64,000 bases of DNA from an uncultured Nitrospiraceae bacterium (GTDB taxonomy: Bacteria; Nitrospirota; Thermodesulfovibrionia; Thermodesulfovibrionales; SM23-35). Position 1 is the first letter of the stretch. Every line of letters starts with the position of its first letter. The stretch spans positions 83,583-147,582 of the forward strand of contig CAVRAA010000006.1 of NCBI GenBank assembly GCA_963718855.1. Direction: 5' to 3'. A program made the position numbers and the translations under genes. Under the pieces are notes generated by a model. That model did no database searches. It saw nothing but the letters and a program-made list of their open reading frames with translations, and was not told the DNA's origin. This document shows positions 1-64,000 of this stretch, piece after piece.

Positions 1-811
1 CCATCCAGGCAGTCATGGCGCCGGCGACGTCGAGATCTTCCGTCGTGACCGGTTTTCCGCTTTTATCATAAGCGACGACAATCTTCCCCATGCGTTCACG
101 CATGTCTTTCAGATCTTTCGAAACCGCAAGGATTGCCATTATTTCAGAAGAGACAGCAATGGCAAATCCGGAATTCATCATGAACCCGTCGTTTTTGCCG
201 CCGATGCCGATTATGATATCTCTCAAGGACTGTGCACAGAAATCCATAATCCATTTCATCTCTACATTCCGGGGGTCGATATTCAGCCTTTTCAGTCTGC
301 GCTTTGAGAGCTGTTCGTCATTGTAATTGAACTCATGCTGCATACGTGAGGTGAGGGCGACCATGGCAAGGTTGTGGGCGTTCATGATGGCATTGATATC
401 TCCGGTGAGCCCGAGGGAGAACGGAGTCAGGGGGATGCACTGCGAAAGACCTCCGCCGGCTGCCGAGCCTTTAATGTTCATGGTAGGTCCGCCGGACGGC
501 TGGCGTATGGCGGCAATGACCTTTTTACCCCTTTTCCCGAGCCCCTGCGTTAGTCCCATAGTCGTCGTGGACTTGCCTTCTCCGAGCGGCGTCGGCGTTA
601 TCGCAGTGACATTAATATACTTGCCGTCCGGTCTGTCATGAAGACGGTGCAGGATGCTTTTGAAATCCAGCTTTGCGATGTAATGGCCGTGGGGCAATAG
701 CTCGCGGTCTTTCAGCCCCAGGCTCTCGGCTATTTTATACACCGTTTTCATCTGCAATTCCGCTGCTTCCGCAATCTGCCAGTCTGCATATTTCGTCGGA
801 TCAAGAGGCAT
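1..811 (-). CDS. fhs: Formate--tetrahydrofolate ligase, N-terminal part (gene continues past the window start)
   Basis: Own minus-strand translation from ATG 811..809 gives [34 protein letters not shown]-loop [20 protein letters not shown] lies at ~541-600. It is not in the ORF track because it is open at the window edge. Plus-strand ORFs 90..326 and 327..641 are antisense artefacts. Confidence 0.9.
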
Positions 812-832
812 CTTTCTACCCTCCCCTTTATA

Positions 833-950
833 AGTAGATAGTAGATAGTAGGTAGTAGATAGGAGAAAATATTTTTCCCCTACATGCTATCTACTACATG
901 CTACCTACTAAGTTTCCTACATAACTGCTACCTACTATTTACTACCTACT
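833..950. repeat. GTAGGTAG/CTACCTAC-rich imperfect inverted repeat plus direct repeat
   Basis: agtagatagtagatagtaggtagtagatagg (833-863) faces cctacatgctatctactacatgctacctacta (879-910). A second cctacataactgctacctactatttactacctact follows at 916-950. A related gaaggtaggaggtagtaggtagg occurs at 20442-20464. Confidence 0.6.
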
Positions 951-954
951 TGTT

Positions 955-1410
955 TTAGTAGCTGATAAGTGCGCTGAGGAACTTGTCGTTCATTCTCCTC
1001 AGATTTTTGCTCATAACGATTGCGATTTTTTTTACGAGGTACAGCGCGAGTGCGCAATCTTCTTCCATCATCCGGTCAACTTCTTCCTTTGGGATGAGCA
1101 AGAGATCGGTGTCTTCGAGGGCCACGGCTGATGCAACGTGTTTTCTGTTCTCGAGGATGGACAGCTCTCCGAAGAAGTGGCCCGCGGGAAGTACGACAAG
1201 GGTCTGTCTCCATCCGTCAGCAGTGACCCTGGAGATTTCGATCTTCCCGGAATTGATGAGCCAGAGCCCCTGCGTGTTGTCCTTTTCCTTGAAAAGCGGC
1301 TCCCCTTTTTTTACCGTAACCTGCTTGACGATTTTCGCTATTTTGGCGAGTCCTGCGCTGTCGATATCCTGAAGTAACACCTGCTGCTGTAATAATTCCG
1401 GTTTAATCAT
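955..1410 (-). CDS. Stand-alone cyclic-nucleotide-binding domain protein
   Basis: 151 aa with FGELSILENRKHVASAVALEDTDLLLIPKEE, a typical cNMP/CAP beta-roll signature. It is too short to carry a Crp/Fnr HTH. Confidence 0.75.
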   Translation of the reverse strand: MIKPELLQQQVLLQDIDSAGLAKIAKIVKQVTVKKGEPLFKEKDNTQGLWLINSGKIEISRVTADGWRQTLVVLPAGHFFGELSILENRKHVASAVALEDTDLLLIPKEEVDRMMEEDCALALYLVKKIAIVMSKNLRRMNDKFLSALISY

Positions 1411-1437
1411 GGTATTTCCTCCTCCATGCTAAAAGGT

Positions 1438-4180
1438 TTATCCTGTTGAATGCTGAAGGCCTTTCCCTTCAATTCGTTCTATCCTGACCGCGCAGGCCTT
1501 CAACTCGGGTATTTTCGAGATGGGGTCGAGCGCGGTATTCGTCAGCACATTCGCCGCGGCCTCACGGTAATGAAATGGAATAAAAACCATACCTTTTGCC
1601 GGACGACGGGATACCGCTGCCTTGAGATCAATGGCCCCTCTTTTCGATGATACCCGCACCATGTCCCCGTCGGTAATATGCAATCCACGCGCATCGTCAG
1701 GATGAATCTCAACATAGGCCGTGGGACATACGGTATTGATTGCCTCGACCCGTCTTGTCATTGAGCCTGTATGATACTGAAAAAGCTGTCTCCCTGTCGA
1801 GAGCAAAAAAGGATAGTCTGCATCAGGTATTTCTTCGGACGGTCTGAAACTCACAGCGGTGAATGAGGCCTTCCCTCTCGGGAACCCGCCCTTGAAAAGG
1901 TACTGAGTCCCGGGATGATCTGCTGTCGGGCACGGCCATTGAATACCTCCTTGCGCAATCCTCTTGAAGGTGATGCCTGCGAGGGCCGGCCAGAGTTTTC
2001 CCGCTTCCCGAAATATGTCTTCGATGGAATCATACTGCATTGCGTAACCGAGCCTTTTTGATAGTTCAGTGATGATGAAAGCGTCTTCTTTTGCTTCACC
2101 GGGAGGCTCGACCGCTTTTCTCACCCTTTGCACCATACGCGCTGTATTGGTGAACGTCCCATCCTTTTCGGCGAAACAGGCTGCGGGAAGCACGACATCC
2201 GCAAGTTCGGCTGTCTCAGTCAGAAAGATATCCTGTACGATCAGGAAATCCAGTTTATTAAGAGCAGCTATCGTATGGTTCATATCGGGATCACTGAGAA
2301 CAGGATTTTCCCCCATAATATAGAGAGCCTTGAGATGTCCTTGGGCAGCAGCCTTCGTCATCTCCGTTGCTGTCAGACCAATCCGGTCCGGAAGGTGAAC
2401 TCCCCAGGCCTTCCCGAATTTTCCCTTAACCCCGGCGAGCGTAACTTTCTGATATCCGGGATAAAAATCGGGGATGCATCCCATATCTGTCGCACCCTGG
2501 ACATTATTCTGGCCTCTTAGCGGATTGACGCCGGTGCTCTCTCTCCCGAGGTTGCCGGTCATGAGCGCCAGGTTTGCAATCGAAAAGACATTCTCCGTCC
2601 CGTGGGTATGCTGCGTGATTCCCATGGTGTAATAAATTCCCGGCCGCACCGCATTTCCATAAAGAAGCGCCGCCTTTATAATATTCTCCTTCGGAACTCC
2701 GGTAATCCGTTCCCCTTCTTCCGGGGTATAATCCTTCAGTGATTCCCTGAACGATGTGAATCCCTCTGTCCGCGTCTCTATAAATTTCTTATCGATGAGA
2801 TCTTCTTCCGCAATCACATGCATTATGGCATTCAGGAGCGCAACGTCAGTGCCGGGTCTGTGCTGGAGCCACAGACTTGAGAACCTGACGAGGTCGATCT
2901 TTCTCGGGTCTGCCACAATAAGTTCAGCCCCTCTCCTTACCGCTTTCTTCATCCGCAACCCGATGATCGGGTGTGTCTCCGTTGTGTTCGATCCGATAAC
3001 GAAGATGACATCGTGGTTTTCGATCTCGGGGATGGAGTTCGTCATCGCGCCTGATCCGAATACAGTGGCCAGACCGGCCAGGGATGAGCTGTGTCAGTAC
3101 CGTGCGCAGTGGTCGACGTTATTTGTTCCTATGGCTGCGCGCATGAACTTCTGAAACAAATAGTTTTCCTCATTGGTGCACCGCGCTGATGAAAGCCCGC
3201 CAATCGCGTCAGGGCCGTATGTGTCTTTTATCTCCTGAAGCCTCTGGGCGATATAATCGTATGCTTCGTCCCAGGAAACCTCTTTAAACAAGGATGAAGG
3301 ATGAAGGAGGGAGGATGAGTTTATTTCACACCGCTCTTTCGGGGCAATCCGGATCAACGGTTTTCTCAGTCTGTCCGGATGATTCACAAATTTATATCCG
3401 AACCGTCCTTTTGCGCAGAGCCAGCCTTCGTTAATGGAGTCCTGCACGCGAAGAGATCCTGACGATCTCGTTTCTCCGGATATGGAGGGTCAGACTGCAC
3501 CCGCACCCGCAGTACGGACAGACTGTTTCCACCTCTTTAAAATTTTGCCTCCCCTTATGCGCCCACATTTTTCCCGATAACGCCCCTGTCGGGCAGACTG
3601 CCACGCACTGGCCGCAGAATTCACAGTCGAGGTCTTTCTCGAAGGGCGGGCAGATCTTTGTTTTCATCCCTCTGTAGCAAAAATCGATGGCTCCGACCCC
3701 CTGGATTTCGTCGCATATTCTTACGCACTGGCCGCACATGATGCATTTTTCCATATCCCGTTCAACGAACGGATTGTTATCGGTTTTTGCATATCTTCTT
3801 CGCTCTCCTGAAAAACGGTTTTCCCTGATCCCGTAAAAATACGCAAGCTCCTGCAGTTTGCAGTCACCTGACCTCTCACATACCATGCAGTCGTTCGGGT
3901 GATCAGAGAGAAGAAGTTCAAGCGTCGTCTTCCTCAGTCTTTCAAGGTTCGGGCTTGTCGTGATCACGTCCATGCCTTCTTTTGCAAAGGTTGTACAGGA
4001 CGCGACCGGTTTTGGAGAGCCTTTGATTTCGACGATGCAGAGCCTGCAGCCGCCGAACGGCGAAAGTTCAGGGTGATGGCAGAGGGTAGGGACGGGAATA
4101 TCGAGCTTTCTTGCCGCATCGAGGATGGTCGATAGTCTCCTGACCGCGACTTTTTTTCCGTCTATTCTGAGGTTTACCAT
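1438..4180 (-). CDS. fdhA: NAD-linked formate dehydrogenase catalytic subunit (NuoG-like Fe-S N-terminus plus Mo/W-bisPGD domain), with a selenocysteine codon and one apparent frameshift
   Basis: Three track ORFs join into one gene (3431..4261, real start MVNLRIDGKK at 4180; 3094..3447; 1438..3045). TGA at 3094..3096 reads in frame as [30 protein letters not shown], the canonical FDH Sec motif. CPYCGCGC and its partner GWLCAKGRF fall in different frames around 3445-3448. Confidence 0.9.
3066..3080 (-). other. SECIS-like hairpin downstream of the fdhA UGA
   Basis: The minus strand reads UGA, then 13 nt, then UGGCC-GGUCU-GGCCA (5-bp stem, GGUCU loop). Position and G-containing loop fit the bacterial SECIS pattern. 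Confidence 0.7.
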
Positions 4181-4200
4181 ATATATCCGTTCGTCGTCTT

Positions 4201-5979
4201 TTACTCTTTCTTCACTGCCTTGAACTTGCATGCATCGAAGCATGTGCCGCATTTTATGCACATTTCCGCATCGATCCTGTGCGGCGCTTTCCGTGTTCCC
4301 CTCACCGCATCAGCAGGGCACACCCGCTTGCATGCTCCGCAGCCGTTACATATTTCTTCGAGGATGGAATAGGTGATTAAGTCCCTGCATACAGCGGCAG
4401 GGCATCGTTTTTCTCTGATATGGGCTTCGTACTCATGCCTGAAATACCGGAGGGTGCTTAGAACGGGATTGGGAGCAGTCATGCCCAGTCCGCACAATGA
4501 CGTTGCCCGTATATACTGTCCGAGCTCTTCGAGGAGTTCTATGTCTCCTTCCCTCCCGTTCCCTGAGGTTATCCGCTGCAATATTTCGAGCATCCGTTTT
4601 GTGCCTATCCTGCACGGCGTGCATTTGCCGCATGATTCCGACTGTGTGAATTCGAGGAAGAACTGGGCGGTATTGACCATGCAGCTTGTTTCGTCGAGGA
4701 CGACCATGCCGCCGGAACCCATGATCGAGCCGGCCTGTGCGAGCGATTCATAATCCACTTCGAGGTCGAGCAGCTCCGCCGGAACACAACCGCCTGAAGG
4801 GCCGCCTGTCTGCAGGGCCTTGAACGCCTTTCCGCCCTCGATTCCTCCACCGATATCGTAGACGATCTCACGGAGGGAAACGCCCAGAGGCACTTCGATA
4901 AGTCCGGTGTTTTTTACCTTTCCCGAAAGCGAGAAAACCTTGGTCCCGCCGCTCCTTTCAGTGCCGAGATTTCTATACCAGCTTGCGCCGTTCAGAATAA
5001 TCCGGGGGATATTTGCAAAGGTCTCGACGTTGTTCAGAACAGTGGGTTTGTCCCAGAGCCCCTTTTCCGCTGAGCGCCAGAGCTTGGGGCTTGGCATTCC
5101 GCGTTTTCCCTCGATGGAACGCATGAGGGCAGTTGCTTCGCCGCAGACAAACGCTCCCGCGCCCTGAAATATACTGAGATCAAAGGCGAAATCAGTGCCG
5201 AAAAGAGCGTTGCCGAGAAATCCCGCCTCATAGCATTGATCTATCGCCATCTGGAGACGCTTTACCGCCAGAGGATATTCTGCCCTTACATAGATATATC
5301 CACGATGTGAACCGGTCGCCTTCGCGCAGATGATCATGCCTTCGACAACCGAGTGGGGGTCTCCCTCCATCACGGACCGGTCCATAAAAGCACCGGGGTC
5401 GCCTTCATCTCCATTGCAGATGACATATTTCACATCAGAAGGTATCTTTAATCCGAGCTCCCATTTCACCCCTGTCGGAAAACCCGCGCCGCCTCTTCCC
5501 CGGAGATTGGACCTTTTTACTATTTCGACAATTTCACCGGACTCCATCGTGGTGAGGGCTTTTCGCGCGGCCTTATATCCGCCGACAGCCATATAGGCTT
5601 TGAGGTCTTCCGGATCGATCTCACCGCAGTGTGAAAGCACTACCTTCGTCTGTTTGTCGTGGAATGTGTGGTACTCCTTTTCAACGACCCATTCACTGAC
5701 AGGATTCCCGTTTATGATATGCTCGTCGAAAATACGCGTGACCATATCCGGCCTGATATGTTTATAGGTTGTTTTATCGCCGTTTATGACGATATCTACA
5801 AGGACGTCTTTTGAACAGAAACCCCTGCAGCCGACTTTTTCCACGGCGCATCGCTCATAAAAAGTAGCTTCAATGCCTGATGAAGATACGGCACGTTTAA
5901 ATGCAGACAGAACTTCAGCTCCGCCCGACGCGATTCCTCCGGTACCCGTACATACTTTAATAACAATATCTTTCGTCAT
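4201..5979 (-). CDS. NuoF/HydB-like NAD(P)H-binding flavoprotein subunit with a C-terminal 2x[4Fe-4S] ferredoxin domain
   Basis: 592 aa with GRGGAGFPTGVKWE (FMN/NADH site), ESCGKCTPCR (N3 cluster) and CNGCGACKRVCP...CIKCGTCFDAC. It lies directly upstream of fdhA in the same operon. Confidence 0.9.
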   Translation of the reverse strand: MTKDIVIKVCTGTGGIASGGAEVLSAFKRAVSSSGIEATFYERCAVEKVGCRGFCSKDVLVDIVINGDKTTYKHIRPDMVTRIFDEHIINGNPVSEWVVEKEYHTFHDKQTKVVLSHCGEIDPEDLKAYMAVGGYKAARKALTTMESGEIVEIVKRSNLRGRGGAGFPTGVKWELGLKIPSDVKYVICNGDEGDPGAFMDRSVMEGDPHSVVEGMIICAKATGSHRGYIYVRAEYPLAVKRLQMAIDQCYEAGFLGNALFGTDFAFDLSIFQGAGAFVCGEATALMRSIEGKRGMPSPKLWRSAEKGLWDKPTVLNNVETFANIPRIILNGASWYRNLGTERSGGTKVFSLSGKVKNTGLIEVPLGVSLREIVYDIGGGIEGGKAFKALQTGGPSGGCVPAELLDLEVDYESLAQAGSIMGSGGMVVLDETSCMVNTAQFFLEFTQSESCGKCTPCRIGTKRMLEILQRITSGNGREGDIELLEELGQYIRATSLCGLGMTAPNPVLSTLRYFRHEYEAHIREKRCPAAVCRDLITYSILEEICNGCGACKRVCPADAVRGTRKAPHRIDAEMCIKCGTCFDACKFKAVKKE

Positions 5980-6443
5980 TATTCGGATGTTTTCAGTTTC
6001 TTTACTTCTTTCATCAATTTATCGAGGGTCACTTTTCCGTGTACTTCATGATTGACAATCGTGACAGGGGCGATACCGCAGGCGCCGATACAGTTCACCT
6101 TTTCAACGGTGAATCTGTGATCAGCGGTGGTGTCGTCATCGGGAGGGATATCGAGTTCAAGGGAAAGCCTGTTTATCAGCCTTTCAGAACCCTTTACATG
6201 GCAGGCGGTGCCGCGACAGACGGTGATGATGTTTTTTCCCCTCGGCTTCAGGTGAAATTGAGAGTAGAATGTGGCAGTGCCGAAGAAACGACTTGCGGGA
6301 ATGTCGAGTTGTTTTGAAAACCAGGTTACTGCATCTTCAGGAATATAACCGAAATGGTGCTCGATATCCTGGAGGATAGTGATGATGTTTCCATCGTTTT
6401 CCTGATAGTGCTTCAGTATTTTCCAGAGAGTTTCTTCCATCAC
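5979..6443 (-). CDS. NuoE/HndA-like thioredoxin-fold [2Fe-2S] subunit
   Basis: 154 aa with CRGTACHVKG...CIGACGIAPV, the NuoE-type four-Cys pattern. Its stop overlaps the start of the NuoF-like gene. Confidence 0.85.
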   Translation of the reverse strand: MMEETLWKILKHYQENDGNIITILQDIEHHFGYIPEDAVTWFSKQLDIPASRFFGTATFYSQFHLKPRGKNIITVCRGTACHVKGSERLINRLSLELDIPPDDDTTADHRFTVEKVNCIGACGIAPVTIVNHEVHGKVTLDKLMKEVKKLKTSE

Positions 6444-6666
6444 AAAACCTGTTCTCGAACTATACCCTGAAAGAGATGTTTGAGGATTATGGTGAACACC
6501 TGTGCCCTATCTTAGCAAAAGGTAGCCCGGAAGGTAAATAAACCCCATACGAAGATTACCTATGGTATTATATCATCGCTGCAGCAGCGTTTGAGTTTGT
6601 GTACTTTATTGTGGTATAAAAATAAATTACAAGGATGCAGAATACAGTACAAAAAAGGAGATTTGG

Positions 6667-7644
6667 TTGAACAAAAAGGTTCATTCAGCATATCGCATCG
6701 TCCTCATTATTCTCTCTCTCGGTTTTTTATTCAATAGTACGTCGTATTCCGCCATCCTCCTTGACCGTGTCGTCGCGGTCGTCAATAACGAAGTTATTAC
6801 GTGGAGTGAACTCTACAAGATAATGGAATACGAATCATCCGAACAGGCAAAAAAACTGAACGACAATGAACGGGCGAAGATATTCAAAGAGAATGAGGCG
6901 GAATTTCTTGACAGGCTCATCGACATGAGACTGCAGATTCAGGAGGCCAATAACCTGGGGCTCACCATAAGTAAGGAAGAGGTCGCAGAGGCTGTTGAGA
7001 ATATTAAGAAGAAGTACTCACTGACCGATAAGAGCTTTGAGGAATCGCTCGGGAAAGAAGGGTTGACCTTTGACGACTATAAAAAGAAACTCTCTGACCA
7101 GATGCTCATCAGTCATGTTGTCAATAAACAGATCAGGTCCAAAATCGTCGTCGTTTCCGGGGAAGAAGTAAACAAATATGTTGAGTCCAGCGGGGAGCTG
7201 GCTATTGCCGAGGAATCGTTCCGGATTAAACAGATATTCATGAAAATTCCGAAGGACGAACAGGGGAGGACCCTTGTCGAGGAAAAAGCCGCTGTGATCA
7301 TGGGGCGTCTGAGGGCAGGCGAGGATTTTGCCTCATTGGCAAAGGAATATTCCGAAGACGCATCGGCAAAGCTCGGAGGAGACCTCGGATCTGTTAAAAA
7401 GGACCAGCTGGCGAAGGAATTCATCGAAGTGCTTTCATCCATGAAGGCCGGTGATGTCAGCCGTCCTTTCTGGACCGGGAAAGGACTGCATATTATAAAG
7501 CTTGAGGAAAAAGTTTCGGCGCGGACTCTCGATGAAATGAAAGAGGCTGCCAGGAGGCGATTGACGGAAGAGCAGTTTTCAGAGAAATATAAAAGCTGGC
7601 TGAAAGCCTTGCGCGAAAAAGCCCGCATTGAAATACGGCTATAG
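6667..7644 (+). CDS. SurA-like periplasmic chaperone / PpiC-type peptidyl-prolyl isomerase
   Basis: 325 aa with a TTG start and a signal peptide. The SurA N-domain starts ILLDRVVAVVNNEVITWSEL. A parvulin-like region reads GGDLGSVKKDQLAKEF...GLHIIKLEE. Confidence 0.8.
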   Translation: MNKKVHSAYRIVLIILSLGFLFNSTSYSAILLDRVVAVVNNEVITWSELYKIMEYESSEQAKKLNDNERAKIFKENEAEFLDRLIDMRLQIQEANNLGLTISKEEVAEAVENIKKKYSLTDKSFEESLGKEGLTFDDYKKKLSDQMLISHVVNKQIRSKIVVVSGEEVNKYVESSGELAIAEESFRIKQIFMKIPKDEQGRTLVEEKAAVIMGRLRAGEDFASLAKEYSEDASAKLGGDLGSVKKDQLAKEFIEVLSSMKAGDVSRPFWTGKGLHIIKLEEKVSARTLDEMKEAARRRLTEEQFSEKYKSWLKALREKARIEIRL

Positions 7645-7646
7645 CA

Positions 7647-8318
7647 GTGGTCGAGTTTGTTCCCCATCTGAAAGTCGGCGTCCTTGCATCGGGCAGGGGA
7701 TCGAATTTTCAGTCGATCATCGACGCTATTAAGGAGAACAGACTTAAGGCGAAGGTCTGCCTTCTGATCACCGACAACCCATCGGCATTTGCGATCGAGC
7801 GCGCCAGGAAGCACGGTATCGAACACCTTGTTCTGGTGCCGAAAGAATTTCCTTCAAGAGACGCTTTTTACATCGCGGCAGCAGAAGCATTAAAGCAGAA
7901 AGACGTTGGTCTCGTGGTATTGGCCGGATTTATGAGGATAGTCGGAAAACCGCTGATCGATGCATTCCCCAACAGGATCATGAACATCCATCCCGCGCTC
8001 CTGCCGTCTTTTCCTGGATTGCATGCCCAGAAACAGGCGATCGATTACGGGGTAAAGATATCCGGCTGTACCGTGCACTTTGTAGATGAGGGAATGGACA
8101 CTGGCCCTGTCATTATACAGGCTGCTGTCCCTGTGTACCATGACGATACCGAAGAGGCTTTGTCGGAAAGGATCCTGAAGCTGGAGCATAAAATATACCC
8201 TGAAGCAATCCGCCTGTTCTCAGAAGGAAGGCTGAAGGTCGAGGGGAGAAGAGTGAAGATTACCGGCGAGATGTCGCCGGAAGATCATATCGTCAATCCA
8301 CCGGTCATATTGCCATAA
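7647..8318 (+). CDS. purN: Phosphoribosylglycinamide formyltransferase
   Basis: GVLASGRGSNFQSII and NIHPALLPSFPGLHA motifs, GTG start. Confidence 0.9.
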   Translation: MVEFVPHLKVGVLASGRGSNFQSIIDAIKENRLKAKVCLLITDNPSAFAIERARKHGIEHLVLVPKEFPSRDAFYIAAAEALKQKDVGLVVLAGFMRIVGKPLIDAFPNRIMNIHPALLPSFPGLHAQKQAIDYGVKISGCTVHFVDEGMDTGPVIIQAAVPVYHDDTEEALSERILKLEHKIYPEAIRLFSEGRLKVEGRRVKITGEMSPEDHIVNPPVILP

Positions 8319-8447
8319 ATAAAGGGGCGGGTCTTTAATTTTGCAGATTGCTATAGACTCTGCTGCGTATAGAATATGATGGCACTCTTTGTTAAATAAC
8401 TGTACCGGGTTACGAAGGAAACCCAATCGAATGGAGTGTTAACGCAG

Positions 8448-8639
8448 CTAACGCCCCCCGGCTTTTATGAACTCTTCCCACCTCCTGCGCTTTTCAGGAG
8501 AAACAAATTCATTCACGAACCTGTTTGCATCTTCAAGCCACTGGAGTTTTGCCTCAGCAGAAAGTACCTGAAATTCTCTCAGTTTCTCTTTCGAAAGACG
8601 AAAACTGAAAGGCTCTCTTATCTCCCGGTCTGCATCCAT
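8448..8639 (-). CDS. Small hypothetical protein (63 aa)
   Basis: ORF only, charged helical sequence (AKLQWLEDANRFVNEF). I recognise no family. Confidence 0.35.
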   Translation of the reverse strand: MDADREIREPFSFRLSKEKLREFQVLSAEAKLQWLEDANRFVNEFVSPEKRRRWEEFIKAGGR

Positions 8640-9087
8640 TTTCGATTAGATCCTTTCCAAATCATCAAGGGCCGCTATGTCCGCAATGTCCTGCGGCCTT
8701 TGTGCCGCCATTTTCAACGTCTTTAAGTGTTTTTTTGAGATAACAGGTATTCTGAAAACAGGATAAGATTATATCACTGCCTATGGTAAATTTCCTGCGG
8801 GGCAAGAAGAAGCAGCGGATCGATCAGCAGATTGCGAATCTGTATCGCTTGCGGCTGTGTTTGCAGATTCGTTTCAGCTTTCAGCGGATCTCCGAGGTAC
8901 AAAGTGTCCACGACCTTTGGTAGTGAACACTCTGTAAAGCCGCTCCAACGCTGCATCTGCTCTCCTCTTACGAAACGTTTATGAATAAAGTGGGCTAATA
9001 ACTGTCTCACTCATCATTACATCAGATACGTTCTTTTTGTTCAAGGTTTTTTGCAGCCTCTCCTTTCTTATAGTAAGATATATTCAA

Positions 9088-9657
9088 ATGAGAATTTCCG
9101 GCGGCATTGCAAAAGGGCATAGGACTGCTTCGAAGAGCCTGTTCACAAAGACATCAGCCGGAGAACGGGTCCGGCCCACCTCTTCGAAAGTCCGTGAAGC
9201 TCTGTTTGATATAGTACGAAATCGCATCGAAGGCGCACGGTTTGTCGACCTCTATGCAGGGACTGGAACGGTGGGCCTTGAAGCCTTGTCACGGGGCGCC
9301 GGGTATGCCTTTTTTGTAGAACCGAATGAACTGCTGGTAAGTATGATTAACAAGGCGCTGCAGGATATCGGTTTTCCTGATAAGGCTGCTGTGCTGAAGG
9401 GAAGGGCGGATGAATTTCTCCTGAAGGCTGCGCTCCGCAATGAGCGCTTCGATATTATTTTCATCGATCCGCCGTATCAGTCATCAGAGATCGAAACAGT
9501 CCTTCCTTTAATTGGAGAAAAAGGTCTTCTCAGTGAAAACGGCCTTGTGATCGTCGAGCATTTTTTTAAAAAAGCCGTTCCCGACAAAGCAGGTTCGCTC
9601 ACCATTAACAGGACATACCGGTACGGCGATACGATGCTGACAATGTACAAAGCATGA
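9088..9657 (+). CDS. rsmD: 16S rRNA (guanine966-N2)-methyltransferase
   Basis: MRISGGIAKGHR...RPTSSKVREALFD...DLYAGTGTVGLEALSRGA...FIDPPYQ. ATG at 9088 was chosen over the track start at 9037. Confidence 0.85.
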   Translation: MRISGGIAKGHRTASKSLFTKTSAGERVRPTSSKVREALFDIVRNRIEGARFVDLYAGTGTVGLEALSRGAGYAFFVEPNELLVSMINKALQDIGFPDKAAVLKGRADEFLLKAALRNERFDIIFIDPPYQSSEIETVLPLIGEKGLLSENGLVIVEHFFKKAVPDKAGSLTINRTYRYGDTMLTMYKA

Positions 9658-9738
9658 TGCTCCGGACAGGGAAAAAACCCGTCTGATCAGGGCCGGTCTT
9701 CCAAAAGAATGCCCTGATAGTGTATATTTTTATATCTG

Positions 9739-10788
9739 ATGAAACATTCGTTAAAAATTAGTATCGTATTTATTTTTGCCCTTTTCATCTGCCTGCAGTA
9801 TTCCCTGTCTCATGCCAAAAAATATGATTGCAAAAGCATTGGCTTTGATGCAGGGCTGGAAGGGGTGGAGGAATTTATGATACAACGCGTGGCAGATGAG
9901 CATTACCGTGAATCTGAGGATTGTATCATGGACGGATACAAACAAGGTATCAATTACGTAAAAGCGGAAAAAGCATATAAGAATAAGGATTACAGCAAGG
10001 CGTTAAAGCTCTATTTAATCAATGCGGAGAAGGGCTATATGGCGGCCCAGGCGAAAGCCGGAGAACTCTATTTTAACGGCATGGGAACAGAGCAGAATTA
10101 CCAGGAGGCGTTTAAATGGAGCAGATTGGCTGCGGACCAGGGAGCTGGCGATGCCTGGTTTTACCTTGGGTTGGCCTACAGAAATGGTACGGGAACAGAA
10201 AAGGATGCAGAGAAGGCAATCGAAGCTTTCAGGAAGGCCGTAGAGCAGGATCCAAAAAGGGCAAAGGCCTGGGCTTTCCTCGCCCTGTGCTATAAGGAAA
10301 AGGGCGAATACGCTCATGCACTTGAAGGTATTCAGAGGGCGCTTGCCATCAGCCCGGAAAACATTGATTACATGCAGGTTCAGGCATCGAGCTATTTATT
10401 GAAGGGCGATACGCAGAATGCCAAAAGCAGTTATGAGCGTCTTCTGACCCACTTGAAAACCGATATGGAAAAAGAAAAGACCGCTGCAAAATATGCGAAG
10501 GCCTCTTGGTATGCTTTGCTGGCCGCGCGTTTCGCTGACGCAGAGAGTTATGCAAACGATGGTTTGGCGCTTGACGCAAGGGCATCTGAATTCCATGCAT
10601 ATATTGGCCACGCATATCTCCTGCAGAACTCAAAACGTGATGCATTATCTATCTATAAAAAATATATGGAACAGGATGCCGAGCAGGCAGCGCTCAGAAA
10701 TAAATTGAATGACGACTTTTCCCTGCTGAAAAAAAGGTATCCCGAAAAAGCCTCAGAGATAGAATGGGCTGAGAATAAACTCAAATAG
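9739..10788 (+). CDS. Secreted Sel1/TPR repeat protein
   Basis: Signal peptide, with Sel1-like repeats (AQAKAGELYFNGMGTEQNYQEAFKWSRLAADQGAGDAWFYLGLAYRNGTG) followed by TPR-like helices. Confidence 0.7.
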   Translation: MKHSLKISIVFIFALFICLQYSLSHAKKYDCKSIGFDAGLEGVEEFMIQRVADEHYRESEDCIMDGYKQGINYVKAEKAYKNKDYSKALKLYLINAEKGYMAAQAKAGELYFNGMGTEQNYQEAFKWSRLAADQGAGDAWFYLGLAYRNGTGTEKDAEKAIEAFRKAVEQDPKRAKAWAFLALCYKEKGEYAHALEGIQRALAISPENIDYMQVQASSYLLKGDTQNAKSSYERLLTHLKTDMEKEKTAAKYAKASWYALLAARFADAESYANDGLALDARASEFHAYIGHAYLLQNSKRDALSIYKKYMEQDAEQAALRNKLNDDFSLLKKRYPEKASEIEWAENKLK

Positions 10789-10844
10789 AGCGTATTTGGC
10801 CGTAACCTCCGTTTCATCGCCTTTCCCATGTTTACCTTCAGTGC

Positions 10845-10858
10845 TTGACTTAAGTCAA
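10845..10858 (+). promoter_or_regulatory. CRP/FNR-family operator (perfect palindrome TTGAC-N4-GTCAA) upstream of hcp
   Basis: ttgacttaagtcaa is centred ~30 bp upstream of a TATAGT -10-like hexamer (10881-10886). That places it at about -41.5 if the TSS is ~10893. The hcp ATG is at 10940. Confidence 0.55.
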
Positions 10859-10939
10859 AGACATCTCAATCTGTACAGGATATAGTAACTGCAAGGACGC
10901 TGAACTATTACAAAACTATCACAAAAGGAGGAAGAAACT

Positions 10940-12568
10940 ATGTTCTGTTATCAATGCGAGCAGACAGCAAAAGGGGAAGGATGTACGAATATAGGAGTGT
11001 GCGGGAAGCAGCCTGATGTAGCGGCCCTGCAGGACCTTCTCGTATACGCGCTTCAGGGGTTGTCTCTTTATGCGCAGGAGGGGAGGAAGGCAGGAATAAA
11101 CGACCGGGACGTGAATATTTTTACTGTTCAGGCACTTTTTTCGACCCTGACTAATGTGGACTTCGACCCGCAGAGGTTCGTTGCACTCATCAATAAATGT
11201 GTAGAACTCAGGGAAGCCCTAAAACAAAAAGTCGGGAATGCAGGCGGTAAAACGGATTTTCAGGAGGCGCCTGCGACATGGAAACCTGATGCAAGCCTGC
11301 CGGGATTGCTCAAACAGGGGGAAACAGTGGGACTGAAATCAGATCCATCGGCAGACCCGAATATCCTCTCTTTACAGCATATCCTTTTGTTCGGGATAAA
11401 GGGAGTTGCGGCATATGCCGACCATGCCCAGATCCTCGGACAGGAAGATGACGCAGTGTATGCCTTTTGCCAGGAGGCGTTGGCCTCACTGTTAAGAAAA
11501 GATCTTGCCCTTGATAAATGGCTACGCCTTGTCCTCAAATGCGGGGAAATAAACCTGAGGGCCATGGAGCTCCTTGACGCCGGAAATACCGGTACTTATG
11601 GCCACCCTGTACCGACTAAAGTACCCCTGGGGGTAAAAAAAGGAAAGGCCATCCTCGTTTCAGGTCATGACCTGAGAGACCTCGAAGAGATACTCAAGCA
11701 GAGCGATGGAAAAGGCATCTTTGTCTATACCCACGGTGAAATGCTTCCGACTCACGGGTATCCGGGACTGAAAAAATATGCACATTTCTATGGTCATTTC
11801 GGTACCGCCTGGCAGAACCAGCATAAGGAGTTCCCGCAATTCCCCGGCGCCATCGTCATGACGACTAACTGTCTTCAAAAACCCCTTGATGCCTATGCGG
11901 AGAATATATTTACGACAGGCCTCGTTGGCTGGCCCGGCATGAAGCATATTGCGGACAGGAATTTTCAACCCGTCATCGAAAAGGCTTTGTCTCTGCCGGG
12001 GTTTGCCGAAGACATAAGCGGAAAGACAGTCATGGTGGGATTTGCAAGGAATACGGTCCTCGGCGTTGCCGATAAGGTGATTGATGCGGTAAAAAATAAA
12101 CAGATAAGGCATTTCTTTCTGGTGGCAGGCTGCGATGGCGCAAAGCCCGGAAGGAATTACTACACGGAATTTGTAGAAAAAGTACCAAAGGATTGCATTG
12201 TGCTTACCCTCGCATGCGGCAAGTTCCGCTTTTTTGACAAAGACCTCGGTGATATAGGAGGCATTCCGAGGCTGCTCGACGTCGGACAGTGCAATGACGC
12301 ATATTCGGCAATTCAGATAGCGGTTGCACTTTCAAAGGCGTTCAATGTCGGGGTGAACGACCTGCCGTTATCCATGATACTGTCCTGGTATGAGCAGAAG
12401 GCTGTGGCGATACTCCTTACCCTTCTTTATCTCGGGATCAGGAATATCAGGCTTGGTCCGACGCTGCCGGCGTTCGTTTCGAAGGATGTGCTCGATGTGC
12501 TGGTGAAACAGTTTAATATCCAGCCCATCACCACGCCGGACGCTGATTTGAAAGCGATTCTTAGATAA
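10940..12568 (+). CDS. hcp: Hybrid cluster protein / hydroxylamine reductase
   Basis: 542 aa with the N-terminal MFCYQCEQTAKGEGCTNIGVCGK cysteine cluster and a good RBS (aaaaggagg). Confidence 0.95.
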   Translation: MFCYQCEQTAKGEGCTNIGVCGKQPDVAALQDLLVYALQGLSLYAQEGRKAGINDRDVNIFTVQALFSTLTNVDFDPQRFVALINKCVELREALKQKVGNAGGKTDFQEAPATWKPDASLPGLLKQGETVGLKSDPSADPNILSLQHILLFGIKGVAAYADHAQILGQEDDAVYAFCQEALASLLRKDLALDKWLRLVLKCGEINLRAMELLDAGNTGTYGHPVPTKVPLGVKKGKAILVSGHDLRDLEEILKQSDGKGIFVYTHGEMLPTHGYPGLKKYAHFYGHFGTAWQNQHKEFPQFPGAIVMTTNCLQKPLDAYAENIFTTGLVGWPGMKHIADRNFQPVIEKALSLPGFAEDISGKTVMVGFARNTVLGVADKVIDAVKNKQIRHFFLVAGCDGAKPGRNYYTEFVEKVPKDCIVLTLACGKFRFFDKDLGDIGGIPRLLDVGQCNDAYSAIQIAVALSKAFNVGVNDLPLSMILSWYEQKAVAILLTLLYLGIRNIRLGPTLPAFVSKDVLDVLVKQFNIQPITTPDADLKAILR

Positions 12569-12573
12569 AAAAA

Positions 12574-12599
12574 GAGAGGCGGGTTTATGCCCGCCTCTC
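12574..12599. terminator. 10-bp GC-rich hairpin between the convergent hcp and nrfHA genes
   Basis: gagaggcggg-tttatg-cccgcctctc. The T-tract is present only when read on the minus strand (A7 precedes the hairpin on plus). It is therefore a better intrinsic terminator for nrfHA than for hcp. Confidence 0.6.
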
Positions 12600-12648
12600 A
12601 GGTTAACCGGGGAGTATCAGCCTAACATTGATAATTTACATGCTTCAA

Positions 12649-12763
12649 GAAGAGCAGACGCGGCATTATCGCTCATTCTCGGTTCCCGATATCCATCGGG
12701 AACCTCCGAGGTACCCGATCATTCGGCGGACTGAAATGCGCTCAAATGCCGCATCTGCTCTTC
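12649..12763. repeat. ~115-bp palindromic intergenic element (arms GAAGAGCAGAYGCGGCATT)
   Basis: The left arm gaagagcagacgcggcatt (12649-12667) is the reverse complement of aatgccgcatctgctcttc (12745-12763). An inner hairpin ggttcccgat-atcc-atcgggaacc is present. A half copy ccgaatgagcgagaatgccgcatctgctcttc lies at 30307-30338. Confidence 0.65.
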
Positions 12764-12779
12764 TCATGTGAAATTAATT

Positions 12780-14246
12780 CTAAAACCTGTCCTGTACCCC
12801 GAACGGGTCCTTGATCTCCATCGAGGGAGTGAACTTGAGTTTCTTTTCGCCTCTTTCCTCCAGGTATTTTTTGAGCTCAAGGTCTACCTTAACAGGAACA
12901 TCCACTCCTGCCTTGGCCAGCGCCTGTCTGAGCAGGCCTTCTGCCTTGCCTGCAAAGGCAAGTGAATCTCCCAGCACCCGCAGGGCTTCCGCAGGGTTAT
13001 GGAATCCGACAGAGTTTTCAGCGCCGATGAAATTCATACGGAGGAAGGCTTCGTCGTAATATTCTTTTGCCTTGTCGTACAGTGCTTTATCGATAACCTT
13101 GCCGGCAGTCTGCAGGCTGTGGGCTTTTTCAAAGAGCTTCGCCACCGTTGCAGTTGCATACCCGGCGCGAAGCATAAGAGATACAGTCCTGTCCTGAATG
13201 GCTTCCACCTGTGCCCTTAACCACTCTGCACTTTCGGAATGACACTGTATACAGGCCCTTAAATCTGTCTTTAAAGGACTTGTGACACGGTGGTTCGATA
13301 CTTTGTACGCGCCGACTTTTGTATACGGCATATGGCAGTCCGCGCATGCAGCACCTGCCTTATAGTGGATGCTGTTATAGGTAAACAGTTCATACTCGGG
13401 ATGACGAATAAACGGCATTTTGAACCCCGTTACATTCTGTTTCCACTCAAGAACAGACGGGTCGCTGCGTAATTTTTTGATGATATTCTCGATGGAAATA
13501 TTTCCCATATTGCTTCCCTGCCATGGGAAATAGATACCGACCGAGTTCATTTCCTGATCCTTGATGATATTGTAGGTGACATGACACTGGGCACAGACAA
13601 TGGTCCTCAGTTCCTGACGGGTCAATTTCTCCGGTTCGACCCTCATTTCTTTCAAAGCAGCGTTCAGGACAAACCCTCTCGATATGGCGAGTGACATATC
13701 TTTATTGTTATGGCAGTCGATACAGGCCACCCCGAGTTTTTGAAACTGTTCCGGAATTTTGGCATGGACGTCCTTGAAAGGCATTTTGTAATAGTCGGCG
13801 CCCATCTCTTTTTCGAGCCTCGGAGCATAAGGGGTTTTACACGTAAGGCAGACGCCTCCGGCCTTTACCCTTCCCGCCGCGATATCAAGCTGGTCGATTA
13901 CCATGTATGCATGCCCGCGGGGTTCGTTGTACTCTATACCGAAACCCCATCCGTTGAACAATAATGCCATAAAAGGAAACTCTGACAGTTTATCGTAAAT
14001 GATTTTGTCCGCATCAAAACCCCTTTTATACTTGCTCTTTCCGGCTTCCGTGGGTTCCTCCGTCATTTTCCAGAGGTCGTAATGGATCGGATAAGCCTTC
14101 CCCCAGTTGGCAGGATCGACATCGCCGTCCGCAATCTTCACGGGCCTTACCGGTTCCGTTTTCTGAGGAGGACAACCGTACAGAGAAAGCAGCGCTATGA
14201 TACTGACAGCCAGAACTCCCGATACAAGATACTTCTTACTTTTCAT
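12780..14246 (-). CDS. nrfA: Pentahaem cytochrome c nitrite reductase
   Basis: 488 aa with a signal peptide. It has CLTCK (the diagnostic CxxCK haem) plus CIDCH, CAQCH, CADCH and CIQCH. Confidence 0.9.
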   Translation of the reverse strand: MKSKKYLVSGVLAVSIIALLSLYGCPPQKTEPVRPVKIADGDVDPANWGKAYPIHYDLWKMTEEPTEAGKSKYKRGFDADKIIYDKLSEFPFMALLFNGWGFGIEYNEPRGHAYMVIDQLDIAAGRVKAGGVCLTCKTPYAPRLEKEMGADYYKMPFKDVHAKIPEQFQKLGVACIDCHNNKDMSLAISRGFVLNAALKEMRVEPEKLTRQELRTIVCAQCHVTYNIIKDQEMNSVGIYFPWQGSNMGNISIENIIKKLRSDPSVLEWKQNVTGFKMPFIRHPEYELFTYNSIHYKAGAACADCHMPYTKVGAYKVSNHRVTSPLKTDLRACIQCHSESAEWLRAQVEAIQDRTVSLMLRAGYATATVAKLFEKAHSLQTAGKVIDKALYDKAKEYYDEAFLRMNFIGAENSVGFHNPAEALRVLGDSLAFAGKAEGLLRQALAKAGVDVPVKVDLELKKYLEERGEKKLKFTPSMEIKDPFGVQDRF

Positions 14247-14257
14247 GAAATCCTCCT

Positions 14258-14725
14258 TTAAAGGGTCGCTCTTATCCCGGTATGGATATGCGAAATTCTT
14301 TTATGGCAATTCCAGCATTTTCTCTCAGCATCGATCATCATAACAGTTGTCTCATGGCATCGTATGCAATTGCTCTGCAAAACCTTCTGTCCGTGCGACG
14401 ATATTTTTATCTGTTCAGAAATATGTCCTGAATGAAATATAACAAGGTCTTTAAGGCCGTCTAAGGATTTCCACAGATAGTGTACGAATTTGTTCTCATT
14501 CGGCAGGTGGCAGTCAACGCATGCTTTTCTCCGATGGGCGCCGGCATGCATCCAGGCTTCATATTGAGCCTCCATTACATGACAACTGATGCACTTCCCG
14601 GATCTTTCATATGCGTCAGCAGGTTTTGATGAACCAAATGACAGCAAAGGAGAAACGGTAATCGCAATGGACATCATAACAAGAAAATAACGGAAAACTT
14701 TTTTAATACTATGGCTGTCGGTCAT
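14258..14725 (-). CDS. nrfH: Tetrahaem NapC/NirT-family quinol dehydrogenase
   Basis: 155 aa with an N-terminal TM helix and CISCH, CVDCH, CIRCH, CWNCH motifs. It lies immediately upstream of nrfA. Confidence 0.85.
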   Translation of the reverse strand: MTDSHSIKKVFRYFLVMMSIAITVSPLLSFGSSKPADAYERSGKCISCHVMEAQYEAWMHAGAHRRKACVDCHLPNENKFVHYLWKSLDGLKDLVIFHSGHISEQIKISSHGQKVLQSNCIRCHETTVMMIDAERKCWNCHKRISHIHTGIRATL

Positions 14726-14877
14726 GGTAACGTGCTCCGTTCCTATTCACCCTTAATCTAATCCATAAATAGTTTAGCAGGAAGGAGTCATTTGTCAATG
14801 AACGTCTCTTGTTAAATTATATTTCTTGTGGAAATTATTCGGTTACTATTAACCCGGCAACGAAACAGATTAATGAT

Positions 14878-15034
14878 GTCATTCTGAGCAATGCGTCCTC
14901 CTCAGAGGATCCGCCGATGTGTAAAGAATCTGGCTGTTTCATGCTGTTACGAGATTCTTTACGGAGCCTGTCCTGAGCTGAACTGCGAGACCCTTCGTTT
15001 CCCTCAGGGTGACATGCGAAGGGTTCAGGATGAC
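14878..15034. repeat. Palindromic intergenic element with GTCATYCTGARC termini
   Basis: It starts gtcattctgagc and ends gttcaggatgac (reverse complement gtcatcctgaac). A nested unit gtcctgagc...cctcagggtgac lies inside. Confidence 0.55.
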
Positions 15035-15114
15035 CAAAATAATTGCCGGGTTAATAATAAGCCGACAAGCAAATACTATAAATGAAGGACTGATGGCGGA
15101 TCAATTTCAGGAAA

Positions 15115-16692
15115 CTATGCAGTTTTTGTAAGGTCTTTATAGAATTGTTTATTCTCGGCAAAGACAAGGCCGTCTTCATACTTGATCATGCCCGAAAGAT
15201 AGAGTTTTGCCAGGGACGTTTCGAGACAGCTGTAATCGTCTGAACCGGTGAGCATCTGAGCTTTAATCTGATGTGTTTTGCCTTCCCTGATGAAATTCTT
15301 GATGCTGAAGCTGTTAATGAGCTTTTCGAGCGCGAGTTCCCGTCCGTCGCCATTTTTTGAAGGGATGAGTCTCTGCGAAAGAACAAAGAGGAGGTTGTCC
15401 GCAATGCGTGTTCTGATAAGACCCTGCTGATCGGCAGGGAAAATATTGATGACCCTTTCTATTGTTGCCGCCGCCGTGCTTGCATGCACAGTTGTGATGA
15501 CCAGATGACCGGTATCGGCCGCCTGCAGAGCGATGGAGAAGCTGTCTGCATCCCTCATCTCGCCGATGACAATGACGTCAGGGTCCTGCCTGAATACATG
15601 TTTCAGCCCTTCAACGAATGACTTTGTATCCAGTCCGATATCCCTCTGGTTCACATTGCTTTTCTTATGTTTGTGGAGGTGTTCGATCGGGTCTTCGAGC
15701 ATGACGATATTGCATCGTTTGTTTGAGTTGATGATGTCCACCATGGCAGCGAGCGTCGTTGATTTTCCATGACCTGCAGGACCTGAGATAAGGATCAGAC
15801 CCTGCGGCATCAGCGCAAATTCCTTTATCCATTCGGGGAGGTTCAGCTCTTCAATAGAAGGCAGGATATCCTTGATATGCCGCAATGTGATCGAAATGGA
15901 ATTCCTTTGTCTGTAGAGATTCACCCTGAAACGGCCGATTTCAGGGAATGTCACAGCGACGTCATAGTCAAGATTCTCAACGAATGCTTCCCAGTCATTA
16001 TCAGTCATCAACTCCCGTGCATATCGTTCACAATCGGCAGGCGTCAGAGGTACCATTGAAGCCCTTTTGATTTCGTTGCTAAGCTTGATCGAAGGCGGCA
16101 CACCGGCAGTTAAGAGCATATCAGTAGCGGACGAGCCCGCCAGATATTTCAGGAGCGTCAACAGAGAAGGCGCCTTTTTCGTCTCTACTTTCCGGATCTC
16201 CTGTTCGAGCGTACCACCGGAGATCCCTGTTTCAGGATGCAGCAGGAGACTCTGAATGGCGGTATCCATCTGAGCTGAAGGCACTACAACCGGATGCACT
16301 TTTTTCCCGAGTGAAAATTCGATATCCCTTATCGAAAGCATATCCCGCGGGTTCACCATTGCAAGGGTAACGGAATTTTCATCGATGCTGAGGGGCAATA
16401 CCTTTAAGGTTCTGATCTTTTCCAGAGGCATGAGTTTGAGTAAATCGGGAGGGATCTCCATCTTATAAAGATTCGTCGACGGGACGCCGAGCTGCTGGCT
16501 GAGGGAGTTTAACAAGTCATCGGTGGTAATATACCCCATCTCGACCATGTTAGACCCAAGTTGTCCGCCTATCTGAGCCTGTCTTTTCAGGGCATCTTTC
16601 AGCTGATGTGTGGTGATCAGCCCCTGTTCGATCAGCATTTCGCCGATACGCTGCTTTTTTTTCCCGGGAGGCGCCATGTAAATTTTTACCAT
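15115..16692 (-). CDS. PilT/PilU-type secretion ATPase with an N-terminal MshEN-like (c-di-GMP receptor) domain
   Basis: 525 aa. Walker A is GPAGHGKSTT and the PilT-type core reads VIVIGEMRDADSFSIALQAADTGHLVITTVHAS. The N-terminus carries two 24-residue MshEN motifs (see finding). No pilus genes are adjacent. Confidence 0.8.
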   Translation of the reverse strand: MVKIYMAPPGKKKQRIGEMLIEQGLITTHQLKDALKRQAQIGGQLGSNMVEMGYITTDDLLNSLSQQLGVPSTNLYKMEIPPDLLKLMPLEKIRTLKVLPLSIDENSVTLAMVNPRDMLSIRDIEFSLGKKVHPVVVPSAQMDTAIQSLLLHPETGISGGTLEQEIRKVETKKAPSLLTLLKYLAGSSATDMLLTAGVPPSIKLSNEIKRASMVPLTPADCERYARELMTDNDWEAFVENLDYDVAVTFPEIGRFRVNLYRQRNSISITLRHIKDILPSIEELNLPEWIKEFALMPQGLILISGPAGHGKSTTLAAMVDIINSNKRCNIVMLEDPIEHLHKHKKSNVNQRDIGLDTKSFVEGLKHVFRQDPDVIVIGEMRDADSFSIALQAADTGHLVITTVHASTAAATIERVINIFPADQQGLIRTRIADNLLFVLSQRLIPSKNGDGRELALEKLINSFSIKNFIREGKTHQIKAQMLTGSDDYSCLETSLAKLYLSGMIKYEDGLVFAENKQFYKDLTKTA

Positions 16693-16857
16693 GTTTTCCT
16701 TTTTTTTGTCAAATAAAATCCATTGTATTATTAATGAGAACAGGAATAATTCTTAAAGTAATGCTATAATTTTTGAAAGGTTTTTTTTTCTGAACCATTG
16801 AATACTACACCAGGCAGTGTTTTTACCTGTGCTTTCAGGCAATAAATGGAGAGAAGT

Positions 16858-18480
16858 ATGAAGGTCGTTACCGCCGCTGAGATGCGGGAGATTGACAGGA
16901 AGACCACTGATGAATGCGGTATAGCCGGTATGGTCCTCATGGAACGTGCCGGGTTGGCCGTTACGGGTCGAATAAAAGAACTGTTCGTCCGCAAGAACGT
17001 TATTGTCGTATGCGGCAAGGGAAACAACGGCGGTGACGGACTGGTCATCGCGAGGATCATCCATAATGAGGGTGGGGAAGCCTGCGTCGTTATAACGTCG
17101 AAGCCCGTTGATTTCAAAGGTGATGCATTATCACAGTATAAAACCGCAGTTGCATGCGGAGTAAAAATTATTTCGGCTGAAACATTGCTCAGCCGCCCGT
17201 CATCCATCCTTACCCGGCATTCGATTATTGTTGACGCGATCCTGGGGACCGGCTTGCAAAAAAACATATCGGGCACGCTCGCTGATGTCATAGAACATAT
17301 CAATCGTTCCGGATTGCCTGTCGTTTCTGTAGATATGCCGACAGGTATTTCGTCTGATGACGGCCAGGTGATGGGAACAGCAGTGAGGGCGGCATATACC
17401 GTTACCTTTGGTCTGCCGAAAAGGGGCCACATGTTCTATCCCGGTGCCGAATATACCGGTAGACTGTTCACTGAGGATATAGGATTCCCGAAACGTCTGC
17501 TCACGTCCGAATCCCTTCCTGTTGAACTGATCGAAAAAAATACCGTCTCCGCGATGATCCCCCGGAGAAATGCCTTTTCTCACAAGGGAGACTACGGTCA
17601 CGTGCTTCTGGTGGCAGGTTCACAAGGGAAGACGGGCGCGGCACTTATGGCTGCAAAAGCGTGTCTGCGTGCGGGCACCGGTCTTGTCACCATAGGGGTT
17701 CCCAAATCCCTTGCGCCGGCGGTCCAGTCCCGTGTTACAGAGGAGATGATATTGGGTCTTCCCGACCGCGGCGATGGAACGCTTTCAGCAAAGGCCGCCG
17801 CAACAATCCTCGATTTCCTTGCGGGCAAAGCGGATCTCCTTGCTATTGGTCCCGGCATAGGGGAAAGCGCCGATTGCGGGAAACTCATGGAGACCGTAAT
17901 AAAAAGATCACGATCTCCGATGGTCATCGATGCCGATGGTATCAACGCTTTGCAGGGAGAGAAAAACATTCTGCTGCAAGCAAAGGCCGGCATTATTCTT
18001 ACGCCGCATCCCGGAGAGATGGCGAGGCTGCTGCAGGGGAAAACGGGCAAGGGACATGGGGCAGGGAGTATGGAGCAAGGGACAAGGGGCAAGGGGCAAA
18101 AACGGACAACGATAAGCATTCAGGATATCGAAAAAGACAGGATCAGCACTGCAATGCGTTTTGCGAAAGAGACGGGCACGCACCTTGTGCTGAAGGGAGT
18201 TCCCACCGTTGTGGGAACGGAGGACGGCAGGGCGTTTATCAATCCGACAGGAAATCCCGGTATGGCGACCGCAGGGACAGGGGATGTCCTCACCGGTATA
18301 ATCGCCGGCTTATTGGGGCGGACCAGGGACCAGTTGGCCGCCTGTCTCATCGGCGTGTATCTGCATGGGCTTGCAGGCGATATCGCTGCGTCCGAAAAAG
18401 GGCAGGATGCTCTCGTTGCGACAGATATCATCGATGCGATACCCGCCGCGTTTTTATCGCTTCACTCTCACAATTCATGA
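16858..18480 (+). CDS. nnr: Bifunctional NAD(P)H-hydrate repair enzyme (epimerase plus ADP-dependent dehydratase)
   Basis: MKVVTAAEMREIDRKT...CGKGNNGGDG (YjeF_N) and KGDYGHVLLVAGS...GNPGMATAGTGDVLTG (YjeF_C). ATG at 16858 has a GGAGAG RBS. Confidence 0.9.
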   Translation: MKVVTAAEMREIDRKTTDECGIAGMVLMERAGLAVTGRIKELFVRKNVIVVCGKGNNGGDGLVIARIIHNEGGEACVVITSKPVDFKGDALSQYKTAVACGVKIISAETLLSRPSSILTRHSIIVDAILGTGLQKNISGTLADVIEHINRSGLPVVSVDMPTGISSDDGQVMGTAVRAAYTVTFGLPKRGHMFYPGAEYTGRLFTEDIGFPKRLLTSESLPVELIEKNTVSAMIPRRNAFSHKGDYGHVLLVAGSQGKTGAALMAAKACLRAGTGLVTIGVPKSLAPAVQSRVTEEMILGLPDRGDGTLSAKAAATILDFLAGKADLLAIGPGIGESADCGKLMETVIKRSRSPMVIDADGINALQGEKNILLQAKAGIILTPHPGEMARLLQGKTGKGHGAGSMEQGTRGKGQKRTTISIQDIEKDRISTAMRFAKETGTHLVLKGVPTVVGTEDGRAFINPTGNPGMATAGTGDVLTGIIAGLLGRTRDQLAACLIGVYLHGLAGDIAASEKGQDALVATDIIDAIPAAFLSLHSHNS

Positions 18481-19157
18481 ATTCGCTCATCTGTCCTGAA
18501 ATCTTTAATGGGGATGTGAAGGGTTTTTTTACACAGAAATCATTTGGAGCGGATATCGATAAGATATGCAGTATCATGTCGATCAGCAAAGAAGCTATCT
18601 ATCTCCCCGTGCAGAAACATACCGATTCAGTCTATATCCTCGACTCCGGAACTGATCCGGTAATCGCCGATGCTGTTATTACTGTAAAGCGGGAGATCTT
18701 GATTGGTGTCCAGGTTGCCGATTGCGTCCCAATCCTGCTCTGTGACCGGAGAAAGATGGTTATCGCGGCGGTCCATGCAGGCTGGAGGGGTACGGCTGCA
18801 CGGATAATCAGGAAGACAATCCATGCGATGTCCGAACATTTCAATTCAATCCCCGGGGACATTGTGATGGCCTGCGGTCCGAGCATACGCGGCTGCTGTT
18901 ATCAGGTGGGGAATGAGGTCATTGACGCAGTCTGCAGCGCGACCGGAGAAGGCAATTACCATGCACATAATGACGACGGCTCTTTCATAGACCTCTCCGC
19001 TGCCAACAGGTATCAGGCGATTTCGGCAGGCGTACCGGCTGAAAATATATGGATTGCGGATGACTGCACCTTCTGTAATCCCCGGAAATACCATTCTTTC
19101 CGCTATCATAAGAATCACGCCGGCCGTCAGGCCGGATTTATCGGGATATTCCAATAA
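18477..19157 (+). CDS. pgeF: YfiH/PgeF (DUF152) laccase-domain purine nucleoside phosphorylase-like protein
   Basis: Real start MNSLICPE overlaps the nnr stop as ATGA. Motifs are QKHTDSVYIL, ADCVPILL and HAGWRGT. The 498-aa track ORF 17661..19157 is an out-of-frame upstream extension. Confidence 0.85.
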   Translation: MNSLICPEIFNGDVKGFFTQKSFGADIDKICSIMSISKEAIYLPVQKHTDSVYILDSGTDPVIADAVITVKREILIGVQVADCVPILLCDRRKMVIAAVHAGWRGTAARIIRKTIHAMSEHFNSIPGDIVMACGPSIRGCCYQVGNEVIDAVCSATGEGNYHAHNDDGSFIDLSAANRYQAISAGVPAENIWIADDCTFCNPRKYHSFRYHKNHAGRQAGFIGIFQ

Positions 19158-19167
19158 AGGCGTTGGT

Positions 19168-19611
19168 ATGAAGCACTACACGAGCAAAGGGCCGGAAGAG
19201 ACGAAAGAGATCGGTTACCGCCTGGGCATGTTGTTGAAACCCGGAGACGTCGTGGGGCTCTATGGTGAATTGGGTGCGGGGAAGACGACAATGGTAAAAG
19301 GGATTGCACGTGCGTTCGGCATCGACGAACGGGAGGTTACGAGCGCGAGCTTTACGATCATCTCTGAATATGAGACAAACCCTCCTTTTGCCCATATCGA
19401 TTTATACAGAATAGAGGACGCATCAGATCTTTCTGAAATCGGATTGTGGGACCAACTGGGCGGTGAGGGTATTTCGGTGATTGAATGGCCGGAGAAGGCA
19501 GGGGGATTACTTCCCGGGGACATGATCGCAGTTATGGTAAAATCTATTAATGATTTGTTGCGGGAAATAACAATAGAAGGAATCGATGAAAAAAATAGGA
19601 ATAATCTGTAA
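19168..19611 (+). CDS. tsaE: tRNA t6A biosynthesis ATPase
   Basis: MKHYTSKGPEETKEIGYRLG...LYGELGAGKTTMVKGIA. Confidence 0.85.
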   Translation: MKHYTSKGPEETKEIGYRLGMLLKPGDVVGLYGELGAGKTTMVKGIARAFGIDEREVTSASFTIISEYETNPPFAHIDLYRIEDASDLSEIGLWDQLGGEGISVIEWPEKAGGLLPGDMIAVMVKSINDLLREITIEGIDEKNRNNL

Positions 19612-20437
19612 GACAGGCGTATCCGAACCGGCCGAAATTGTAAAAGGGCTTCTGCCATGGCTCAGGAAAAAAGGCTGCATAATGTTTGTGGATAGCGAGA
19701 CTGCCGCTCTTCTGAAGATAGAGGGCACGCCCCGTTCACAGATCCCTGCATTGGCGGATATCATAGTAGTCCTCGGCGGAGACGGCACCATGCTGAGCGT
19801 CGCAAGACTCGTGGGAGAAAAAGGGACCCCGATTCTCGGCGTCAATATCGGGGGCCTCGGATTCCTTACGGCTGTGCATAAGGATGAAATCTACGAAGTG
19901 CTCGAAAAAGTACTTACTGAAGAGTGCTCCGTGGAGGAACGGATTATGCTGACGGCGAGCGTAATCAGACAAAGCGAATGCATTGCCGACTATATTGTTG
20001 TCAATGACGTTGTGGTGAACAAGGGAGCCCTTGCGAGGATCATTGACCTCGAGACGTACATCGAACACAGCTACGTAGCCACCTTCAAGGCGGATGGGTT
20101 AATCGTCTCGACTCCGACCGGTTCGACCGCCTACGCGCTCTCTGCCGGAGGGCCGATACTTTACCCGACCTTAAACAGCATTGTTCTTGCTCCGATATGT
20201 CCGCATACCCTTACCAACAGGCCTATTGTCCTGCCTGACAATATGCTGGTAGAAATTGTCCTCAGGTCGCGGAATGAGGATGTGTTTCTTACGATTGACG
20301 GTCAGGTCGGTTTTTCGCTCCGTCAGGGAGATACCATTGAAGTGAAGAAATCACCGTATAAAGCAAAGTTTTTTATCCCCTGCGAGCGGGACTACTTCGC
20401 AATCCTGAGGACGAAACTGAAGTGGGGGGAACGATAA
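19586..20437 (+). CDS. nadK: NAD kinase
   Basis: 283 aa with VVLGGDGTMLS and STPTGSTAYALSAGGPI motifs. Confidence 0.9.
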   Translation: MKKIGIICKTGVSEPAEIVKGLLPWLRKKGCIMFVDSETAALLKIEGTPRSQIPALADIIVVLGGDGTMLSVARLVGEKGTPILGVNIGGLGFLTAVHKDEIYEVLEKVLTEECSVEERIMLTASVIRQSECIADYIVVNDVVVNKGALARIIDLETYIEHSYVATFKADGLIVSTPTGSTAYALSAGGPILYPTLNSIVLAPICPHTLTNRPIVLPDNMLVEIVLRSRNEDVFLTIDGQVGFSLRQGDTIEVKKSPYKAKFFIPCERDYFAILRTKLKWGER

Positions 20438-20493
20438 AATAGAAGGTAGGAGGTAGTAGGTAGGAAAAACAGTGCATACATATAAAACAGAAT

Positions 20494-20559
20494 GTCATTC
20501 CCCGACTCGATCGGGGAATCCAGAAGACGCTGGATTGTCCGGTCAAGCCGGACAATGAC
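20494..20559. repeat. GTCATTCC...GACAATGAC double-hairpin intergenic element
   Basis: gtcattccccgactcgatcggggaatc followed by ggattgtccggtcaagccggacaatgac. It is preceded by a GTAGGTAG-type motif at 20442-20464. Confidence 0.55.
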
Positions 20560-20577
20560 AATTTTATTATTGAGTAA

Positions 20578-21267
20578 ATGCGAATGAACAGAGAACAATT
20601 TTCGATTGCCGTTAAAGATGTCTTTGCGTTTTACGAGGCGATGGGGTTCGAGCGCCTGCCGATTCCGGTGAAGCCGGTAATCAGGAACAGCGCGTCCGGG
20701 GCCGGGGAGGCTGCATTGGATGCGTTGAGATCAATGATCGGCGATTGCCGGAAATGCAAACTTTCACAACAGAGGACGCATATCGTCTTCGGCGAGGGTA
20801 ATGCCAATGCAAGGCTGATGTTTATCGGCGAGGCGCCGGGCAGGGAGGAAGACCTCCAGGCCCGACCGTTTGTGGGAGAAGCAGGGACCCTCCTTACGCG
20901 TCTGATAGAAAAAATGGGTTTTACACGAGCGGATGTGTATATTGCCAATATTGTGAAGTGCCGGCCTCCGATGAACCGCGACCCTGATCCCGAAGAGATC
21001 GAAATGTGCAGAGGGTTTGTGGAGAAGCAGATAGAAATAATACAGCCGAAGGTGATCATGTCTCTGGGACGCATATCTTCCCAGACGCTTACCGGCGACA
21101 CGAAACTGAAGATAACAGCTGTCCGCGGCAGAAGATTCGATTATAAAGGGATTCCCATGATACCGACGTTTCATCCTGCGTATCTCATCAGGACCCCCAA
21201 GGATAAATGGCTCACGTGGGCTGATGCGCAGAAGGTCATGGAGTTATTGGGGAAGAGGGAGATCTGA
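20578..21267 (+). CDS. Family 4 uracil-DNA glycosylase
   Basis: FIGEAPGREEDLQARPFVG, the HPAYL motif, and CRKCKL Fe-S cysteines. Confidence 0.85.
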   Translation: MRMNREQFSIAVKDVFAFYEAMGFERLPIPVKPVIRNSASGAGEAALDALRSMIGDCRKCKLSQQRTHIVFGEGNANARLMFIGEAPGREEDLQARPFVGEAGTLLTRLIEKMGFTRADVYIANIVKCRPPMNRDPDPEEIEMCRGFVEKQIEIIQPKVIMSLGRISSQTLTGDTKLKITAVRGRRFDYKGIPMIPTFHPAYLIRTPKDKWLTWADAQKVMELLGKREI

Positions 21268-21746
21268 TGAAAACATTATGGGCGCCATGGAGAATGGGGT
21301 ATATCCTTTCCGACAAGACAGAAGGGTGCATCTTCTGTGAACTGCCGAAACAGAACAACGACAGGGAAAATCTCATCCTTTACCGAAGTTCCCATACCTA
21401 CATCATCATGAACCGTTATCCGTATAACAACGGACATATCATGGTCGTCCCCTATCTCCACGCTCCTTCGCTCGACGGTCTGAATGACGAAACCATGCTC
21501 GACTTGATGAAGGTTGCCCGCCATGCCGTCAGTTCGGTCAAAAAGGCTTTTATGCCGGAAGGCTTCAATATCGGCATCAATCTCGGCAAGGTCGCCGGGG
21601 CCGGGATGGAAACGCATATCCACCTCCATATAGTGCCGAGATGGGCGGGAGATACCAGTTTCATGACAGTGTTCGACGACGTCAGGGTGATCCCGGAGCA
21701 CGTTCTGAGCACGTACGACAAGCTTTTTGCCGCACTGCATTCATGA
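21267..21746 (+). CDS. HIT-family nucleotide hydrolase/transferase
   Basis: 159 aa with the histidine triad HIHLHIVPR. The start overlaps the preceding stop as ATGA. Confidence 0.85.
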   Translation: MKTLWAPWRMGYILSDKTEGCIFCELPKQNNDRENLILYRSSHTYIIMNRYPYNNGHIMVVPYLHAPSLDGLNDETMLDLMKVARHAVSSVKKAFMPEGFNIGINLGKVAGAGMETHIHLHIVPRWAGDTSFMTVFDDVRVIPEHVLSTYDKLFAALHS

Positions 21747-22705
21747 CTTCTGCAGGTCGTATCAACTGCCGTTTCGTCCTTTTGCTTCTGATACTGGCCA
21801 CTTCAATGCTCATCCCGGAAGTTTCTTATGGACGCATCGTAGACCGGGTGCTCGCCACAGTTGGAGGTGAGGCAATTACGCTCGCGGATTATCAGAAGTT
21901 TGTAAGAACCGGCGGCGACGTGAGCATCAACGAAACGGTTGAACAGGATATCCTGCAAAAAATGATCGAAGAAAAGATCATGCTTCGGGAGGCGAAAAGG
22001 AAAGGCGTGGAGGTAAGCGACGCCGAGGTTGACAAAACGATAGCAGAGGTTAAGCAGCAATACAGCCTTTCTCCCGATGAGCTGGAAAAAATGCTGCATG
22101 AAGAGGGTACGACCCTCGCGGCATACAGGACGAAAACGAGAGAAACGATAATGATATCAAGACTGATAGACAGCGATGTTGATGCAAAAGTTTTTATCGG
22201 GGACCGGGAGATCGATGAATATTATCGTGCAAATCAAAAGGAATTCGTGAGCAGTCCTGAAACAGTAGACGTTAAGGCCATCTTTCTCAGACTGCGTGAG
22301 GGAGCTTCTGTGACGGAGCTTACCGATCTGAAGCTTAAGACACTGAAGGTAGCCTCACTCCTTCAGGAAGGCGAATATTTTGACAGACTGCTCTATGAAT
22401 ACTCAGACGAACCTCTGAAAAGCAATGAGGGCGTACTCGGACAATTTACAAGAGGTGCATTAGTGCCGCGGCTGGACAGTGTTGCATTTGCCCTGCGGGA
22501 AGGCGAAACAAGCAGTCCTGTATGGGTAAGTGAAGGCGCCTATATCCTTCAGCTTGTTCGAAGGAACAGCGAACAGTACAAAACGCTTTCTGAAGTAAAG
22601 GAGGAGATCCGTCATCGCCTGCACACACAAAAGAGAGAAAAAATATTCAATGAATGGCGCAAGACATTATGGGAAGAAGCGTTCGTTACAATAAACCAAC
22701 CGTAA
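21743..22705 (+). CDS. SurA-like periplasmic chaperone/PPIase (second copy)
   Basis: Start MTSAGRINCRFVLLLLILATS (signal peptide) overlaps the HIT stop. The SurA N-domain reads IVDRVLATVGGEAITLADY, and a parvulin-like C-terminus is present. Confidence 0.7.
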   Translation: MTSAGRINCRFVLLLLILATSMLIPEVSYGRIVDRVLATVGGEAITLADYQKFVRTGGDVSINETVEQDILQKMIEEKIMLREAKRKGVEVSDAEVDKTIAEVKQQYSLSPDELEKMLHEEGTTLAAYRTKTRETIMISRLIDSDVDAKVFIGDREIDEYYRANQKEFVSSPETVDVKAIFLRLREGASVTELTDLKLKTLKVASLLQEGEYFDRLLYEYSDEPLKSNEGVLGQFTRGALVPRLDSVAFALREGETSSPVWVSEGAYILQLVRRNSEQYKTLSEVKEEIRHRLHTQKREKIFNEWRKTLWEEAFVTINQP

Positions 22706-24624
22706 GCGTAGTCATATTCCTGACTCTGCTTTTCCTCAGCTCTGTGCAGAGCTACGCGTCATACAGGGAGTATGACCTCCTGCAGAAGGGATATGAAAGT
22801 TATCTTTCCTATCAACCTGAGAAGGCAGCAGAAGAATTCAGGACGTTCCTGCAGGAGTTTCCCGACAGTTCTGCCAGGGATGCGGCATTGTTCTGGCTGG
22901 GAAAATCCCTGATGCAGGCAAAGTCCACCGATGAGGCCGGGCATGTTTTTACAGAGCTTAAACGGCAATTCCCGGATAGCCCGTTTGTAGCGTTTATTGT
23001 GACGCCATCAGAGTTCCCGGAGAGTGAAAAAATCGCCGCAATAAAAGAAACGGAACTGGTCAAGAAAACGGATGAGACCCTAACAGCACCGACAATAATG
23101 ACAGATACAGCAGCGACTTCGGAGACACCATCTGAAAAAGAGCCTGAAACAACTCAGTCGTCTATAGCAATACAACAGCAAATGAGCGAGACTCTCTCTC
23201 CGGAGAGGTCGCAAACAGTCAACGTGGAGAATATAGAAGATCGGGAGCCTATACTTTCTGAGTCCGAGACGGCGTCGGAAGACAGTGTGCTGGCGAAAAA
23301 AGATGAACCTGTTGTGATGGACGCTGAGGTGAAAGAACCAGCGGTGAAAGAGCCTGAAGTCAAGGAGCCCGCTCAGTTACCCGAATCTCAGGGAACTGGA
23401 GAGGAAACCGGAAAGCAGGCTGTCGCAGAGGAGCAGAAATTGCCGGCAATACCAGAACAGCCACAGTCTGATAGCGCCGGAGGTATGCTTCCTGAAGGAG
23501 GACCGCCGATCCTGGCTGACAAAGTGGACGAACCACCGGCAGAGAATATCAAACCTGCGCAGGAGCCGTACGAAGCTGTAGAAGAGCATGCATCACAACT
23601 CTCAGGCATTCCTGACAAACAAGGAATCGATGCGCAGGTAGTGGTAACATCTGATGTAGCATTGCCGGTGATTGTCCCTCTGGACGCAGTTCCGGAACCA
23701 GAGACTATCAAGACACCTGAAACAGTAGTTGCTACAACAATAGCCGGAGAGCAGGAAGCCGTGAGCCTCCTGCCTGAATTGTCACCAGATCAAGCATCCG
23801 ATAGTATGAAAAAGGTTGAAGAACCAGCGGGAAAGGAATCCGAAGTAAAAGAGCCGGTAGTGAGTGAACCTGAGGTCAAAGAACCTGAGGTCAAAGAACC
23901 TGCTCCATTACAGGAGGTTCAAGCAACAGGTGAAGAAGCCGGTAAGCCGACTGTCGAAGGAACAAAGGAATTGCCATCAGAAAAAGAAGAGGCGAGGTCA
24001 GATCAGATAGTTCTCAATAAGGTAGGCATTCAGGGCGCATTATGGTCGACCGGGGATCGCAATCAGGACTTTATTGATGAACAGATTCTCTACAATGAGG
24101 CAGTCAAGCTAAACCTTTCAGTTGATGAAGATGAATTGAACGAACTGCGTGAGCGGTATACACTCGGCATAGAAGAAGTTGACTACCTGAAACGGTTTCT
24201 CCTCATTTGTAAGCTGATCGACAAAAAAGCCAGGGAGCTTCCCGGGGACAAGAGAGTGGAGGTCATGTCGGTAGGATATAAGAATGCCGGGCAGGGTGAG
24301 CGCCCGGAGCTTGCCGCCGAGCTTCAGTCATTGGCGAACAAGGGTGATACGTTTGAAGACATTAGCAGATCATATCCGGATATTGTGCATTTCAAGACTA
24401 TCGCAATGCAGGAGCTGCCGGACTGGATTCATGAGCGGATACAGGGACTGCAGAATTATGAAGTCGGTGCGATCTGGTCTGAAGAGGGGTACATGATTCT
24501 CAAGCCCATCATACAAATTTACTCCTATGACCCGTTTGAGGAACTGTCATCTCAGGAAAAAGAGAAACTAACCGCGTATATCCGAGCATGGATCACCGAA
24601 CTGAAAGGAGCGACTCCCCGGTAA
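22654..24624 (+). CDS. Secreted TPR (YbgF-like) protein with a long acidic Pro/Glu-rich repeat linker and a SurA-like C-terminal region
   Basis: 656 aa. The exact start is uncertain and overlaps the previous gene. The TPR region includes AAEEFRTFLQEFPDSSARDAALFWLGKS. There are two internal copies of an (E/A)VKEP repeat block. Confidence 0.6.
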   Translation: MAQDIMGRSVRYNKPTVSVVIFLTLLFLSSVQSYASYREYDLLQKGYESYLSYQPEKAAEEFRTFLQEFPDSSARDAALFWLGKSLMQAKSTDEAGHVFTELKRQFPDSPFVAFIVTPSEFPESEKIAAIKETELVKKTDETLTAPTIMTDTAATSETPSEKEPETTQSSIAIQQQMSETLSPERSQTVNVENIEDREPILSESETASEDSVLAKKDEPVVMDAEVKEPAVKEPEVKEPAQLPESQGTGEETGKQAVAEEQKLPAIPEQPQSDSAGGMLPEGGPPILADKVDEPPAENIKPAQEPYEAVEEHASQLSGIPDKQGIDAQVVVTSDVALPVIVPLDAVPEPETIKTPETVVATTIAGEQEAVSLLPELSPDQASDSMKKVEEPAGKESEVKEPVVSEPEVKEPEVKEPAPLQEVQATGEEAGKPTVEGTKELPSEKEEARSDQIVLNKVGIQGALWSTGDRNQDFIDEQILYNEAVKLNLSVDEDELNELRERYTLGIEEVDYLKRFLLICKLIDKKARELPGDKRVEVMSVGYKNAGQGERPELAAELQSLANKGDTFEDISRSYPDIVHFKTIAMQELPDWIHERIQGLQNYEVGAIWSEEGYMILKPIIQIYSYDPFEELSSQEKEKLTAYIRAWITELKGATPR

Positions 24625-24668
24625 GCCCTGTATCCCATTGGGTGTCAATTACCGGTTGGAAGAATTTT

Positions 24669-25409
24669 ATGCGTAACATTAAACTTGTTTTGGAATACGA
24701 CGGTCGCCGTTATAAAGGATGGCAGCGCCAGACGACTACTAACAGCACGGTTCAGGGAAACATTGAGCATGTGTTGCAACTTATGACAGGAGAAAAAATT
24801 GAGCTACATGGATCAGGCCGCACAGACACCGGAGTTCATGCCCTTGGTCAAGTTGCAAATTTTCATACTCAAAGTCAAAAGGGACTTTCCGAAATAGAGG
24901 ACTACCTTCATAAATACTTTCCCGATGATATTAATCTTCTGGACATCCAGGAAATGCCTGAACGCTTCCATTCAAGGCTGAATTCAAAAGGGAAACAGTA
25001 CGTATACCAGATTTGGAACCATCCTTATAAAAAAAATGTCTTTAACAGGCACTATTATTATCACATAAGAAAACCTTTGCATATTGAAAAAATGAAACAG
25101 GCTGCGGATTTATTTGTTGGAACCAAAGACTTTCGGAGTTTTACGGCCGTGAAGTCCAAGAACAAATCGACTGTTCGGACACTCTCGAAGATTGAAATTC
25201 TTAAAAAAGAAAGTGAAATCACTATCAGTTTTTCCGGAGATGGTTTTCTTCATAGAATGGTGCGAGTGATTACCGGGACAATTATTCAAGCTGGTTTAGG
25301 AGAGCTTTCTGTTTCAGAAATTAAAGAAATGTTTGAAAAGGAAAAACGCTCAGCGGCCGGCTTTACAGCTCCTCCTCACGCCTTGTTTCTGGTTAAGGTC
25401 ATTTATTGA
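24669..25409 (+). CDS. truA: tRNA pseudouridine(38-40) synthase
   Basis: MRNIKLVLEYDGRRYKGWQRQ and GSGRTDTGVHALGQVANF. Confidence 0.9.
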   Translation: MRNIKLVLEYDGRRYKGWQRQTTTNSTVQGNIEHVLQLMTGEKIELHGSGRTDTGVHALGQVANFHTQSQKGLSEIEDYLHKYFPDDINLLDIQEMPERFHSRLNSKGKQYVYQIWNHPYKKNVFNRHYYYHIRKPLHIEKMKQAADLFVGTKDFRSFTAVKSKNKSTVRTLSKIEILKKESEITISFSGDGFLHRMVRVITGTIIQAGLGELSVSEIKEMFEKEKRSAAGFTAPPHALFLVKVIY

Positions 25410-25482
25410 ACCTGACAACAGTCTGTTTTTTGTTATATTTTTTATCAGCAGTCTTATAGTGCGCAATCCAATATCGATCCGG

Positions 25483-27393
25483 TTAGTCGGCTTCTCCCTG
25501 CACTGTTTCCACACTTCCTGAAAGATACCGGTAGAATGAATATATCATGTCCAGAAGCACTATGACTGCGAGCGCAGCCATGAAAAAGACAAGGAATGCG
25601 TCGATCTTGAACATCGTTGCCTCTGCCTGCGATACCGAGGCAGCCGCTTTGTCCCTGAATATCCAGATCAGCTGCCACGACGCCGTGAAGGTCGTGGTGA
25701 ACATAAAGAGCATGGGGATAAAGGTCACCCATGCATATTTCAATTTACCCGCCTTAACGATAATGACAGTGCCCACCCCGAAGGCGATTGCTGCAAGGAG
25801 CTGGTTTGCAACGCCGAACATTGGCCAGATTGATGATATGTTGCCTGAATAGATGAGATAGCTCCACGCTCCCACGACGAGGAGGCTTGCAATGATATTG
25901 CCGGGCATCCACCCTGTCTTTGCGAACGGCTTGTAGACTTTACCCCCGAGTTCCTGGAGCAGAAAACGGGCGACTCTTGTGCCGGTATCGACGGTGGTGA
26001 GGATGAACAAAGCCTCGAACATGAGAGCGAAGTTATACCAGTACGGCATCAGTCCTTTCATGCCGGGAATACCCGACAGGATCGATGCCATGCCGACGGC
26101 GAGTGAGACCGCGCCGCCCGGCCTTCCGGCGACGTCAGTGCCGACCATCGATGAAAGCTCCCTCACTCTCTCGACCGGAAAGCCTAGGCCGGCAAGGGCC
26201 TCAAACGAGAGACTGGTATTGATGGCGAAATAATCGCCGGGAATCAATATCGTTGCAGCGATCAAGTGCCATAGTTGCTACAAAGCCTTCCACCAGCATG
26301 GCCCCGAACCCTATGAGCGGAATGTCTCTCTCGCTCATGATCATTTTGGGAGTGGTGCCGGATGAGATCAGGGAATGGAAACCGGATATTGCGCCGCATG
26401 CGATGGTAATGAACATGAAGGGAAACAATTTTCCGGGAATGATCGGACCGCCTCCTTCCGTGAACCTCGTAACAGCAGGCATCTGTATGGTGGGGGCTAT
26501 GACGATCACGCCGACCGCGAGGAGGAAGATTGTTCCTATCTTCATGTAGGTAGAAAGGTAATCCCTCGGGCAGAGAAGCATCCAGACAGGGAGCACCGAG
26601 GCGATAAAACCGTACACGGCGATGGAGAGGACGAGATTGTTCTTCGAAAGATTAAAAAACGGCGCGAGAAAAGAGCCCGGTATGAAATGGCCTGAAAATA
26701 CTGCTATGAGAAGGAGAAGTACGCCGATAGCGCTCATTTCGAAAATCCTGCCGGGTCGAATCCGGTAAAGGTAAAGTCCCATGAATAAGGCAATCGGGAT
26801 GCTCAGGGCAATGGTAAACGTCCCCCAGGGGCTCTTCGCCAGGGCATTCACTACGGCAAGCCCGAGGCCCGCAAGCGCGACGATGATGATAAAGAGAATC
26901 GCGATTGCTGCGGCGAAACCACCGACCGGCCCTATCTCATCGCGCGCTATCTGCGCGAGGGAGCGTCCATTCCTCCGTATAGAGGCGAAAAGAATGACCA
27001 TGTCGTGGACAGCGCCTCCGAGCGCGGCTCCGACCAGAATCCAGAGGAACCCCGGGAGATACCCGAACTGCGCAGCCAGCATCGGACCGATAAGGGACCT
27101 GCCCCGGCGATTGCAGCGAAGTGATGGCCGAACAAAACCCAGCGGTTTGTCGGATGGTAGTCGATGCCGTCAAAGAGCTTCTTTGCAGGGGTTGCGCGCT
27201 GGTCGTCGAGGGAAAGCACCTTTGCCGCAAGAAATGATGCGTAGAACCTGTACGCAATAACATAGAAACAGCCTGCGGCGACGACGAGCCAGAGGGCGTT
27301 AATCTTTTCTGCGGGGTGTACGACGCCTGCAACGACAGAGAGGGAAACTGCGGCGATAATCGAGATTGTTATCCAGAGGGCTTTCGTAAACAT
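25483..27393 (-). CDS. cstA: Carbon starvation protein A (peptide/pyruvate transporter family), split by two apparent frameshifts
   Basis: Three contiguous track ORFs (26947..27393, 26201..27082, 25483..26265) join seamlessly. [27 protein letters not shown] needs one extra nt near 27090. [21 protein letters not shown] needs removal of one nt near 26263. Confidence 0.85.
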
Positions 27394-27408
27394 CTTTCTT
27401 ATATTACC

Positions 27409-27699
27409 TTAAGTATTCTTATAAAAATCTTCGTCAGGCATATCATAGACGAAAAAATTTGAATCACAATCATAGATGGGACTCATGAGAAAATTTACTT
27501 CTCCCGGATATCTTTGGGCGGCGGAGAGCAGCTTTTCCTGAATGATGTTCCAGTCCTGTCCGGCATCGATATCGACAATGTAAAATGCATCAAGGAGCCG
27601 TATCCATGAATATCCATAGAGGCTCCCGATCATGGCGGCGTTCATTTCTGTTGAAAGTATTCCCCCTGATTTTACGTCCCAGGAGACTATGAAATGCAT
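27409..27699 (-). CDS. Hypothetical protein (96 aa) immediately upstream of cstA
   Basis: ORF only. I recognise no family. Confidence 0.4.
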   Translation of the reverse strand: MHFIVSWDVKSGGILSTEMNAAMIGSLYGYSWIRLLDAFYIVDIDAGQDWNIIQEKLLSAAQRYPGEVNFLMSPIYDCDSNFFVYDMPDEDFYKNT

Positions 27700-27854
27700 G
27701 CCGGATCTGCATTGGCGGCGGCAATGACGTTGTAGCGCATAATGCGGTATTCTATCAGACTGAGGAAAGAAACGTATATCATATCGGGTATGCGTGCGGT
27801 TTCCGGAGTCAATTCATTTACACAATTTCTCACTTTGAGGTACAATCATTGCAT

Positions 27855-28438
27855 ATGAAGTCATTTGATGAGGTGGTTGCTTTTCACGGGCATGCATGTC
27901 CCGGGCTAGCCCTGGGGTACAGGGTCGCCTTGTATGCCCTCAGGAAACTTGCTGGAAGAGCTTCTGATGAGGAGCTGGTGGCAATTGTTGAAAATAATTC
28001 GTGCGCCGTTGATGCGGTTCAGGTGATGACCGGATGCACATTCGGAAAAGGCAACCTCATTTTCAGGGATTACGGCAAGCAGGTCTATACGTTTATCGAC
28101 AGAACTTCCGGCAGCGGGGTGCGTATTGCAATTGACTGGACGCCGCCGAAAGAGACGGGCAAGAAAAAAAGCTGTGGGACAGGTACATGAAGGGCGACCG
28201 TTCTGCGAAGGTACTGAAAGCGGTCCATAACAGAAAAATGAAGAAAATCAGTGTGATACTGAATGCGAAAGATTCAGAGCTGCTCACGATAAAAAGAGGG
28301 AAAATGGTCATCCCGGATGAGGCAAGAATTTATCCCAGCATTCGCTGTGCTGTATGCGGCGAAAAGGTGATGGAGCCGAGGGCGCGGGTGACAAAGGGGA
28401 AGATGGTCTGCATCCCCTGCTTTGAAAAAGCAGAATGA
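27855..28438 (+). CDS. FmdE-family protein (formylmethanofuran dehydrogenase subunit E-like domain plus C-terminal zinc ribbon), split at an A7 run
   Basis: The FHGHACPGLALGYR motif is present. ORFs 27849..28190 and 28187..28438 join as ...PKETGKKK|LWDRYMKGDRS if the A7 run at 28164-28170 changes by one nt. The C-terminal ribbon reads CAVCGEKV...CIPCFEK. Confidence 0.75.
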
Positions 28439-29337
28439 ATAAAGGCGGAGAGATAAGAATGAAGGATATCATAAAGAAGGCCGAGATATTAATTGAGTCA
28501 TTGCCGTATATAGAAAAATTCTACGGCAAGACCTTTGTCATCAAATACGGCGGCGCCGCACAGGTGAAGGATGAACTCAAGGAATCTTTTGCCAAGGATA
28601 TCGTTCTTCTCAATTTCATCGGCATCAAGACGACTATTGTTCACGGCGGCGGCCCCATGATTTCGGCAACAATGGAAAAAATGGGGAAAAAGCCGATGTT
28701 TGTTCAGGGGCAGCGCGTTACCGATCGGGAGACAATGGATATTGTGGAAATGGTACTCGGCGGCCTGGTGAACAAGGAGATCGTTTCCCTGATCAACAAC
28801 CACGGCGGGAAAGCGGTAGGGCTCAGCGGCAAGGACGCGGGGCTTATTAAGGCAAAAAAGAAAGTGATAAAGAAATCATCGGAATCAGGCATCGATGAAA
28901 TTATCGATATCGGTCTCGTCGGTGAGGTCACTCATGTTGATCCGCACATCATAAGCTGCCTTGAAAAGGACGGGTTTATCCCTGTGATATCACCTGTCGG
29001 AGTCGGACCGAAGGGCGAGACTTTGAATATTAATGCGGATTATATCGCAGCAGCGGTTGCCTCGGCCCTTAAAGCTGAAAAGCTTATACTTCTTACCGAT
29101 GTCCCGGGGCTTATGAACAAGAAGGGCAGGATAATCTCTACCGTTACAAAACGACAGACGAAAAAACTCTTTGAAGATGGGACAATTACAGGCGGCATGA
29201 TGCCGAAAGTTCAGGCCTGCCTTAAGGCGATAGAGGGCGGGGTCTCCAAAACGCATATCATCGACGGCAGGATTCCTCACTGCCTGCTTCTCGAACTATT
29301 TACCAGGGAAGGAATTGGCACGGAGATCCGGGCATAA
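28435..29337 (+). CDS. argB: Acetylglutamate kinase
   Basis: FVIKYGGAA, IVHGGGP and NINADYIAAAVA motifs. Confidence 0.9.
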   Translation: MNKGGEIRMKDIIKKAEILIESLPYIEKFYGKTFVIKYGGAAQVKDELKESFAKDIVLLNFIGIKTTIVHGGGPMISATMEKMGKKPMFVQGQRVTDRETMDIVEMVLGGLVNKEIVSLINNHGGKAVGLSGKDAGLIKAKKKVIKKSSESGIDEIIDIGLVGEVTHVDPHIISCLEKDGFIPVISPVGVGPKGETLNINADYIAAAVASALKAEKLILLTDVPGLMNKKGRIISTVTKRQTKKLFEDGTITGGMMPKVQACLKAIEGGVSKTHIIDGRIPHCLLLELFTREGIGTEIRA

Positions 29338-30121
29338 GAGGTTCCTCTTCCTTGTCTCCCTCTGCCTGATTTCCGGCCTTGTACTCTATCTCCTTTTCGT
29401 CCCCGATGTTTCAAAACTGAAAAAGGAAAACCCTGTAAAGACCTCATTCATGAAATATCGGGAAGCGGAATGGCAGCGGGCGGGGAAAAAATACAGGATA
29501 CGGCAGGCCTGGGTTCCGTTGTCCCGCATATCTCCTTATCTCAAAAAGGCTGTCCTTATTGCCGAAGACGACAAATTCTGGAGCCATGAGGGATTCGATT
29601 ATGAAGCGATCCAAAAGGCGATCGAAAAGGATGTCAAGGCAAAAAAATTCAAGCTTGGCGGAAGTACCATAAGCCAGCAGCTTGCGAAAAACCTCTACCT
29701 CTCTCCTTCAAAAAACCCTGTGAGAAAAATACGGGAGGCGGTTATCACGTACCGGATGGAGAAGGCGCTTTCAAAGAAGCGTATTCTCGAACTTTACCTG
29801 AACGTGGCCGAATGGGGGGATAAGGGGATTTTCGGGATTGAGGCCGCGTCGATGCACTATTACGGAAAACACGCCTCAGAACTTGGCCCGGCGGAGGCGG
29901 CGAGGCTTGCGGCAATACTGCCGAATCCGAGAAAATATAACCCCCTCGGCGAAAGCAGGTATGTTCTCCACAGGTCCAACCTCATTTACGCAATTATGGT
30001 CAGAAGGGGGATTGTGGTGCCCGAATACGAGGAGGTCATCGAGGAGGAAAGCGGGGAGGTTCAGGTTGAACCGGGAATAGTGGTCCCCGACAGGGAAGGG
30101 CAGCAACCGCAGAGCCAGTAG
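29315..30121 (+). CDS. mtgA: Monofunctional peptidoglycan glycosyltransferase
   Basis: TTG start, TM anchor, and GT51 motifs EDDKFWSHEGFD, GGSTISQQLAKN and RKIREA. Confidence 0.85.
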   Translation: MARRSGHKRFLFLVSLCLISGLVLYLLFVPDVSKLKKENPVKTSFMKYREAEWQRAGKKYRIRQAWVPLSRISPYLKKAVLIAEDDKFWSHEGFDYEAIQKAIEKDVKAKKFKLGGSTISQQLAKNLYLSPSKNPVRKIREAVITYRMEKALSKKRILELYLNVAEWGDKGIFGIEAASMHYYGKHASELGPAEAARLAAILPNPRKYNPLGESRYVLHRSNLIYAIMVRRGIVVPEYEEVIEEESGEVQVEPGIVVPDREGQQPQSQ

Positions 30122-30167
30122 TACTTGCTGCTATGGGTGAAATAGTAAGGAATCATTATTGAAAAAT

Positions 30168-30338
30168 CTACGCCGCCTTACCCCTCTTTGCCAAAGAGGG
30201 GTTAACACCATTTAATTTCCTGTGAGGGGAATTCCTCCGGAAAAGGGAGGTAAGGAGGGATTTTACAATCAATGTATTGATGCTGAAGTTTGCCGCTGAA
30301 AGCGGACCGAATGAGCGAGAATGCCGCATCTGCTCTTC
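30168..30338. repeat. Composite intergenic repeat region
   Basis: Hairpin cccctctttgccaaagagggg. The segment aaaagggaggtaaggagggatttt is related to gggaaaggggggcaaggggggatttt at 49538-49563. A half copy of the 12649-12763 element lies at 30307-30338. Confidence 0.5.
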
Positions 30339-30345
30339 ACGTTCG

Positions 30346-30717
30346 TCATTGCTCCAGCACGACACAAGCGATGCCGTATTCATCTTCATGGCTCAGGCTC
30401 AAATGGATTTTTATTATCGATCTGTTTTTGAAAAATGCTTCAAGTTTTCCGCTTACCTTAAAAGCTGGTTTTCCCTTACTGCTGTTGGTGATTTCCATTT
30501 CGGTAAAAGACACAGGGACTTCTGATCCGATTGCCTTAATCAGGGCTTCTTTTGCGGCGAAACGGACCGCAAGAGAACCATAGGGGTTTCTTTTTTGATA
30601 GCAATAGGAAATTTCACTGTCCGTAAAGACCCTTCTGAGAAATTTATCCCCCCATTTCTCAGAGATTTCTTTCATGCGGGCTATCCTGACAATATCGATT
30701 CCGGTTCCGTAAATCAT
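30346..30717 (-). CDS. acpS: Holo-[acyl-carrier-protein] synthase
   Basis: MIYGTGIDIVRIARM...FAAKEALIKA. ATG at 30717 was chosen over the longer track ORF. Confidence 0.85.
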   Translation of the reverse strand: MIYGTGIDIVRIARMKEISEKWGDKFLRRVFTDSEISYCYQKRNPYGSLAVRFAAKEALIKAIGSEVPVSFTEMEITNSSKGKPAFKVSGKLEAFFKNRSIIKIHLSLSHEDEYGIACVVLEQ

Positions 30718-30880
30718 GGACGTAAAAGCATTTTTAGACATCAATGATAATCCCTGTCCGGCAGTGAATGCAAGATATTTTGACATTTTTGCTACAGTTT
30801 AGCTACACTATTAAACTAATTTCTTCTTGACAAGTATGTATCTCCTTAATATAATTATAAAAAATTAAGGCAGGGGTGTT

Positions 30881-31166
30881 ATGACAAAAGCTGATTTGGT
30901 AGAAAAGATTTTCGAAAAAATTGGGCTCTCAAAAAAAGAGGCGCAGGAGATCATTGAGATATTGTTTGATACGATGAAACAGACCTTTGTGGAAGGCGAG
31001 TCAGTGAAAATATCAGGCTTCGGTACATTCAACGTACGGCAAAAGATGGCGAGAAGAGGGCGGAATCCCAAAGACAGGAGACGACCTTGAGATTACGCCG
31101 CGAAGGGTCATTACATTCAGGGCGAGCAATCAGTTAAAGTCTGTCATGGAAAAGCAGGATGAATAA
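30881..31166 (+). CDS. ihfA: Integration host factor / HU-family DNA-binding protein with one apparent frameshift
   Basis: MTKADLVEKIFEKIGLSKKEAQEIIEILFDTMKQTF...GFGTFNVRQKMARRGRNPK. Removing the g at ~31073 continues it as [30 protein letters not shown], the expected IHF arm and C-terminus. Confidence 0.8.
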
Positions 31167-31551
31167 GTCCACTGCAGAGATTCTGAGACCGCAGATATTG
31201 TTTCCCGATAAACTGTTCTACAAGATCGGAGAGGTGAGTAAAATCGTCGGAGTGGAGCCGTATGTGCTGCGGTACTGGGAAACAGAATTTACTTTTTTGA
31301 AACCGAGGAAGAACCGTTCCGGACAGAGGGTGTATATTAAGAAAGACGTCGAATTGCTGCTTGAGATCAAGCGGCTTTTATATCAGGAGCGGTATACCAT
31401 AGAAGGCGTCAGGAAGAGGCTTGGATTCGATGTGGTCCAGGTTGAAGCCAAACCTGAGCAGGATGCAACAAAGAAAGAAACACGTCAGCCTGCCGGCACG
31501 GTCGAGCTCGTCAAAAAAAGGCTCAGGGAAATCCTGAGTCAACTCCAGTAA
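31159..31551 (+). CDS. MerR-family transcriptional regulator
   Basis: 130 aa with the HTH segment [25 protein letters not shown]. It overlaps the ihfA end and is followed by tRNA-Pro. Confidence 0.8.
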
Positions 31552-31562
31552 AATAAAAAAAT

Positions 31563-31639
31563 CGGGGCGTAGCGCAGCCTGGTAGCGCACTCGCTTGGGG
31601 TGCGAGTGGTCGACAGTTCAAATCTGTTCGCCCCGACCA
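31563..31639 (+). tRNA. tRNA-Pro (anticodon GGG), CCA encoded
   Basis: Manual fold gives acceptor cggggcg/cgccccg, D arm gcgc-agcctggta-gcgc, anticodon arm ctcgc-ttGGGgt-gcgag, and T arm gacag-ttcaaat-ctgtt, then a-cca. Confidence 0.9.
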
Positions 31640-31650
31640 ATGAAAAACAA

Positions 31651-31685
31651 ATGGGTTACGGGATTTTTTCCCGTAACCCATTTTC
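31651..31685 (+). terminator. Intrinsic terminator after tRNA-Pro
   Basis: atgggttacggg-atttttt-cccgtaacccat (12-bp stem) followed by tttcg. Confidence 0.7.
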
Positions 31686-31692
31686 GTTCAAA

Positions 31693-31760
31693 GCATCCTG
31701 GATCCCCCGGTCAAGTCCGATGCGGATCTCCACGAGGAGTCGCTCCGACCGGAGGATGAC
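31693..31760. repeat. GTCATCC-type palindromic element (degenerate)
   Basis: gcatcctggatcccccggtcaagtccgatgcggatctccacgaggagtcgctccgaccggaggatgac. The termini are mutually complementary. Confidence 0.4.
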
Positions 31761-31790
31761 AAACTCTAAGTGAATAAACAGACTCTAATA

Positions 31791-32789
31791 CTACTTTGCC
31801 TTTCCCCATGTCTTGTCAGGATCATACTTTGTCATCGCTTTTGCGATTTTTGCTGTATTGTTCCCCAGGTCTTTTTGATAGACCACACCATCATGGTTTA
31901 CGATAAAGGTCATCACGCCGGAGTTGCCGTATTTCGAGGGGTAGGCAACAACCGCGAATCCGCCGATCATATTACCCTTAATTACATAGTCGTAGGCGCC
32001 TCCGGGAGCATTTTTCCCCTGCGCCTTAATAATTCTGAAGTAGTAGCCATGGTACGGCACAGGGCCTTTTTTATCCTTTTTGGAATATCCCTCAGCCTTT
32101 GCCTGTACCAGCAGTTGGCCAAGCGGACTCGGTTCCTCACCGTCTTTTGTCGCCCAGTACAGTCCGTTCTTCTTGCCGGGGTCGCTGGCGAATTTCTCGG
32201 CATACTCATGAAGATTGTCTCCGTCGCGGTCCATTATCGCGTATTCCCTTTGCGCATCAACAATAGCGAGGCATGTCTGGATCGTGAGAAGTTCGTTTTC
32301 GCCAATCCTGCGGTTCAAAACCTCTTCTTTTCCTTTCTGCGTATCGAAAACCCATGTTTCCCCTTTTTTGACGATGGGGATAGGGAAGGGCCAGTCGTTC
32401 TTTCCGATTATAAGGATCGTGCTGTTACCCTCACGTACCAGTTTGTTCTGTTCATCGTATTTCGCAAGGAAGTTCTCCCGCCTCTGCTTATCTGCAACCT
32501 TGTCCCCTGAGGAGATCAAATCCTTTGCATCAGCCCCGAAGATTGACGACATTTCATTGTTGTCGTTATTTCGTCCAGCGGTAATAAGTGCTTTCACCGC
32601 TTCTTCCGGGGAAGCGAATGACTTCTGTTTTGCTGCGGCAAACGAAGTGCCGGCAAGGGTCATCATGACTACCATGGTTACAGCAATACTAAAGGCATAC
32701 AACGCCGATATCCGTCTAACCTGTATTCCCGGAAGTCTCATTCCTTCCTCCTTCAACTGTTTCATTATGGTTGCTATCGATATTGACAT
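31791..32789 (-). CDS. DUF2950-family secreted protein
   Basis: Real start MSISIATIMKQ at 32789 with RBS GGAAGGAGA. Conserved stretches include RRIGENELLTIQTCLAIVDAQREYA, GLYWATKDGEEPSPLG, PYHGYYFRIIKAQG and GVMTFIVNHDGVVYQKDLG. The 80-aa R/W-rich N-terminal extension in the track ORF is spurious. Confidence 0.8.
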   Translation of the reverse strand: MSISIATIMKQLKEEGMRLPGIQVRRISALYAFSIAVTMVVMMTLAGTSFAAAKQKSFASPEEAVKALITAGRNNDNNEMSSIFGADAKDLISSGDKVADKQRRENFLAKYDEQNKLVREGNSTILIIGKNDWPFPIPIVKKGETWVFDTQKGKEEVLNRRIGENELLTIQTCLAIVDAQREYAIMDRDGDNLHEYAEKFASDPGKKNGLYWATKDGEEPSPLGQLLVQAKAEGYSKKDKKGPVPYHGYYFRIIKAQGKNAPGGAYDYVIKGNMIGGFAVVAYPSKYGNSGVMTFIVNHDGVVYQKDLGNNTAKIAKAMTKYDPDKTWGKAK

Positions 32790-32791
32790 GG

Positions 32792-34017
32792 TTATCTCCT
32801 TCCGCCGCCACCGCCGCCGCGTCCGCCGCCGCCACCGCCACGGGAACCACCGCCACCGCCACTGGATCCGCCGCCAAACCCTCCGCTGCCACGGGAACCG
32901 CCGCTGAATCCGCCACCGCCTGACATGCTTTGACGGCTGGAACTTCCCCGGCTGCTGAAGTCTCTTGCGCTGCTTCCGCCGCGGTCCATGCCGCTGAATG
33001 CTCCGCCCGCCCCTGTTGAGCGCCTCCACCGCAGAGCGTCTGCGCTTGCCCGACTGATCCCTTCGACAAGTCCTGCCTCCCTGCTCTGCCCGTCCACGGT
33101 ATGCATCTCGCGAGGCAGCTTGTGCTGAAGTCCCCTTGTTGTACTTCTGGGCTGTGGTGTTATCCCTGTAGGCAGCTCCTTTTCTGTTTTCGGATTATGC
33201 TGCCATTGCTGTCTGCCGCCCTGTGACCCCCTTGCTTTTGATACTGGGTAGCCTGGTCTTTGTTGTAATTGTTTTTTGTGAAATTATTGCTATTGTTGAT
33301 ATCAATATCTACGTCACCATGCCCCCAGTTGGCGTTTCCCCAGCAGCATCCCGAGGAACCTACCGCAACTCCTGCCATGAACCCGAATGTGGCTGCTGCC
33401 ATTCCATATCCCGGGGGATAATAGGGATATGGCGGATATGCCGGATATGCCCATGTCCCGTATACAACTGTTGGGCTATAGCTGGGGACATAGATCACCT
33501 GGGGATTTGCGGGCTGTATGATTACTGTCTCCTTTTCGACTATCACGATCTGCTGTTGTGTGGTTTTCAGATTGCCGGACTCTTGCGCTTTTTTACGCAG
33601 GCGCTGGACAGAATCCATGACGTCCTTCTGCTGCGCAAGGAACGCATCTCCCATCTTAGTTGTCCAGTCGAGTTTATCGCTCATCATGGCGAGTACTTCA
33701 GGAAACTGAAGCAGTGATTTTACGGTCGGGTCCCAGTCCTCATTCTTGGCTGCTTCTAAAAGCTTGTCACCCTTGAGGTCCTTGTTCTTTTTTGCGAATC
33801 TGTCTGCCTGAACGATCTCGATGGGATATGTCGTAGCCATGAGTACTTGCACAAGGAGCGAATCGGGGTAGAGCGCTATAGGCGCAAGCATCTGGTCCAG
33901 TTCCTCCTGTTTGAAGACTTTTTTTGTCTCATCCTGTCCTGACGCCCCTGTCGGCACGATTAAAATGAGCGCAAGGACAAGGACCAGTGCACATGAAAAC
34001 ATCTCTTTGGTTTTCAT
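32792..34017 (-). CDS. DUF3300-family secreted protein with a Gly/Arg-rich tail, with at least three apparent frameshifts
   Basis: LDQMLAPIALYPDSLLVQVLMATTYPIEIVQADRF...WDPTVKSLLQFPEVL. The conserved WQHNP, GAAYRDNTTAQKY and GGGGFSGGSRGSGGFGGG...GRGGGGGGRR* segments lie in three different frames between 33070 and 33235. Two shifts coincide with a C5 run (33227-33231) and a T4 run (33180-33183). Confidence 0.75.
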
Positions 34018-34033
34018 ACTCTCTCCTTTCTTA

Positions 34034-34186
34034 GAAGCTATGCTTCGGGGTTTCGATAATTTATGTCGTTCCCGCTTGTCGGGAATCTTTCTGATTCCCC
34101 CTTTCCGCGCTCAGGCGGATTCGCCGAGGCGAAAGAAAAGGGGGGTAGGGTGTTGTTCTTCAGAAAGATTCCGGACAAGCCGGTAC
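34034..34186. repeat. MITE-like palindromic element, GTCATTCCCGCTTGTCGGGAATCTTTCTGA family (copy 1)
   Basis: The leader hairpin is gaagctatgcttc. The left arm gtcgttcccgcttgtcgggaatctttctga faces the right arm tcagaaagattccggacaagccggtac. The inner pair is cccccttt/aaaagggggg. Confidence 0.7.
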
Positions 34187-34280
34187 AGTTGCATTCTATA
34201 ATCCCGATCCCCCGGCGAAGGAGGGTTAGCAAGTGAGCTATCTTTTTCATCCGCCGGGGGAGGGGATATCTTAATGTCGT

Positions 34281-35109
34281 TTACCAGGTATAAGCAACGC
34301 CTATAGCGGATACCCACTGGTTGCTGTCACCACGGTCATCGACAACCGGGCTGTCTGAAGCATCACCTAACAATGGCCGGTATTGTACTCCCGCGGCAAT
34401 ATGCCACTGATAGCTCAGATGCAGGACTGCACCCAAATTGGCTTTTGCCATAAGGAAGCCGTCACCGGGTTCGAACACAGGCAGTACGTTATCGGTACGG
34501 TCAGAATCCTGCCTGGTCTACGCCAAAATAGGTCTTCATAAAATCGTCATCAGCATACATAATGCCGGCGCCAACTACGAGATCAACTGCCTTATGAACC
34601 TGGAAGTAATAGTTGGCTGTGAGTCCGATATTCCACCCGTCATACTCGCCCCCCACGTCTCCAAGAAACTCAATCTGAGACATAAACCGATTCCGGGGAT
34701 TATCCTTGTCAACAAGTTGGAAACCTACAAAGGCGCCTGCCTCGATGGTGCCGTCGATCTCTTTCATCTTTTTTACCACATCATCCTCTACATCATCACT
34801 GCGACCAAACCGATAGTTAATCGCCGGTCCGAACCGAAAGACGGGACTATTAATGATATTCACCTGAAGATCAGTCGCCAGAAGACGTGCATAGTAATCA
34901 GTCTTCGGCACCAGGGTAACTTTGGCGAATGGCGCTCCACCAATCATGTAGTCATCAGACCCCACGTAATCAGGCAGGTAGCCGATGCCTACCCCAACCG
35001 CGTTATCCATGTTTTCAAGGTCGAACGGGAGCATCTGTGCCTGCGCCGTCTGTCCGATGAACAGCGCGCATGCTAAAGCAAAAAATACTGATAATAATTT
35101 TACTCTCAT
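34281..35109 (-). CDS. MipA/OmpV-family outer-membrane protein, with one apparent frameshift
   Basis: Signal peptide MRVKLLSVFFALACALFIGQTAQA. ORFs 34501..35109 and 34281..34478 join as YFGVDQA|DSDRTDNVLPVFEPGDGF if one g is removed near 34508. The protein ends ...AIGVAYTW. Confidence 0.75.
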
Positions 35110-35241
35110 TTTTCTTCTCTCCTTTTTTAATGTTGCAGAAATTTCTTTATGATGCTTATTACATTAAATGCTGCATTTTCTTCTGTTCTTACGCTCTCAC
35201 CTCCTTTTATTCTGAATTATTTTTTAGCCAAGAGTCTCTGC

Positions 35242-35685
35242 TCATTTATTCGTGACCGTACACTGCACATTCAGTTTTGTACACAGGTTTTTAAGAATGC
35301 GCAGCGCCAACTCCTTTTCCTGTTCCTTTTCATACTCCTTTTCCTTGCCTTCAACCTTTGGAACATCTGCCTTGATTATGACTCCTGTGTTCTCCGGGGT
35401 AATCGGCTCGGCCTTAAGAGAAGCTTTCTGAATATCGTCTGTTACTTCGATCACGCGTTTCTCGTCATCTTTTTTCAGGATTTTCACTTCAGGCGCGCGC
35501 TCCTCGGCCAGGGAGATCGCTGCACGATACACTTTCTCTGCAGGCGCCGGGATTTCCGCTTCCGCGACATACCCTTCCTTGCTTTTTGCATAGTGTATTG
35601 CTATCGGAATAGCGGCGATACACGCAAAAAAGGATAGTGCCGTTACCACTGTGATCAAGTATCCAAGAAATTTTGTTTTTCTCAT
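35242..35685 (-). CDS. Small membrane-anchored protein, paralog 1 of 3 (possibly DUF3568-like, unverified)
   Basis: Start MRKTKFLGYL has RBS AAGGAGG. It has one N-terminal TM helix. About 75-80% of positions look identical by eye to the 41480..41944 and 42947..43411 products. All three end (Q/K)CTVTNK. Confidence 0.7.
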   Translation of the reverse strand: MRKTKFLGYLITVVTALSFFACIAAIPIAIHYAKSKEGYVAEAEIPAPAEKVYRAAISLAEERAPEVKILKKDDEKRVIEVTDDIQKASLKAEPITPENTGVIIKADVPKVEGKEKEYEKEQEKELALRILKNLCTKLNVQCTVTNK

Positions 35686-35719
35686 CTTATCCTCCTTACT
35701 TCCATTCCACAGTTTCTGA

Positions 35720-37946
35720 TCAGAATGGCCTGCCGAGATAAAAGTACCCGGCATTATACCCTCCGTCAGTATGCCCGAAGGCTATGTACAGAGGGCCGAA
35801 GATCGTATCGTAACCGATAAAAACGCTTCCGGCGAGGCGAAGGTCTGTGAGATCAAAATTCTTTTCTTCCTCGGTCCATACATTTCCGCTTTCGAGTGAT
35901 CCGCCAAAATAGAGGTCACCGATAAACGACGAACCTACTTTATGATACGTAATCAGCCTTCCAATGGCCATAGACTGGCCACGGAGCTGCCCGGTAGATA
36001 GCCCTGAAAGATGAAAGATTCCGCCAAGGGAAAACGTATCATAAAAGGGGAGTTTGTCTCCTATGTACGAACCGGCTGCGAGGGATGCAAGAATCGTCTG
36101 CTTCCAGAAGCTGAAGGCGCCGACGATGTTTCCCTGAACCTTGTTATATTCATCATCTGATCCCAGGGCGTCAAGTGAAGAGATGAGCTTGAATTGTGCC
36201 AGGTATCCGTTATTGGGGAAATTCACATTATCCATTTGATCAAGCCTTCCCTGAACGACGATGGCCCCGCGCGTGGCCTCGTCCCTTGGGAAATCAATGT
36301 CACCGCTTATGGAGTCTGCCCTGAATTTTCCGAACTGTAGACCCACTCTCGCCTCGCCGTACATCCATGGCTGGATACCGAAATCGAGTCCTCCCTCATA
36401 ACGCGTTATTCTGTACTCTGCTACCCTATCGTGACCATCATAGACATCCACAGGCTCCTGCCTCCATTCAGCATGCGGGGAGACGAAAAAGAGGCGGGTT
36501 ACGGTAAGGGGCTGGTAGAATTCCGAGTAGATGCCGCTCGGAGTCCCGAGATTGACCTGCGTCTTCCATTCACCTCCAAGGCTGTTTATCCACCGCCGGG
36601 TGTAATCAACAAGGATATTGTAGCTGCTCGATCCCTTGAAGTCGCTTTCGAGGGCTATGCCGACGCGGAGGTAATTCGGTCCCCAGGACTTTTCCCTTGC
36701 CTTCACGATAAGGTCATAGCCTTCCTGCTGTTTTTGCACATGCAGGTCTACACGTTCGAAATCGCCTGTGCCGTATACTATGCCGGCCTGTGCCTTCATC
36801 TGTTCGATGTCAACAGTGTCGCCGGGCTTGACCGTCAGCCTGCTGGCAACGTAATCCGGCGAGATTTTGCTATGACCATCCACCTCGATCTTCACGCTAT
36901 GCGATCTTTACCTCTTTTACCAGTTCACGGTGATGTCGGGCAGTAAAAGCAGCATACTCATTTTCTGAAACTGAATATCTCTTCAGGCTATCGATCTTCT
37001 CACGGGCGGCCTTTTCACCGAGCGGGCGATCTCTGCCGCCTTGTCAAAGTCTCCTGAACCGAGTTCGCCAAGCTCAGGATTGATATAGACATCCTGCGGG
37101 CCGAGGGTTTTGACCTGGTCCTTCACGTTCTTTTTCATCATGATGTCGATCATCTGGTTCAGGATTGAAAAGCTTCCACCGAGTTCTTTTCTCGTCGCCA
37201 TAGGCTTGTCGACATCGACACAGATAATAATATCCGCCCCCATTTCCCGCACGATGTCGATAGGGACGTTCCGGACAATGCCGCCGTCAATCAGAAGCCT
37301 GCCGTTCAGCTCAATAGGGGGGAATGCGCCCGGCACAGACATGCTGGCCCGTGCAGCATCAGCAAGCCGGCCTCCTTTGAGTACGACCATCTCGCCGGTC
37401 TCAAGGTCTGCAGCAACAGCCCGGTAGGGGATCGGCAGTTTGTCGAAATCATCGATGCCCGAAGTATGGAGCATGAGCGTCTCGAACAGCACATTTACCT
37501 TCTGGTCCTTGATAAGGCCCTTGGGCATGACTACCTTGCCGTCCTTGATGCCCACGGATAGCTTGGTGAGATGATCGTAGTCTTCCTGTTTCCGCCGGTA
37601 GTCAATGTCCCGACGGTCAGGATCACCTGAAAAAACATCTTTCCAGTCGATTGCGGTGATCACCTTCTCGAGTTCACCGGCAGTAAGTCCTGATGCATAG
37701 AGAGCCGCAACAATCGCACCCATACTCGTCCCTGCGATATAATCGACCGGGATCTTCTGCTCTTCCAATACCTTCAGCACCCCGATATGCGCTGCCCCTT
37801 TTGCTCCGCCGCCGCCCAGAACAAGGCCAATCTTCGGCCTTTTGGTTTCTTCAGCAAAAGACGAAATGAGGGGAAAGAATGCATAGTAACAAAAGCATGA
37901 CAACGATAGACGGTATTATTGGACTTCTCTTTTTTAACGCAGCCAT
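35720..37946 (-). CDS. Patatin-like phospholipase fused to POTRA plus an Omp85/BamA-type beta-barrel (PlpD-like, type Vd architecture), with up to three apparent frameshifts
   Basis: Patatin motifs are GGGGAKGAAHIG, GTSMGA (GxSxG) and IDGGIVRN. The barrel ORF 35720..36895 ends ...YFYLGRPF. The linker GEKAAREKIDSLKRYSVSENEYAAFTARHHRELVKEVKIA is in a third frame, with shifts near 37020 and 36896-36899. A plausible signal peptide MAALKKRSPIIPSIVVMLLLLCILS from ATG 37946 is one frame off (G4 run 37870-37873). Confidence 0.75.
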
Positions 37947-38201
37947 ATTTTACCTTTCATGTGAACACATATATTCATTTGGGCAGCCTTTTAAGTCCGG
38001 CATTCCAATATAATAGTGCTTTTTCCCATGGAAAAATGTCGCTAACATTGTACCAGTACTGCCATTTTTTGTCTATTGAACTTTAGTCCAATAGCAGAGG
38101 GTTTCCTCTTTCCGTCAATCTTGTCTCTTCCTCAATGAGGTTGAATCGAAAAGGTTTTTATTAACGCTTGGTGCAAGCTTGGTAGAATGCATATGTACCC
38201 G

Positions 38202-39462
38202 TTAAAATCTCCAGTTCAAAGCAAGATGAATGAAATGCATGTATGTATCATTGTAATCTCCCGACACTCTGCCCGCCAATGGGCCTCTGTCAACATCCAT
38301 CGGCAGATCGCCGGCCCATAGCAATTCATACGCAAGGCTCAGATCGAGATTCTTTTTGTATTTATACTGTGCACCGGTGCCGAAACGCCAGGCCTCGCCA
38401 AGGGGGAGGTCGGCAGTCCTGTCTTCGTCTTCCACAATAGAACTGTCATAAGCCACTCCGAATGACCAGAGCCACGGCTCGGATATGCGATACTGGCCAC
38501 CCGCTGCAACATGCCATGTATCTTCATATTTGCGGTCAGCGGTAATATCCGCCGATGTCTTCAGAACTGACGGTTATATCCACTTTCCCGAACTCTGACC
38601 ATTGCTGCCATCCGACATTTCCCATCACCGCCCATTTGTCTGTCAGTTCGTGGTATGCGCTTACCATTACACTGTCAGGGGCTGTCATGCCAAGTTCCAG
38701 TTCATCTGCGCGTCCAAGTATTGATGAAAGCCCGGGTCCAAGGTTTTTGAATTTCGGCTTGTCCTCAAATTCAAGGGACATTTCCGAGAGGTACTGGATG
38801 CCGAATCTTGTTCTCGGACTCACCTCTATCAGTACACCGATATTTACTCCATATGCAAAATCGTCATCCTCGATTTCCAGTTCACCGTCCGGAAGGCTAT
38901 CGAGGGCATTATTCACCTTGGCTTTCTGCTCGAACATTGCATACATCACATTAAGCCCTGCGCCTATCGAAAGCCAGTCATTTACCTTGTATGCAAGTGC
39001 AGGCATAACGTTTAATCCCTGGAGTTTGACTTCATCTATGTAATACCGTCCGACCCAGTCGTCGTTATAATCCAAAGCGAGTCCGAAATAGCCGAAGATT
39101 CCGAGACCTGCCTTAAGGTTTTCCGATATGCTGTGAACATAGAACAGACTCCCTGCGGGCAACCAGTCATTGCCATCGCCGCTGCTGCCGGAAGCAGTCG
39201 TATTTGAGTCCGGATCGAATTCCAGTCCCAGATAAATTGGCTGCAAACCGACCTGGATCTCCGACTGCTTCAGTCGTGTCATTCCGGCAGGGTTGGTAAA
39301 CAATGTTGACGCATCCTGTGCGCGCGCTGCCCAGCCTGCTGATGCAAGGCCGACTTCCTGCGGGCCTATTTCAGTAAGGTAGACTCCGCCTGCCCATAAT
39401 GAAGCAGGTAATAGCAGGATGAGCAAAAGAAACAAACTCGCAAAGTACATGACTTTTTTCAT
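38202..39462 (-). CDS. FadL/TodX (OMPP1) family outer-membrane channel for hydrophobic compounds, with one apparent frameshift
   Basis: Start MKKVMYFASLFLLLILLLPASLWA. The motif ARAQDASTLFTNPAGMTRL is present. The C-terminal frame reads back to ITADRKYEDTWHVAAGGQYRISEPWLWSFGVAYDSS and ends LALNWRF. The junction needs a 1-nt change near 38549. Confidence 0.8.
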
Positions 39463-39500
39463 ACGCTTTCTCCTTGATTCCATATATGTTGCATACTCGA

Positions 39501-40505
39501 CTATTTCATTTTCTCTTGGAGTTCCCGCACTGTCTTCATTGTGCTGTTGACCTTAGTGAAATCAAACCAGGTCTCGTTTTCAACGGGTAAACTCAGATTG
39601 CTCCCGTACACCCTCCAACCGTCATGGTAAATGGCTACGTCTTTGTACCCAAGCGCCCTGAGCACAAGGTATGTGTATGCAGCCCGTCCCCCCGTCTGGC
39701 AATACGTGATCACGCGAGTATCGGAAGGTATGTCTTTGTAAAACGATTTCAGCTCTGAGAGCGGCAGCATACGATACGACTCGGGATTGAAGTTCTTGGA
39801 ATGGTCTATGTTAACCGCTTTCGGAATGTGACCTCCGCGCAAGGCCCCTACGTTGGTCCCTTCGTACTCAGCAGTCGTTCTCGCATCGACAATAACCGCC
39901 TTTTTCTTTCCGTCGACCACCTTCATTACTTCATTGGCATTCACACCTCTCCTTGCGCCTGGTGCGGCTTTGAACACAATCGGCCTGGTTTTAGTCTCCA
40001 CCTGTTCGAGTTTGCCACCCTCTGATTGCCATCGTTCGACGCCGCCGTCATAGAAATGTACAGTGCATTTGGCAAGTGAGCTGTTACATCCGATTGTTTC
40101 AAGGACCCAGAACATTACTGCGTTCAAACCTGTTCTGCTTGGCGAGCCATACACGATGACATGGCTCTCATTTCCGATCCCCATCTCGCCAATAGCCTTT
40201 TCCAGGCGAGGGAGCACCGTTGCGGACCGCTTCGTGTCATCGGCATAGAGTTTCGATATCCATCCCGGCAGAAGCACAGCCCCGGGTATATGCCCTTCTC
40301 TATATTCGTCGGGAAACCTTACGTCCATGATCACCCAATCAGGTTTGCCGATTTTATCATTGAGGAAGGCAGTGTCGACAATCAGGGCCACTGCCTTTTC
40401 GGATGAAAAGGCAGTGGAGGAGCACAGGATGAATACAGAAAAAAAGATCACAACCACTCTCATTGCATTGCTTCTGATGGTTGCTTTCATATTTGTTCTG
40501 TCCAT
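39501..40505 (-). CDS. Periplasmic tandem-rhodanese sulfurtransferase (SseA/TST-like)
   Basis: Start MDRTNMKATIRSNAMRVVVIFFSVFILCSSTAFS (signal peptide). It has two rhodanese domains and the active-site loop YCQTGGRAAY. Confidence 0.8.
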   Translation of the reverse strand: MDRTNMKATIRSNAMRVVVIFFSVFILCSSTAFSSEKAVALIVDTAFLNDKIGKPDWVIMDVRFPDEYREGHIPGAVLLPGWISKLYADDTKRSATVLPRLEKAIGEMGIGNESHVIVYGSPSRTGLNAVMFWVLETIGCNSSLAKCTVHFYDGGVERWQSEGGKLEQVETKTRPIVFKAAPGARRGVNANEVMKVVDGKKKAVIVDARTTAEYEGTNVGALRGGHIPKAVNIDHSKNFNPESYRMLPLSELKSFYKDIPSDTRVITYCQTGGRAAYTYLVLRALGYKDVAIYHDGWRVYGSNLSLPVENETWFDFTKVNSTMKTVRELQEKMK

Positions 40506-40534
40506 AATACTTTCCTTTCGGTTGGTTGTCTGGT

Positions 40535-41381
40535 TCACGGCACGTAGTTGGCAAGGTCATCGAAGCCGGTGCCCTCGTAGGTGTTGCCCAACTCGTCACG
40601 AATGATGGAGGCCCAGAGGCCGGTGCGACGGGTTTCCAGGGAAAGGTCCTTGGTGAGCACCTTGGTCTCGAACTTCCAGCCCTGCGGGAGCTTTTTCAGC
40701 TTGCTACCCACCGTGTTGAGGTTGTCGATGGTGAGGGTCGGGTCGACGGCCTTTGTGTATTCCTGCATAACCCAGACCGATGCCCCCTGGCTCGCGCAGC
40801 AGGTAAACCGGCTTTCCCGCCTTGTAGATCCAATTGGTGTCGCGCAGGATCTTTGCGGGCACGTAATTGGCGCCGAACTGGGAGCGAAGCTCCTCACCGG
40901 TCATGTCGCCGGCCCAGCACATCTTGACGCCTTGGAAATCGACGACCTCGCCAACGCGCATGTCTATTTGATCCATGGTCCAGTGACGTCCTACGTTGCC
41001 CATGAATGCAGTGACACCAGCGCCAAGCTCAGCCGCCTGCTTCTTGGCGTCGATCTTCTCTATGCTCCCTGGAATGAGCTTCCCGCACGATGTCGCTGTA
41101 TAGACATGAGCTCTTTCATTCCGGCCCGTGCCGACCATGACGGCAGCTCCGCCAAATGCCATTCCACGGGTGTTGGTGATGTGACGCCGTTCACCCTTCG
41201 GACCAATGTTAAGCTTCACCTTTCTCGCTCCTTTTGGCTCGGTGGGTACCTTCTTATCCTCGGCTGAGGCTGATGCTAAGCCTGTACCAATCCCTGCTGC
41301 TACTCCTGCCATAACAATACTGGCTGTTTTCACGAAATCACGACGGGTAATGAATGATGATTCCTTCTTCTTGCTATCCAT
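40535..41381 (-). CDS. Tat-signal periplasmic protein of unknown family, copy A (one apparent frameshift)
   Basis: MDSKKKESSFITRRDFVKTASIVMAGVAAGIGTGLASASA carries a twin-arginine motif. ORFs 40704..41381 and 40535..40897 join as LLREPGG|..VWVMQEYTKAVDPTLTIDNL with a 1-nt change near 40778. The protein ends GFDDLANYVP. Confidence 0.7.
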
Positions 41382-41479
41382 GCTAATCTCCTTTCATGCG
41401 TTTTTTTGATGCAATTTGCCCGGCCTTCGTCTATCTTGCGGTCTCCTCCTTTCATAATCATTGTTGATCTCTGAGATAA

Positions 41480-41944
41480 TTACTTATTGGTGACTGTACA
41501 TTTAACATTAAGCTTTGTGCACACTTTATTAATGATGCGAAGTGCAAGCTCCTTTTCCTGCTCCGTTTCATATTCTTTTTCTTTGCCCTCAACCTTCGGC
41601 ACATCTGCTTTTACGATTACTTCCGTTGTTTCAGGGTTGATTGGTTCGGCCTTGAAGGAAGCTTTCTGAATATCATCTGTCACTTCGAACAGGAGTTTTT
41701 TATCATCCTGCTTCAGTATCTTCACCGCAGGCGCACGCTCTTCCGCCAGGGTAATGGCTGCACCATAGACTTTTTCTGCCGAAGCAGGAATCTGTGCTTC
41801 AGCGACATACCCTTCTTTGCTTTTTGCATAATGTATTGCCACCGGAATAGCGGCAATACAGGCAAAAAAGGAAATTGCCGTTACCCCCGTGATCAGATAT
41901 CCGAGAAGCTTCATTGTGACCCCAGAATTTGTTTTGTTGCGCAT
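41480..41944 (-). CDS. Small membrane-anchored protein, paralog 2
   Basis: MRNKTNSGVTMKLLGYLITGVTAISFFACIAAIPVAIHYAKSKEGYVAEA... with RBS AAGGAGGATAAG. Confidence 0.7.
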   Translation of the reverse strand: MRNKTNSGVTMKLLGYLITGVTAISFFACIAAIPVAIHYAKSKEGYVAEAQIPASAEKVYGAAITLAEERAPAVKILKQDDKKLLFEVTDDIQKASFKAEPINPETTEVIVKADVPKVEGKEKEYETEQEKELALRIINKVCTKLNVKCTVTNK

Positions 41945-41998
41945 TGTCTTATCCTCCTTGTTTTGCCATGATGATCTCCTTTCGGTTGGTTGTCTGGT

Positions 41999-42847
41999 TC
42001 ACGGCACGTAGTTGGCAAGGTCGTCGAAGCCGGCGCCCTCGTAGGTGTTGCCCAACTCGTCGCGAATGATAGAGGCCCAGAAGCCGGTGCGACGGCGTGT
42101 CCAGGGAAAGGTCTTTGGTGAGCACCTTGGTCTCGAACTTCCAGCCCTGCGGCAGGTTTTTCAGCTTGCTGCCCACTGTGTGGAGGTTGTCGATGGTGAG
42201 GGTCGGGTCGACTGTCCTTCGTATATTCCTGCATGACCCAGACGATGCCACCTGGCTCGCGCAGCAAGTACACCGGCTTGCCCGCCTTGAAGATCCAGTT
42301 GGTGTCGCGCAGGATCTTTGCGGGCACGTAATGTTGCGCCGAACTGGGAGCGAAGCTCCTCCCCGGTCATGTCGCCGGCCCAGCACATCTTGACGCCCTG
42401 GAAGTCGACGACCTCGCCAACGTGCATGTCGATTTCGTCCATGGTCCAGTGACGTCCTACGTTGCCCATGAATGCAGTGACACCAGCGCCAAGCTCAGCC
42501 GCCTGCTTCTTGGCGTCGATCTTTTCGATACTCCCTGGAATGAGCTTCCCGCACGATGTCGCTGTAAAGACATGAGCTCTTTCATTCCGGCCCGTGCCGA
42601 CCATGACGGCGGCTCCGCCAAATGCCATTCCTCGGGTGTTGGTAACGTGACGCCGTTCACCCTTCGGACCAATGTTAAGCTTCACCTTTCTCGCTCCTTT
42701 TGGGTCGCTGGGTACCTTCTTATCCTCGGCTGAGGCAGATGCTAAGCCTGTACCAATCCCTGCTGCTACTCCTGCCATAACAATACTGGCTGTTTTCACG
42801 AAATCACGACGGGTAATGAATGATGATTCCTTTTTCTTGCTATCCAT
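41999..42847 (-). pseudogene. Tat-signal periplasmic protein, copy B, with three 1-nt insertions relative to copy A
   Basis: The same N-terminus as copy A lies in ORF 42161..42847. The frame changes near 42335 (FGA|NYVPAKIL), 42215 (QEYTK|.VDPTL) and 42090 (SLDT|RRTG). Each change is a 1-nt insertion when aligned to copy A. Confidence 0.6.
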
Positions 42848-42946
42848 GCTGATCTCCTTTCATGCGTTTTATTTTTGATGCAATTTGCCCGGTCTTCGTC
42901 TATCTTGCGGTCCTCCTTTCATAATCATTGTTGATCTCTGAGATAA

Positions 42947-43411
42947 TTATTTATTGGTGACTGTACATTTAACATTGAGCTTTGTGCACACTTTATTAAT
43001 GATGCGAAGTGCAAGCTCCTTTTCCTGCTCCGTTTCATATTCCTTTTCTTTGCCCTCAACCTTCGGCACATCTGCTTTTACGATTACTGCCGTTGTTTCA
43101 GGGTTGATTGGTTCGGCCTTGAAGGAGGCTTTCTGTATATCATCTGTCACTTCGAACAGGAGTTTTTTATCATCCCGCTTCAGTATCTTCACAGCAGGCG
43201 CACGCTCTTCCGCCAGGGTAATGGCTGTGCCATAGACTTTCTCTGCCGGAGCCGGAATCTGTGCTTCAGCGACATACCCTTCTTTGCTTTTTGCATAATA
43301 TATTGCTACCGGAATGGCGGCAATACAGGCAAAAAAGGAAATTGCAGTTACCCCCATGATCAGATATCCGAGAAGCTTCATTGTGACCCCAGAATTTGTT
43401 TTGTTGCGCAT
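42947..43411 (-). CDS. Small membrane-anchored protein, paralog 3
   Basis: Start MRNKTNSGVTMKLLGYLIMGV at 43411, nearly identical to paralog 2. Confidence 0.7.
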   Translation of the reverse strand: MRNKTNSGVTMKLLGYLIMGVTAISFFACIAAIPVAIYYAKSKEGYVAEAQIPAPAEKVYGTAITLAEERAPAVKILKRDDKKLLFEVTDDIQKASFKAEPINPETTAVIVKADVPKVEGKEKEYETEQEKELALRIINKVCTKLNVKCTVTNK

Positions 43412-43508
43412 TATCTTATCCTCCTTGTTTTGATAAACCTCTATGGGTTTTGCTTCTTTTAGCTTCGTGATGTTACTCATACTGCAGTCACTGGTCCTCG
43501 CATAGTCA

Positions 43509-44351
43509 TTATTTCTTTGTTTGTTTTATTTTCTTCGTGTGATCCGGATGGCACATCAGGCAGTCCATATGCCCCTGCTGACTGTTAAGGCTTACTTTTT
43601 CATAAAACATATCGTCTGACCCATGGCATTTCCAGCAGTGAGCTATCTCCGGTTTAGGCGTCCATTTGGGAGGCGTCCATGTTCCGTCAAAGTAATCATT
43701 GAGATGCGCAACTACCTGATATACGACCTCACCCGCCACCTTGGCACAGCGCTCCTTTTTCTCTTTAGAATTTACTTTCGTTCCGGCAACATTAACCCAT
43801 TTCGATACCGACGTATGGCACAATGGCGTCATTGCCTTGGCCTTGACCTGTTTGGGAAAAGCAGAGATGTCATCAAACCGATCAGTGGGAAATTCCATCT
43901 CAGAGTACCCATACATCAGTCTGTCTACGAGCGGTGCATACGAGCCTTTGTTATCGTAAACGACCATATTGATAAGGTAAGAGCAGACACCAAGAACACC
44001 GCAGAGTGTGCCATGTCCACAGTAACCGGCCCCTGCATGTTCGAACATATAGTCCGGCAGGGTTGTCCATGGATAACCGACTTTCTCTTTCAAAAGGCTG
44101 GAGACCCCCAGCCACGCGCCATTCCCTCACCCTTTTTTCTCAAGGTAAGCGCGATAGGCTCGCCTGCCGGCCTCCAGCGGATCAAGCTTGACCCATTTCC
44201 AGGGCAATGGCGGGGCTTCAGCCACGGTTGGAGCCGGTGTCGATGCGAAGCTGGTACCGTGCCCTGCTATGCCTCCTGCCAGGAAGATGCCCAGTTTTGT
44301 TATGAAATTACGGCGGGAAAATAATGATGATTTCTCCTTGTTGCCATCCAT
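43509..44351 (-). CDS. Candidate selenoprotein: Tat-signal, C_GCAxxG_C_C-like domain, C-terminal di-haem cytochrome c (split-Soret-cytochrome-like architecture)
   Basis: Track ORFs 44127..44381 and 43509..44093 are in the same frame. They are separated only by TGA (44127..44129) and 11 sense codons. Read-through gives ...RAYRAYLEKKG-U-GNGAWLGVSSLLKEKVGYPWTTLPDY. Start MDGNKEKSSLFSRRNFITK at 44351 has RBS AAAGGAGAT. Other motifs are CGHGTLCGVLGVC, CWKCH and CLMCH. Confidence 0.65.
44096..44113 (-). other. SECIS-like hairpin downstream of the in-frame UGA at 44127..44129
   Basis: The minus strand reads UGA, then 13 nt, then GGCUGG-GGGUCU-CCAGCC (6-bp stem). The spacing and GGUCU loop core match the fdhA hairpin at 3066..3080. 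Confidence 0.6.
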
Positions 44352-44408
44352 GATGATCTCCTTTCTTTGTTTGTCGCTCACAATCGTGAGAACATAAAAC
44401 CAAATACC

Positions 44409-44753
44409 TCACGAATCCTGTTTCAGTGTACTGTCAACTCTTATGGCCTCAATCAATTCAATGCCCGTTGTTTCTGAACCTTCGTGAATACAGATTTCAG
44501 GTGGTTCGCTGGAAAGTTCAATGGCGTTTAAAACCCTGAGATAAAGCTTCGACCGAATATGCTGATACATAGCTTCCCTGGTTTGCCACTTTTCAATATA
44601 AAGAATCTTTTGCCCATCACCATGCTCTTCATAAATTTCGCAATTTGTGCATGAGGGTTTTAAACGGGTCATGTTTTTTACAGACACGAGGACCTCAATG
44701 ACCGCTTGCCGTTTGTCGGGCATTGGGTCTATTCTGATGGATGCAATAATCAT
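44409..44753 (-). CDS. ABM (antibiotic biosynthesis monooxygenase-like) ferredoxin-fold protein
   Basis: 114 aa. MIIASIRIDPMPDKRQAVIEVL...LYIEKWQTREAMYQHIRSKLY follows the typical ABM pattern. Confidence 0.6.
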   Translation of the reverse strand: MIIASIRIDPMPDKRQAVIEVLVSVKNMTRLKPSCTNCEIYEEHGDGQKILYIEKWQTREAMYQHIRSKLYLRVLNAIELSSEPPEICIHEGSETTGIELIEAIRVDSTLKQDS

Positions 44754-44769
44754 AATCTGAGAATATATA

Positions 44770-44784
44770 ACAAGATTGATGCCA
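44770..44784 (-). promoter_or_regulatory. Possible sigma-54 promoter (TGGCAT-N5-TTGT) upstream of the ABM gene
   Basis: The minus strand reads cTTGGCATcaatcTTGTtatat with correct -24/-12 spacing, but GT replaces the conserved GC at -12. It lies only ~17 nt from the ATG at 44753, leaving almost no leader. Confidence 0.3.
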
Positions 44785-44900
44785 AGCCCGTAAAAAGATG
44801 CAATGAGCAGATAAGTAGCTGGAAATAAAGAAGATAAAATAAAGAAGAACGTCTAAAGAAGAGGGAGGCAGTTGTTATGAGAAGGTCACTACTACGTCTT

Positions 44901-46466
44901 TTAGTCGATATAACGTCCTTTCTCGCGGTTTGTTGGAATGCCGAGTTTTTCCATTTTGGCATACAGAGTAGAAGGTTTCAGCCCCAGCAACTCCGCTGCG
45001 CCAATTCGTCCTTTAATCCGCCACCCGGTTTTTTCCAGGGCTCTTATTATGTGCTGGCGTTCGGCTTTTTCGAGTGTGACCATCTCTGTAACGCTTCCCG
45101 AAAGCCTTTGAGGCAAGTTCACCTGAAGCACATCACCGTCAGTGATGATGACTGCCTGTTCTATGACATTACGCAACTCACGGACATTTCCGGGCCATTG
45201 ATATTGTTTCAGCATTTCCATCGTACTTTCAGGCACTATGTGAATCTTGTTCCCCAATTTTCCTGAGAACTCATTGAGAAATGAATGAACCAGGAGGGGG
45301 ATGTCTTCCCGGTGCTCCCTCAGTGGGGGTACCTCAATAGGGAATACCTTAAGACGGTAATACAGATCTTCCCTGAATGTTCCCTTCTTCACCGCTTCTT
45401 CCAGATTGCGGTTTGTCGCTGCTATCACACGCACATCAATATGGATGGTTCTCGGGCTCCCGAGCCTCTCGAATGCCCCGTCCTGGAGAACACGTAGCAG
45501 CTTGGCCTGAAGTTCAAGCGGCAACTCCCCGATTTCATCGAGAAAGATAGTCGAACCGTCAGCCAGTTCAAACCGTCCGATTTGTTTGGCCAAAGCACCT
45601 GTATATGCGCCTTTTTCCCTGCCGAACAGTTCACTCTCTATGAGAGCAGACGGCAGGGAAGCACAATCAACCTTCACCAGAACACGATTGCTCCGCTTGC
45701 TGTGACAATGAATAGCACGGGCAATCAATTCTTTGCCGGTGCCGGTTTCTCCTGTTATTAAAACAGTGGATTCTGTTTGCGCAACCTTCTTTGCCTGAGC
45801 CAGAACCTTTTGAGAGCAGTCGCTTTCGCCGACTATCTCTTCATGGACACACTGAAGCTTGGCTTCATCTCTAAGGTAGATATTCTCTTTTTCGAGGCGT
45901 TCTTTGAGCTTTTCAATCTCAAGTAAGCGCTCCCGGAGTTGCCCCTCCTTATTTCTGCGCTCCAAGGCATTGATAAATATTTCACCTAAAAGCTGCAACC
46001 GCGGAACGTATTCCTCGGGCCAGGAGCGTTCTCGACGAATGGCATTGAGACAGATGAGGCATGAGACCTTCCCGGCAATGAACAGTGGAATATTCAGGAA
46101 GGACAGGATGCCCATGGCAGTTCCATTCGCCCTGTCCTGCTTTGCGCTCTCAGGCAGGTCTTTCAATCGTGAAATAGAGACTGCTTGTTTCTCCACAACG
46201 ACCTTTTCATAGAGCCATGGGTATAGCTTGGCGAGTTCAATATCTCCGGACACTCGCTCGATACCATCGGCAGAGGCCGTATGAGTAACATACACTCGTG
46301 TCCTGTCAGGAGAAACCCCTATCAGACTGCAGCGGTCAACCTGAAAAAAATCGAGCAGCTGCCCCAGCGCATTCTCAATTTCTCCATCAACGTGGTCAGC
46401 GGCCACATTTACGAAACGGGCAGAGAGGGCCGAAATGAGCTGTTCAAAACTAAGGTGCTCATTCAT
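44901..46466 (-). CDS. Sigma-54-dependent transcriptional activator with an N-terminal GAF domain (GAF, AAA+, Fis-type HTH)
   Basis: 521 aa with LITGETGTGKELIARAIH, ESELFGREKGAYTGA (a GAFTGA-loop variant), RLKVFPIEVPPLREHREDI, and the C-terminal AAELLGLKPSTLYAKMEKLGI. Confidence 0.9.
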   Translation of the reverse strand: MNEHLSFEQLISALSARFVNVAADHVDGEIENALGQLLDFFQVDRCSLIGVSPDRTRVYVTHTASADGIERVSGDIELAKLYPWLYEKVVVEKQAVSISRLKDLPESAKQDRANGTAMGILSFLNIPLFIAGKVSCLICLNAIRRERSWPEEYVPRLQLLGEIFINALERRNKEGQLRERLLEIEKLKERLEKENIYLRDEAKLQCVHEEIVGESDCSQKVLAQAKKVAQTESTVLITGETGTGKELIARAIHCHSKRSNRVLVKVDCASLPSALIESELFGREKGAYTGALAKQIGRFELADGSTIFLDEIGELPLELQAKLLRVLQDGAFERLGSPRTIHIDVRVIAATNRNLEEAVKKGTFREDLYYRLKVFPIEVPPLREHREDIPLLVHSFLNEFSGKLGNKIHIVPESTMEMLKQYQWPGNVRELRNVIEQAVIITDGDVLQVNLPQRLSGSVTEMVTLEKAERQHIIRALEKTGWRIKGRIGAAELLGLKPSTLYAKMEKLGIPTNREKGRYID

Positions 46467-46878
46467 GGATCCTTCGGGCTTGCTGCCGCATTATAGTGGG
46501 GAACTTTTTCTTCGTTACAGCCTTAGATGCAGTTTTTTTTCGCATAGTATGCTTGACTGATAACTTCTTCAGAAATAATCCCTGCTTCAGGCCTCAGCGT
46601 AAGTCTCTCTCCTCTCTAAAATGGTTAGTTGACAAATACTTTATTTAATTCTATCAATTCCCTTTAGGATTTGTAATAATCATTTTAGGTGTCTTTGAGA
46701 AAAACAGTATGCGTCTTACGGAGCGAAAGACTCACAGTAATAAGAGAGTCCTGAAAGATAACCATGCTTCCTGTTACAAAATGGCAGGAACATGATATAT
46801 TTATAAAAAGTACAATTGATAATTGCTCGGGAATCGGTCAATGCCGACAGACAGAATTTTAATAAAAGGAGAGTAATT

Positions 46879-47214
46879 ATGAAATCAGGAAGGGGTTTTT
46901 GCGTGATCGCGATTTTATTGATCGCCGCCATGGTATTTTCCTGCTTTTTGAGAAGTGCTGAAGCTCGACCACGAGGTGGCAGAGCAGTACAAGGACCGCG
47001 TAGTGGCGAAGCGGGTGATGGCCAGAAGGGAAACGTGGCGGTTGAGGGAATCCGAGGAAATGTTGCTGTGGGGACGCGATACACTGTTTTGCCTCCTTCC
47101 GCGAAAGCTGTCATTTTAGATAATCGAACTTATTACGTGGATGACACCTATGTGTATTATTTGCCTTGCGATGATGATACCACGGTATACTGTGTCGTTC
47201 TTCCCCCTGAATGA
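46879..47214 (+). CDS. Small secreted hypothetical protein (111 aa)
   Basis: RBS AAAGGAGAG. Signal peptide MKSGRGFCVIAILLIAAMVFSCFLRSAEA. The C-terminus is Tyr-rich (YYVDDTYVYYLPC). Confidence 0.5.
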   Translation: MKSGRGFCVIAILLIAAMVFSCFLRSAEARPRGGRAVQGPRSGEAGDGQKGNVAVEGIRGNVAVGTRYTVLPPSAKAVILDNRTYYVDDTYVYYLPCDDDTTVYCVVLPPE

Positions 47215-47219
47215 ATAAA

Positions 47220-47627
47220 TCAGTGCTTTTCGTATACATTTATTGTTGCATAAGCAGGTTCGCTATCCTCATCCCCGTCATTGACCACAAGTTTGATTAC
47301 ATATTTCCCTGCTGTCCAAGCATAGGCAGAAAAACTGGCATCGTCTTTTTCTGTACCCACTTGAGCCGTACTACCTTCAGGTGCGGATACCAAAGTCCAT
47401 TTATAACTAAGTCTGTCTCCATTGGGGTCCGAACTTAAGTTTCCGTTTAAATATACTGATTGGCCACGCTCTATGTTTAAGGTTCCGTCTATGACAGCAA
47501 TAGGTTTGTCATTCTCTGCCGCTGCATTTTCGGGGGTCATAAACAAGCCTGCAAGTATGAAAATCATCATAAAACAAAAGAAAGTAATTATCGTAAATTT
47601 ATTTTGCAGCGCATCATGTTTCATCAT
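47220..47627 (-). CDS. Secreted single PKD-domain protein
   Basis: N-terminal TM or signal region. PIAVIDGTLNIERGQSVYLNGNLSSDPNGDRLSYKWTL...YVIKLVVNDGDEDSEPA follows the PKD pattern. Confidence 0.65.
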   Translation of the reverse strand: MMKHDALQNKFTIITFFCFMMIFILAGLFMTPENAAAENDKPIAVIDGTLNIERGQSVYLNGNLSSDPNGDRLSYKWTLVSAPEGSTAQVGTEKDDASFSAYAWTAGKYVIKLVVNDGDEDSEPAYATINVYEKH

Positions 47628-47686
47628 TTTCAACTCCTTTTTAAAGTCGTTGTTTTAAACTACTTGAATTAATCAACAGAATTCCT

Positions 47687-47816
47687 CGAAGCTTTGCTTC
47701 GGGGTAAATATATTCCTTATTCTGTCATTCCCGCTTGTCGGGAATCCCTCTGGAGGAATGCGTTAAACACGAAACTACAGTAAAGCAAAGAAAGATTCCG
47801 GACAAGCCGGAATGAC
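47687..47816. repeat. MITE-like palindromic element, GTCATTCCCGCTTGTCGGGAATC family (copy 2)
   Basis: The leader hairpin is cgaagctttgcttcg. The left arm gtcattcccgcttgtcgggaatc (47724-) faces the right arm gattccggacaagccggaatgac (-47816). Confidence 0.7.
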
Positions 47817-47841
47817 ATCATTGATACCCCGTCTCTGCTTT

Positions 47842-48255
47842 CTATTTCTTGCTTACATCCTTGATCGCCTGCTTGCAGCGGGTGCTGACTTTTTCCATAT
47901 TTTTGTCGATACAATTGATAAGCCGTCCTTCACCGGGCTTGATATTCGAACAGTATGTCTTCAGGTCGTCCTTGCATTCATTCGCCAGAAACGTTAAAGC
48001 AGCAATCGCACGCTCCAGCTGGGCTGCTGCATCATACAGTGCATACTCACAGCGGTTCGAGAGTTTATCTTCATACGCGAAGAGGCATGCGAGAACACGT
48101 CCCTCGCCGGGAGTAACCCCTTTGCAGTACGTAGCAATCTCTTTACTGCAGCCATCAGCAACAATCTCGACCGGCCCCATCTCTTCGGTAAGTCCCAGAC
48201 CGCCGAGAAGCATGACTAAACATAAACTCATACTCACAATCACCATCTTTTTCAT
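47842..48255 (-). CDS. Secreted cysteine-rich repeat protein
   Basis: Start MKKMVIVSMSLCLVMLLGG has RBS AAGGAGGA. There are two repeats of C-x3-(A/K)-x-YC-x4-PGEGR-(V/L)-(L/I)-x-C(L/I). Confidence 0.6.
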   Translation of the reverse strand: MKKMVIVSMSLCLVMLLGGLGLTEEMGPVEIVADGCSKEIATYCKGVTPGEGRVLACLFAYEDKLSNRCEYALYDAAAQLERAIAALTFLANECKDDLKTYCSNIKPGEGRLINCIDKNMEKVSTRCKQAIKDVSKK

Positions 48256-48289
48256 CTTTTTTTCCTCCTTTGAATTGATTTTGTGATTC

Positions 48290-48530
48290 TTACTTTTCAT
48301 CCATCTTGATCACCAACGGTCCCTTTACCGCATCCATTATATACGATGCGGGTAGGCCGTTTCCAAGCAATTGAGTCATGGCGCGCAGGTATTTCCTGAT
48401 ATGGAGAAAGAATTTCTTATATCCTTCGCAGAGATAATGGAGTTCTGGTGCCTTATAGTGCGTCATGGAAAAACGATGCTTGGGACACCCTCCCTCACAG
48501 GCAGCCAGCAACCCGCACTCCCTGCACCAT
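48290..48530 (-). pseudogene. 3-prime remnant of a second anaerobic sulfatase-maturase gene
   Basis: It encodes ...CRECGLLAACEGGCPKHRFSMTHYKAPELHYLCEGYKKFFLHIRKYLRAMTQLLGNGLPASYIMDAVKGPLVIKMDEK. This parallels the last ~80 aa of the intact gene at 49638..50930. DNA similarity stops at ~48530. Confidence 0.75.
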
Positions 48531-48638
48531 GCTTGTCTGCTACTTTTCAGGGTATCACATGCACTTACAACTGTGTGGTTTTGACAAAGCAAAACAGTGT
48601 TGTTTACCGTTAAAATTAAACGGGTTAGAAAAAATAAG

Positions 48639-49406
48639 CTACTGATTGAGATGTGCATAAGCGTAACGCAAAGGATCTGCGGAGACCTTGAGCAAACCTC
48701 CGAACGGCGCATCCATTTCCAATACGAGAAATACAGCGCTACTAGCAGATAATGCGCAAACGAAGAGGACCATGAGGACAGTGGTGTTCCGCGGAGCAAA
48801 TAATCCAAAGCTCACAAATATGATCGTAAGCCAGAACAGGAGAATCATAAGGAATGGGATTGGGACTGAAGTCTCGGTGTTGGTGATTACTATCCACCTG
48901 GTTTGCAATAGCGATTCGGTAAGGTCCAGCGCATGGGACTGGAGCGTCCGATGGGAGTCGTCGAGTGGCTTCAGAGCGCGGATTGCTTCCGCTAGCTTTT
49001 CAACTCCCGATCCTGCTCCCGAGCCCATCGGATCCAGCTGGGCGGCCTTGGATGAGTCCTGCGGCCAAATCATATCGATCCTTACCCCAACCGCGTGCTT
49101 CAAGCCTTTACGAATCTCGCCGGTTTCGGACCCGTAGCGAGCAAGTACGCGGTCGAGAGCGAGGACTTGCATGGCGGTTTGTTTCACCGATGTATCCACA
49201 GCATCAAAGGAACTCTTGGCGGAGGCAGTGATGAGGCCAAGAACAAGCGCAGTCATCGTGGCGACGAGCCCGATACCAATTTTCACTGTGTCTTTCGACT
49301 CGGGGTCGAAGTGATGTTCTGGTAAGACAGCACGCAACCATATTCCGAGCAGTGCGCCACCGAACGTACATGCGAAAACGATTATGCCAACAACAGTAGG
49401 ATTCAT
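48639..49406 (-). CDS. Membrane protein (DUF4239-like, from memory)
   Basis: 255 aa with one N-terminal and two C-terminal TM helices, and RBS GGAGGTGG. Confidence 0.5.
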   Translation of the reverse strand: MNPTVVGIIVFACTFGGALLGIWLRAVLPEHHFDPESKDTVKIGIGLVATMTALVLGLITASAKSSFDAVDTSVKQTAMQVLALDRVLARYGSETGEIRKGLKHAVGVRIDMIWPQDSSKAAQLDPMGSGAGSGVEKLAEAIRALKPLDDSHRTLQSHALDLTESLLQTRWIVITNTETSVPIPFLMILLFWLTIIFVSFGLFAPRNTTVLMVLFVCALSASSAVFLVLEMDAPFGGLLKVSADPLRYAYAHLNQ

Positions 49407-49495
49407 AGTACCACCTCCGAAATTTGCGGCTCTATTGTTAATTTATATTAGAACTGAAACCATTGCTGTCTAATAGTTCATTCCAATTTTCAATA

Positions 49496-49620
49496 CCCCA
49501 CAGTATCTGCTGTGGGGTTTCCTCTAACCCCACTTTGGGAAAGGGGGGCAAGGGGGGATTTTTAAAATTATAAATCTACCTATAGATACCCCTAGATACC
49601 CCGCTGTCTCTGCGGCGGGG
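49496..49620. repeat. Composite intergenic repeat with GGGG/CCCC-clamped hairpins
   Basis: ccccacag-tatctg-ctgtgggg (49496-49517), gggaaaggggggcaaggggggatttt, and ccccgctgtctctgcggcgggg (49599-49620). It is related to 30168-30338. Confidence 0.5.
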
Positions 49621-49637
49621 AGTCTTCATTTCCCCGC

Positions 49638-50930
49638 CTATTTCATGCTGTCCAGCTTTATGACCAGCGGGCCCTTTACAGCATCCATGATGTATGATGC
49701 AGGAAGGCCGTTTTCGAGTAATTGAGTCATAGCCTGAAGGTATTTCCTGATATGAAAAAAGAATTTTTTATATCCTTCACAGAGGTAATGGAGTCCTGGT
49801 TCCTTATAGTGCGTCATGGAAAAACGATGCTTGGGACACCCTCCCTGACAGGCAGCCAGCACCCCGCACTCCCTGCACCAGCGCGGCATGGCTGTTTCCT
49901 TGGAGATGCCGAAGCCCGATTGCAGAGATTGCTCAACCATCCCTGATAGCGTGTCGGTTCTGATATTGCCGAGCCTGTAATCCGGGTATACGCAGTGGTC
50001 GCAGGCATAGACATCTCCGTTGTGTTCGATCGCGACTGAACGACCGCATTGTTTCGCATGGATGCAAACAGGCGAAGGGTTACCGATCCAGGCATTCAAT
50101 GCCCACTCGAAGTTCGTTACGAAGATATTGCCGACATCATTGCGCACCCATTCTTCATAAACGGCGATCAGGAAATCGCCGTATTCCTCCGGGATGACAG
50201 TCCACGGAGTGACTCCGGTCTGCTCATCCCCTGTACTCAAAGAAGCGGGGCCGGCGAGACGAAGGCCTATCTGTCTGCTTGATGAATCGGGCATGCGTTC
50301 CACTACCGGCGAAAACTGGATGAACTCGACCCCTTCATCTTTAAAAAAACGGTATACCTCAAGCGGACGTTGTGCGGTTTCACGGGCGACACAGGCAAGC
50401 ACATTGTATTCAACACTATGTTTTTGCAGAAGCCTCAGTCCCTGCATACCCCTGTCAAAAGTCCCTTTGCCCTTGCGGTCTCGGCGATAACGGTCATGAA
50501 CTTCTTTTGGCCCGTCAATACTGATACCAACCATAAAATTATGCTTCTTAAGGAAGGCACACCATTCATCGTTGAGCAGTGTTCCGTTGGTCTGGACTGA
50601 ATTGGTGATAATCTTTGTCCCTGAAAACTGCTTCTGGAGTTCAATTACCTTCTTGTAAAAATTAATCCCTAATAATGTCGGTTCTCCGCCCTGCCACACG
50701 AATTCAACGATCGGGGTGGGTTGTGACGTGATGTAGTTGGTAATAAAAGCGGAAAGTACATCATCGGTCATTCGGTACTGTTCGTTAGGACCGAAGAGCT
50801 TCTGCTTCTCAAGATAAAAGCAATACTCGCAATTGAGATTGCAGACAGGCCCGATGGGCTTGGCTACTACGTGGATGCCGTGGCCGGTGCCTTTATTTCG
50901 TGTATTTGTATTTTCTGTTTGACCAGTCAC
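49638..50930 (-). CDS. Anaerobic sulfatase-maturating enzyme (radical SAM/SPASM)
   Basis: 430 aa with a GTG start, CNLNCEYCFY (Cx3Cx2C), and C-terminal SPASM cysteines CIHAKQC...CDHC...CRECGVLAACQGGC. Confidence 0.9.
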   Translation of the reverse strand: MTGQTENTNTRNKGTGHGIHVVAKPIGPVCNLNCEYCFYLEKQKLFGPNEQYRMTDDVLSAFITNYITSQPTPIVEFVWQGGEPTLLGINFYKKVIELQKQFSGTKIITNSVQTNGTLLNDEWCAFLKKHNFMVGISIDGPKEVHDRYRRDRKGKGTFDRGMQGLRLLQKHSVEYNVLACVARETAQRPLEVYRFFKDEGVEFIQFSPVVERMPDSSSRQIGLRLAGPASLSTGDEQTGVTPWTVIPEEYGDFLIAVYEEWVRNDVGNIFVTNFEWALNAWIGNPSPVCIHAKQCGRSVAIEHNGDVYACDHCVYPDYRLGNIRTDTLSGMVEQSLQSGFGISKETAMPRWCRECGVLAACQGGCPKHRFSMTHYKEPGLHYLCEGYKKFFFHIRKYLQAMTQLLENGLPASYIMDAVKGPLVIKLDSMK

Positions 50931-51034
50931 TTTACAGAACCAATCTAAAAGTCAGGAAGAAAAGGCTGCCGGCCTCTTCTTCCTGACGAGTGTCTACTGT
51001 TTAGTCAGACATTGCCTTCTTGTGAGCGGCTTCC

Positions 51035-53425
51035 TTATGGCCCTTCTCGACCTGCTGCCTTTTCCGGAGCAATCATCGGCTTGACCTCGACCATTACCTT
51101 TTTGATATGGCCCGTAAAGCGCGACTTCGCTTCCGACCCGATCTCCTCGACGACCGGCGTGCCGAGGTCGATGCCCACATCGGCCGTCTCGTCAGCCGAG
51201 AACATCCCAGCCTGGGTATGCTCGATTCGTCCTTCGGCGACCTTCTCATCATTAACGAAGAGGGTGCCGGTGCCTCCCTTGCCGGGTCCGCCGCCGTCAT
51301 AGGCAAAGTCGAACTTGATCGTTGCCTTGCCGGGGGCAAGCGGCTTGGTGGAAGCGACCGAGAAGCGCATCAGGCCCAGGAAATTGTAGTCGTAGGCGGG
51401 GATGTTGTCCTTCACATACAACGACCAGCCGCCGAAGCGGCCGCCCTGCGCGATGATGGTGCCGTTGGCGCGGCTTGCAGGCACCTCGATTTCGGCGGTG
51501 ATTGTCTTGGACTTGTTCTTTACGTTGATGAAGACGTTTTCCATCATCCCGGTCATTCCCTCGGCCAGCGTCAGGGAGGTCCGGCCGGCCATCAGGTCGG
51601 GGCGATTCACCATCGCGGCGCTCATACGCTCAAGCACGCGATCATCGATGGGCAGCACATGATGCTGCTCGGCTTCTTTCATGAAGAGTTCCTGCATCTC
51701 TGCCAGCTTCTTCGGATTCTTTGCGGCAAGGTCGTTGGACAGGCTGAAATCAGAGCGCACGTCATAAAGCTCCCACACATCCTTATCCAGGGTCGTACGC
51801 GGCTTGTACTCCCACGGTGCCCTGTGGATGATGCGGGCAATCCAGCCGTCGTGGTAGATGGCACGGTTGCCGGCGATCTCAAAATACTGCGTGTTGTGAC
51901 GTTCCTTTGCCCTGGCGTCATCAAAGGTGTAGGCCATGCTTACGCCTTCCATCGGGACCTGTGGCGTACCGTTGACCACCTTCGGCTCTGGCAGCTTGGC
52001 GGTCTCCAGGATGGTCGGTGCAACGTCTATCACGTGCGTGAACTGGCTGCGCATCTCGTTCTTTGCCTTAATCCCCATGGGCCAGTGGATGACCATCCCG
52101 TTACGGGTGCCGCCGAAGTCCGAGGCGACCTGCTTGGTCCAGGTGAACGGCGAGTCCATGGCAACAGCCCAGCCGGAGGCATAGTGCGGGTAGGTCTCGG
52201 GTCCGCCCCACTTGTCCGCCACCTTCAGCATGTCTGTCACCTTTTCAGGCACGCCGTTGAAGTAGGTGTACTCGTTGAACATGCCGTTCTCGCCACCTTC
52301 GGCGCTGGCGCCGTTGTCTCCGGCGATGTAGAAAACGAGCGTGTTGTCGGCCTGGCCGGTCGCCGCTACCGCTTCGAGCATCCGGCCGATCTCGCTGTCC
52401 GTGTACTCAAGATAGGCGGCGAACACTTCCATCTGACGGGCATACAGTCGCTTCTCGTCGGCAGAAAGCTTATCCCAGTCCCTGATCGCTGCCGGCTTCG
52501 GAGCCAGCTTGGTGTCTGGAGGGATGATCCCGGCCTTGAGCTGCCGTGCAAAGGTCTCCTCGCGCATCTTGTCCCAGCCTCCGTCAAACTTGCCTTTCCA
52601 CTTTGCGATCCACTCCTGGGGCACATGGTGTGGCGCGTGCGTGGCCCCCGGCGCGAAGTAGACGAAGAACGGCTTGTCAGGCGTCATGGCCTTCTGGTAC
52701 TTTATCCAGGCCACCGCCTTATCGGTCATGTCGGTCATGAAATGGTAGTTCGGATCGTTCGGCAATTCGACCTGCGTCACCCCATCAAACAGGTACGGCG
52801 CCCACTGGTTCGTCTCGCCGCCGATGAATCCGTAGAACTTGTCGAAACCCTGGTGAGTGGGCCAGCGGTCAAAGGGGCCGGAGACGCTGGTTTCCCATGC
52901 CGCAGTCTCATGCCATTTGCCGAAGGCCGCGGTGCTGTAGCCGTTCAGTCGCAGCATTTCCGCCACCGGCGCAGTCGCGTTGGGGATCTGGCCAGTTGCG
53001 CCCGGGAAGCCGGTCCCCATCTCGGTGATGAATCCCATGTTCACGGTGTGATGATTGCGGCCGGACTTGAGTGCAGCGCGCGTCGGCGATGAAAGTGCGG
53101 TGGTATGAAAATTGGTGTATCGCAGTCCATTCTTGGCCAGACGCTCAAGCGTCGGTGTGGGGATCGGGCCGCCATACGTTCCGGTTGCCCCGAAGCCCAG
53201 ATCGTCGATCAGGATGATGACCACGTTCGGCGCTCCAGCGGGCGCTTTGACCTCGAAGAGCGGCGGCATCTTCGCGTTCCGCGCATCCAATTCCTTGTAC
53301 ACAGGCCGCTTCGGCTCCTGGATCGGCAGCGTTGTGCGGTCCGGAACGGTCTGCGCTGCAGCAGTTGCAGCATACGCCGTACCCAGCGCAAGGCTGATAA
53401 CGCTATGAACAGTTGTTCTCTTCAT
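51035..53425 (-). CDS. Large Ser-type arylsulfatase with a signal peptide
   Basis: Start MKRTTVHSVISLALGTAYAATAAAQ at 53425 has RBS GGAGGAAG. Sulfatase motifs are VIILIDDLGFG and TTALSSPTRAALKSGRNHH, where S-x-P-x-R gives a serine-type FGly site. The gene is much more GC-rich than its neighbours. Confidence 0.85.
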   Translation of the reverse strand: MKRTTVHSVISLALGTAYAATAAAQTVPDRTTLPIQEPKRPVYKELDARNAKMPPLFEVKAPAGAPNVVIILIDDLGFGATGTYGGPIPTPTLERLAKNGLRYTNFHTTALSSPTRAALKSGRNHHTVNMGFITEMGTGFPGATGQIPNATAPVAEMLRLNGYSTAAFGKWHETAAWETSVSGPFDRWPTHQGFDKFYGFIGGETNQWAPYLFDGVTQVELPNDPNYHFMTDMTDKAVAWIKYQKAMTPDKPFFVYFAPGATHAPHHVPQEWIAKWKGKFDGGWDKMREETFARQLKAGIIPPDTKLAPKPAAIRDWDKLSADEKRLYARQMEVFAAYLEYTDSEIGRMLEAVAATGQADNTLVFYIAGDNGASAEGGENGMFNEYTYFNGVPEKVTDMLKVADKWGGPETYPHYASGWAVAMDSPFTWTKQVASDFGGTRNGMVIHWPMGIKAKNEMRSQFTHVIDVAPTILETAKLPEPKVVNGTPQVPMEGVSMAYTFDDARAKERHNTQYFEIAGNRAIYHDGWIARIIHRAPWEYKPRTTLDKDVWELYDVRSDFSLSNDLAAKNPKKLAEMQELFMKEAEQHHVLPIDDRVLERMSAAMVNRPDLMAGRTSLTLAEGMTGMMENVFINVKNKSKTITAEIEVPASRANGTIIAQGGRFGGWSLYVKDNIPAYDYNFLGLMRFSVASTKPLAPGKATIKFDFAYDGGGPGKGGTGTLFVNDEKVAEGRIEHTQAGMFSADETADVGIDLGTPVVEEIGSEAKSRFTGHIKKVMVEVKPMIAPEKAAGREGP

Positions 53426-53478
53426 GTTCTTCCTCCAATTCTTTCGGGGTTGACCACAATCCGTCTTTCCCCCAATCA

Positions 53479-54819
53479 CTAAAAAATCACCTGAAGCCGG
53501 AGGCCGACAACCGTCGCTGTATGAACGTCTTTTTTCCTGCTGTCAAGTACCTGCTCGCTGTCGATCTGCAGCCTGTCTTTCTGTGCAGGTCTGATTATCT
53601 GTATGTCCGGCGTTAACTTCATCCATGGAGTTAACGCTATATTGTAGTAAGCTTCAACTCCGTATTCGTCACGAAAAAACTCTCTGTCCGCAAGCAGCCC
53701 GGTGAATTCGGGATTGCTCATATCAATATAATAGAACCCTGCTCCGAATTCGTCCGTGGTTCTGCCGGGGACGACTCCCTTTCCGCCGAGCCCTACGCTG
53801 TAGAAATAGTGGATAGGGTTAGCGTCTCCGTCAGATGCACCAAATCTGCCGAAAACACCTACACCTTGCCCTTTCTTCGGTTCATATATGTACTGATCGA
53901 AGTTATAGAAAAACGCCCAGGAGTCGTCTTCTTTTTTTATCGTGCTTTTATCGATAAGTATGCGCAGGCTTTGATCAAGGGAAGAGAAGTCCTTGCCGGA
54001 ATAGGTCGCACCCACGAGTTGATGGCCTGTCATCCCGAAAAAGTCTGTCCTGACACGCCCCTCGATTGCGTAGGTATTATTTCCTTCGAATGCAGTATCA
54101 AACCCACTCGTGTTCGCCCTTCCATTTGAATCAATAACCATCATGGTTATGACAGCCTGTTTGGGATCTTTCGTCGGAAGGATGATAATCCCTGCGCCAA
54201 GCGTTGAACTGGGAACAGTCAGAAGTAAAGCAGGATTGATATTGAATGCCAGATTGAAAAACTGCTTATCTCCTTTTCCGTGGGCAAATTCATTTGCATC
54301 TCCCGAGGTTGTATCAAGTTTTCCAAGAGTGACACCGAAATAGTGAGAAAGGAACTGGGTGAATTTTACCTCGGGAATATTCAATTCCCGTTTTCCCGGA
54401 GTAGGGAACAGCTGGTTTGCATTCACCGGCATGATTGAGCCGGTGTCCGGGTTTATGGGTTTGTTGTAATTCCCTTCGACTTCAACTGTGAAAAATCCTC
54501 CGGGCCACAAACCCATTTTCTGGGTGTCCATATGAAGTGTGAGGTTGCCACGTCCGGTATACTCCCAGCCCTGATTCTTGCCTCCGCTGATAACGCTCTG
54601 CCCGATCTGGGTCAGGTTAATGTCGAACTTTATTCCCTTTGCAGCCCATTCATTGCGTGTAGCACCCCAATCACCTGTCATAGTTGATCGGGACCAGAAA
54701 TCTCCTGAATATGACGTAGTGTCAGAACCCCCGGCTGCTCCAGCCTGAACAGTGAGGACTATCCCCAGCAGGAATACAAGCATTACAGTGCTCATAAATC
54801 GTTTCGTCGTACTTTTCAT
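53479..54819 (-). CDS. OprB-family (carbohydrate-selective) porin
   Basis: 446 aa with a signal peptide and a beta-barrel ending ...GLRLQVIF. Its stop abuts the region just upstream of the sulfatase gene. Confidence 0.65.
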   Translation of the reverse strand: MKSTTKRFMSTVMLVFLLGIVLTVQAGAAGGSDTTSYSGDFWSRSTMTGDWGATRNEWAAKGIKFDINLTQIGQSVISGGKNQGWEYTGRGNLTLHMDTQKMGLWPGGFFTVEVEGNYNKPINPDTGSIMPVNANQLFPTPGKRELNIPEVKFTQFLSHYFGVTLGKLDTTSGDANEFAHGKGDKQFFNLAFNINPALLLTVPSSTLGAGIIILPTKDPKQAVITMMVIDSNGRANTSGFDTAFEGNNTYAIEGRVRTDFFGMTGHQLVGATYSGKDFSSLDQSLRILIDKSTIKKEDDSWAFFYNFDQYIYEPKKGQGVGVFGRFGASDGDANPIHYFYSVGLGGKGVVPGRTTDEFGAGFYYIDMSNPEFTGLLADREFFRDEYGVEAYYNIALTPWMKLTPDIQIIRPAQKDRLQIDSEQVLDSRKKDVHTATVVGLRLQVIF

Positions 54820-54924
54820 CCGTTTACCTCCTTGTTATTTTTTATTCGCCATTTTCTTGCCGTACATTATATATATCTTGAAGCACTTTCATCTATCATC
54901 ATTTTAAATCCAGCGGTAAGAATA

Positions 54925-55023
54925 GTCATTGCGAGTGACGTTGCGAGGTAAGGCCAAAGCAAAGTCGGAGCGAGATTCCGCAAGATGTCCGGAACAGGCT
55001 AAGCAGGACGGGTGAAGTCTGAC
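54925..55023. repeat. GTCATTGCGAG-type intergenic element (degenerate)
   Basis: gtcattgcgagtgacgttgcgagg...gattccgcaagatgtccggaacagg...gaagtctgac. It resembles the GTCATTCC family but has poor terminal symmetry. Confidence 0.35.
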
Positions 55024-55066
55024 ACTTTTTCCCGCTTCTGCTTGACATACTGCCGTACAATATGAT

Positions 55067-55324
55067 ATGGTTAACCATATGAAGACGACAATACAGCTAC
55101 CTGACAGCCTTCTGAAAGAGGCCCGCAAGCTCGCAAATGAGGAGCAGACGACGCTGAAATCCCTCATGGAAGAGGGGCTCCGTCGTATCGTCTCCGAACG
55201 CAAACGGCGGGGAAGTTTCAATCTCCGTAAGGCCACATTCAAAGGAAAGGGACTTCAGCCTCATCTGACAGGAGCAACCTGGGACCAGATTCGGGACATC
55301 AGCTATGAAGGACGCGGAGGGTGA
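55067..55324 (+). CDS. vapB: VapB-type antitoxin
   Basis: 85 aa (or start MKTTIQLPDSLLKEARKLA at 55079). The stop overlaps the vapC GTG start. Confidence 0.7.
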   Translation: MVNHMKTTIQLPDSLLKEARKLANEEQTTLKSLMEEGLRRIVSERKRRGSFNLRKATFKGKGLQPHLTGATWDQIRDISYEGRGG

Positions 55325-55755
55325 TTGCAGTAGACAGCAATATTCTGGTTTACGCACACCGCGAAGATGCCCCATGGCATGATGCCGCTTATGCCCGGAT
55401 TTCCGAATTAGCTGAGGGTCAGGCGTCATGGGCGATACCATGGCCGTGTATTCATGAGTTTCTTGCCATTGTGACCCATCCAAAGATTTACGCTCCTCCA
55501 ACGCCGCTGGGGAAAGCTCTTGAACAATGTGAAGCCTGGCTGGAATCTCCAAGCCTTGTTCTTCTCTCTGAAACAGAGGATTACTGGCTGCAACTCCGCC
55601 CCATTCTCGTGACCGGACGGGTTTCGGGTCCGCAAATACACGACGCCAGGGTGGCGGCATTATGCAAGGAGCACGGCGTGACTGAGTTGTGGACCGCAGA
55701 CAGGGACTTTGGGCGCTTTCCGGCTGTACAGACCCGAAACCCGCTCGTCGGTTAG
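55321..55755 (+). CDS. vapC: PIN-domain toxin
   Basis: 144 aa. (V)IAVDSNILVYAHRED carries the first acidic PIN residue, and TADRDF lies near the C-terminus. Confidence 0.8.
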   Translation: MIAVDSNILVYAHREDAPWHDAAYARISELAEGQASWAIPWPCIHEFLAIVTHPKIYAPPTPLGKALEQCEAWLESPSLVLLSETEDYWLQLRPILVTGRVSGPQIHDARVAALCKEHGVTELWTADRDFGRFPAVQTRNPLVG

Positions 55756-55857
55756 AAATTCCCCGAACGGCGTGTGCCGTTGTTATCGATCGTGGCAATG
55801 GCTCGAATGTTTTTATCCCTCCTTGTTGTTTTCATCTGAAGGTATATAATTAATCTC

Positions 55858-58800
55858 ATGGCAACGCGCAATAAAATACTCTATTTGCTCGCCGGTTTCC
55901 TCGGATTTGTTGTCCTGTTGGGCATCGTCCTCTCTTTTTCCGTCCCCAGGCTTATCAATTCAGACGCCGTGAAGACGAAGGTGAATGCCTATTTCCTTGA
56001 AAAAACCGGAGGAAGTCTTGGCATTGCGGCAAACAGAGATTCACCTGTTTCCGCTTCCTCATGTCGCTTTCCAGCAGGTGAGTTTCTCGATACCCGATAA
56101 GGCAAGTGGTCTTATGCAATCCCTTTCTGTATATCCCGACGTGTGGTCACTTATCAGGGGCGACCTGCGATTTTCAAAACTCAGCCTTGAATCACCTCGC
56201 ATCACCATTGCCCTGTCTGAAGATAAGGAAAAGAAATCTCTTGAACAGATCGAAGAGAAAATCAAATCTGTAATGCAGGGGCTGACATCCATAGCGCCGA
56301 ATCTTTCTATTAGCGTACAGAAAGGCAAGCTTGATCTGACAAAAGAGGATCGGGTTGCGTTTTCATTCGATGCGATTCAATCAAGGCTTGCTGTCTCGGG
56401 TAAATTTCTGAAGCTCTCCCTCACCAGTACATCAGACCTGTGGGATGATTTTTCGATCAATACCTCCTTGCATGCAGAAGATTTGAAAAGCAGCGGAACC
56501 GTTCAGATTACCAAATTCAGACCTCATACTCTCATTGCTGAACTCTCTCCAAAAATAGCTGGTCATGTCGGAGATGCTGAGGCAGACCTTGCTGTGGAAT
56601 TTGAGGCCCTGGGATTACGGCAGGTGCGTGGTGAGGTCAAAAGCTCGGTCCCACGTCTGGTTCTTATCAGAGGAAAAAACCGCGTAACGATTGAGGACTT
56701 GAACGTTAAAGGAAACATCGAAATTGAACCACAGAGCGTTTCAGTCCTGCTCAGTGAGTTGAACGCTGCACATCCGGATTTGAAGATGTCCGGAAAATAT
56801 GCTCTTGATCGAGTTACTGGCATTATGGAACTCGATGTGGAAGGGAAATCAATTGATGTGCAATCAACGCGCAGTTCAGCACTTTCTCTCGGAGGAGACA
56901 TCCCTGTTATAAAAACTATTTTTTCTTATCTGCAAGGCGGGAGGATTCCTGCCGTGCATTTTCACACAGGCGGGAAATCAACGGCGGATCTCGGGCGGCT
57001 GGAGAATATGCAGATATCCGGGAGCATGCAAAAGGGAGACATCTTTGTTGCGGTAAAAGACCTGCGCTTTAACAATGTTTCGGGCGATGTGGTTGTTGCA
57101 AAGGGAATCCTTAAGGCTAAAAATATCAGGGCATCTCTGGATAATCACCAGGGCAGCGACGGGAAATTGGCAATTGGACTAAAGGGAAAAGATGCTCCGT
57201 TCCACCTCGACATGTTGGTGAAGGCAGATATGGCGGAGTTGCCTTCATTGCTTAGACAGAAGAAGCTGATAAAAAATGAAGCTGTTCTGCGGGAAATGGA
57301 CCGTCTCTCCGATACGCGGGGTACTGCACAGGGGAGGCTGATACTCGGCGACCGGCTCGATTCGATCCATGTTGTCACTGATGTTTCACAGATGAATCTC
57401 ACTACCCGGTATGAGCCATTGCCCTTTCCTCTCATGATAACAGGAGGACAGTTTTTCTTTGATGAGAAAAGCATAAGGATTGCCAAAGGTGGGCGGCAGC
57501 CTTGGGAACTCTTCCTTCGCTGGTCTGACGGCTAAAATCGATCTTGATGAGAAGGCTGATTTTGAAATCACGGACGGACAGATGTCGGTGAATACGGATG
57601 AGATATATCCGTGGATTACCTCGTTTGAAAAGATAAAGCCTGTTCTTAAAGATGTGCCGTCAATGAGTGGAATAATCGCAGTATCCTCACTGAATCTGAA
57701 AGGACCTTTTAAGCAGCCAAAAGACTGGCGGTTCACCGTAGATGGCGAGACAAAGAAGTTCACCCTTAATGCCGCGTTCCTTCCAGGCAAGGCGGAAGAA
57801 ATGAGCGGGATGTTTAGAATCACCCAGGACGAACTGAGCCTGAAGGACATTCGAACGAGGATGAGTGACAGTGTTCTCACGGTATCTGGAACGTTCAGGG
57901 AGTTTCCCGCTGCTATCAATACCATTGCTCTTTCCCTGCAGGGAGATATAGGGCCAAAAGTCACTGAATGGATATCCAGCCTTAATCCAGCTTCCTCCGG
58001 AAATCGCGGTGCGCGCTCCTCTTTCTGTTTCAGCCTCAAAACTCTTATGGGAAAAAGGTACAAAAACAACCTTTGACGGCAGGCTTGTATTCGGCAGGGA
58101 AACACAGGTGTCTCTCAAGCTGACAAAGACTCCGGACGAACTGTCAGTGCATGAAATTGCGATCAAAGACAGTAACTCCAATGTTACGGCGAATGGTAGG
58201 CTCAACAAAAAAACGATTGACATCGTATTCAAAGGGATGTTGGCCTCTCGCACGTTTAATACCATCTTTGCACAGAACATGTTTTCTGATTCTTCATTGC
58301 AGGGAGATTTTCGATCGCATATTCTTCTCGAAAGACCCCGAACAGTCTGCAATTGAAGGGGTCATCCAGGGGAAAAACCTTCCGATTCCCTGGAAATTTG
58401 ACGTTCCACTGGTTGTCCAAAATATCTCTCTCAGGGCAGAGAAAAAACGCATTTCAGTAGATACCGCGCAACTCTTGCTGGGCAAGGAAAAATTACTACT
58501 GAAAGGGACTATAGACACTGCTCCGACATCAGTCTTCATTGATATGGATATTTTTGCCGATGGTATCAACTGGGAGACGGTAGAAAATATTATCCAAAAA
58601 ACGAAAAAAAGCGATGGGAAGAAAACGTTCGGATCGCCTGAAAGTGTCCTGCTGAAAGGAACACTGAGGATACAATCGGATTATTTTAAATACCGGCAAT
58701 TCACCTGGGAGCCATTTTATGCTGAGGTCAAATTTGATGGGAACACGGTGTCTGTTCATGCTACGCGGGCGGCCCTCTGCGGAATCTCCACAACGGGAGA

Positions 58801-59482
58801 TGTAACTATCGCACCCTCGGGCGCAGAGATAGATATTGCATTGTCTGCAGATAACCTTGAACTGCAGCCGGCCATCCTCTGTATTTCGGACAAGAAAGCT
58901 GATATCACAGGCAAATTTTCGATGAAAGCCGATCTTAAGGGAAAAGGGCCGCTCGATACCATTGCGAAATCCCTGCACGGTTCTTTTACTATCAATGCAA
59001 AAAAAGGGACAATCTACAAGTCTAAGTCGCTGGATAAGACCCTGGATCTTGTAAACAAGACTGAGAACGTAAAGGGGAAATTGCCTGATCTTGACAAGAC
59101 AATGATCAAGTATCGTGATTTTACCGCGAGCGGAACGATAAAAGAGCATATCCTGGAACTGGACGAAAGTGGTCTTGACGCATACTCATTTGGCATGCTT
59201 GCTCAGGGAACAATCGATCTTCAGAATCAGAATCTCGATCTGAACGCTCTCGTTGTCCCGGTAAACAGGGTCCAGCGTATTGTAGGCAAAATTCCTGTAT
59301 TGGGAAAAATATTGGGAGGCAGTCTGGTCTCTATCCCCGTAAAGATCAGAGGGAATATTTCAGATCCTGAGGTTACCTTCCTCTCTCCCTCTGCCATTGG
59401 TTCTGCGTTCTTCGGAATTATAGAAAGGACCCTTAAACTGCCGATTACCATCATAGAGCCTGTGCTGCCTGCGAAAAAATAA
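55858..59482 (+). CDS. Large AsmA-family envelope protein, split into five ORFs by four apparent +1 frame changes
   Basis: The N-terminal anchor is MATRNKILYLLAGFLGFVVLLGIVLSF. Track ORFs 55858.., 55985.., 57480.., 58009.. and 58151..59482 run in frames 1,2,0,1,2 and join sensibly, for example IRIAK|VGGSLGNSSFAG at the A3 run 57485-57487. The AsmA-like C-terminus reads VPVKIRGNISDPEV. Confidence 0.7.
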
Positions 59483-59550
59483 AAGGGATAGTGTCCCTTA
59501 AAAAGGGGTGCTATCAAAGGTGATTAGTAACCCTATATCAGCTCTACTTT

Positions 59551-59654
59551 GTCATTCCGGCTTGTCCGGAATCTTTCTGAAAAACAACCCCTTCACCCCC
59601 TTTGCTAAGGGGGAATCAGAAAGATTCCCGACGCGCTTCGCTTGCGGGAATGAC
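59551..59654. repeat. MITE-like palindromic element, GTCATTCC family (copy 3)
   Basis: gtcattccggcttgtccggaatctttctga ... cccctttgctaaggggg ... tcagaaagattcccgacgcgcttcgcttgcgggaatgac. Confidence 0.7.
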
Positions 59655-59690
59655 ATCAAGACTATCTACCGGCAGTAAAAAAGATGTGAA

Positions 59691-61193
59691 TCACTTGCCT
59701 TCTTCGACTTCCTCCTTCGCTATCCGTGCAAGTTTTACCAACTCCCAGTAAGGAGGCGCGTAACCGTTCTCTGCCTTGAACCGGTCGGCCTTTACGGAAA
59801 GGCGTTCTTTGATGGATGTGTGTATCTTGTCATAATACATCGAACGCAATGCTGCGGTTGCGGACATTCCTTCGGGGACAGGGCCTGTTTTCCCGAAATA
59901 ATTCATTACAACGCTGAATCCTTTCACAATACGCGTTATAGGAAGGAGATACCATTGATAAGAGACTTCCTCTCCTTTTTCAGCTCCTTCGAGCATTACT
60001 TCTGTTACAGCGTTGTCGTAGTGGTCTTTTTTGAGGGTCGCCTGGTCGCGCCACTCTGCGACTACCACAAGCTGCGGGTCATATTCAAGATCGGACGGCT
60101 CCTGCGTTTCGAAATGACGCACACCAAAGGCAGCCAGCCATTTTCTCAGTCCCGGGGATGAGATATGCGAGATGCCGGACCACAGATGGATGCCGAATTG
60201 TTCGTATGCCGCCGATGCCACTTCTGAACAGAAGAGCTTTGAATGGTCTTTGTAATCCATCGCGAAATCATAGGGGATATGTTCTTCTTTTGCCCGTTTG
60301 TAGGCGACCTCTGCTGCCCTGTGGGGGAGCATGGGATCTTTCACAATCTCGTACAGGTCTGCCCTGGGGCGCAGGAGCATCACGCGCAATTTCTTGTCTT
60401 TCAGATACGCCTCAACAGTTGATACCACAACCCCTACCTCGATATGCGATTCAACGATCTTCGCCTCTCGTGTTTCGGGATCGACATATACGAATGCGAT
60501 ATGGGAGAAATTTCCGGGATAATCATTTCCACGCGCGATCAGTGCGGATGTGGGTGCCCCGCCCCGTGAAACGAGGATATCGCCGCTGTGCAATTTCACC
60601 TGCCTGACATCAGCCGCAGGTGTCTGAGACGGCTCATCCCTCCCTTGAATCATAACAGGGTATGCTTCCTGCGGGGACTGCAGCATAATCTCTTCGATCG
60701 CAGTGCGGCCGCCATAGAGGAGCCTGTAAAGGGTTATCCTTGATGCATCTGCATTCATATCCCAATGCACCGACTGTTTTTTCACAACATCGCGCATTTG
60801 GGTTATTAAGCGGATGTATTCAGGAATAAGTACGTTGCAACCACTCACAAGCGGACCGGCTTCAAACATTCTTCGTTCAAGATCTGCAAATTCAGGAGCA
60901 TCAGGCCCGAGTTTCTTCTGTGCTATCGTCAGCAAGAGCCTGCCTGTCTCGATAAGTTCAGACGCGGTCTGGTTCTGGACATCCCTGCAGCCGGACTGCT
61001 GCAACTGTCTGTATTTCGCTTCCAGTGCCTGCCAATACGTGTCCTGATTCCATACGAAACCTTGTTTCTTGACGGAACCGGCATCAGTGGCCGGTAACGA
61101 CGGCGCACGTTCAGGGATAAGCAGCAATAAATATGTTGCCGCCAGAATCCCTGCAAAAGCTGCAATAATCTTCTTCATCCCGGACTTTCTCAT
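59691..61193 (-). CDS. Secreted or anchored protein with a YiiX-like permuted papain (NlpC/P60 superfamily) domain
   Basis: 500 aa. GDILVSRGGAPTSALIARGNDYPGNFSHIAFVYVD...FCSEVASAAYE resembles the permuted Cys/His arrangement. The assignment is from memory. Confidence 0.5.
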   Translation of the reverse strand: MRKSGMKKIIAAFAGILAATYLLLLIPERAPSLPATDAGSVKKQGFVWNQDTYWQALEAKYRQLQQSGCRDVQNQTASELIETGRLLLTIAQKKLGPDAPEFADLERRMFEAGPLVSGCNVLIPEYIRLITQMRDVVKKQSVHWDMNADASRITLYRLLYGGRTAIEEIMLQSPQEAYPVMIQGRDEPSQTPAADVRQVKLHSGDILVSRGGAPTSALIARGNDYPGNFSHIAFVYVDPETREAKIVESHIEVGVVVSTVEAYLKDKKLRVMLLRPRADLYEIVKDPMLPHRAAEVAYKRAKEEHIPYDFAMDYKDHSKLFCSEVASAAYEQFGIHLWSGISHISSPGLRKWLAAFGVRHFETQEPSDLEYDPQLVVVAEWRDQATLKKDHYDNAVTEVMLEGAEKGEEVSYQWYLLPITRIVKGFSVVMNYFGKTGPVPEGMSATAALRSMYYDKIHTSIKERLSVKADRFKAENGYAPPYWELVKLARIAKEEVEEGK

Positions 61194-61341
61194 GACTTTA
61201 TGACCCCTTTCGTCAGGCAGAATGGTATATTATACTTCACTGTGCAGTACCATTGGGTTCTTTATCCGATAGTTCAATGCAATACATTGAAAGAAAAGCA
61301 CTTTTGTGATATTTTGTACATAATTGGAGACTAATTTGTTG

Positions 61342-63210
61342 ATGCTGCGCGTTCTGATCATACTATTTGTTTCTGCTGTCTTTCTTCATTCAGCAACAGC
61401 ATCCGCGTCCGCTGATTCCCGGGAGACGAAGAGGGTGCTTGTCCTCTACAGCCTTGAGAAGGGCAACGTCGGACAGGAGAGAATGGATGCACAGCTAAAG
61501 GATATCTTCAGCAGGAATAAGACATTTAATATACAAATCTTTAACGAGTACCTTGATCTGATCCGCTTTCCGGAGGAAGCCCAAATATCCCGACTGGCTC
61601 ATTTCCTGAACAGTAAATATTCCAGGGAAAAAATCGATGCAGTGATAACAATTCTTCCTCCGGCCCTTGAATGCCTGAAATCAAACGGGAAAGCGCTGTT
61701 TAAAGGGGCACCGATCATCGCTGCTATGTTACCTAGGGACACTGCTGAAGCCCTTCCAGCATCTCCTCTGCGTAATCGGGCAATAGGCATTATCTATGCT
61801 GATAACGGATATGAAATTGCAAAGACAGCCCTCATACTTAGACCGTGGACGAAGCAAGTTGCCTTTATTGCCGGAGCTTCGCCCCTCGACATCAGTTTCA
61901 AGGTGCCTATCCTCAGGGAGATCAGGCGGGCTATTGGTGGAATAGATATGATCGACCTGTCCGGGCTTTCGATGGAAGAAACCCTGTTACGCGTGCATAG
62001 CCTGCCGCCGGACACAATTGTTTTCCACACAAGCATATTCAGGGATAAGAACGGCGAAGTTTTTAACCCACCTGATGCGCACAGCATGGTGTCCAACGCC
62101 TCGAATGCGCCTGTGTTCGGGTTCGTGGAATCCCACATGGGGAAAGGTATCGTGGGAGGCAGACTTGCTATCCTCGAGTGGCACATCGGGAAGATTGCGG
62201 AAGTGACCCTGCGTATCCTGAACGGCGAATCTCCCGCAGCGATTCCGATCGTTGAAGAAGGTGGATACCGGGCTGTCTATGACTGGAAGGAGCTAAAGCG
62301 ATGGGCGATTCCGGAAAGCAGTCTGCCGAAAGGAAGCATTCTTATCAATAAAGAAACAAGTCTGCTCGATCGCTACAAAAAATATTTCGCAGCGGGTATG
62401 TTGTTTTTTATCTTTCAGTCAGCCCTTATTTTCGTTCTCATTAAGTTGAACCGGCAGAAAAGAAGAGCGTATGCACAGCTTCAGGACTATACGGGGCGAT
62501 ATTATGAACTGCTCCGGGTTGACCGTTCATCGCGCCTGGGGGAACTGACCGCATCGCTGGCCCATGAACTGAACCAGCCATTGGCGGCAATTCGCAGCAA
62601 TGCACAGGCCGCGCTGCGCTTCCTCGCGTCCGGAAAAAATGACCCTGAACTTTTCCGCGAAATCCTTCAGAATATCGTGCAGGACGACAAGAGGGCTGCG
62701 GATATTATCAGAAGTCTACGGACAATGGTGAAAAAGGGTGAGATAAGGAAAGAGCCCATCAATATCAATGAAGTGCTCCGTGAGGTCATTAGCATCGCCA
62801 GTGGCTCGCTGATCGCGCATCAAATCCGTATCGAAACCCGTTATGATAAAATGTTGCCTTTGGTCATTGTCGATAAAACCCAAATCCAGCAGGTCGCACT
62901 GAATCTCATCATGAATGCAATGGATGCCGTAGCGCAGAGCGTTCCGGAAAAGAGGAACATCATGCTCACAACAAAACTGATGGACGGTTTTATAAGGGTA
63001 GCTGTGCATGACTACGGCCCGGGGATTCCCTCAGGGGACGTCGACAGAGTGTTTGATGCCTTTTACACTACAAAGACCAATGGCCTCGGCATGGGACTTG
63101 CCGTCTGCAAGTCCATCGCCGCGGAGCACGGAGGGCGCATCTGGGCCGAGAACAATCCGGAGGGGGGAGCGAGCTTTATATTTGAATTAAAGGCGCAGGA
63201 TCATGCGTGA
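61342..63210 (+). CDS. Sensor histidine kinase with a periplasmic solute-binding-like domain
   Basis: Signal/TM MLRVLIILFVSAVFLHSATASA, a second TM FAAGMLFFIFQSALIFVLI, H-box LTASLAHELNQPLAAI, and G-box GLGMGLAVCKSIAAEHGG. Confidence 0.85.
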   Translation: MLRVLIILFVSAVFLHSATASASADSRETKRVLVLYSLEKGNVGQERMDAQLKDIFSRNKTFNIQIFNEYLDLIRFPEEAQISRLAHFLNSKYSREKIDAVITILPPALECLKSNGKALFKGAPIIAAMLPRDTAEALPASPLRNRAIGIIYADNGYEIAKTALILRPWTKQVAFIAGASPLDISFKVPILREIRRAIGGIDMIDLSGLSMEETLLRVHSLPPDTIVFHTSIFRDKNGEVFNPPDAHSMVSNASNAPVFGFVESHMGKGIVGGRLAILEWHIGKIAEVTLRILNGESPAAIPIVEEGGYRAVYDWKELKRWAIPESSLPKGSILINKETSLLDRYKKYFAAGMLFFIFQSALIFVLIKLNRQKRRAYAQLQDYTGRYYELLRVDRSSRLGELTASLAHELNQPLAAIRSNAQAALRFLASGKNDPELFREILQNIVQDDKRAADIIRSLRTMVKKGEIRKEPININEVLREVISIASGSLIAHQIRIETRYDKMLPLVIVDKTQIQQVALNLIMNAMDAVAQSVPEKRNIMLTTKLMDGFIRVAVHDYGPGIPSGDVDRVFDAFYTTKTNGLGMGLAVCKSIAAEHGGRIWAENNPEGGASFIFELKAQDHA

Positions 63211-63820
63211 TAAGGAAACTGTCATATTCGTGATCGATGACGATGCATCGGTGCGGAGGAGCATGTCACTGCTCCTCAGATCGGCCGGATATCAGGTTGA
63301 GACCTTTGCCTCGGCAGAGGAATTTCTCGACAAGGCCTCTTATGAACGCATAGGCTGCATTATTCTCGATGTACGGATGAGGGGTATGACCGGACTTGAT
63401 CTGCAGGAACACCTTTGCAGGCACGATTGTCATATGCCAATCATATTTATGACCGGTCATGGCGACATTCCGATGAGTGTGCAGGCGATGAAAAAAGGCG
63501 CGATTGATTTTCTGACCAAGCCTTTTGACGATACGCAGCTCCTTTCGGTCATCGAAAGCGCTGTCGGAAAATACAGGGCTGAAAAGGCCGTACTCGATGA
63601 GCTGCGCGATTTCCGTAAACAGTTAGCGACCCTGACCCCCCGGGAGCATGAGGTCTTTCTTCATGTGTTAGCAGGACTGCTGAACAAGCAGATTGCAGAC
63701 GTTCTCAATATCAAGGAACATACCGTCAAAGTCCACAGGGGCCGGGTAATGGAGAAGCTCGGCGCGGATTCCCTTGCAGAACTTGTCCGAATGGCGGCGA
63801 AGTCAGCTATCCTCCAATAA
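63203..63820 (+). CDS. FixJ/LuxR-type response regulator (REC plus LuxR HTH)
   Basis: VIFVIDDDASVRRSM...CIILDVRMRGMTG...LTKPF, then LTPREHEVFLHVLAGLLNKQIADVLNIKEHTVKVHRGRVMEKLG. Confidence 0.9.
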   Translation: MRDKETVIFVIDDDASVRRSMSLLLRSAGYQVETFASAEEFLDKASYERIGCIILDVRMRGMTGLDLQEHLCRHDCHMPIIFMTGHGDIPMSVQAMKKGAIDFLTKPFDDTQLLSVIESAVGKYRAEKAVLDELRDFRKQLATLTPREHEVFLHVLAGLLNKQIADVLNIKEHTVKVHRGRVMEKLGADSLAELVRMAAKSAILQ

Positions 63821-63882
63821 TCCTCCCCTTGAACTAAAGTGTAATAGACAAACGGAACGAATAGTCATATCCTTTCTACAGG

Positions 63883-64000
63883 ATGATATTCATTATCGAC
63901 GACGACCAATCAGTGCTCAGGGCGATTGTGCTCCTTCTTCGATCCGCCGGGTTTGATGTGAGGGCATTTTCCTCGGCAGTGGAGTTCCTCGACCAATCGC
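63883..64000 (+). CDS. Second response-regulator receiver domain (5-prime fragment, runs off the window)
   Basis: Own translation gives MIFIIDDDQSVLRAIVLLLRSAGFDVRAFSSAVEFLDQS. Confidence 0.7.
   Translation, partial: MIFIIDDDQSVLRAIVLLLRSAGFDVRAFSSAVEFLDQS

Follow-up and report, generated by a model that had tools for sequence, protein, structure and literature searches.

An in-frame UGA codon on the minus strand of the 64-kb window (the whole stretch of DNA that was analysed) very probably encodes selenocysteine (Sec) within a single gene of 280 residues. With equal assurance, we predict the product to be a Tat-exported periplasmic redox protein in which a C_GCAxxG_C_C domain is followed by a C-terminal di-haem c region. 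Its nearest structurally characterized relative is split-Soret cytochrome c (Ssc), in which Cys stands where Sec is predicted here.

A single reading frame interrupted by one UGA

The minus strand from 44381 to 43509 is one reading frame whose only internal stop is a single TGA. The initial annotation had held that the two open reading frames listed at this locus are pieces of the same frame, and on rereading the sequence we found this to be so: they are parted by the TGA and 11 codons, all of them sense (G N G A W L G V S S L), and the 'M' at 44093 with which the ORF track starts the second piece is in fact a TTG leucine codon. Read-through from the ATG gives the product length and the position of U that had been claimed, and the Tat signal, domain motifs and haem c sites quoted in that annotation could all be located in the joined translation (SRRNFITK...TSFAS, GYCGHGTLCGVLGVC, CWKCH and CLMCH). 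The residues around the predicted Sec read AYLEKKG-U-GNGAWLGVSSLLK. An arrangement like that ahead of the ATG, with aaaggaga/aaaggaaa followed by ATG, is found in two related loci (L001 and L002).

Table 1. Features of the candidate selenoprotein gene and of the fdhA comparator in the window
Feature	Position	Strand	Details
Split-Soret-cytochrome-c-like gene, predicted selenoprotein	43509..44351	minus	ATG 44351, 280 residues, TAA 43511..43509
Shine-Dalgarno GGAG	44358..44361	minus	6 nt ahead of ATG 44351
Tat signal peptide, residues 1-36	44244..44351	minus	S-R-R-N-F-I-T-K, hydrophobic LGIFLAGGIAG, SFA-S
C_GCAxxG_C_C-type N-domain, about residues 50-215	43707..44204	minus	PF09719, invariant columns, 1H21 alignment
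In-frame UGA, predicted Sec, residue 75	44127..44129	minus	Cys in homologues; TGA in 97 other genes
SECIS-like hairpin	44096..44113	minus	GGCUGG-GGGUCU-CCAGCC, begins 13 nt past UGA
Arms and loop of the hairpin		minus	5' arm GGCUGGG 44113..44107, loop GGUC 44106..44103, 3' arm UCCAGCC 44102..44096
Haem c site 1, C-W-K-C-H, residues 239-243	43623..43637	minus	C239, C242, H243 invariant; faces 1H21 SCGECH
Haem c site 2, C-L-M-C-H, residues 264-268	43548..43562	minus	C264, C267, H268 invariant; faces 1H21 DCTPCH
fdhA Sec codon and SECIS hairpin	3066..3096	minus	UGA 3096..3094, hairpin UGGCC-GGUCU-GGCCA 3080..3066

Conservation of the UGA codon

For the homologue search the two pieces were joined with C placed at residue 75. 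Among 5.8 billion proteins this query found 481 matches, and the best 120 of these include 118 full-length proteins of ~280 aa, all 118 of which have Cys in the column of the UGA. The homologues are, in other words, single polypeptides with Cys at the expected place. No full-length Sec form was present among the best 120 of the 481 matches. The two database proteins nearest to the query, with 84% and 82% identity, have been annotated as truncated fragments (P0060, 178 aa, and P0105, 177 aa), and on the contigs of both an in-frame TGA stands at the equivalent codon and is followed by a matching hairpin.

Altogether, 97 further genes carry TGA at exactly this codon, 17 of them in genome assemblies (MAGs) and 80 on metagenome contigs. 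The genome scan returned 56 loci, 54 with the gene region and 52 readable at the site, which divide into 17 with TGA and 35 with TGC or TGT; the metagenome scan returned 274 relatives, the best 80 of which comprise 78 with TGA and two that were left unparsed. The 17 TGA-bearing MAGs belong to Thermodesulfobacteriota and Nitrospirota, the carriers being Syntrophobacteraceae, Desulfobacteraceae, Desulfobacterium sp. TRIP AH-1 and other 'delta proteobacteria', together with Nitrospirota/Thermodesulfovibrionales and Ca. Deferrimicrobiaceae. Loci with the Cys codon come from Gamma- and Betaproteobacteria, Acidobacteriota, Spirochaetota and further groups. When a neighbour-joining tree was rooted on 1H21, the TGA forms fell into one clade beside the Cys forms, a topology that gives them a single origin. 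The clade is common in Thermodesulfobacteriota and Nitrospirota of wetland, peat and sediment. Comparison at the protein level shows the frame to be conserved on both sides of the UGA, and two loci from other assemblies (L059 and L060), which are 95% identical to the window in amino acids and 92% in nucleotides over the gene and the one that follows it, have kept the TGA.

A hairpin conserved with the UGA

The hairpin that the initial annotation had placed 13 nt past the UGA is there in the sequence, and the minimum free energy structure given by RNAfold for the 40 nt past the UGA is a stem of 7 bp with a GGUC loop that begins 20 nt after the UGA (-11.8 kcal/mol). Its stability relative to dinucleotide shuffles, which keep the G-rich composition, is not above chance (z = 0.17 for 40 nt and 0.83 for 76 nt). 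Our reason for regarding the hairpin as exceeding chance is comparative: all UGA genes carry it, the Cys orthologues are without it and the synonymous sites of its stem are invariant. Specifically, we found that: (i) the 98 UGA genes (window included) represent 65 distinct 42-nt segments, and a hairpin of at least 5 bp, usually 7 bp, occurs at the equivalent place in 65/65, so that the loss of the hairpin from orthologues that keep the UGA, a possibility raised at the outset, is not seen; (ii) mean local dG is -11.4 kcal/mol in the 65 UGA-form segments versus -2.9 in 32 distinct Cys-form segments, and the hairpin has no counterpart in the same aligned segment of the 35 TGC/TGT orthologues; (iii) a G is found among the two leading loop nucleotides in 63 of the 65 UGA forms, and two of the 65 have a UUU loop without G when folded for maximum pairs; and (iv) the RNAalifold consensus of 20 UGA forms is the same helix, with columns 17-23 paired to 28-34 and 96.4% of cells paired.

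The way in which the stem varies is also informative. Codon entropy is 0 at three stem positions of the UGA clade (Leu at +6 is CTG in 14/14, Gly at +7 is GGG in 16/16 and Ser at +10 is AGC in 16/16); at the other conserved 4-6-fold degenerate sites of the gene only 2/77 are invariant and mean codon entropy is 1.27 bits. In three loci (L068, L075 and L076) W-A-G-F replaces W-L-G-V, yet GGCUGG and CCAGCC are kept, shifted by one nt, and in two more (L082 and L083) the changes in the stem give G-U and U-G pairs. At the two loop-proximal pairs, G-C gives way to G-U or the reverse as the encoded residues change (VS, VL, YS, FT). Neither RNAalifold nor pair counting detected a compensatory double change in any pair of the 20 sequences. 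Taken as a comparison of sequences, these patterns indicate that the hairpin RNA is under selection in the UGA clade, and the frozen sites, the stem-preserving substitutions and the register shift of one nt make the locus a clean example of how an RNA signal can restrict the evolution of the codons that contain it. The SECIS may have grown from an earlier weak palindrome, one that in the Cys forms encodes L-S-L-L-S-L.

The simplest objection to Sec is that the UGA is a true stop, and that the locus consists either of two genes, for a 74-residue Tat-signal peptide and a 194-residue protein, or of a decaying pseudogene. Gene callers do split the locus at this point, both here and in the public entries P0060 and P0105. 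We nevertheless consider a true stop very unlikely, as both halves lie in one frame and are conserved as protein in 98 genes from two phyla, and the homologues are single proteins of ~280 aa. Past the UGA there is no conserved start or Shine-Dalgarno sequence, and the called fragments begin at internal codons, Met or Leu, that differ from one to the next. Downstream of the UGA lie two CxxCH sites and no separate signal peptide; haem c sites require export, and as the only signal peptide is encoded upstream of the UGA, this argues for one polypeptide. A true stop would, furthermore, leave both the hairpin and the frozen synonymous sites unexplained. If the UGA is indeed read as Sec, at least 98 public genes that callers have split in two should be joined, each as one selenoprotein, and the P0060 cluster of fragments by itself represents 215 sequences.

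Selenocysteine decoding and the fdhA comparator

The window also contains an fdhA gene whose UGA lies in a canonical context (U-HSSSLAGLATVFGSGAMTNSI), and from this UGA and its SECIS hairpin we conclude, in agreement with the initial annotation, that the organism decodes Sec. The likeness that had been pointed out between the two sites is real: each consists of a UGA, a spacer of 13 nt and a hairpin with a GGUC(U) loop. In both window genes the hairpin is inside the coding sequence, as in SECIS elements of the FdhA/E. coli fdhF type, and the apical loop of E. coli fdhF likewise bears the essential G-U of GGUC. The two hairpins differ in stem sequence, and the Rfam model SECIS_3 weakly matches the fdhA site (22.5 bits, E 0.0057) and not the candidate. 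None of the Rfam SECIS models matched the candidate hairpin even at E <= 10; the bacterial SECIS models of Rfam appear to be gene-specific. No selA, selB, selC or selD was found in the 64-kb window when 30 ORFs were compared with Pfam and a tRNA search was run, the latter finding only tRNA-Pro. TGA is an ordinary stop in the window, being the terminator of 9 of the 34 ORFs that reach 250 aa, and an alternative genetic code is ruled out on this ground.

A second explanation accepts read-through and dispenses with Sec: the UGA would be read by near-cognate Trp or Cys decoding or under a variant code, and the hairpin would merely stimulate the event. It would sit comfortably with the lack of Sec machinery genes in the window; even so, we rate it as very improbable. 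The code is the standard one, the UGA replaces an invariant Cys, as in a classic Sec/Cys pair, and the spacing and loop copy those of the fdhA SECIS of the same genome. Moreover, the carriers belong to Thermodesulfobacteriota and Nitrospirota, which are selenoprotein-rich groups (PMC13188914).

That the TGA reflects faulty sequencing or assembly of a true TGC, TGT or TGG is so improbable as to be negligible: many indel-type frameshifts do occur in the window, for example in the duplicated Tat-protein genes and in fdhA (which is riddled with them, as is typical of long-read assembly, and has its Sec site intact), but the errors seen are indels, not substitutions, so that the UGA does not look like an artefact of the homopolymer type, as had been argued from the start, and the same TGA is found in 97 sequences of independent projects, including JGI contigs 92% identical in nucleotides, the retention of the codon in L059 and L060 being what settles the matter for this locus.

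Domain structure and kinship to split-Soret cytochrome c

By inspection, the N-terminal sequence has the RR motif, hydrophobic stretch and A-x-A-type site of a Tat signal peptide, with probable cleavage after SFA. R13 and R14 are invariant among 45 family members, three of which are matched by the Pfam TAT_signal model. The invariant non-haem Cys positions of the family number four, namely U75, C117, C178 and C202; in the window protein the last three lie in GTLCGVLG, PLCH and ERCA, and the setting of C117 is the family-wide motif GTLCGxLG.

Against PF09719 the window protein reaches 23.3 bits, the gathering cut-off being 27 bits. All 44 of the 44 Cys homologues scanned match this profile at E <= 0.01 (P0001 scores 45.9 bits), and we therefore place the family in PF09719 and regard the window protein as a divergent member. 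The local alignment to the profile begins at residue 85-86 (profile position 8-9), ~10 residues past U75, and we infer that U75 corresponds to the first conserved Cys of PF09719 from the number of Cys and the 42-residue spacing rather than from the alignment itself.

Kinship to split-Soret cytochrome c, which had been suggested from the order of the domains, is supported at several levels. The match to NCBIfam NF047622 extends over residues 12-270, across the UGA, and its score of 118 bits falls far short of the equivalog cut-off (400), which indicates that the window protein belongs to a separate paralogous family and is not Ssc itself. By sequence, the sole significant PDB match is 1H21, the Ssc of Desulfovibrio desulfuricans ATCC 27774 (residues 50-269, E 3.4e-21). 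Here the UGA is aligned with the Cys in 'GCGFGAF', and further matching positions are the Cys residues of GTICG, VLCH and ERCG as well as both CxxCH sites; the aligned part of the 1H21 chain has six non-haem Cys, not four. Fold comparison agrees: for the AF2 model of a Cys homologue with 63% identity (mean pLDDT 68, with the haem region poorly modelled), no PDB entry but 1H21 was a significant match (E 1.4e-9, TM 0.61/0.70). Ssc is also periplasmic; it shares homology with the window protein over the whole mature protein, at ~29% identity, and has a like order of parts, with an N-domain of conserved Cys leading to two CxxCH haem sites. In D. alaskensis G20, no phenotype was found for Ssc (PMC4215793).

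Proposed decoding and role of the selenocysteine

We envisage that SelB-GTP-Sec-tRNASec would bind the hairpin as the ribosome nears the UGA and that Sec would be delivered there in place of release factor 2, fdhA using a like arrangement. Sec would thereby stand in for the first cysteine of the domain's invariant set of four. The protein would then be exported by the Tat pathway, acquire its two haems c in the periplasm and, by homology, hold an Ssc-like non-haem iron centre. The invariant twin arginine of the family suggests a cofactor that would be loaded in the cytoplasm ahead of export.

The iron centre of Ssc was reportedly described by Abreu et al. 2003 as a [2Fe-2S]-type cluster beside the stacked haems, with the conserved N-domain Cys as ligands. 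Judged from this chemistry of 1H21 and from homology at ~29% identity, the chances that Sec75 ligates the non-haem iron centre seem to us evenly balanced; alternatively, Sec75 might act as a reactive redox residue. In either capacity it would tune the centre. The comparison with FdhA also has its limits in this respect, as Sec ligates Mo/W in FdhA and sits here in a putative iron-centre domain. As to physiology, we would cautiously suggest that the protein probably serves in periplasmic electron transfer. Whichever part Sec75 plays, a natural Sec/Cys pair in the domain of the split-Soret 'novel iron centre' marks the residue as functionally critical, and matched Sec and Cys proteins are on offer with which to probe the role of the centre.

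Relation to catalogued selenoproteins

The initial annotation had taken neither PF09719 nor split-Soret cytochrome c for a listed selenoprotein family. For PF09719 this does not stand, members having been catalogued since 2007; for the split-Soret-like architecture it does, as this is apparently unlisted. A 'C-GCAxxG-C-C family protein' is catalogued as a selenoprotein with a 'form 1' and a 'form 2' (PMC9312934, 2022; PMC13188914, 2026), the representatives being KGM38912.1, MGD8741185.1 and WP_012158890.1 (PMC9312934, PMC13188914). The 2022 review lists the 'C-GCAxxG-C-C family protein' as WP_012158890.1 and, separately, a 'Putative redox protein' as KGM38912.1 (PMC9312934). Form 1 originates from the 'putative redox protein' of the Olavius algarvensis delta-1 symbiont, for which three such genes with SECIS elements were reported (Zhang & Gladyshev 2007), and form 2 from the GOS work of 2008. 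These PF09719 selenoproteins resemble the window gene in belonging to the same Pfam family, in having Sec for a conserved Cys and in having a bacterial SECIS just downstream.

It is possible that form 1 is this very clade. NCBI gives the name 'C-GCAxxG-C-C family protein' to ~280-aa Cys members of the present family (P0075), and the Olavius symbiont is deltaproteobacterial; the host of form 1 is a sulfate-reducing deltaproteobacterium, and the present clade, too, has members from that group (L008 and L009). Our comparison with forms 1 and 2 is by their catalogue descriptions, which mention no Sec position, motif, architecture, haem, Tat signal or split-Soret relationship. A Tat-exported di-haem protein of split-Soret-like architecture is named in none of the selenoprotein catalogues examined, and no paper in the literature searched ties a split-Soret cytochrome to selenocysteine. 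Sec has precedents both at Fe-S-binding motifs and in cytochromes of the c type, examples from the catalogue being the Csac_0668-family 2Fe-2S-binding protein, the multihaem cytochrome ExtKL and an octahaem cytochrome of the tetrathionate-reductase family (PMC13188914). However, these are of unrelated folds and families, and none is of the split-Soret type.

Our reading is that the gene appears to be a new, or at least undescribed, Sec member of a family already known for selenoproteins. The stronger proposal, that the subfamily is new as a selenoprotein and is a Tat-exported split-Soret-type di-haem cytochrome with Sec ligating the iron centre or at its reactive position, is a tentative one toward which we are more sceptical than not. 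If it is true, a Se-coordinated iron cluster would be wired to stacked haems in the periplasm of wetland and sediment anaerobes.

Genomic neighbourhood

No fixed operon was found among 55 loci (window counted). The recurrent neighbours are sigma-54 activators (4 loci), ABM genes (2), OprB (3), DUF3300/DUF2950 (3) and rhodanese-domain genes (13). Among them are a periplasmic rhodanese in four loci and a CoA-disulfide-reductase-type flavoprotein with a rhodanese domain in nine, and in the window a rhodanese-domain gene lies at 39501..40538. The recurrence of rhodanese-domain genes nearby hints that the selenoprotein may possibly be linked to the handling of sulfur compounds.

Upstream in the window are a sigma-54 activator gene (46466..44901), whose product also has a GAF domain, and a small gene with an ABM domain (44753..44409). 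A scan for sigma-54 promoters gave one plausible site upstream of the ABM gene, the window-wide count being at chance level. Downstream is a lipoprotein-like gene that is also adjacent in L059 and L060.

SECIS variants and a possible origin of the hairpin

In many orthologues that carry Cys (TGC/TGT) in place of the UGA, the stretch L-S-L-L-S-L is encoded as CTGAGCCTGCTCAGC (for example at L042:6073-6115 and L044:6079-6121, two related loci). This sequence forms a weak 5-bp palindrome whose position matches that of the SECIS in the Sec forms, and the 3' arm CUCAGCC is common to the two. The palindrome of the Cys forms may have served as raw material for SECIS evolution. Three further related loci (L068, L075 and L076) have variants coding for W-A-G-F-S-S (see table), in which the stem GGCUGG/CCAGCC is retained, offset by 1 nt from the codon register, and the U-rich loop lacks the usual G.

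Genes around the selenoprotein gene

By raw count, rhodanese-domain genes recur near the selenoprotein gene across loci; besides the two-domain rhodanese of the window, they include a periplasmic rhodanese at 4 loci (e.g. L041:9617-10282) and, at 9 (e.g. L045:3196-4890), a fusion of rhodanese with a CoA-disulfide-reductase-type flavoprotein. In L008 and L009 the selenoprotein gene has the DUF3300 and DUF2950 gene pair as its immediate downstream neighbour, and in L006 the pair lies on its upstream side. OprB porins adjoin the selenoprotein gene directly in L002 and L041. Both copies of the tandem duplication hold one lipoprotein-like ORF (154-177 aa), for which no Pfam match was found, and one Tat-signal ORF, about 228 aa long, which runs on in other frames past frameshifts.

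A sigma-54-like -24/-12 element (TGGCAT-N5-TTGTT, 44769..44784, minus strand) was found 16 nt 5' of the ABM gene start, adjoining the sigma-54 activator gene, with sigma-54-like matches across the whole window occurring at chance level. The hybrid cluster protein and NrfA genes are adjacent to each other, 30 kb away from the selenoprotein gene. The split-Soret cytochrome c (Ssc) of Desulfovibrio desulfuricans has been isolated from cells grown on nitrate.

Features in the window and SECIS variants at related loci
Feature	Coordinates	Strand	Remarks
NuoF-like gene	4201..5979		after fdhA
NuoE-like gene	5979..6443		after NuoF-like gene
Hybrid cluster protein (Prismane family)	10940..12568	+	
Cytochrome c552 nitrite reductase NrfA	12780..14246	-	
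DUF3300 + DUF2950 gene pair	31791..34017	-	
Two-domain rhodanese gene	39501..40538	-	
Tandem duplication	40636..41965 + 42101..43432		95% identity across 1335 nt
Sulfatase, radical SAM/SPASM maturase and OprB-family porin cluster	49638..54819	-	814, 430 and 446 aa
SECIS variants coding W-A-G-F-S-S	L068:1467-1508, L075:2720-2761, L076:1179-1220		TGGGCTGGATTTTCCAGCC

Assembly quality and residue 111

The fdhA gene (1438..4261, minus strand) is interrupted by many frameshifts, its Sec site being intact. The indels resemble noise from long-read assembly, and long-read 'MFD' MAGs make up many of the closest genome relatives. In the selenoprotein itself, residue 111 (44019..44021, minus strand) is an additional Cys, giving GYCGHG; homologues carry Gly or Ala at this position (GYGGHG, GYAGHG). 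Either a genuine variant or a substitution error could account for the difference; Cys111 sits 6 residues ahead of the conserved cysteine of GTLCG.
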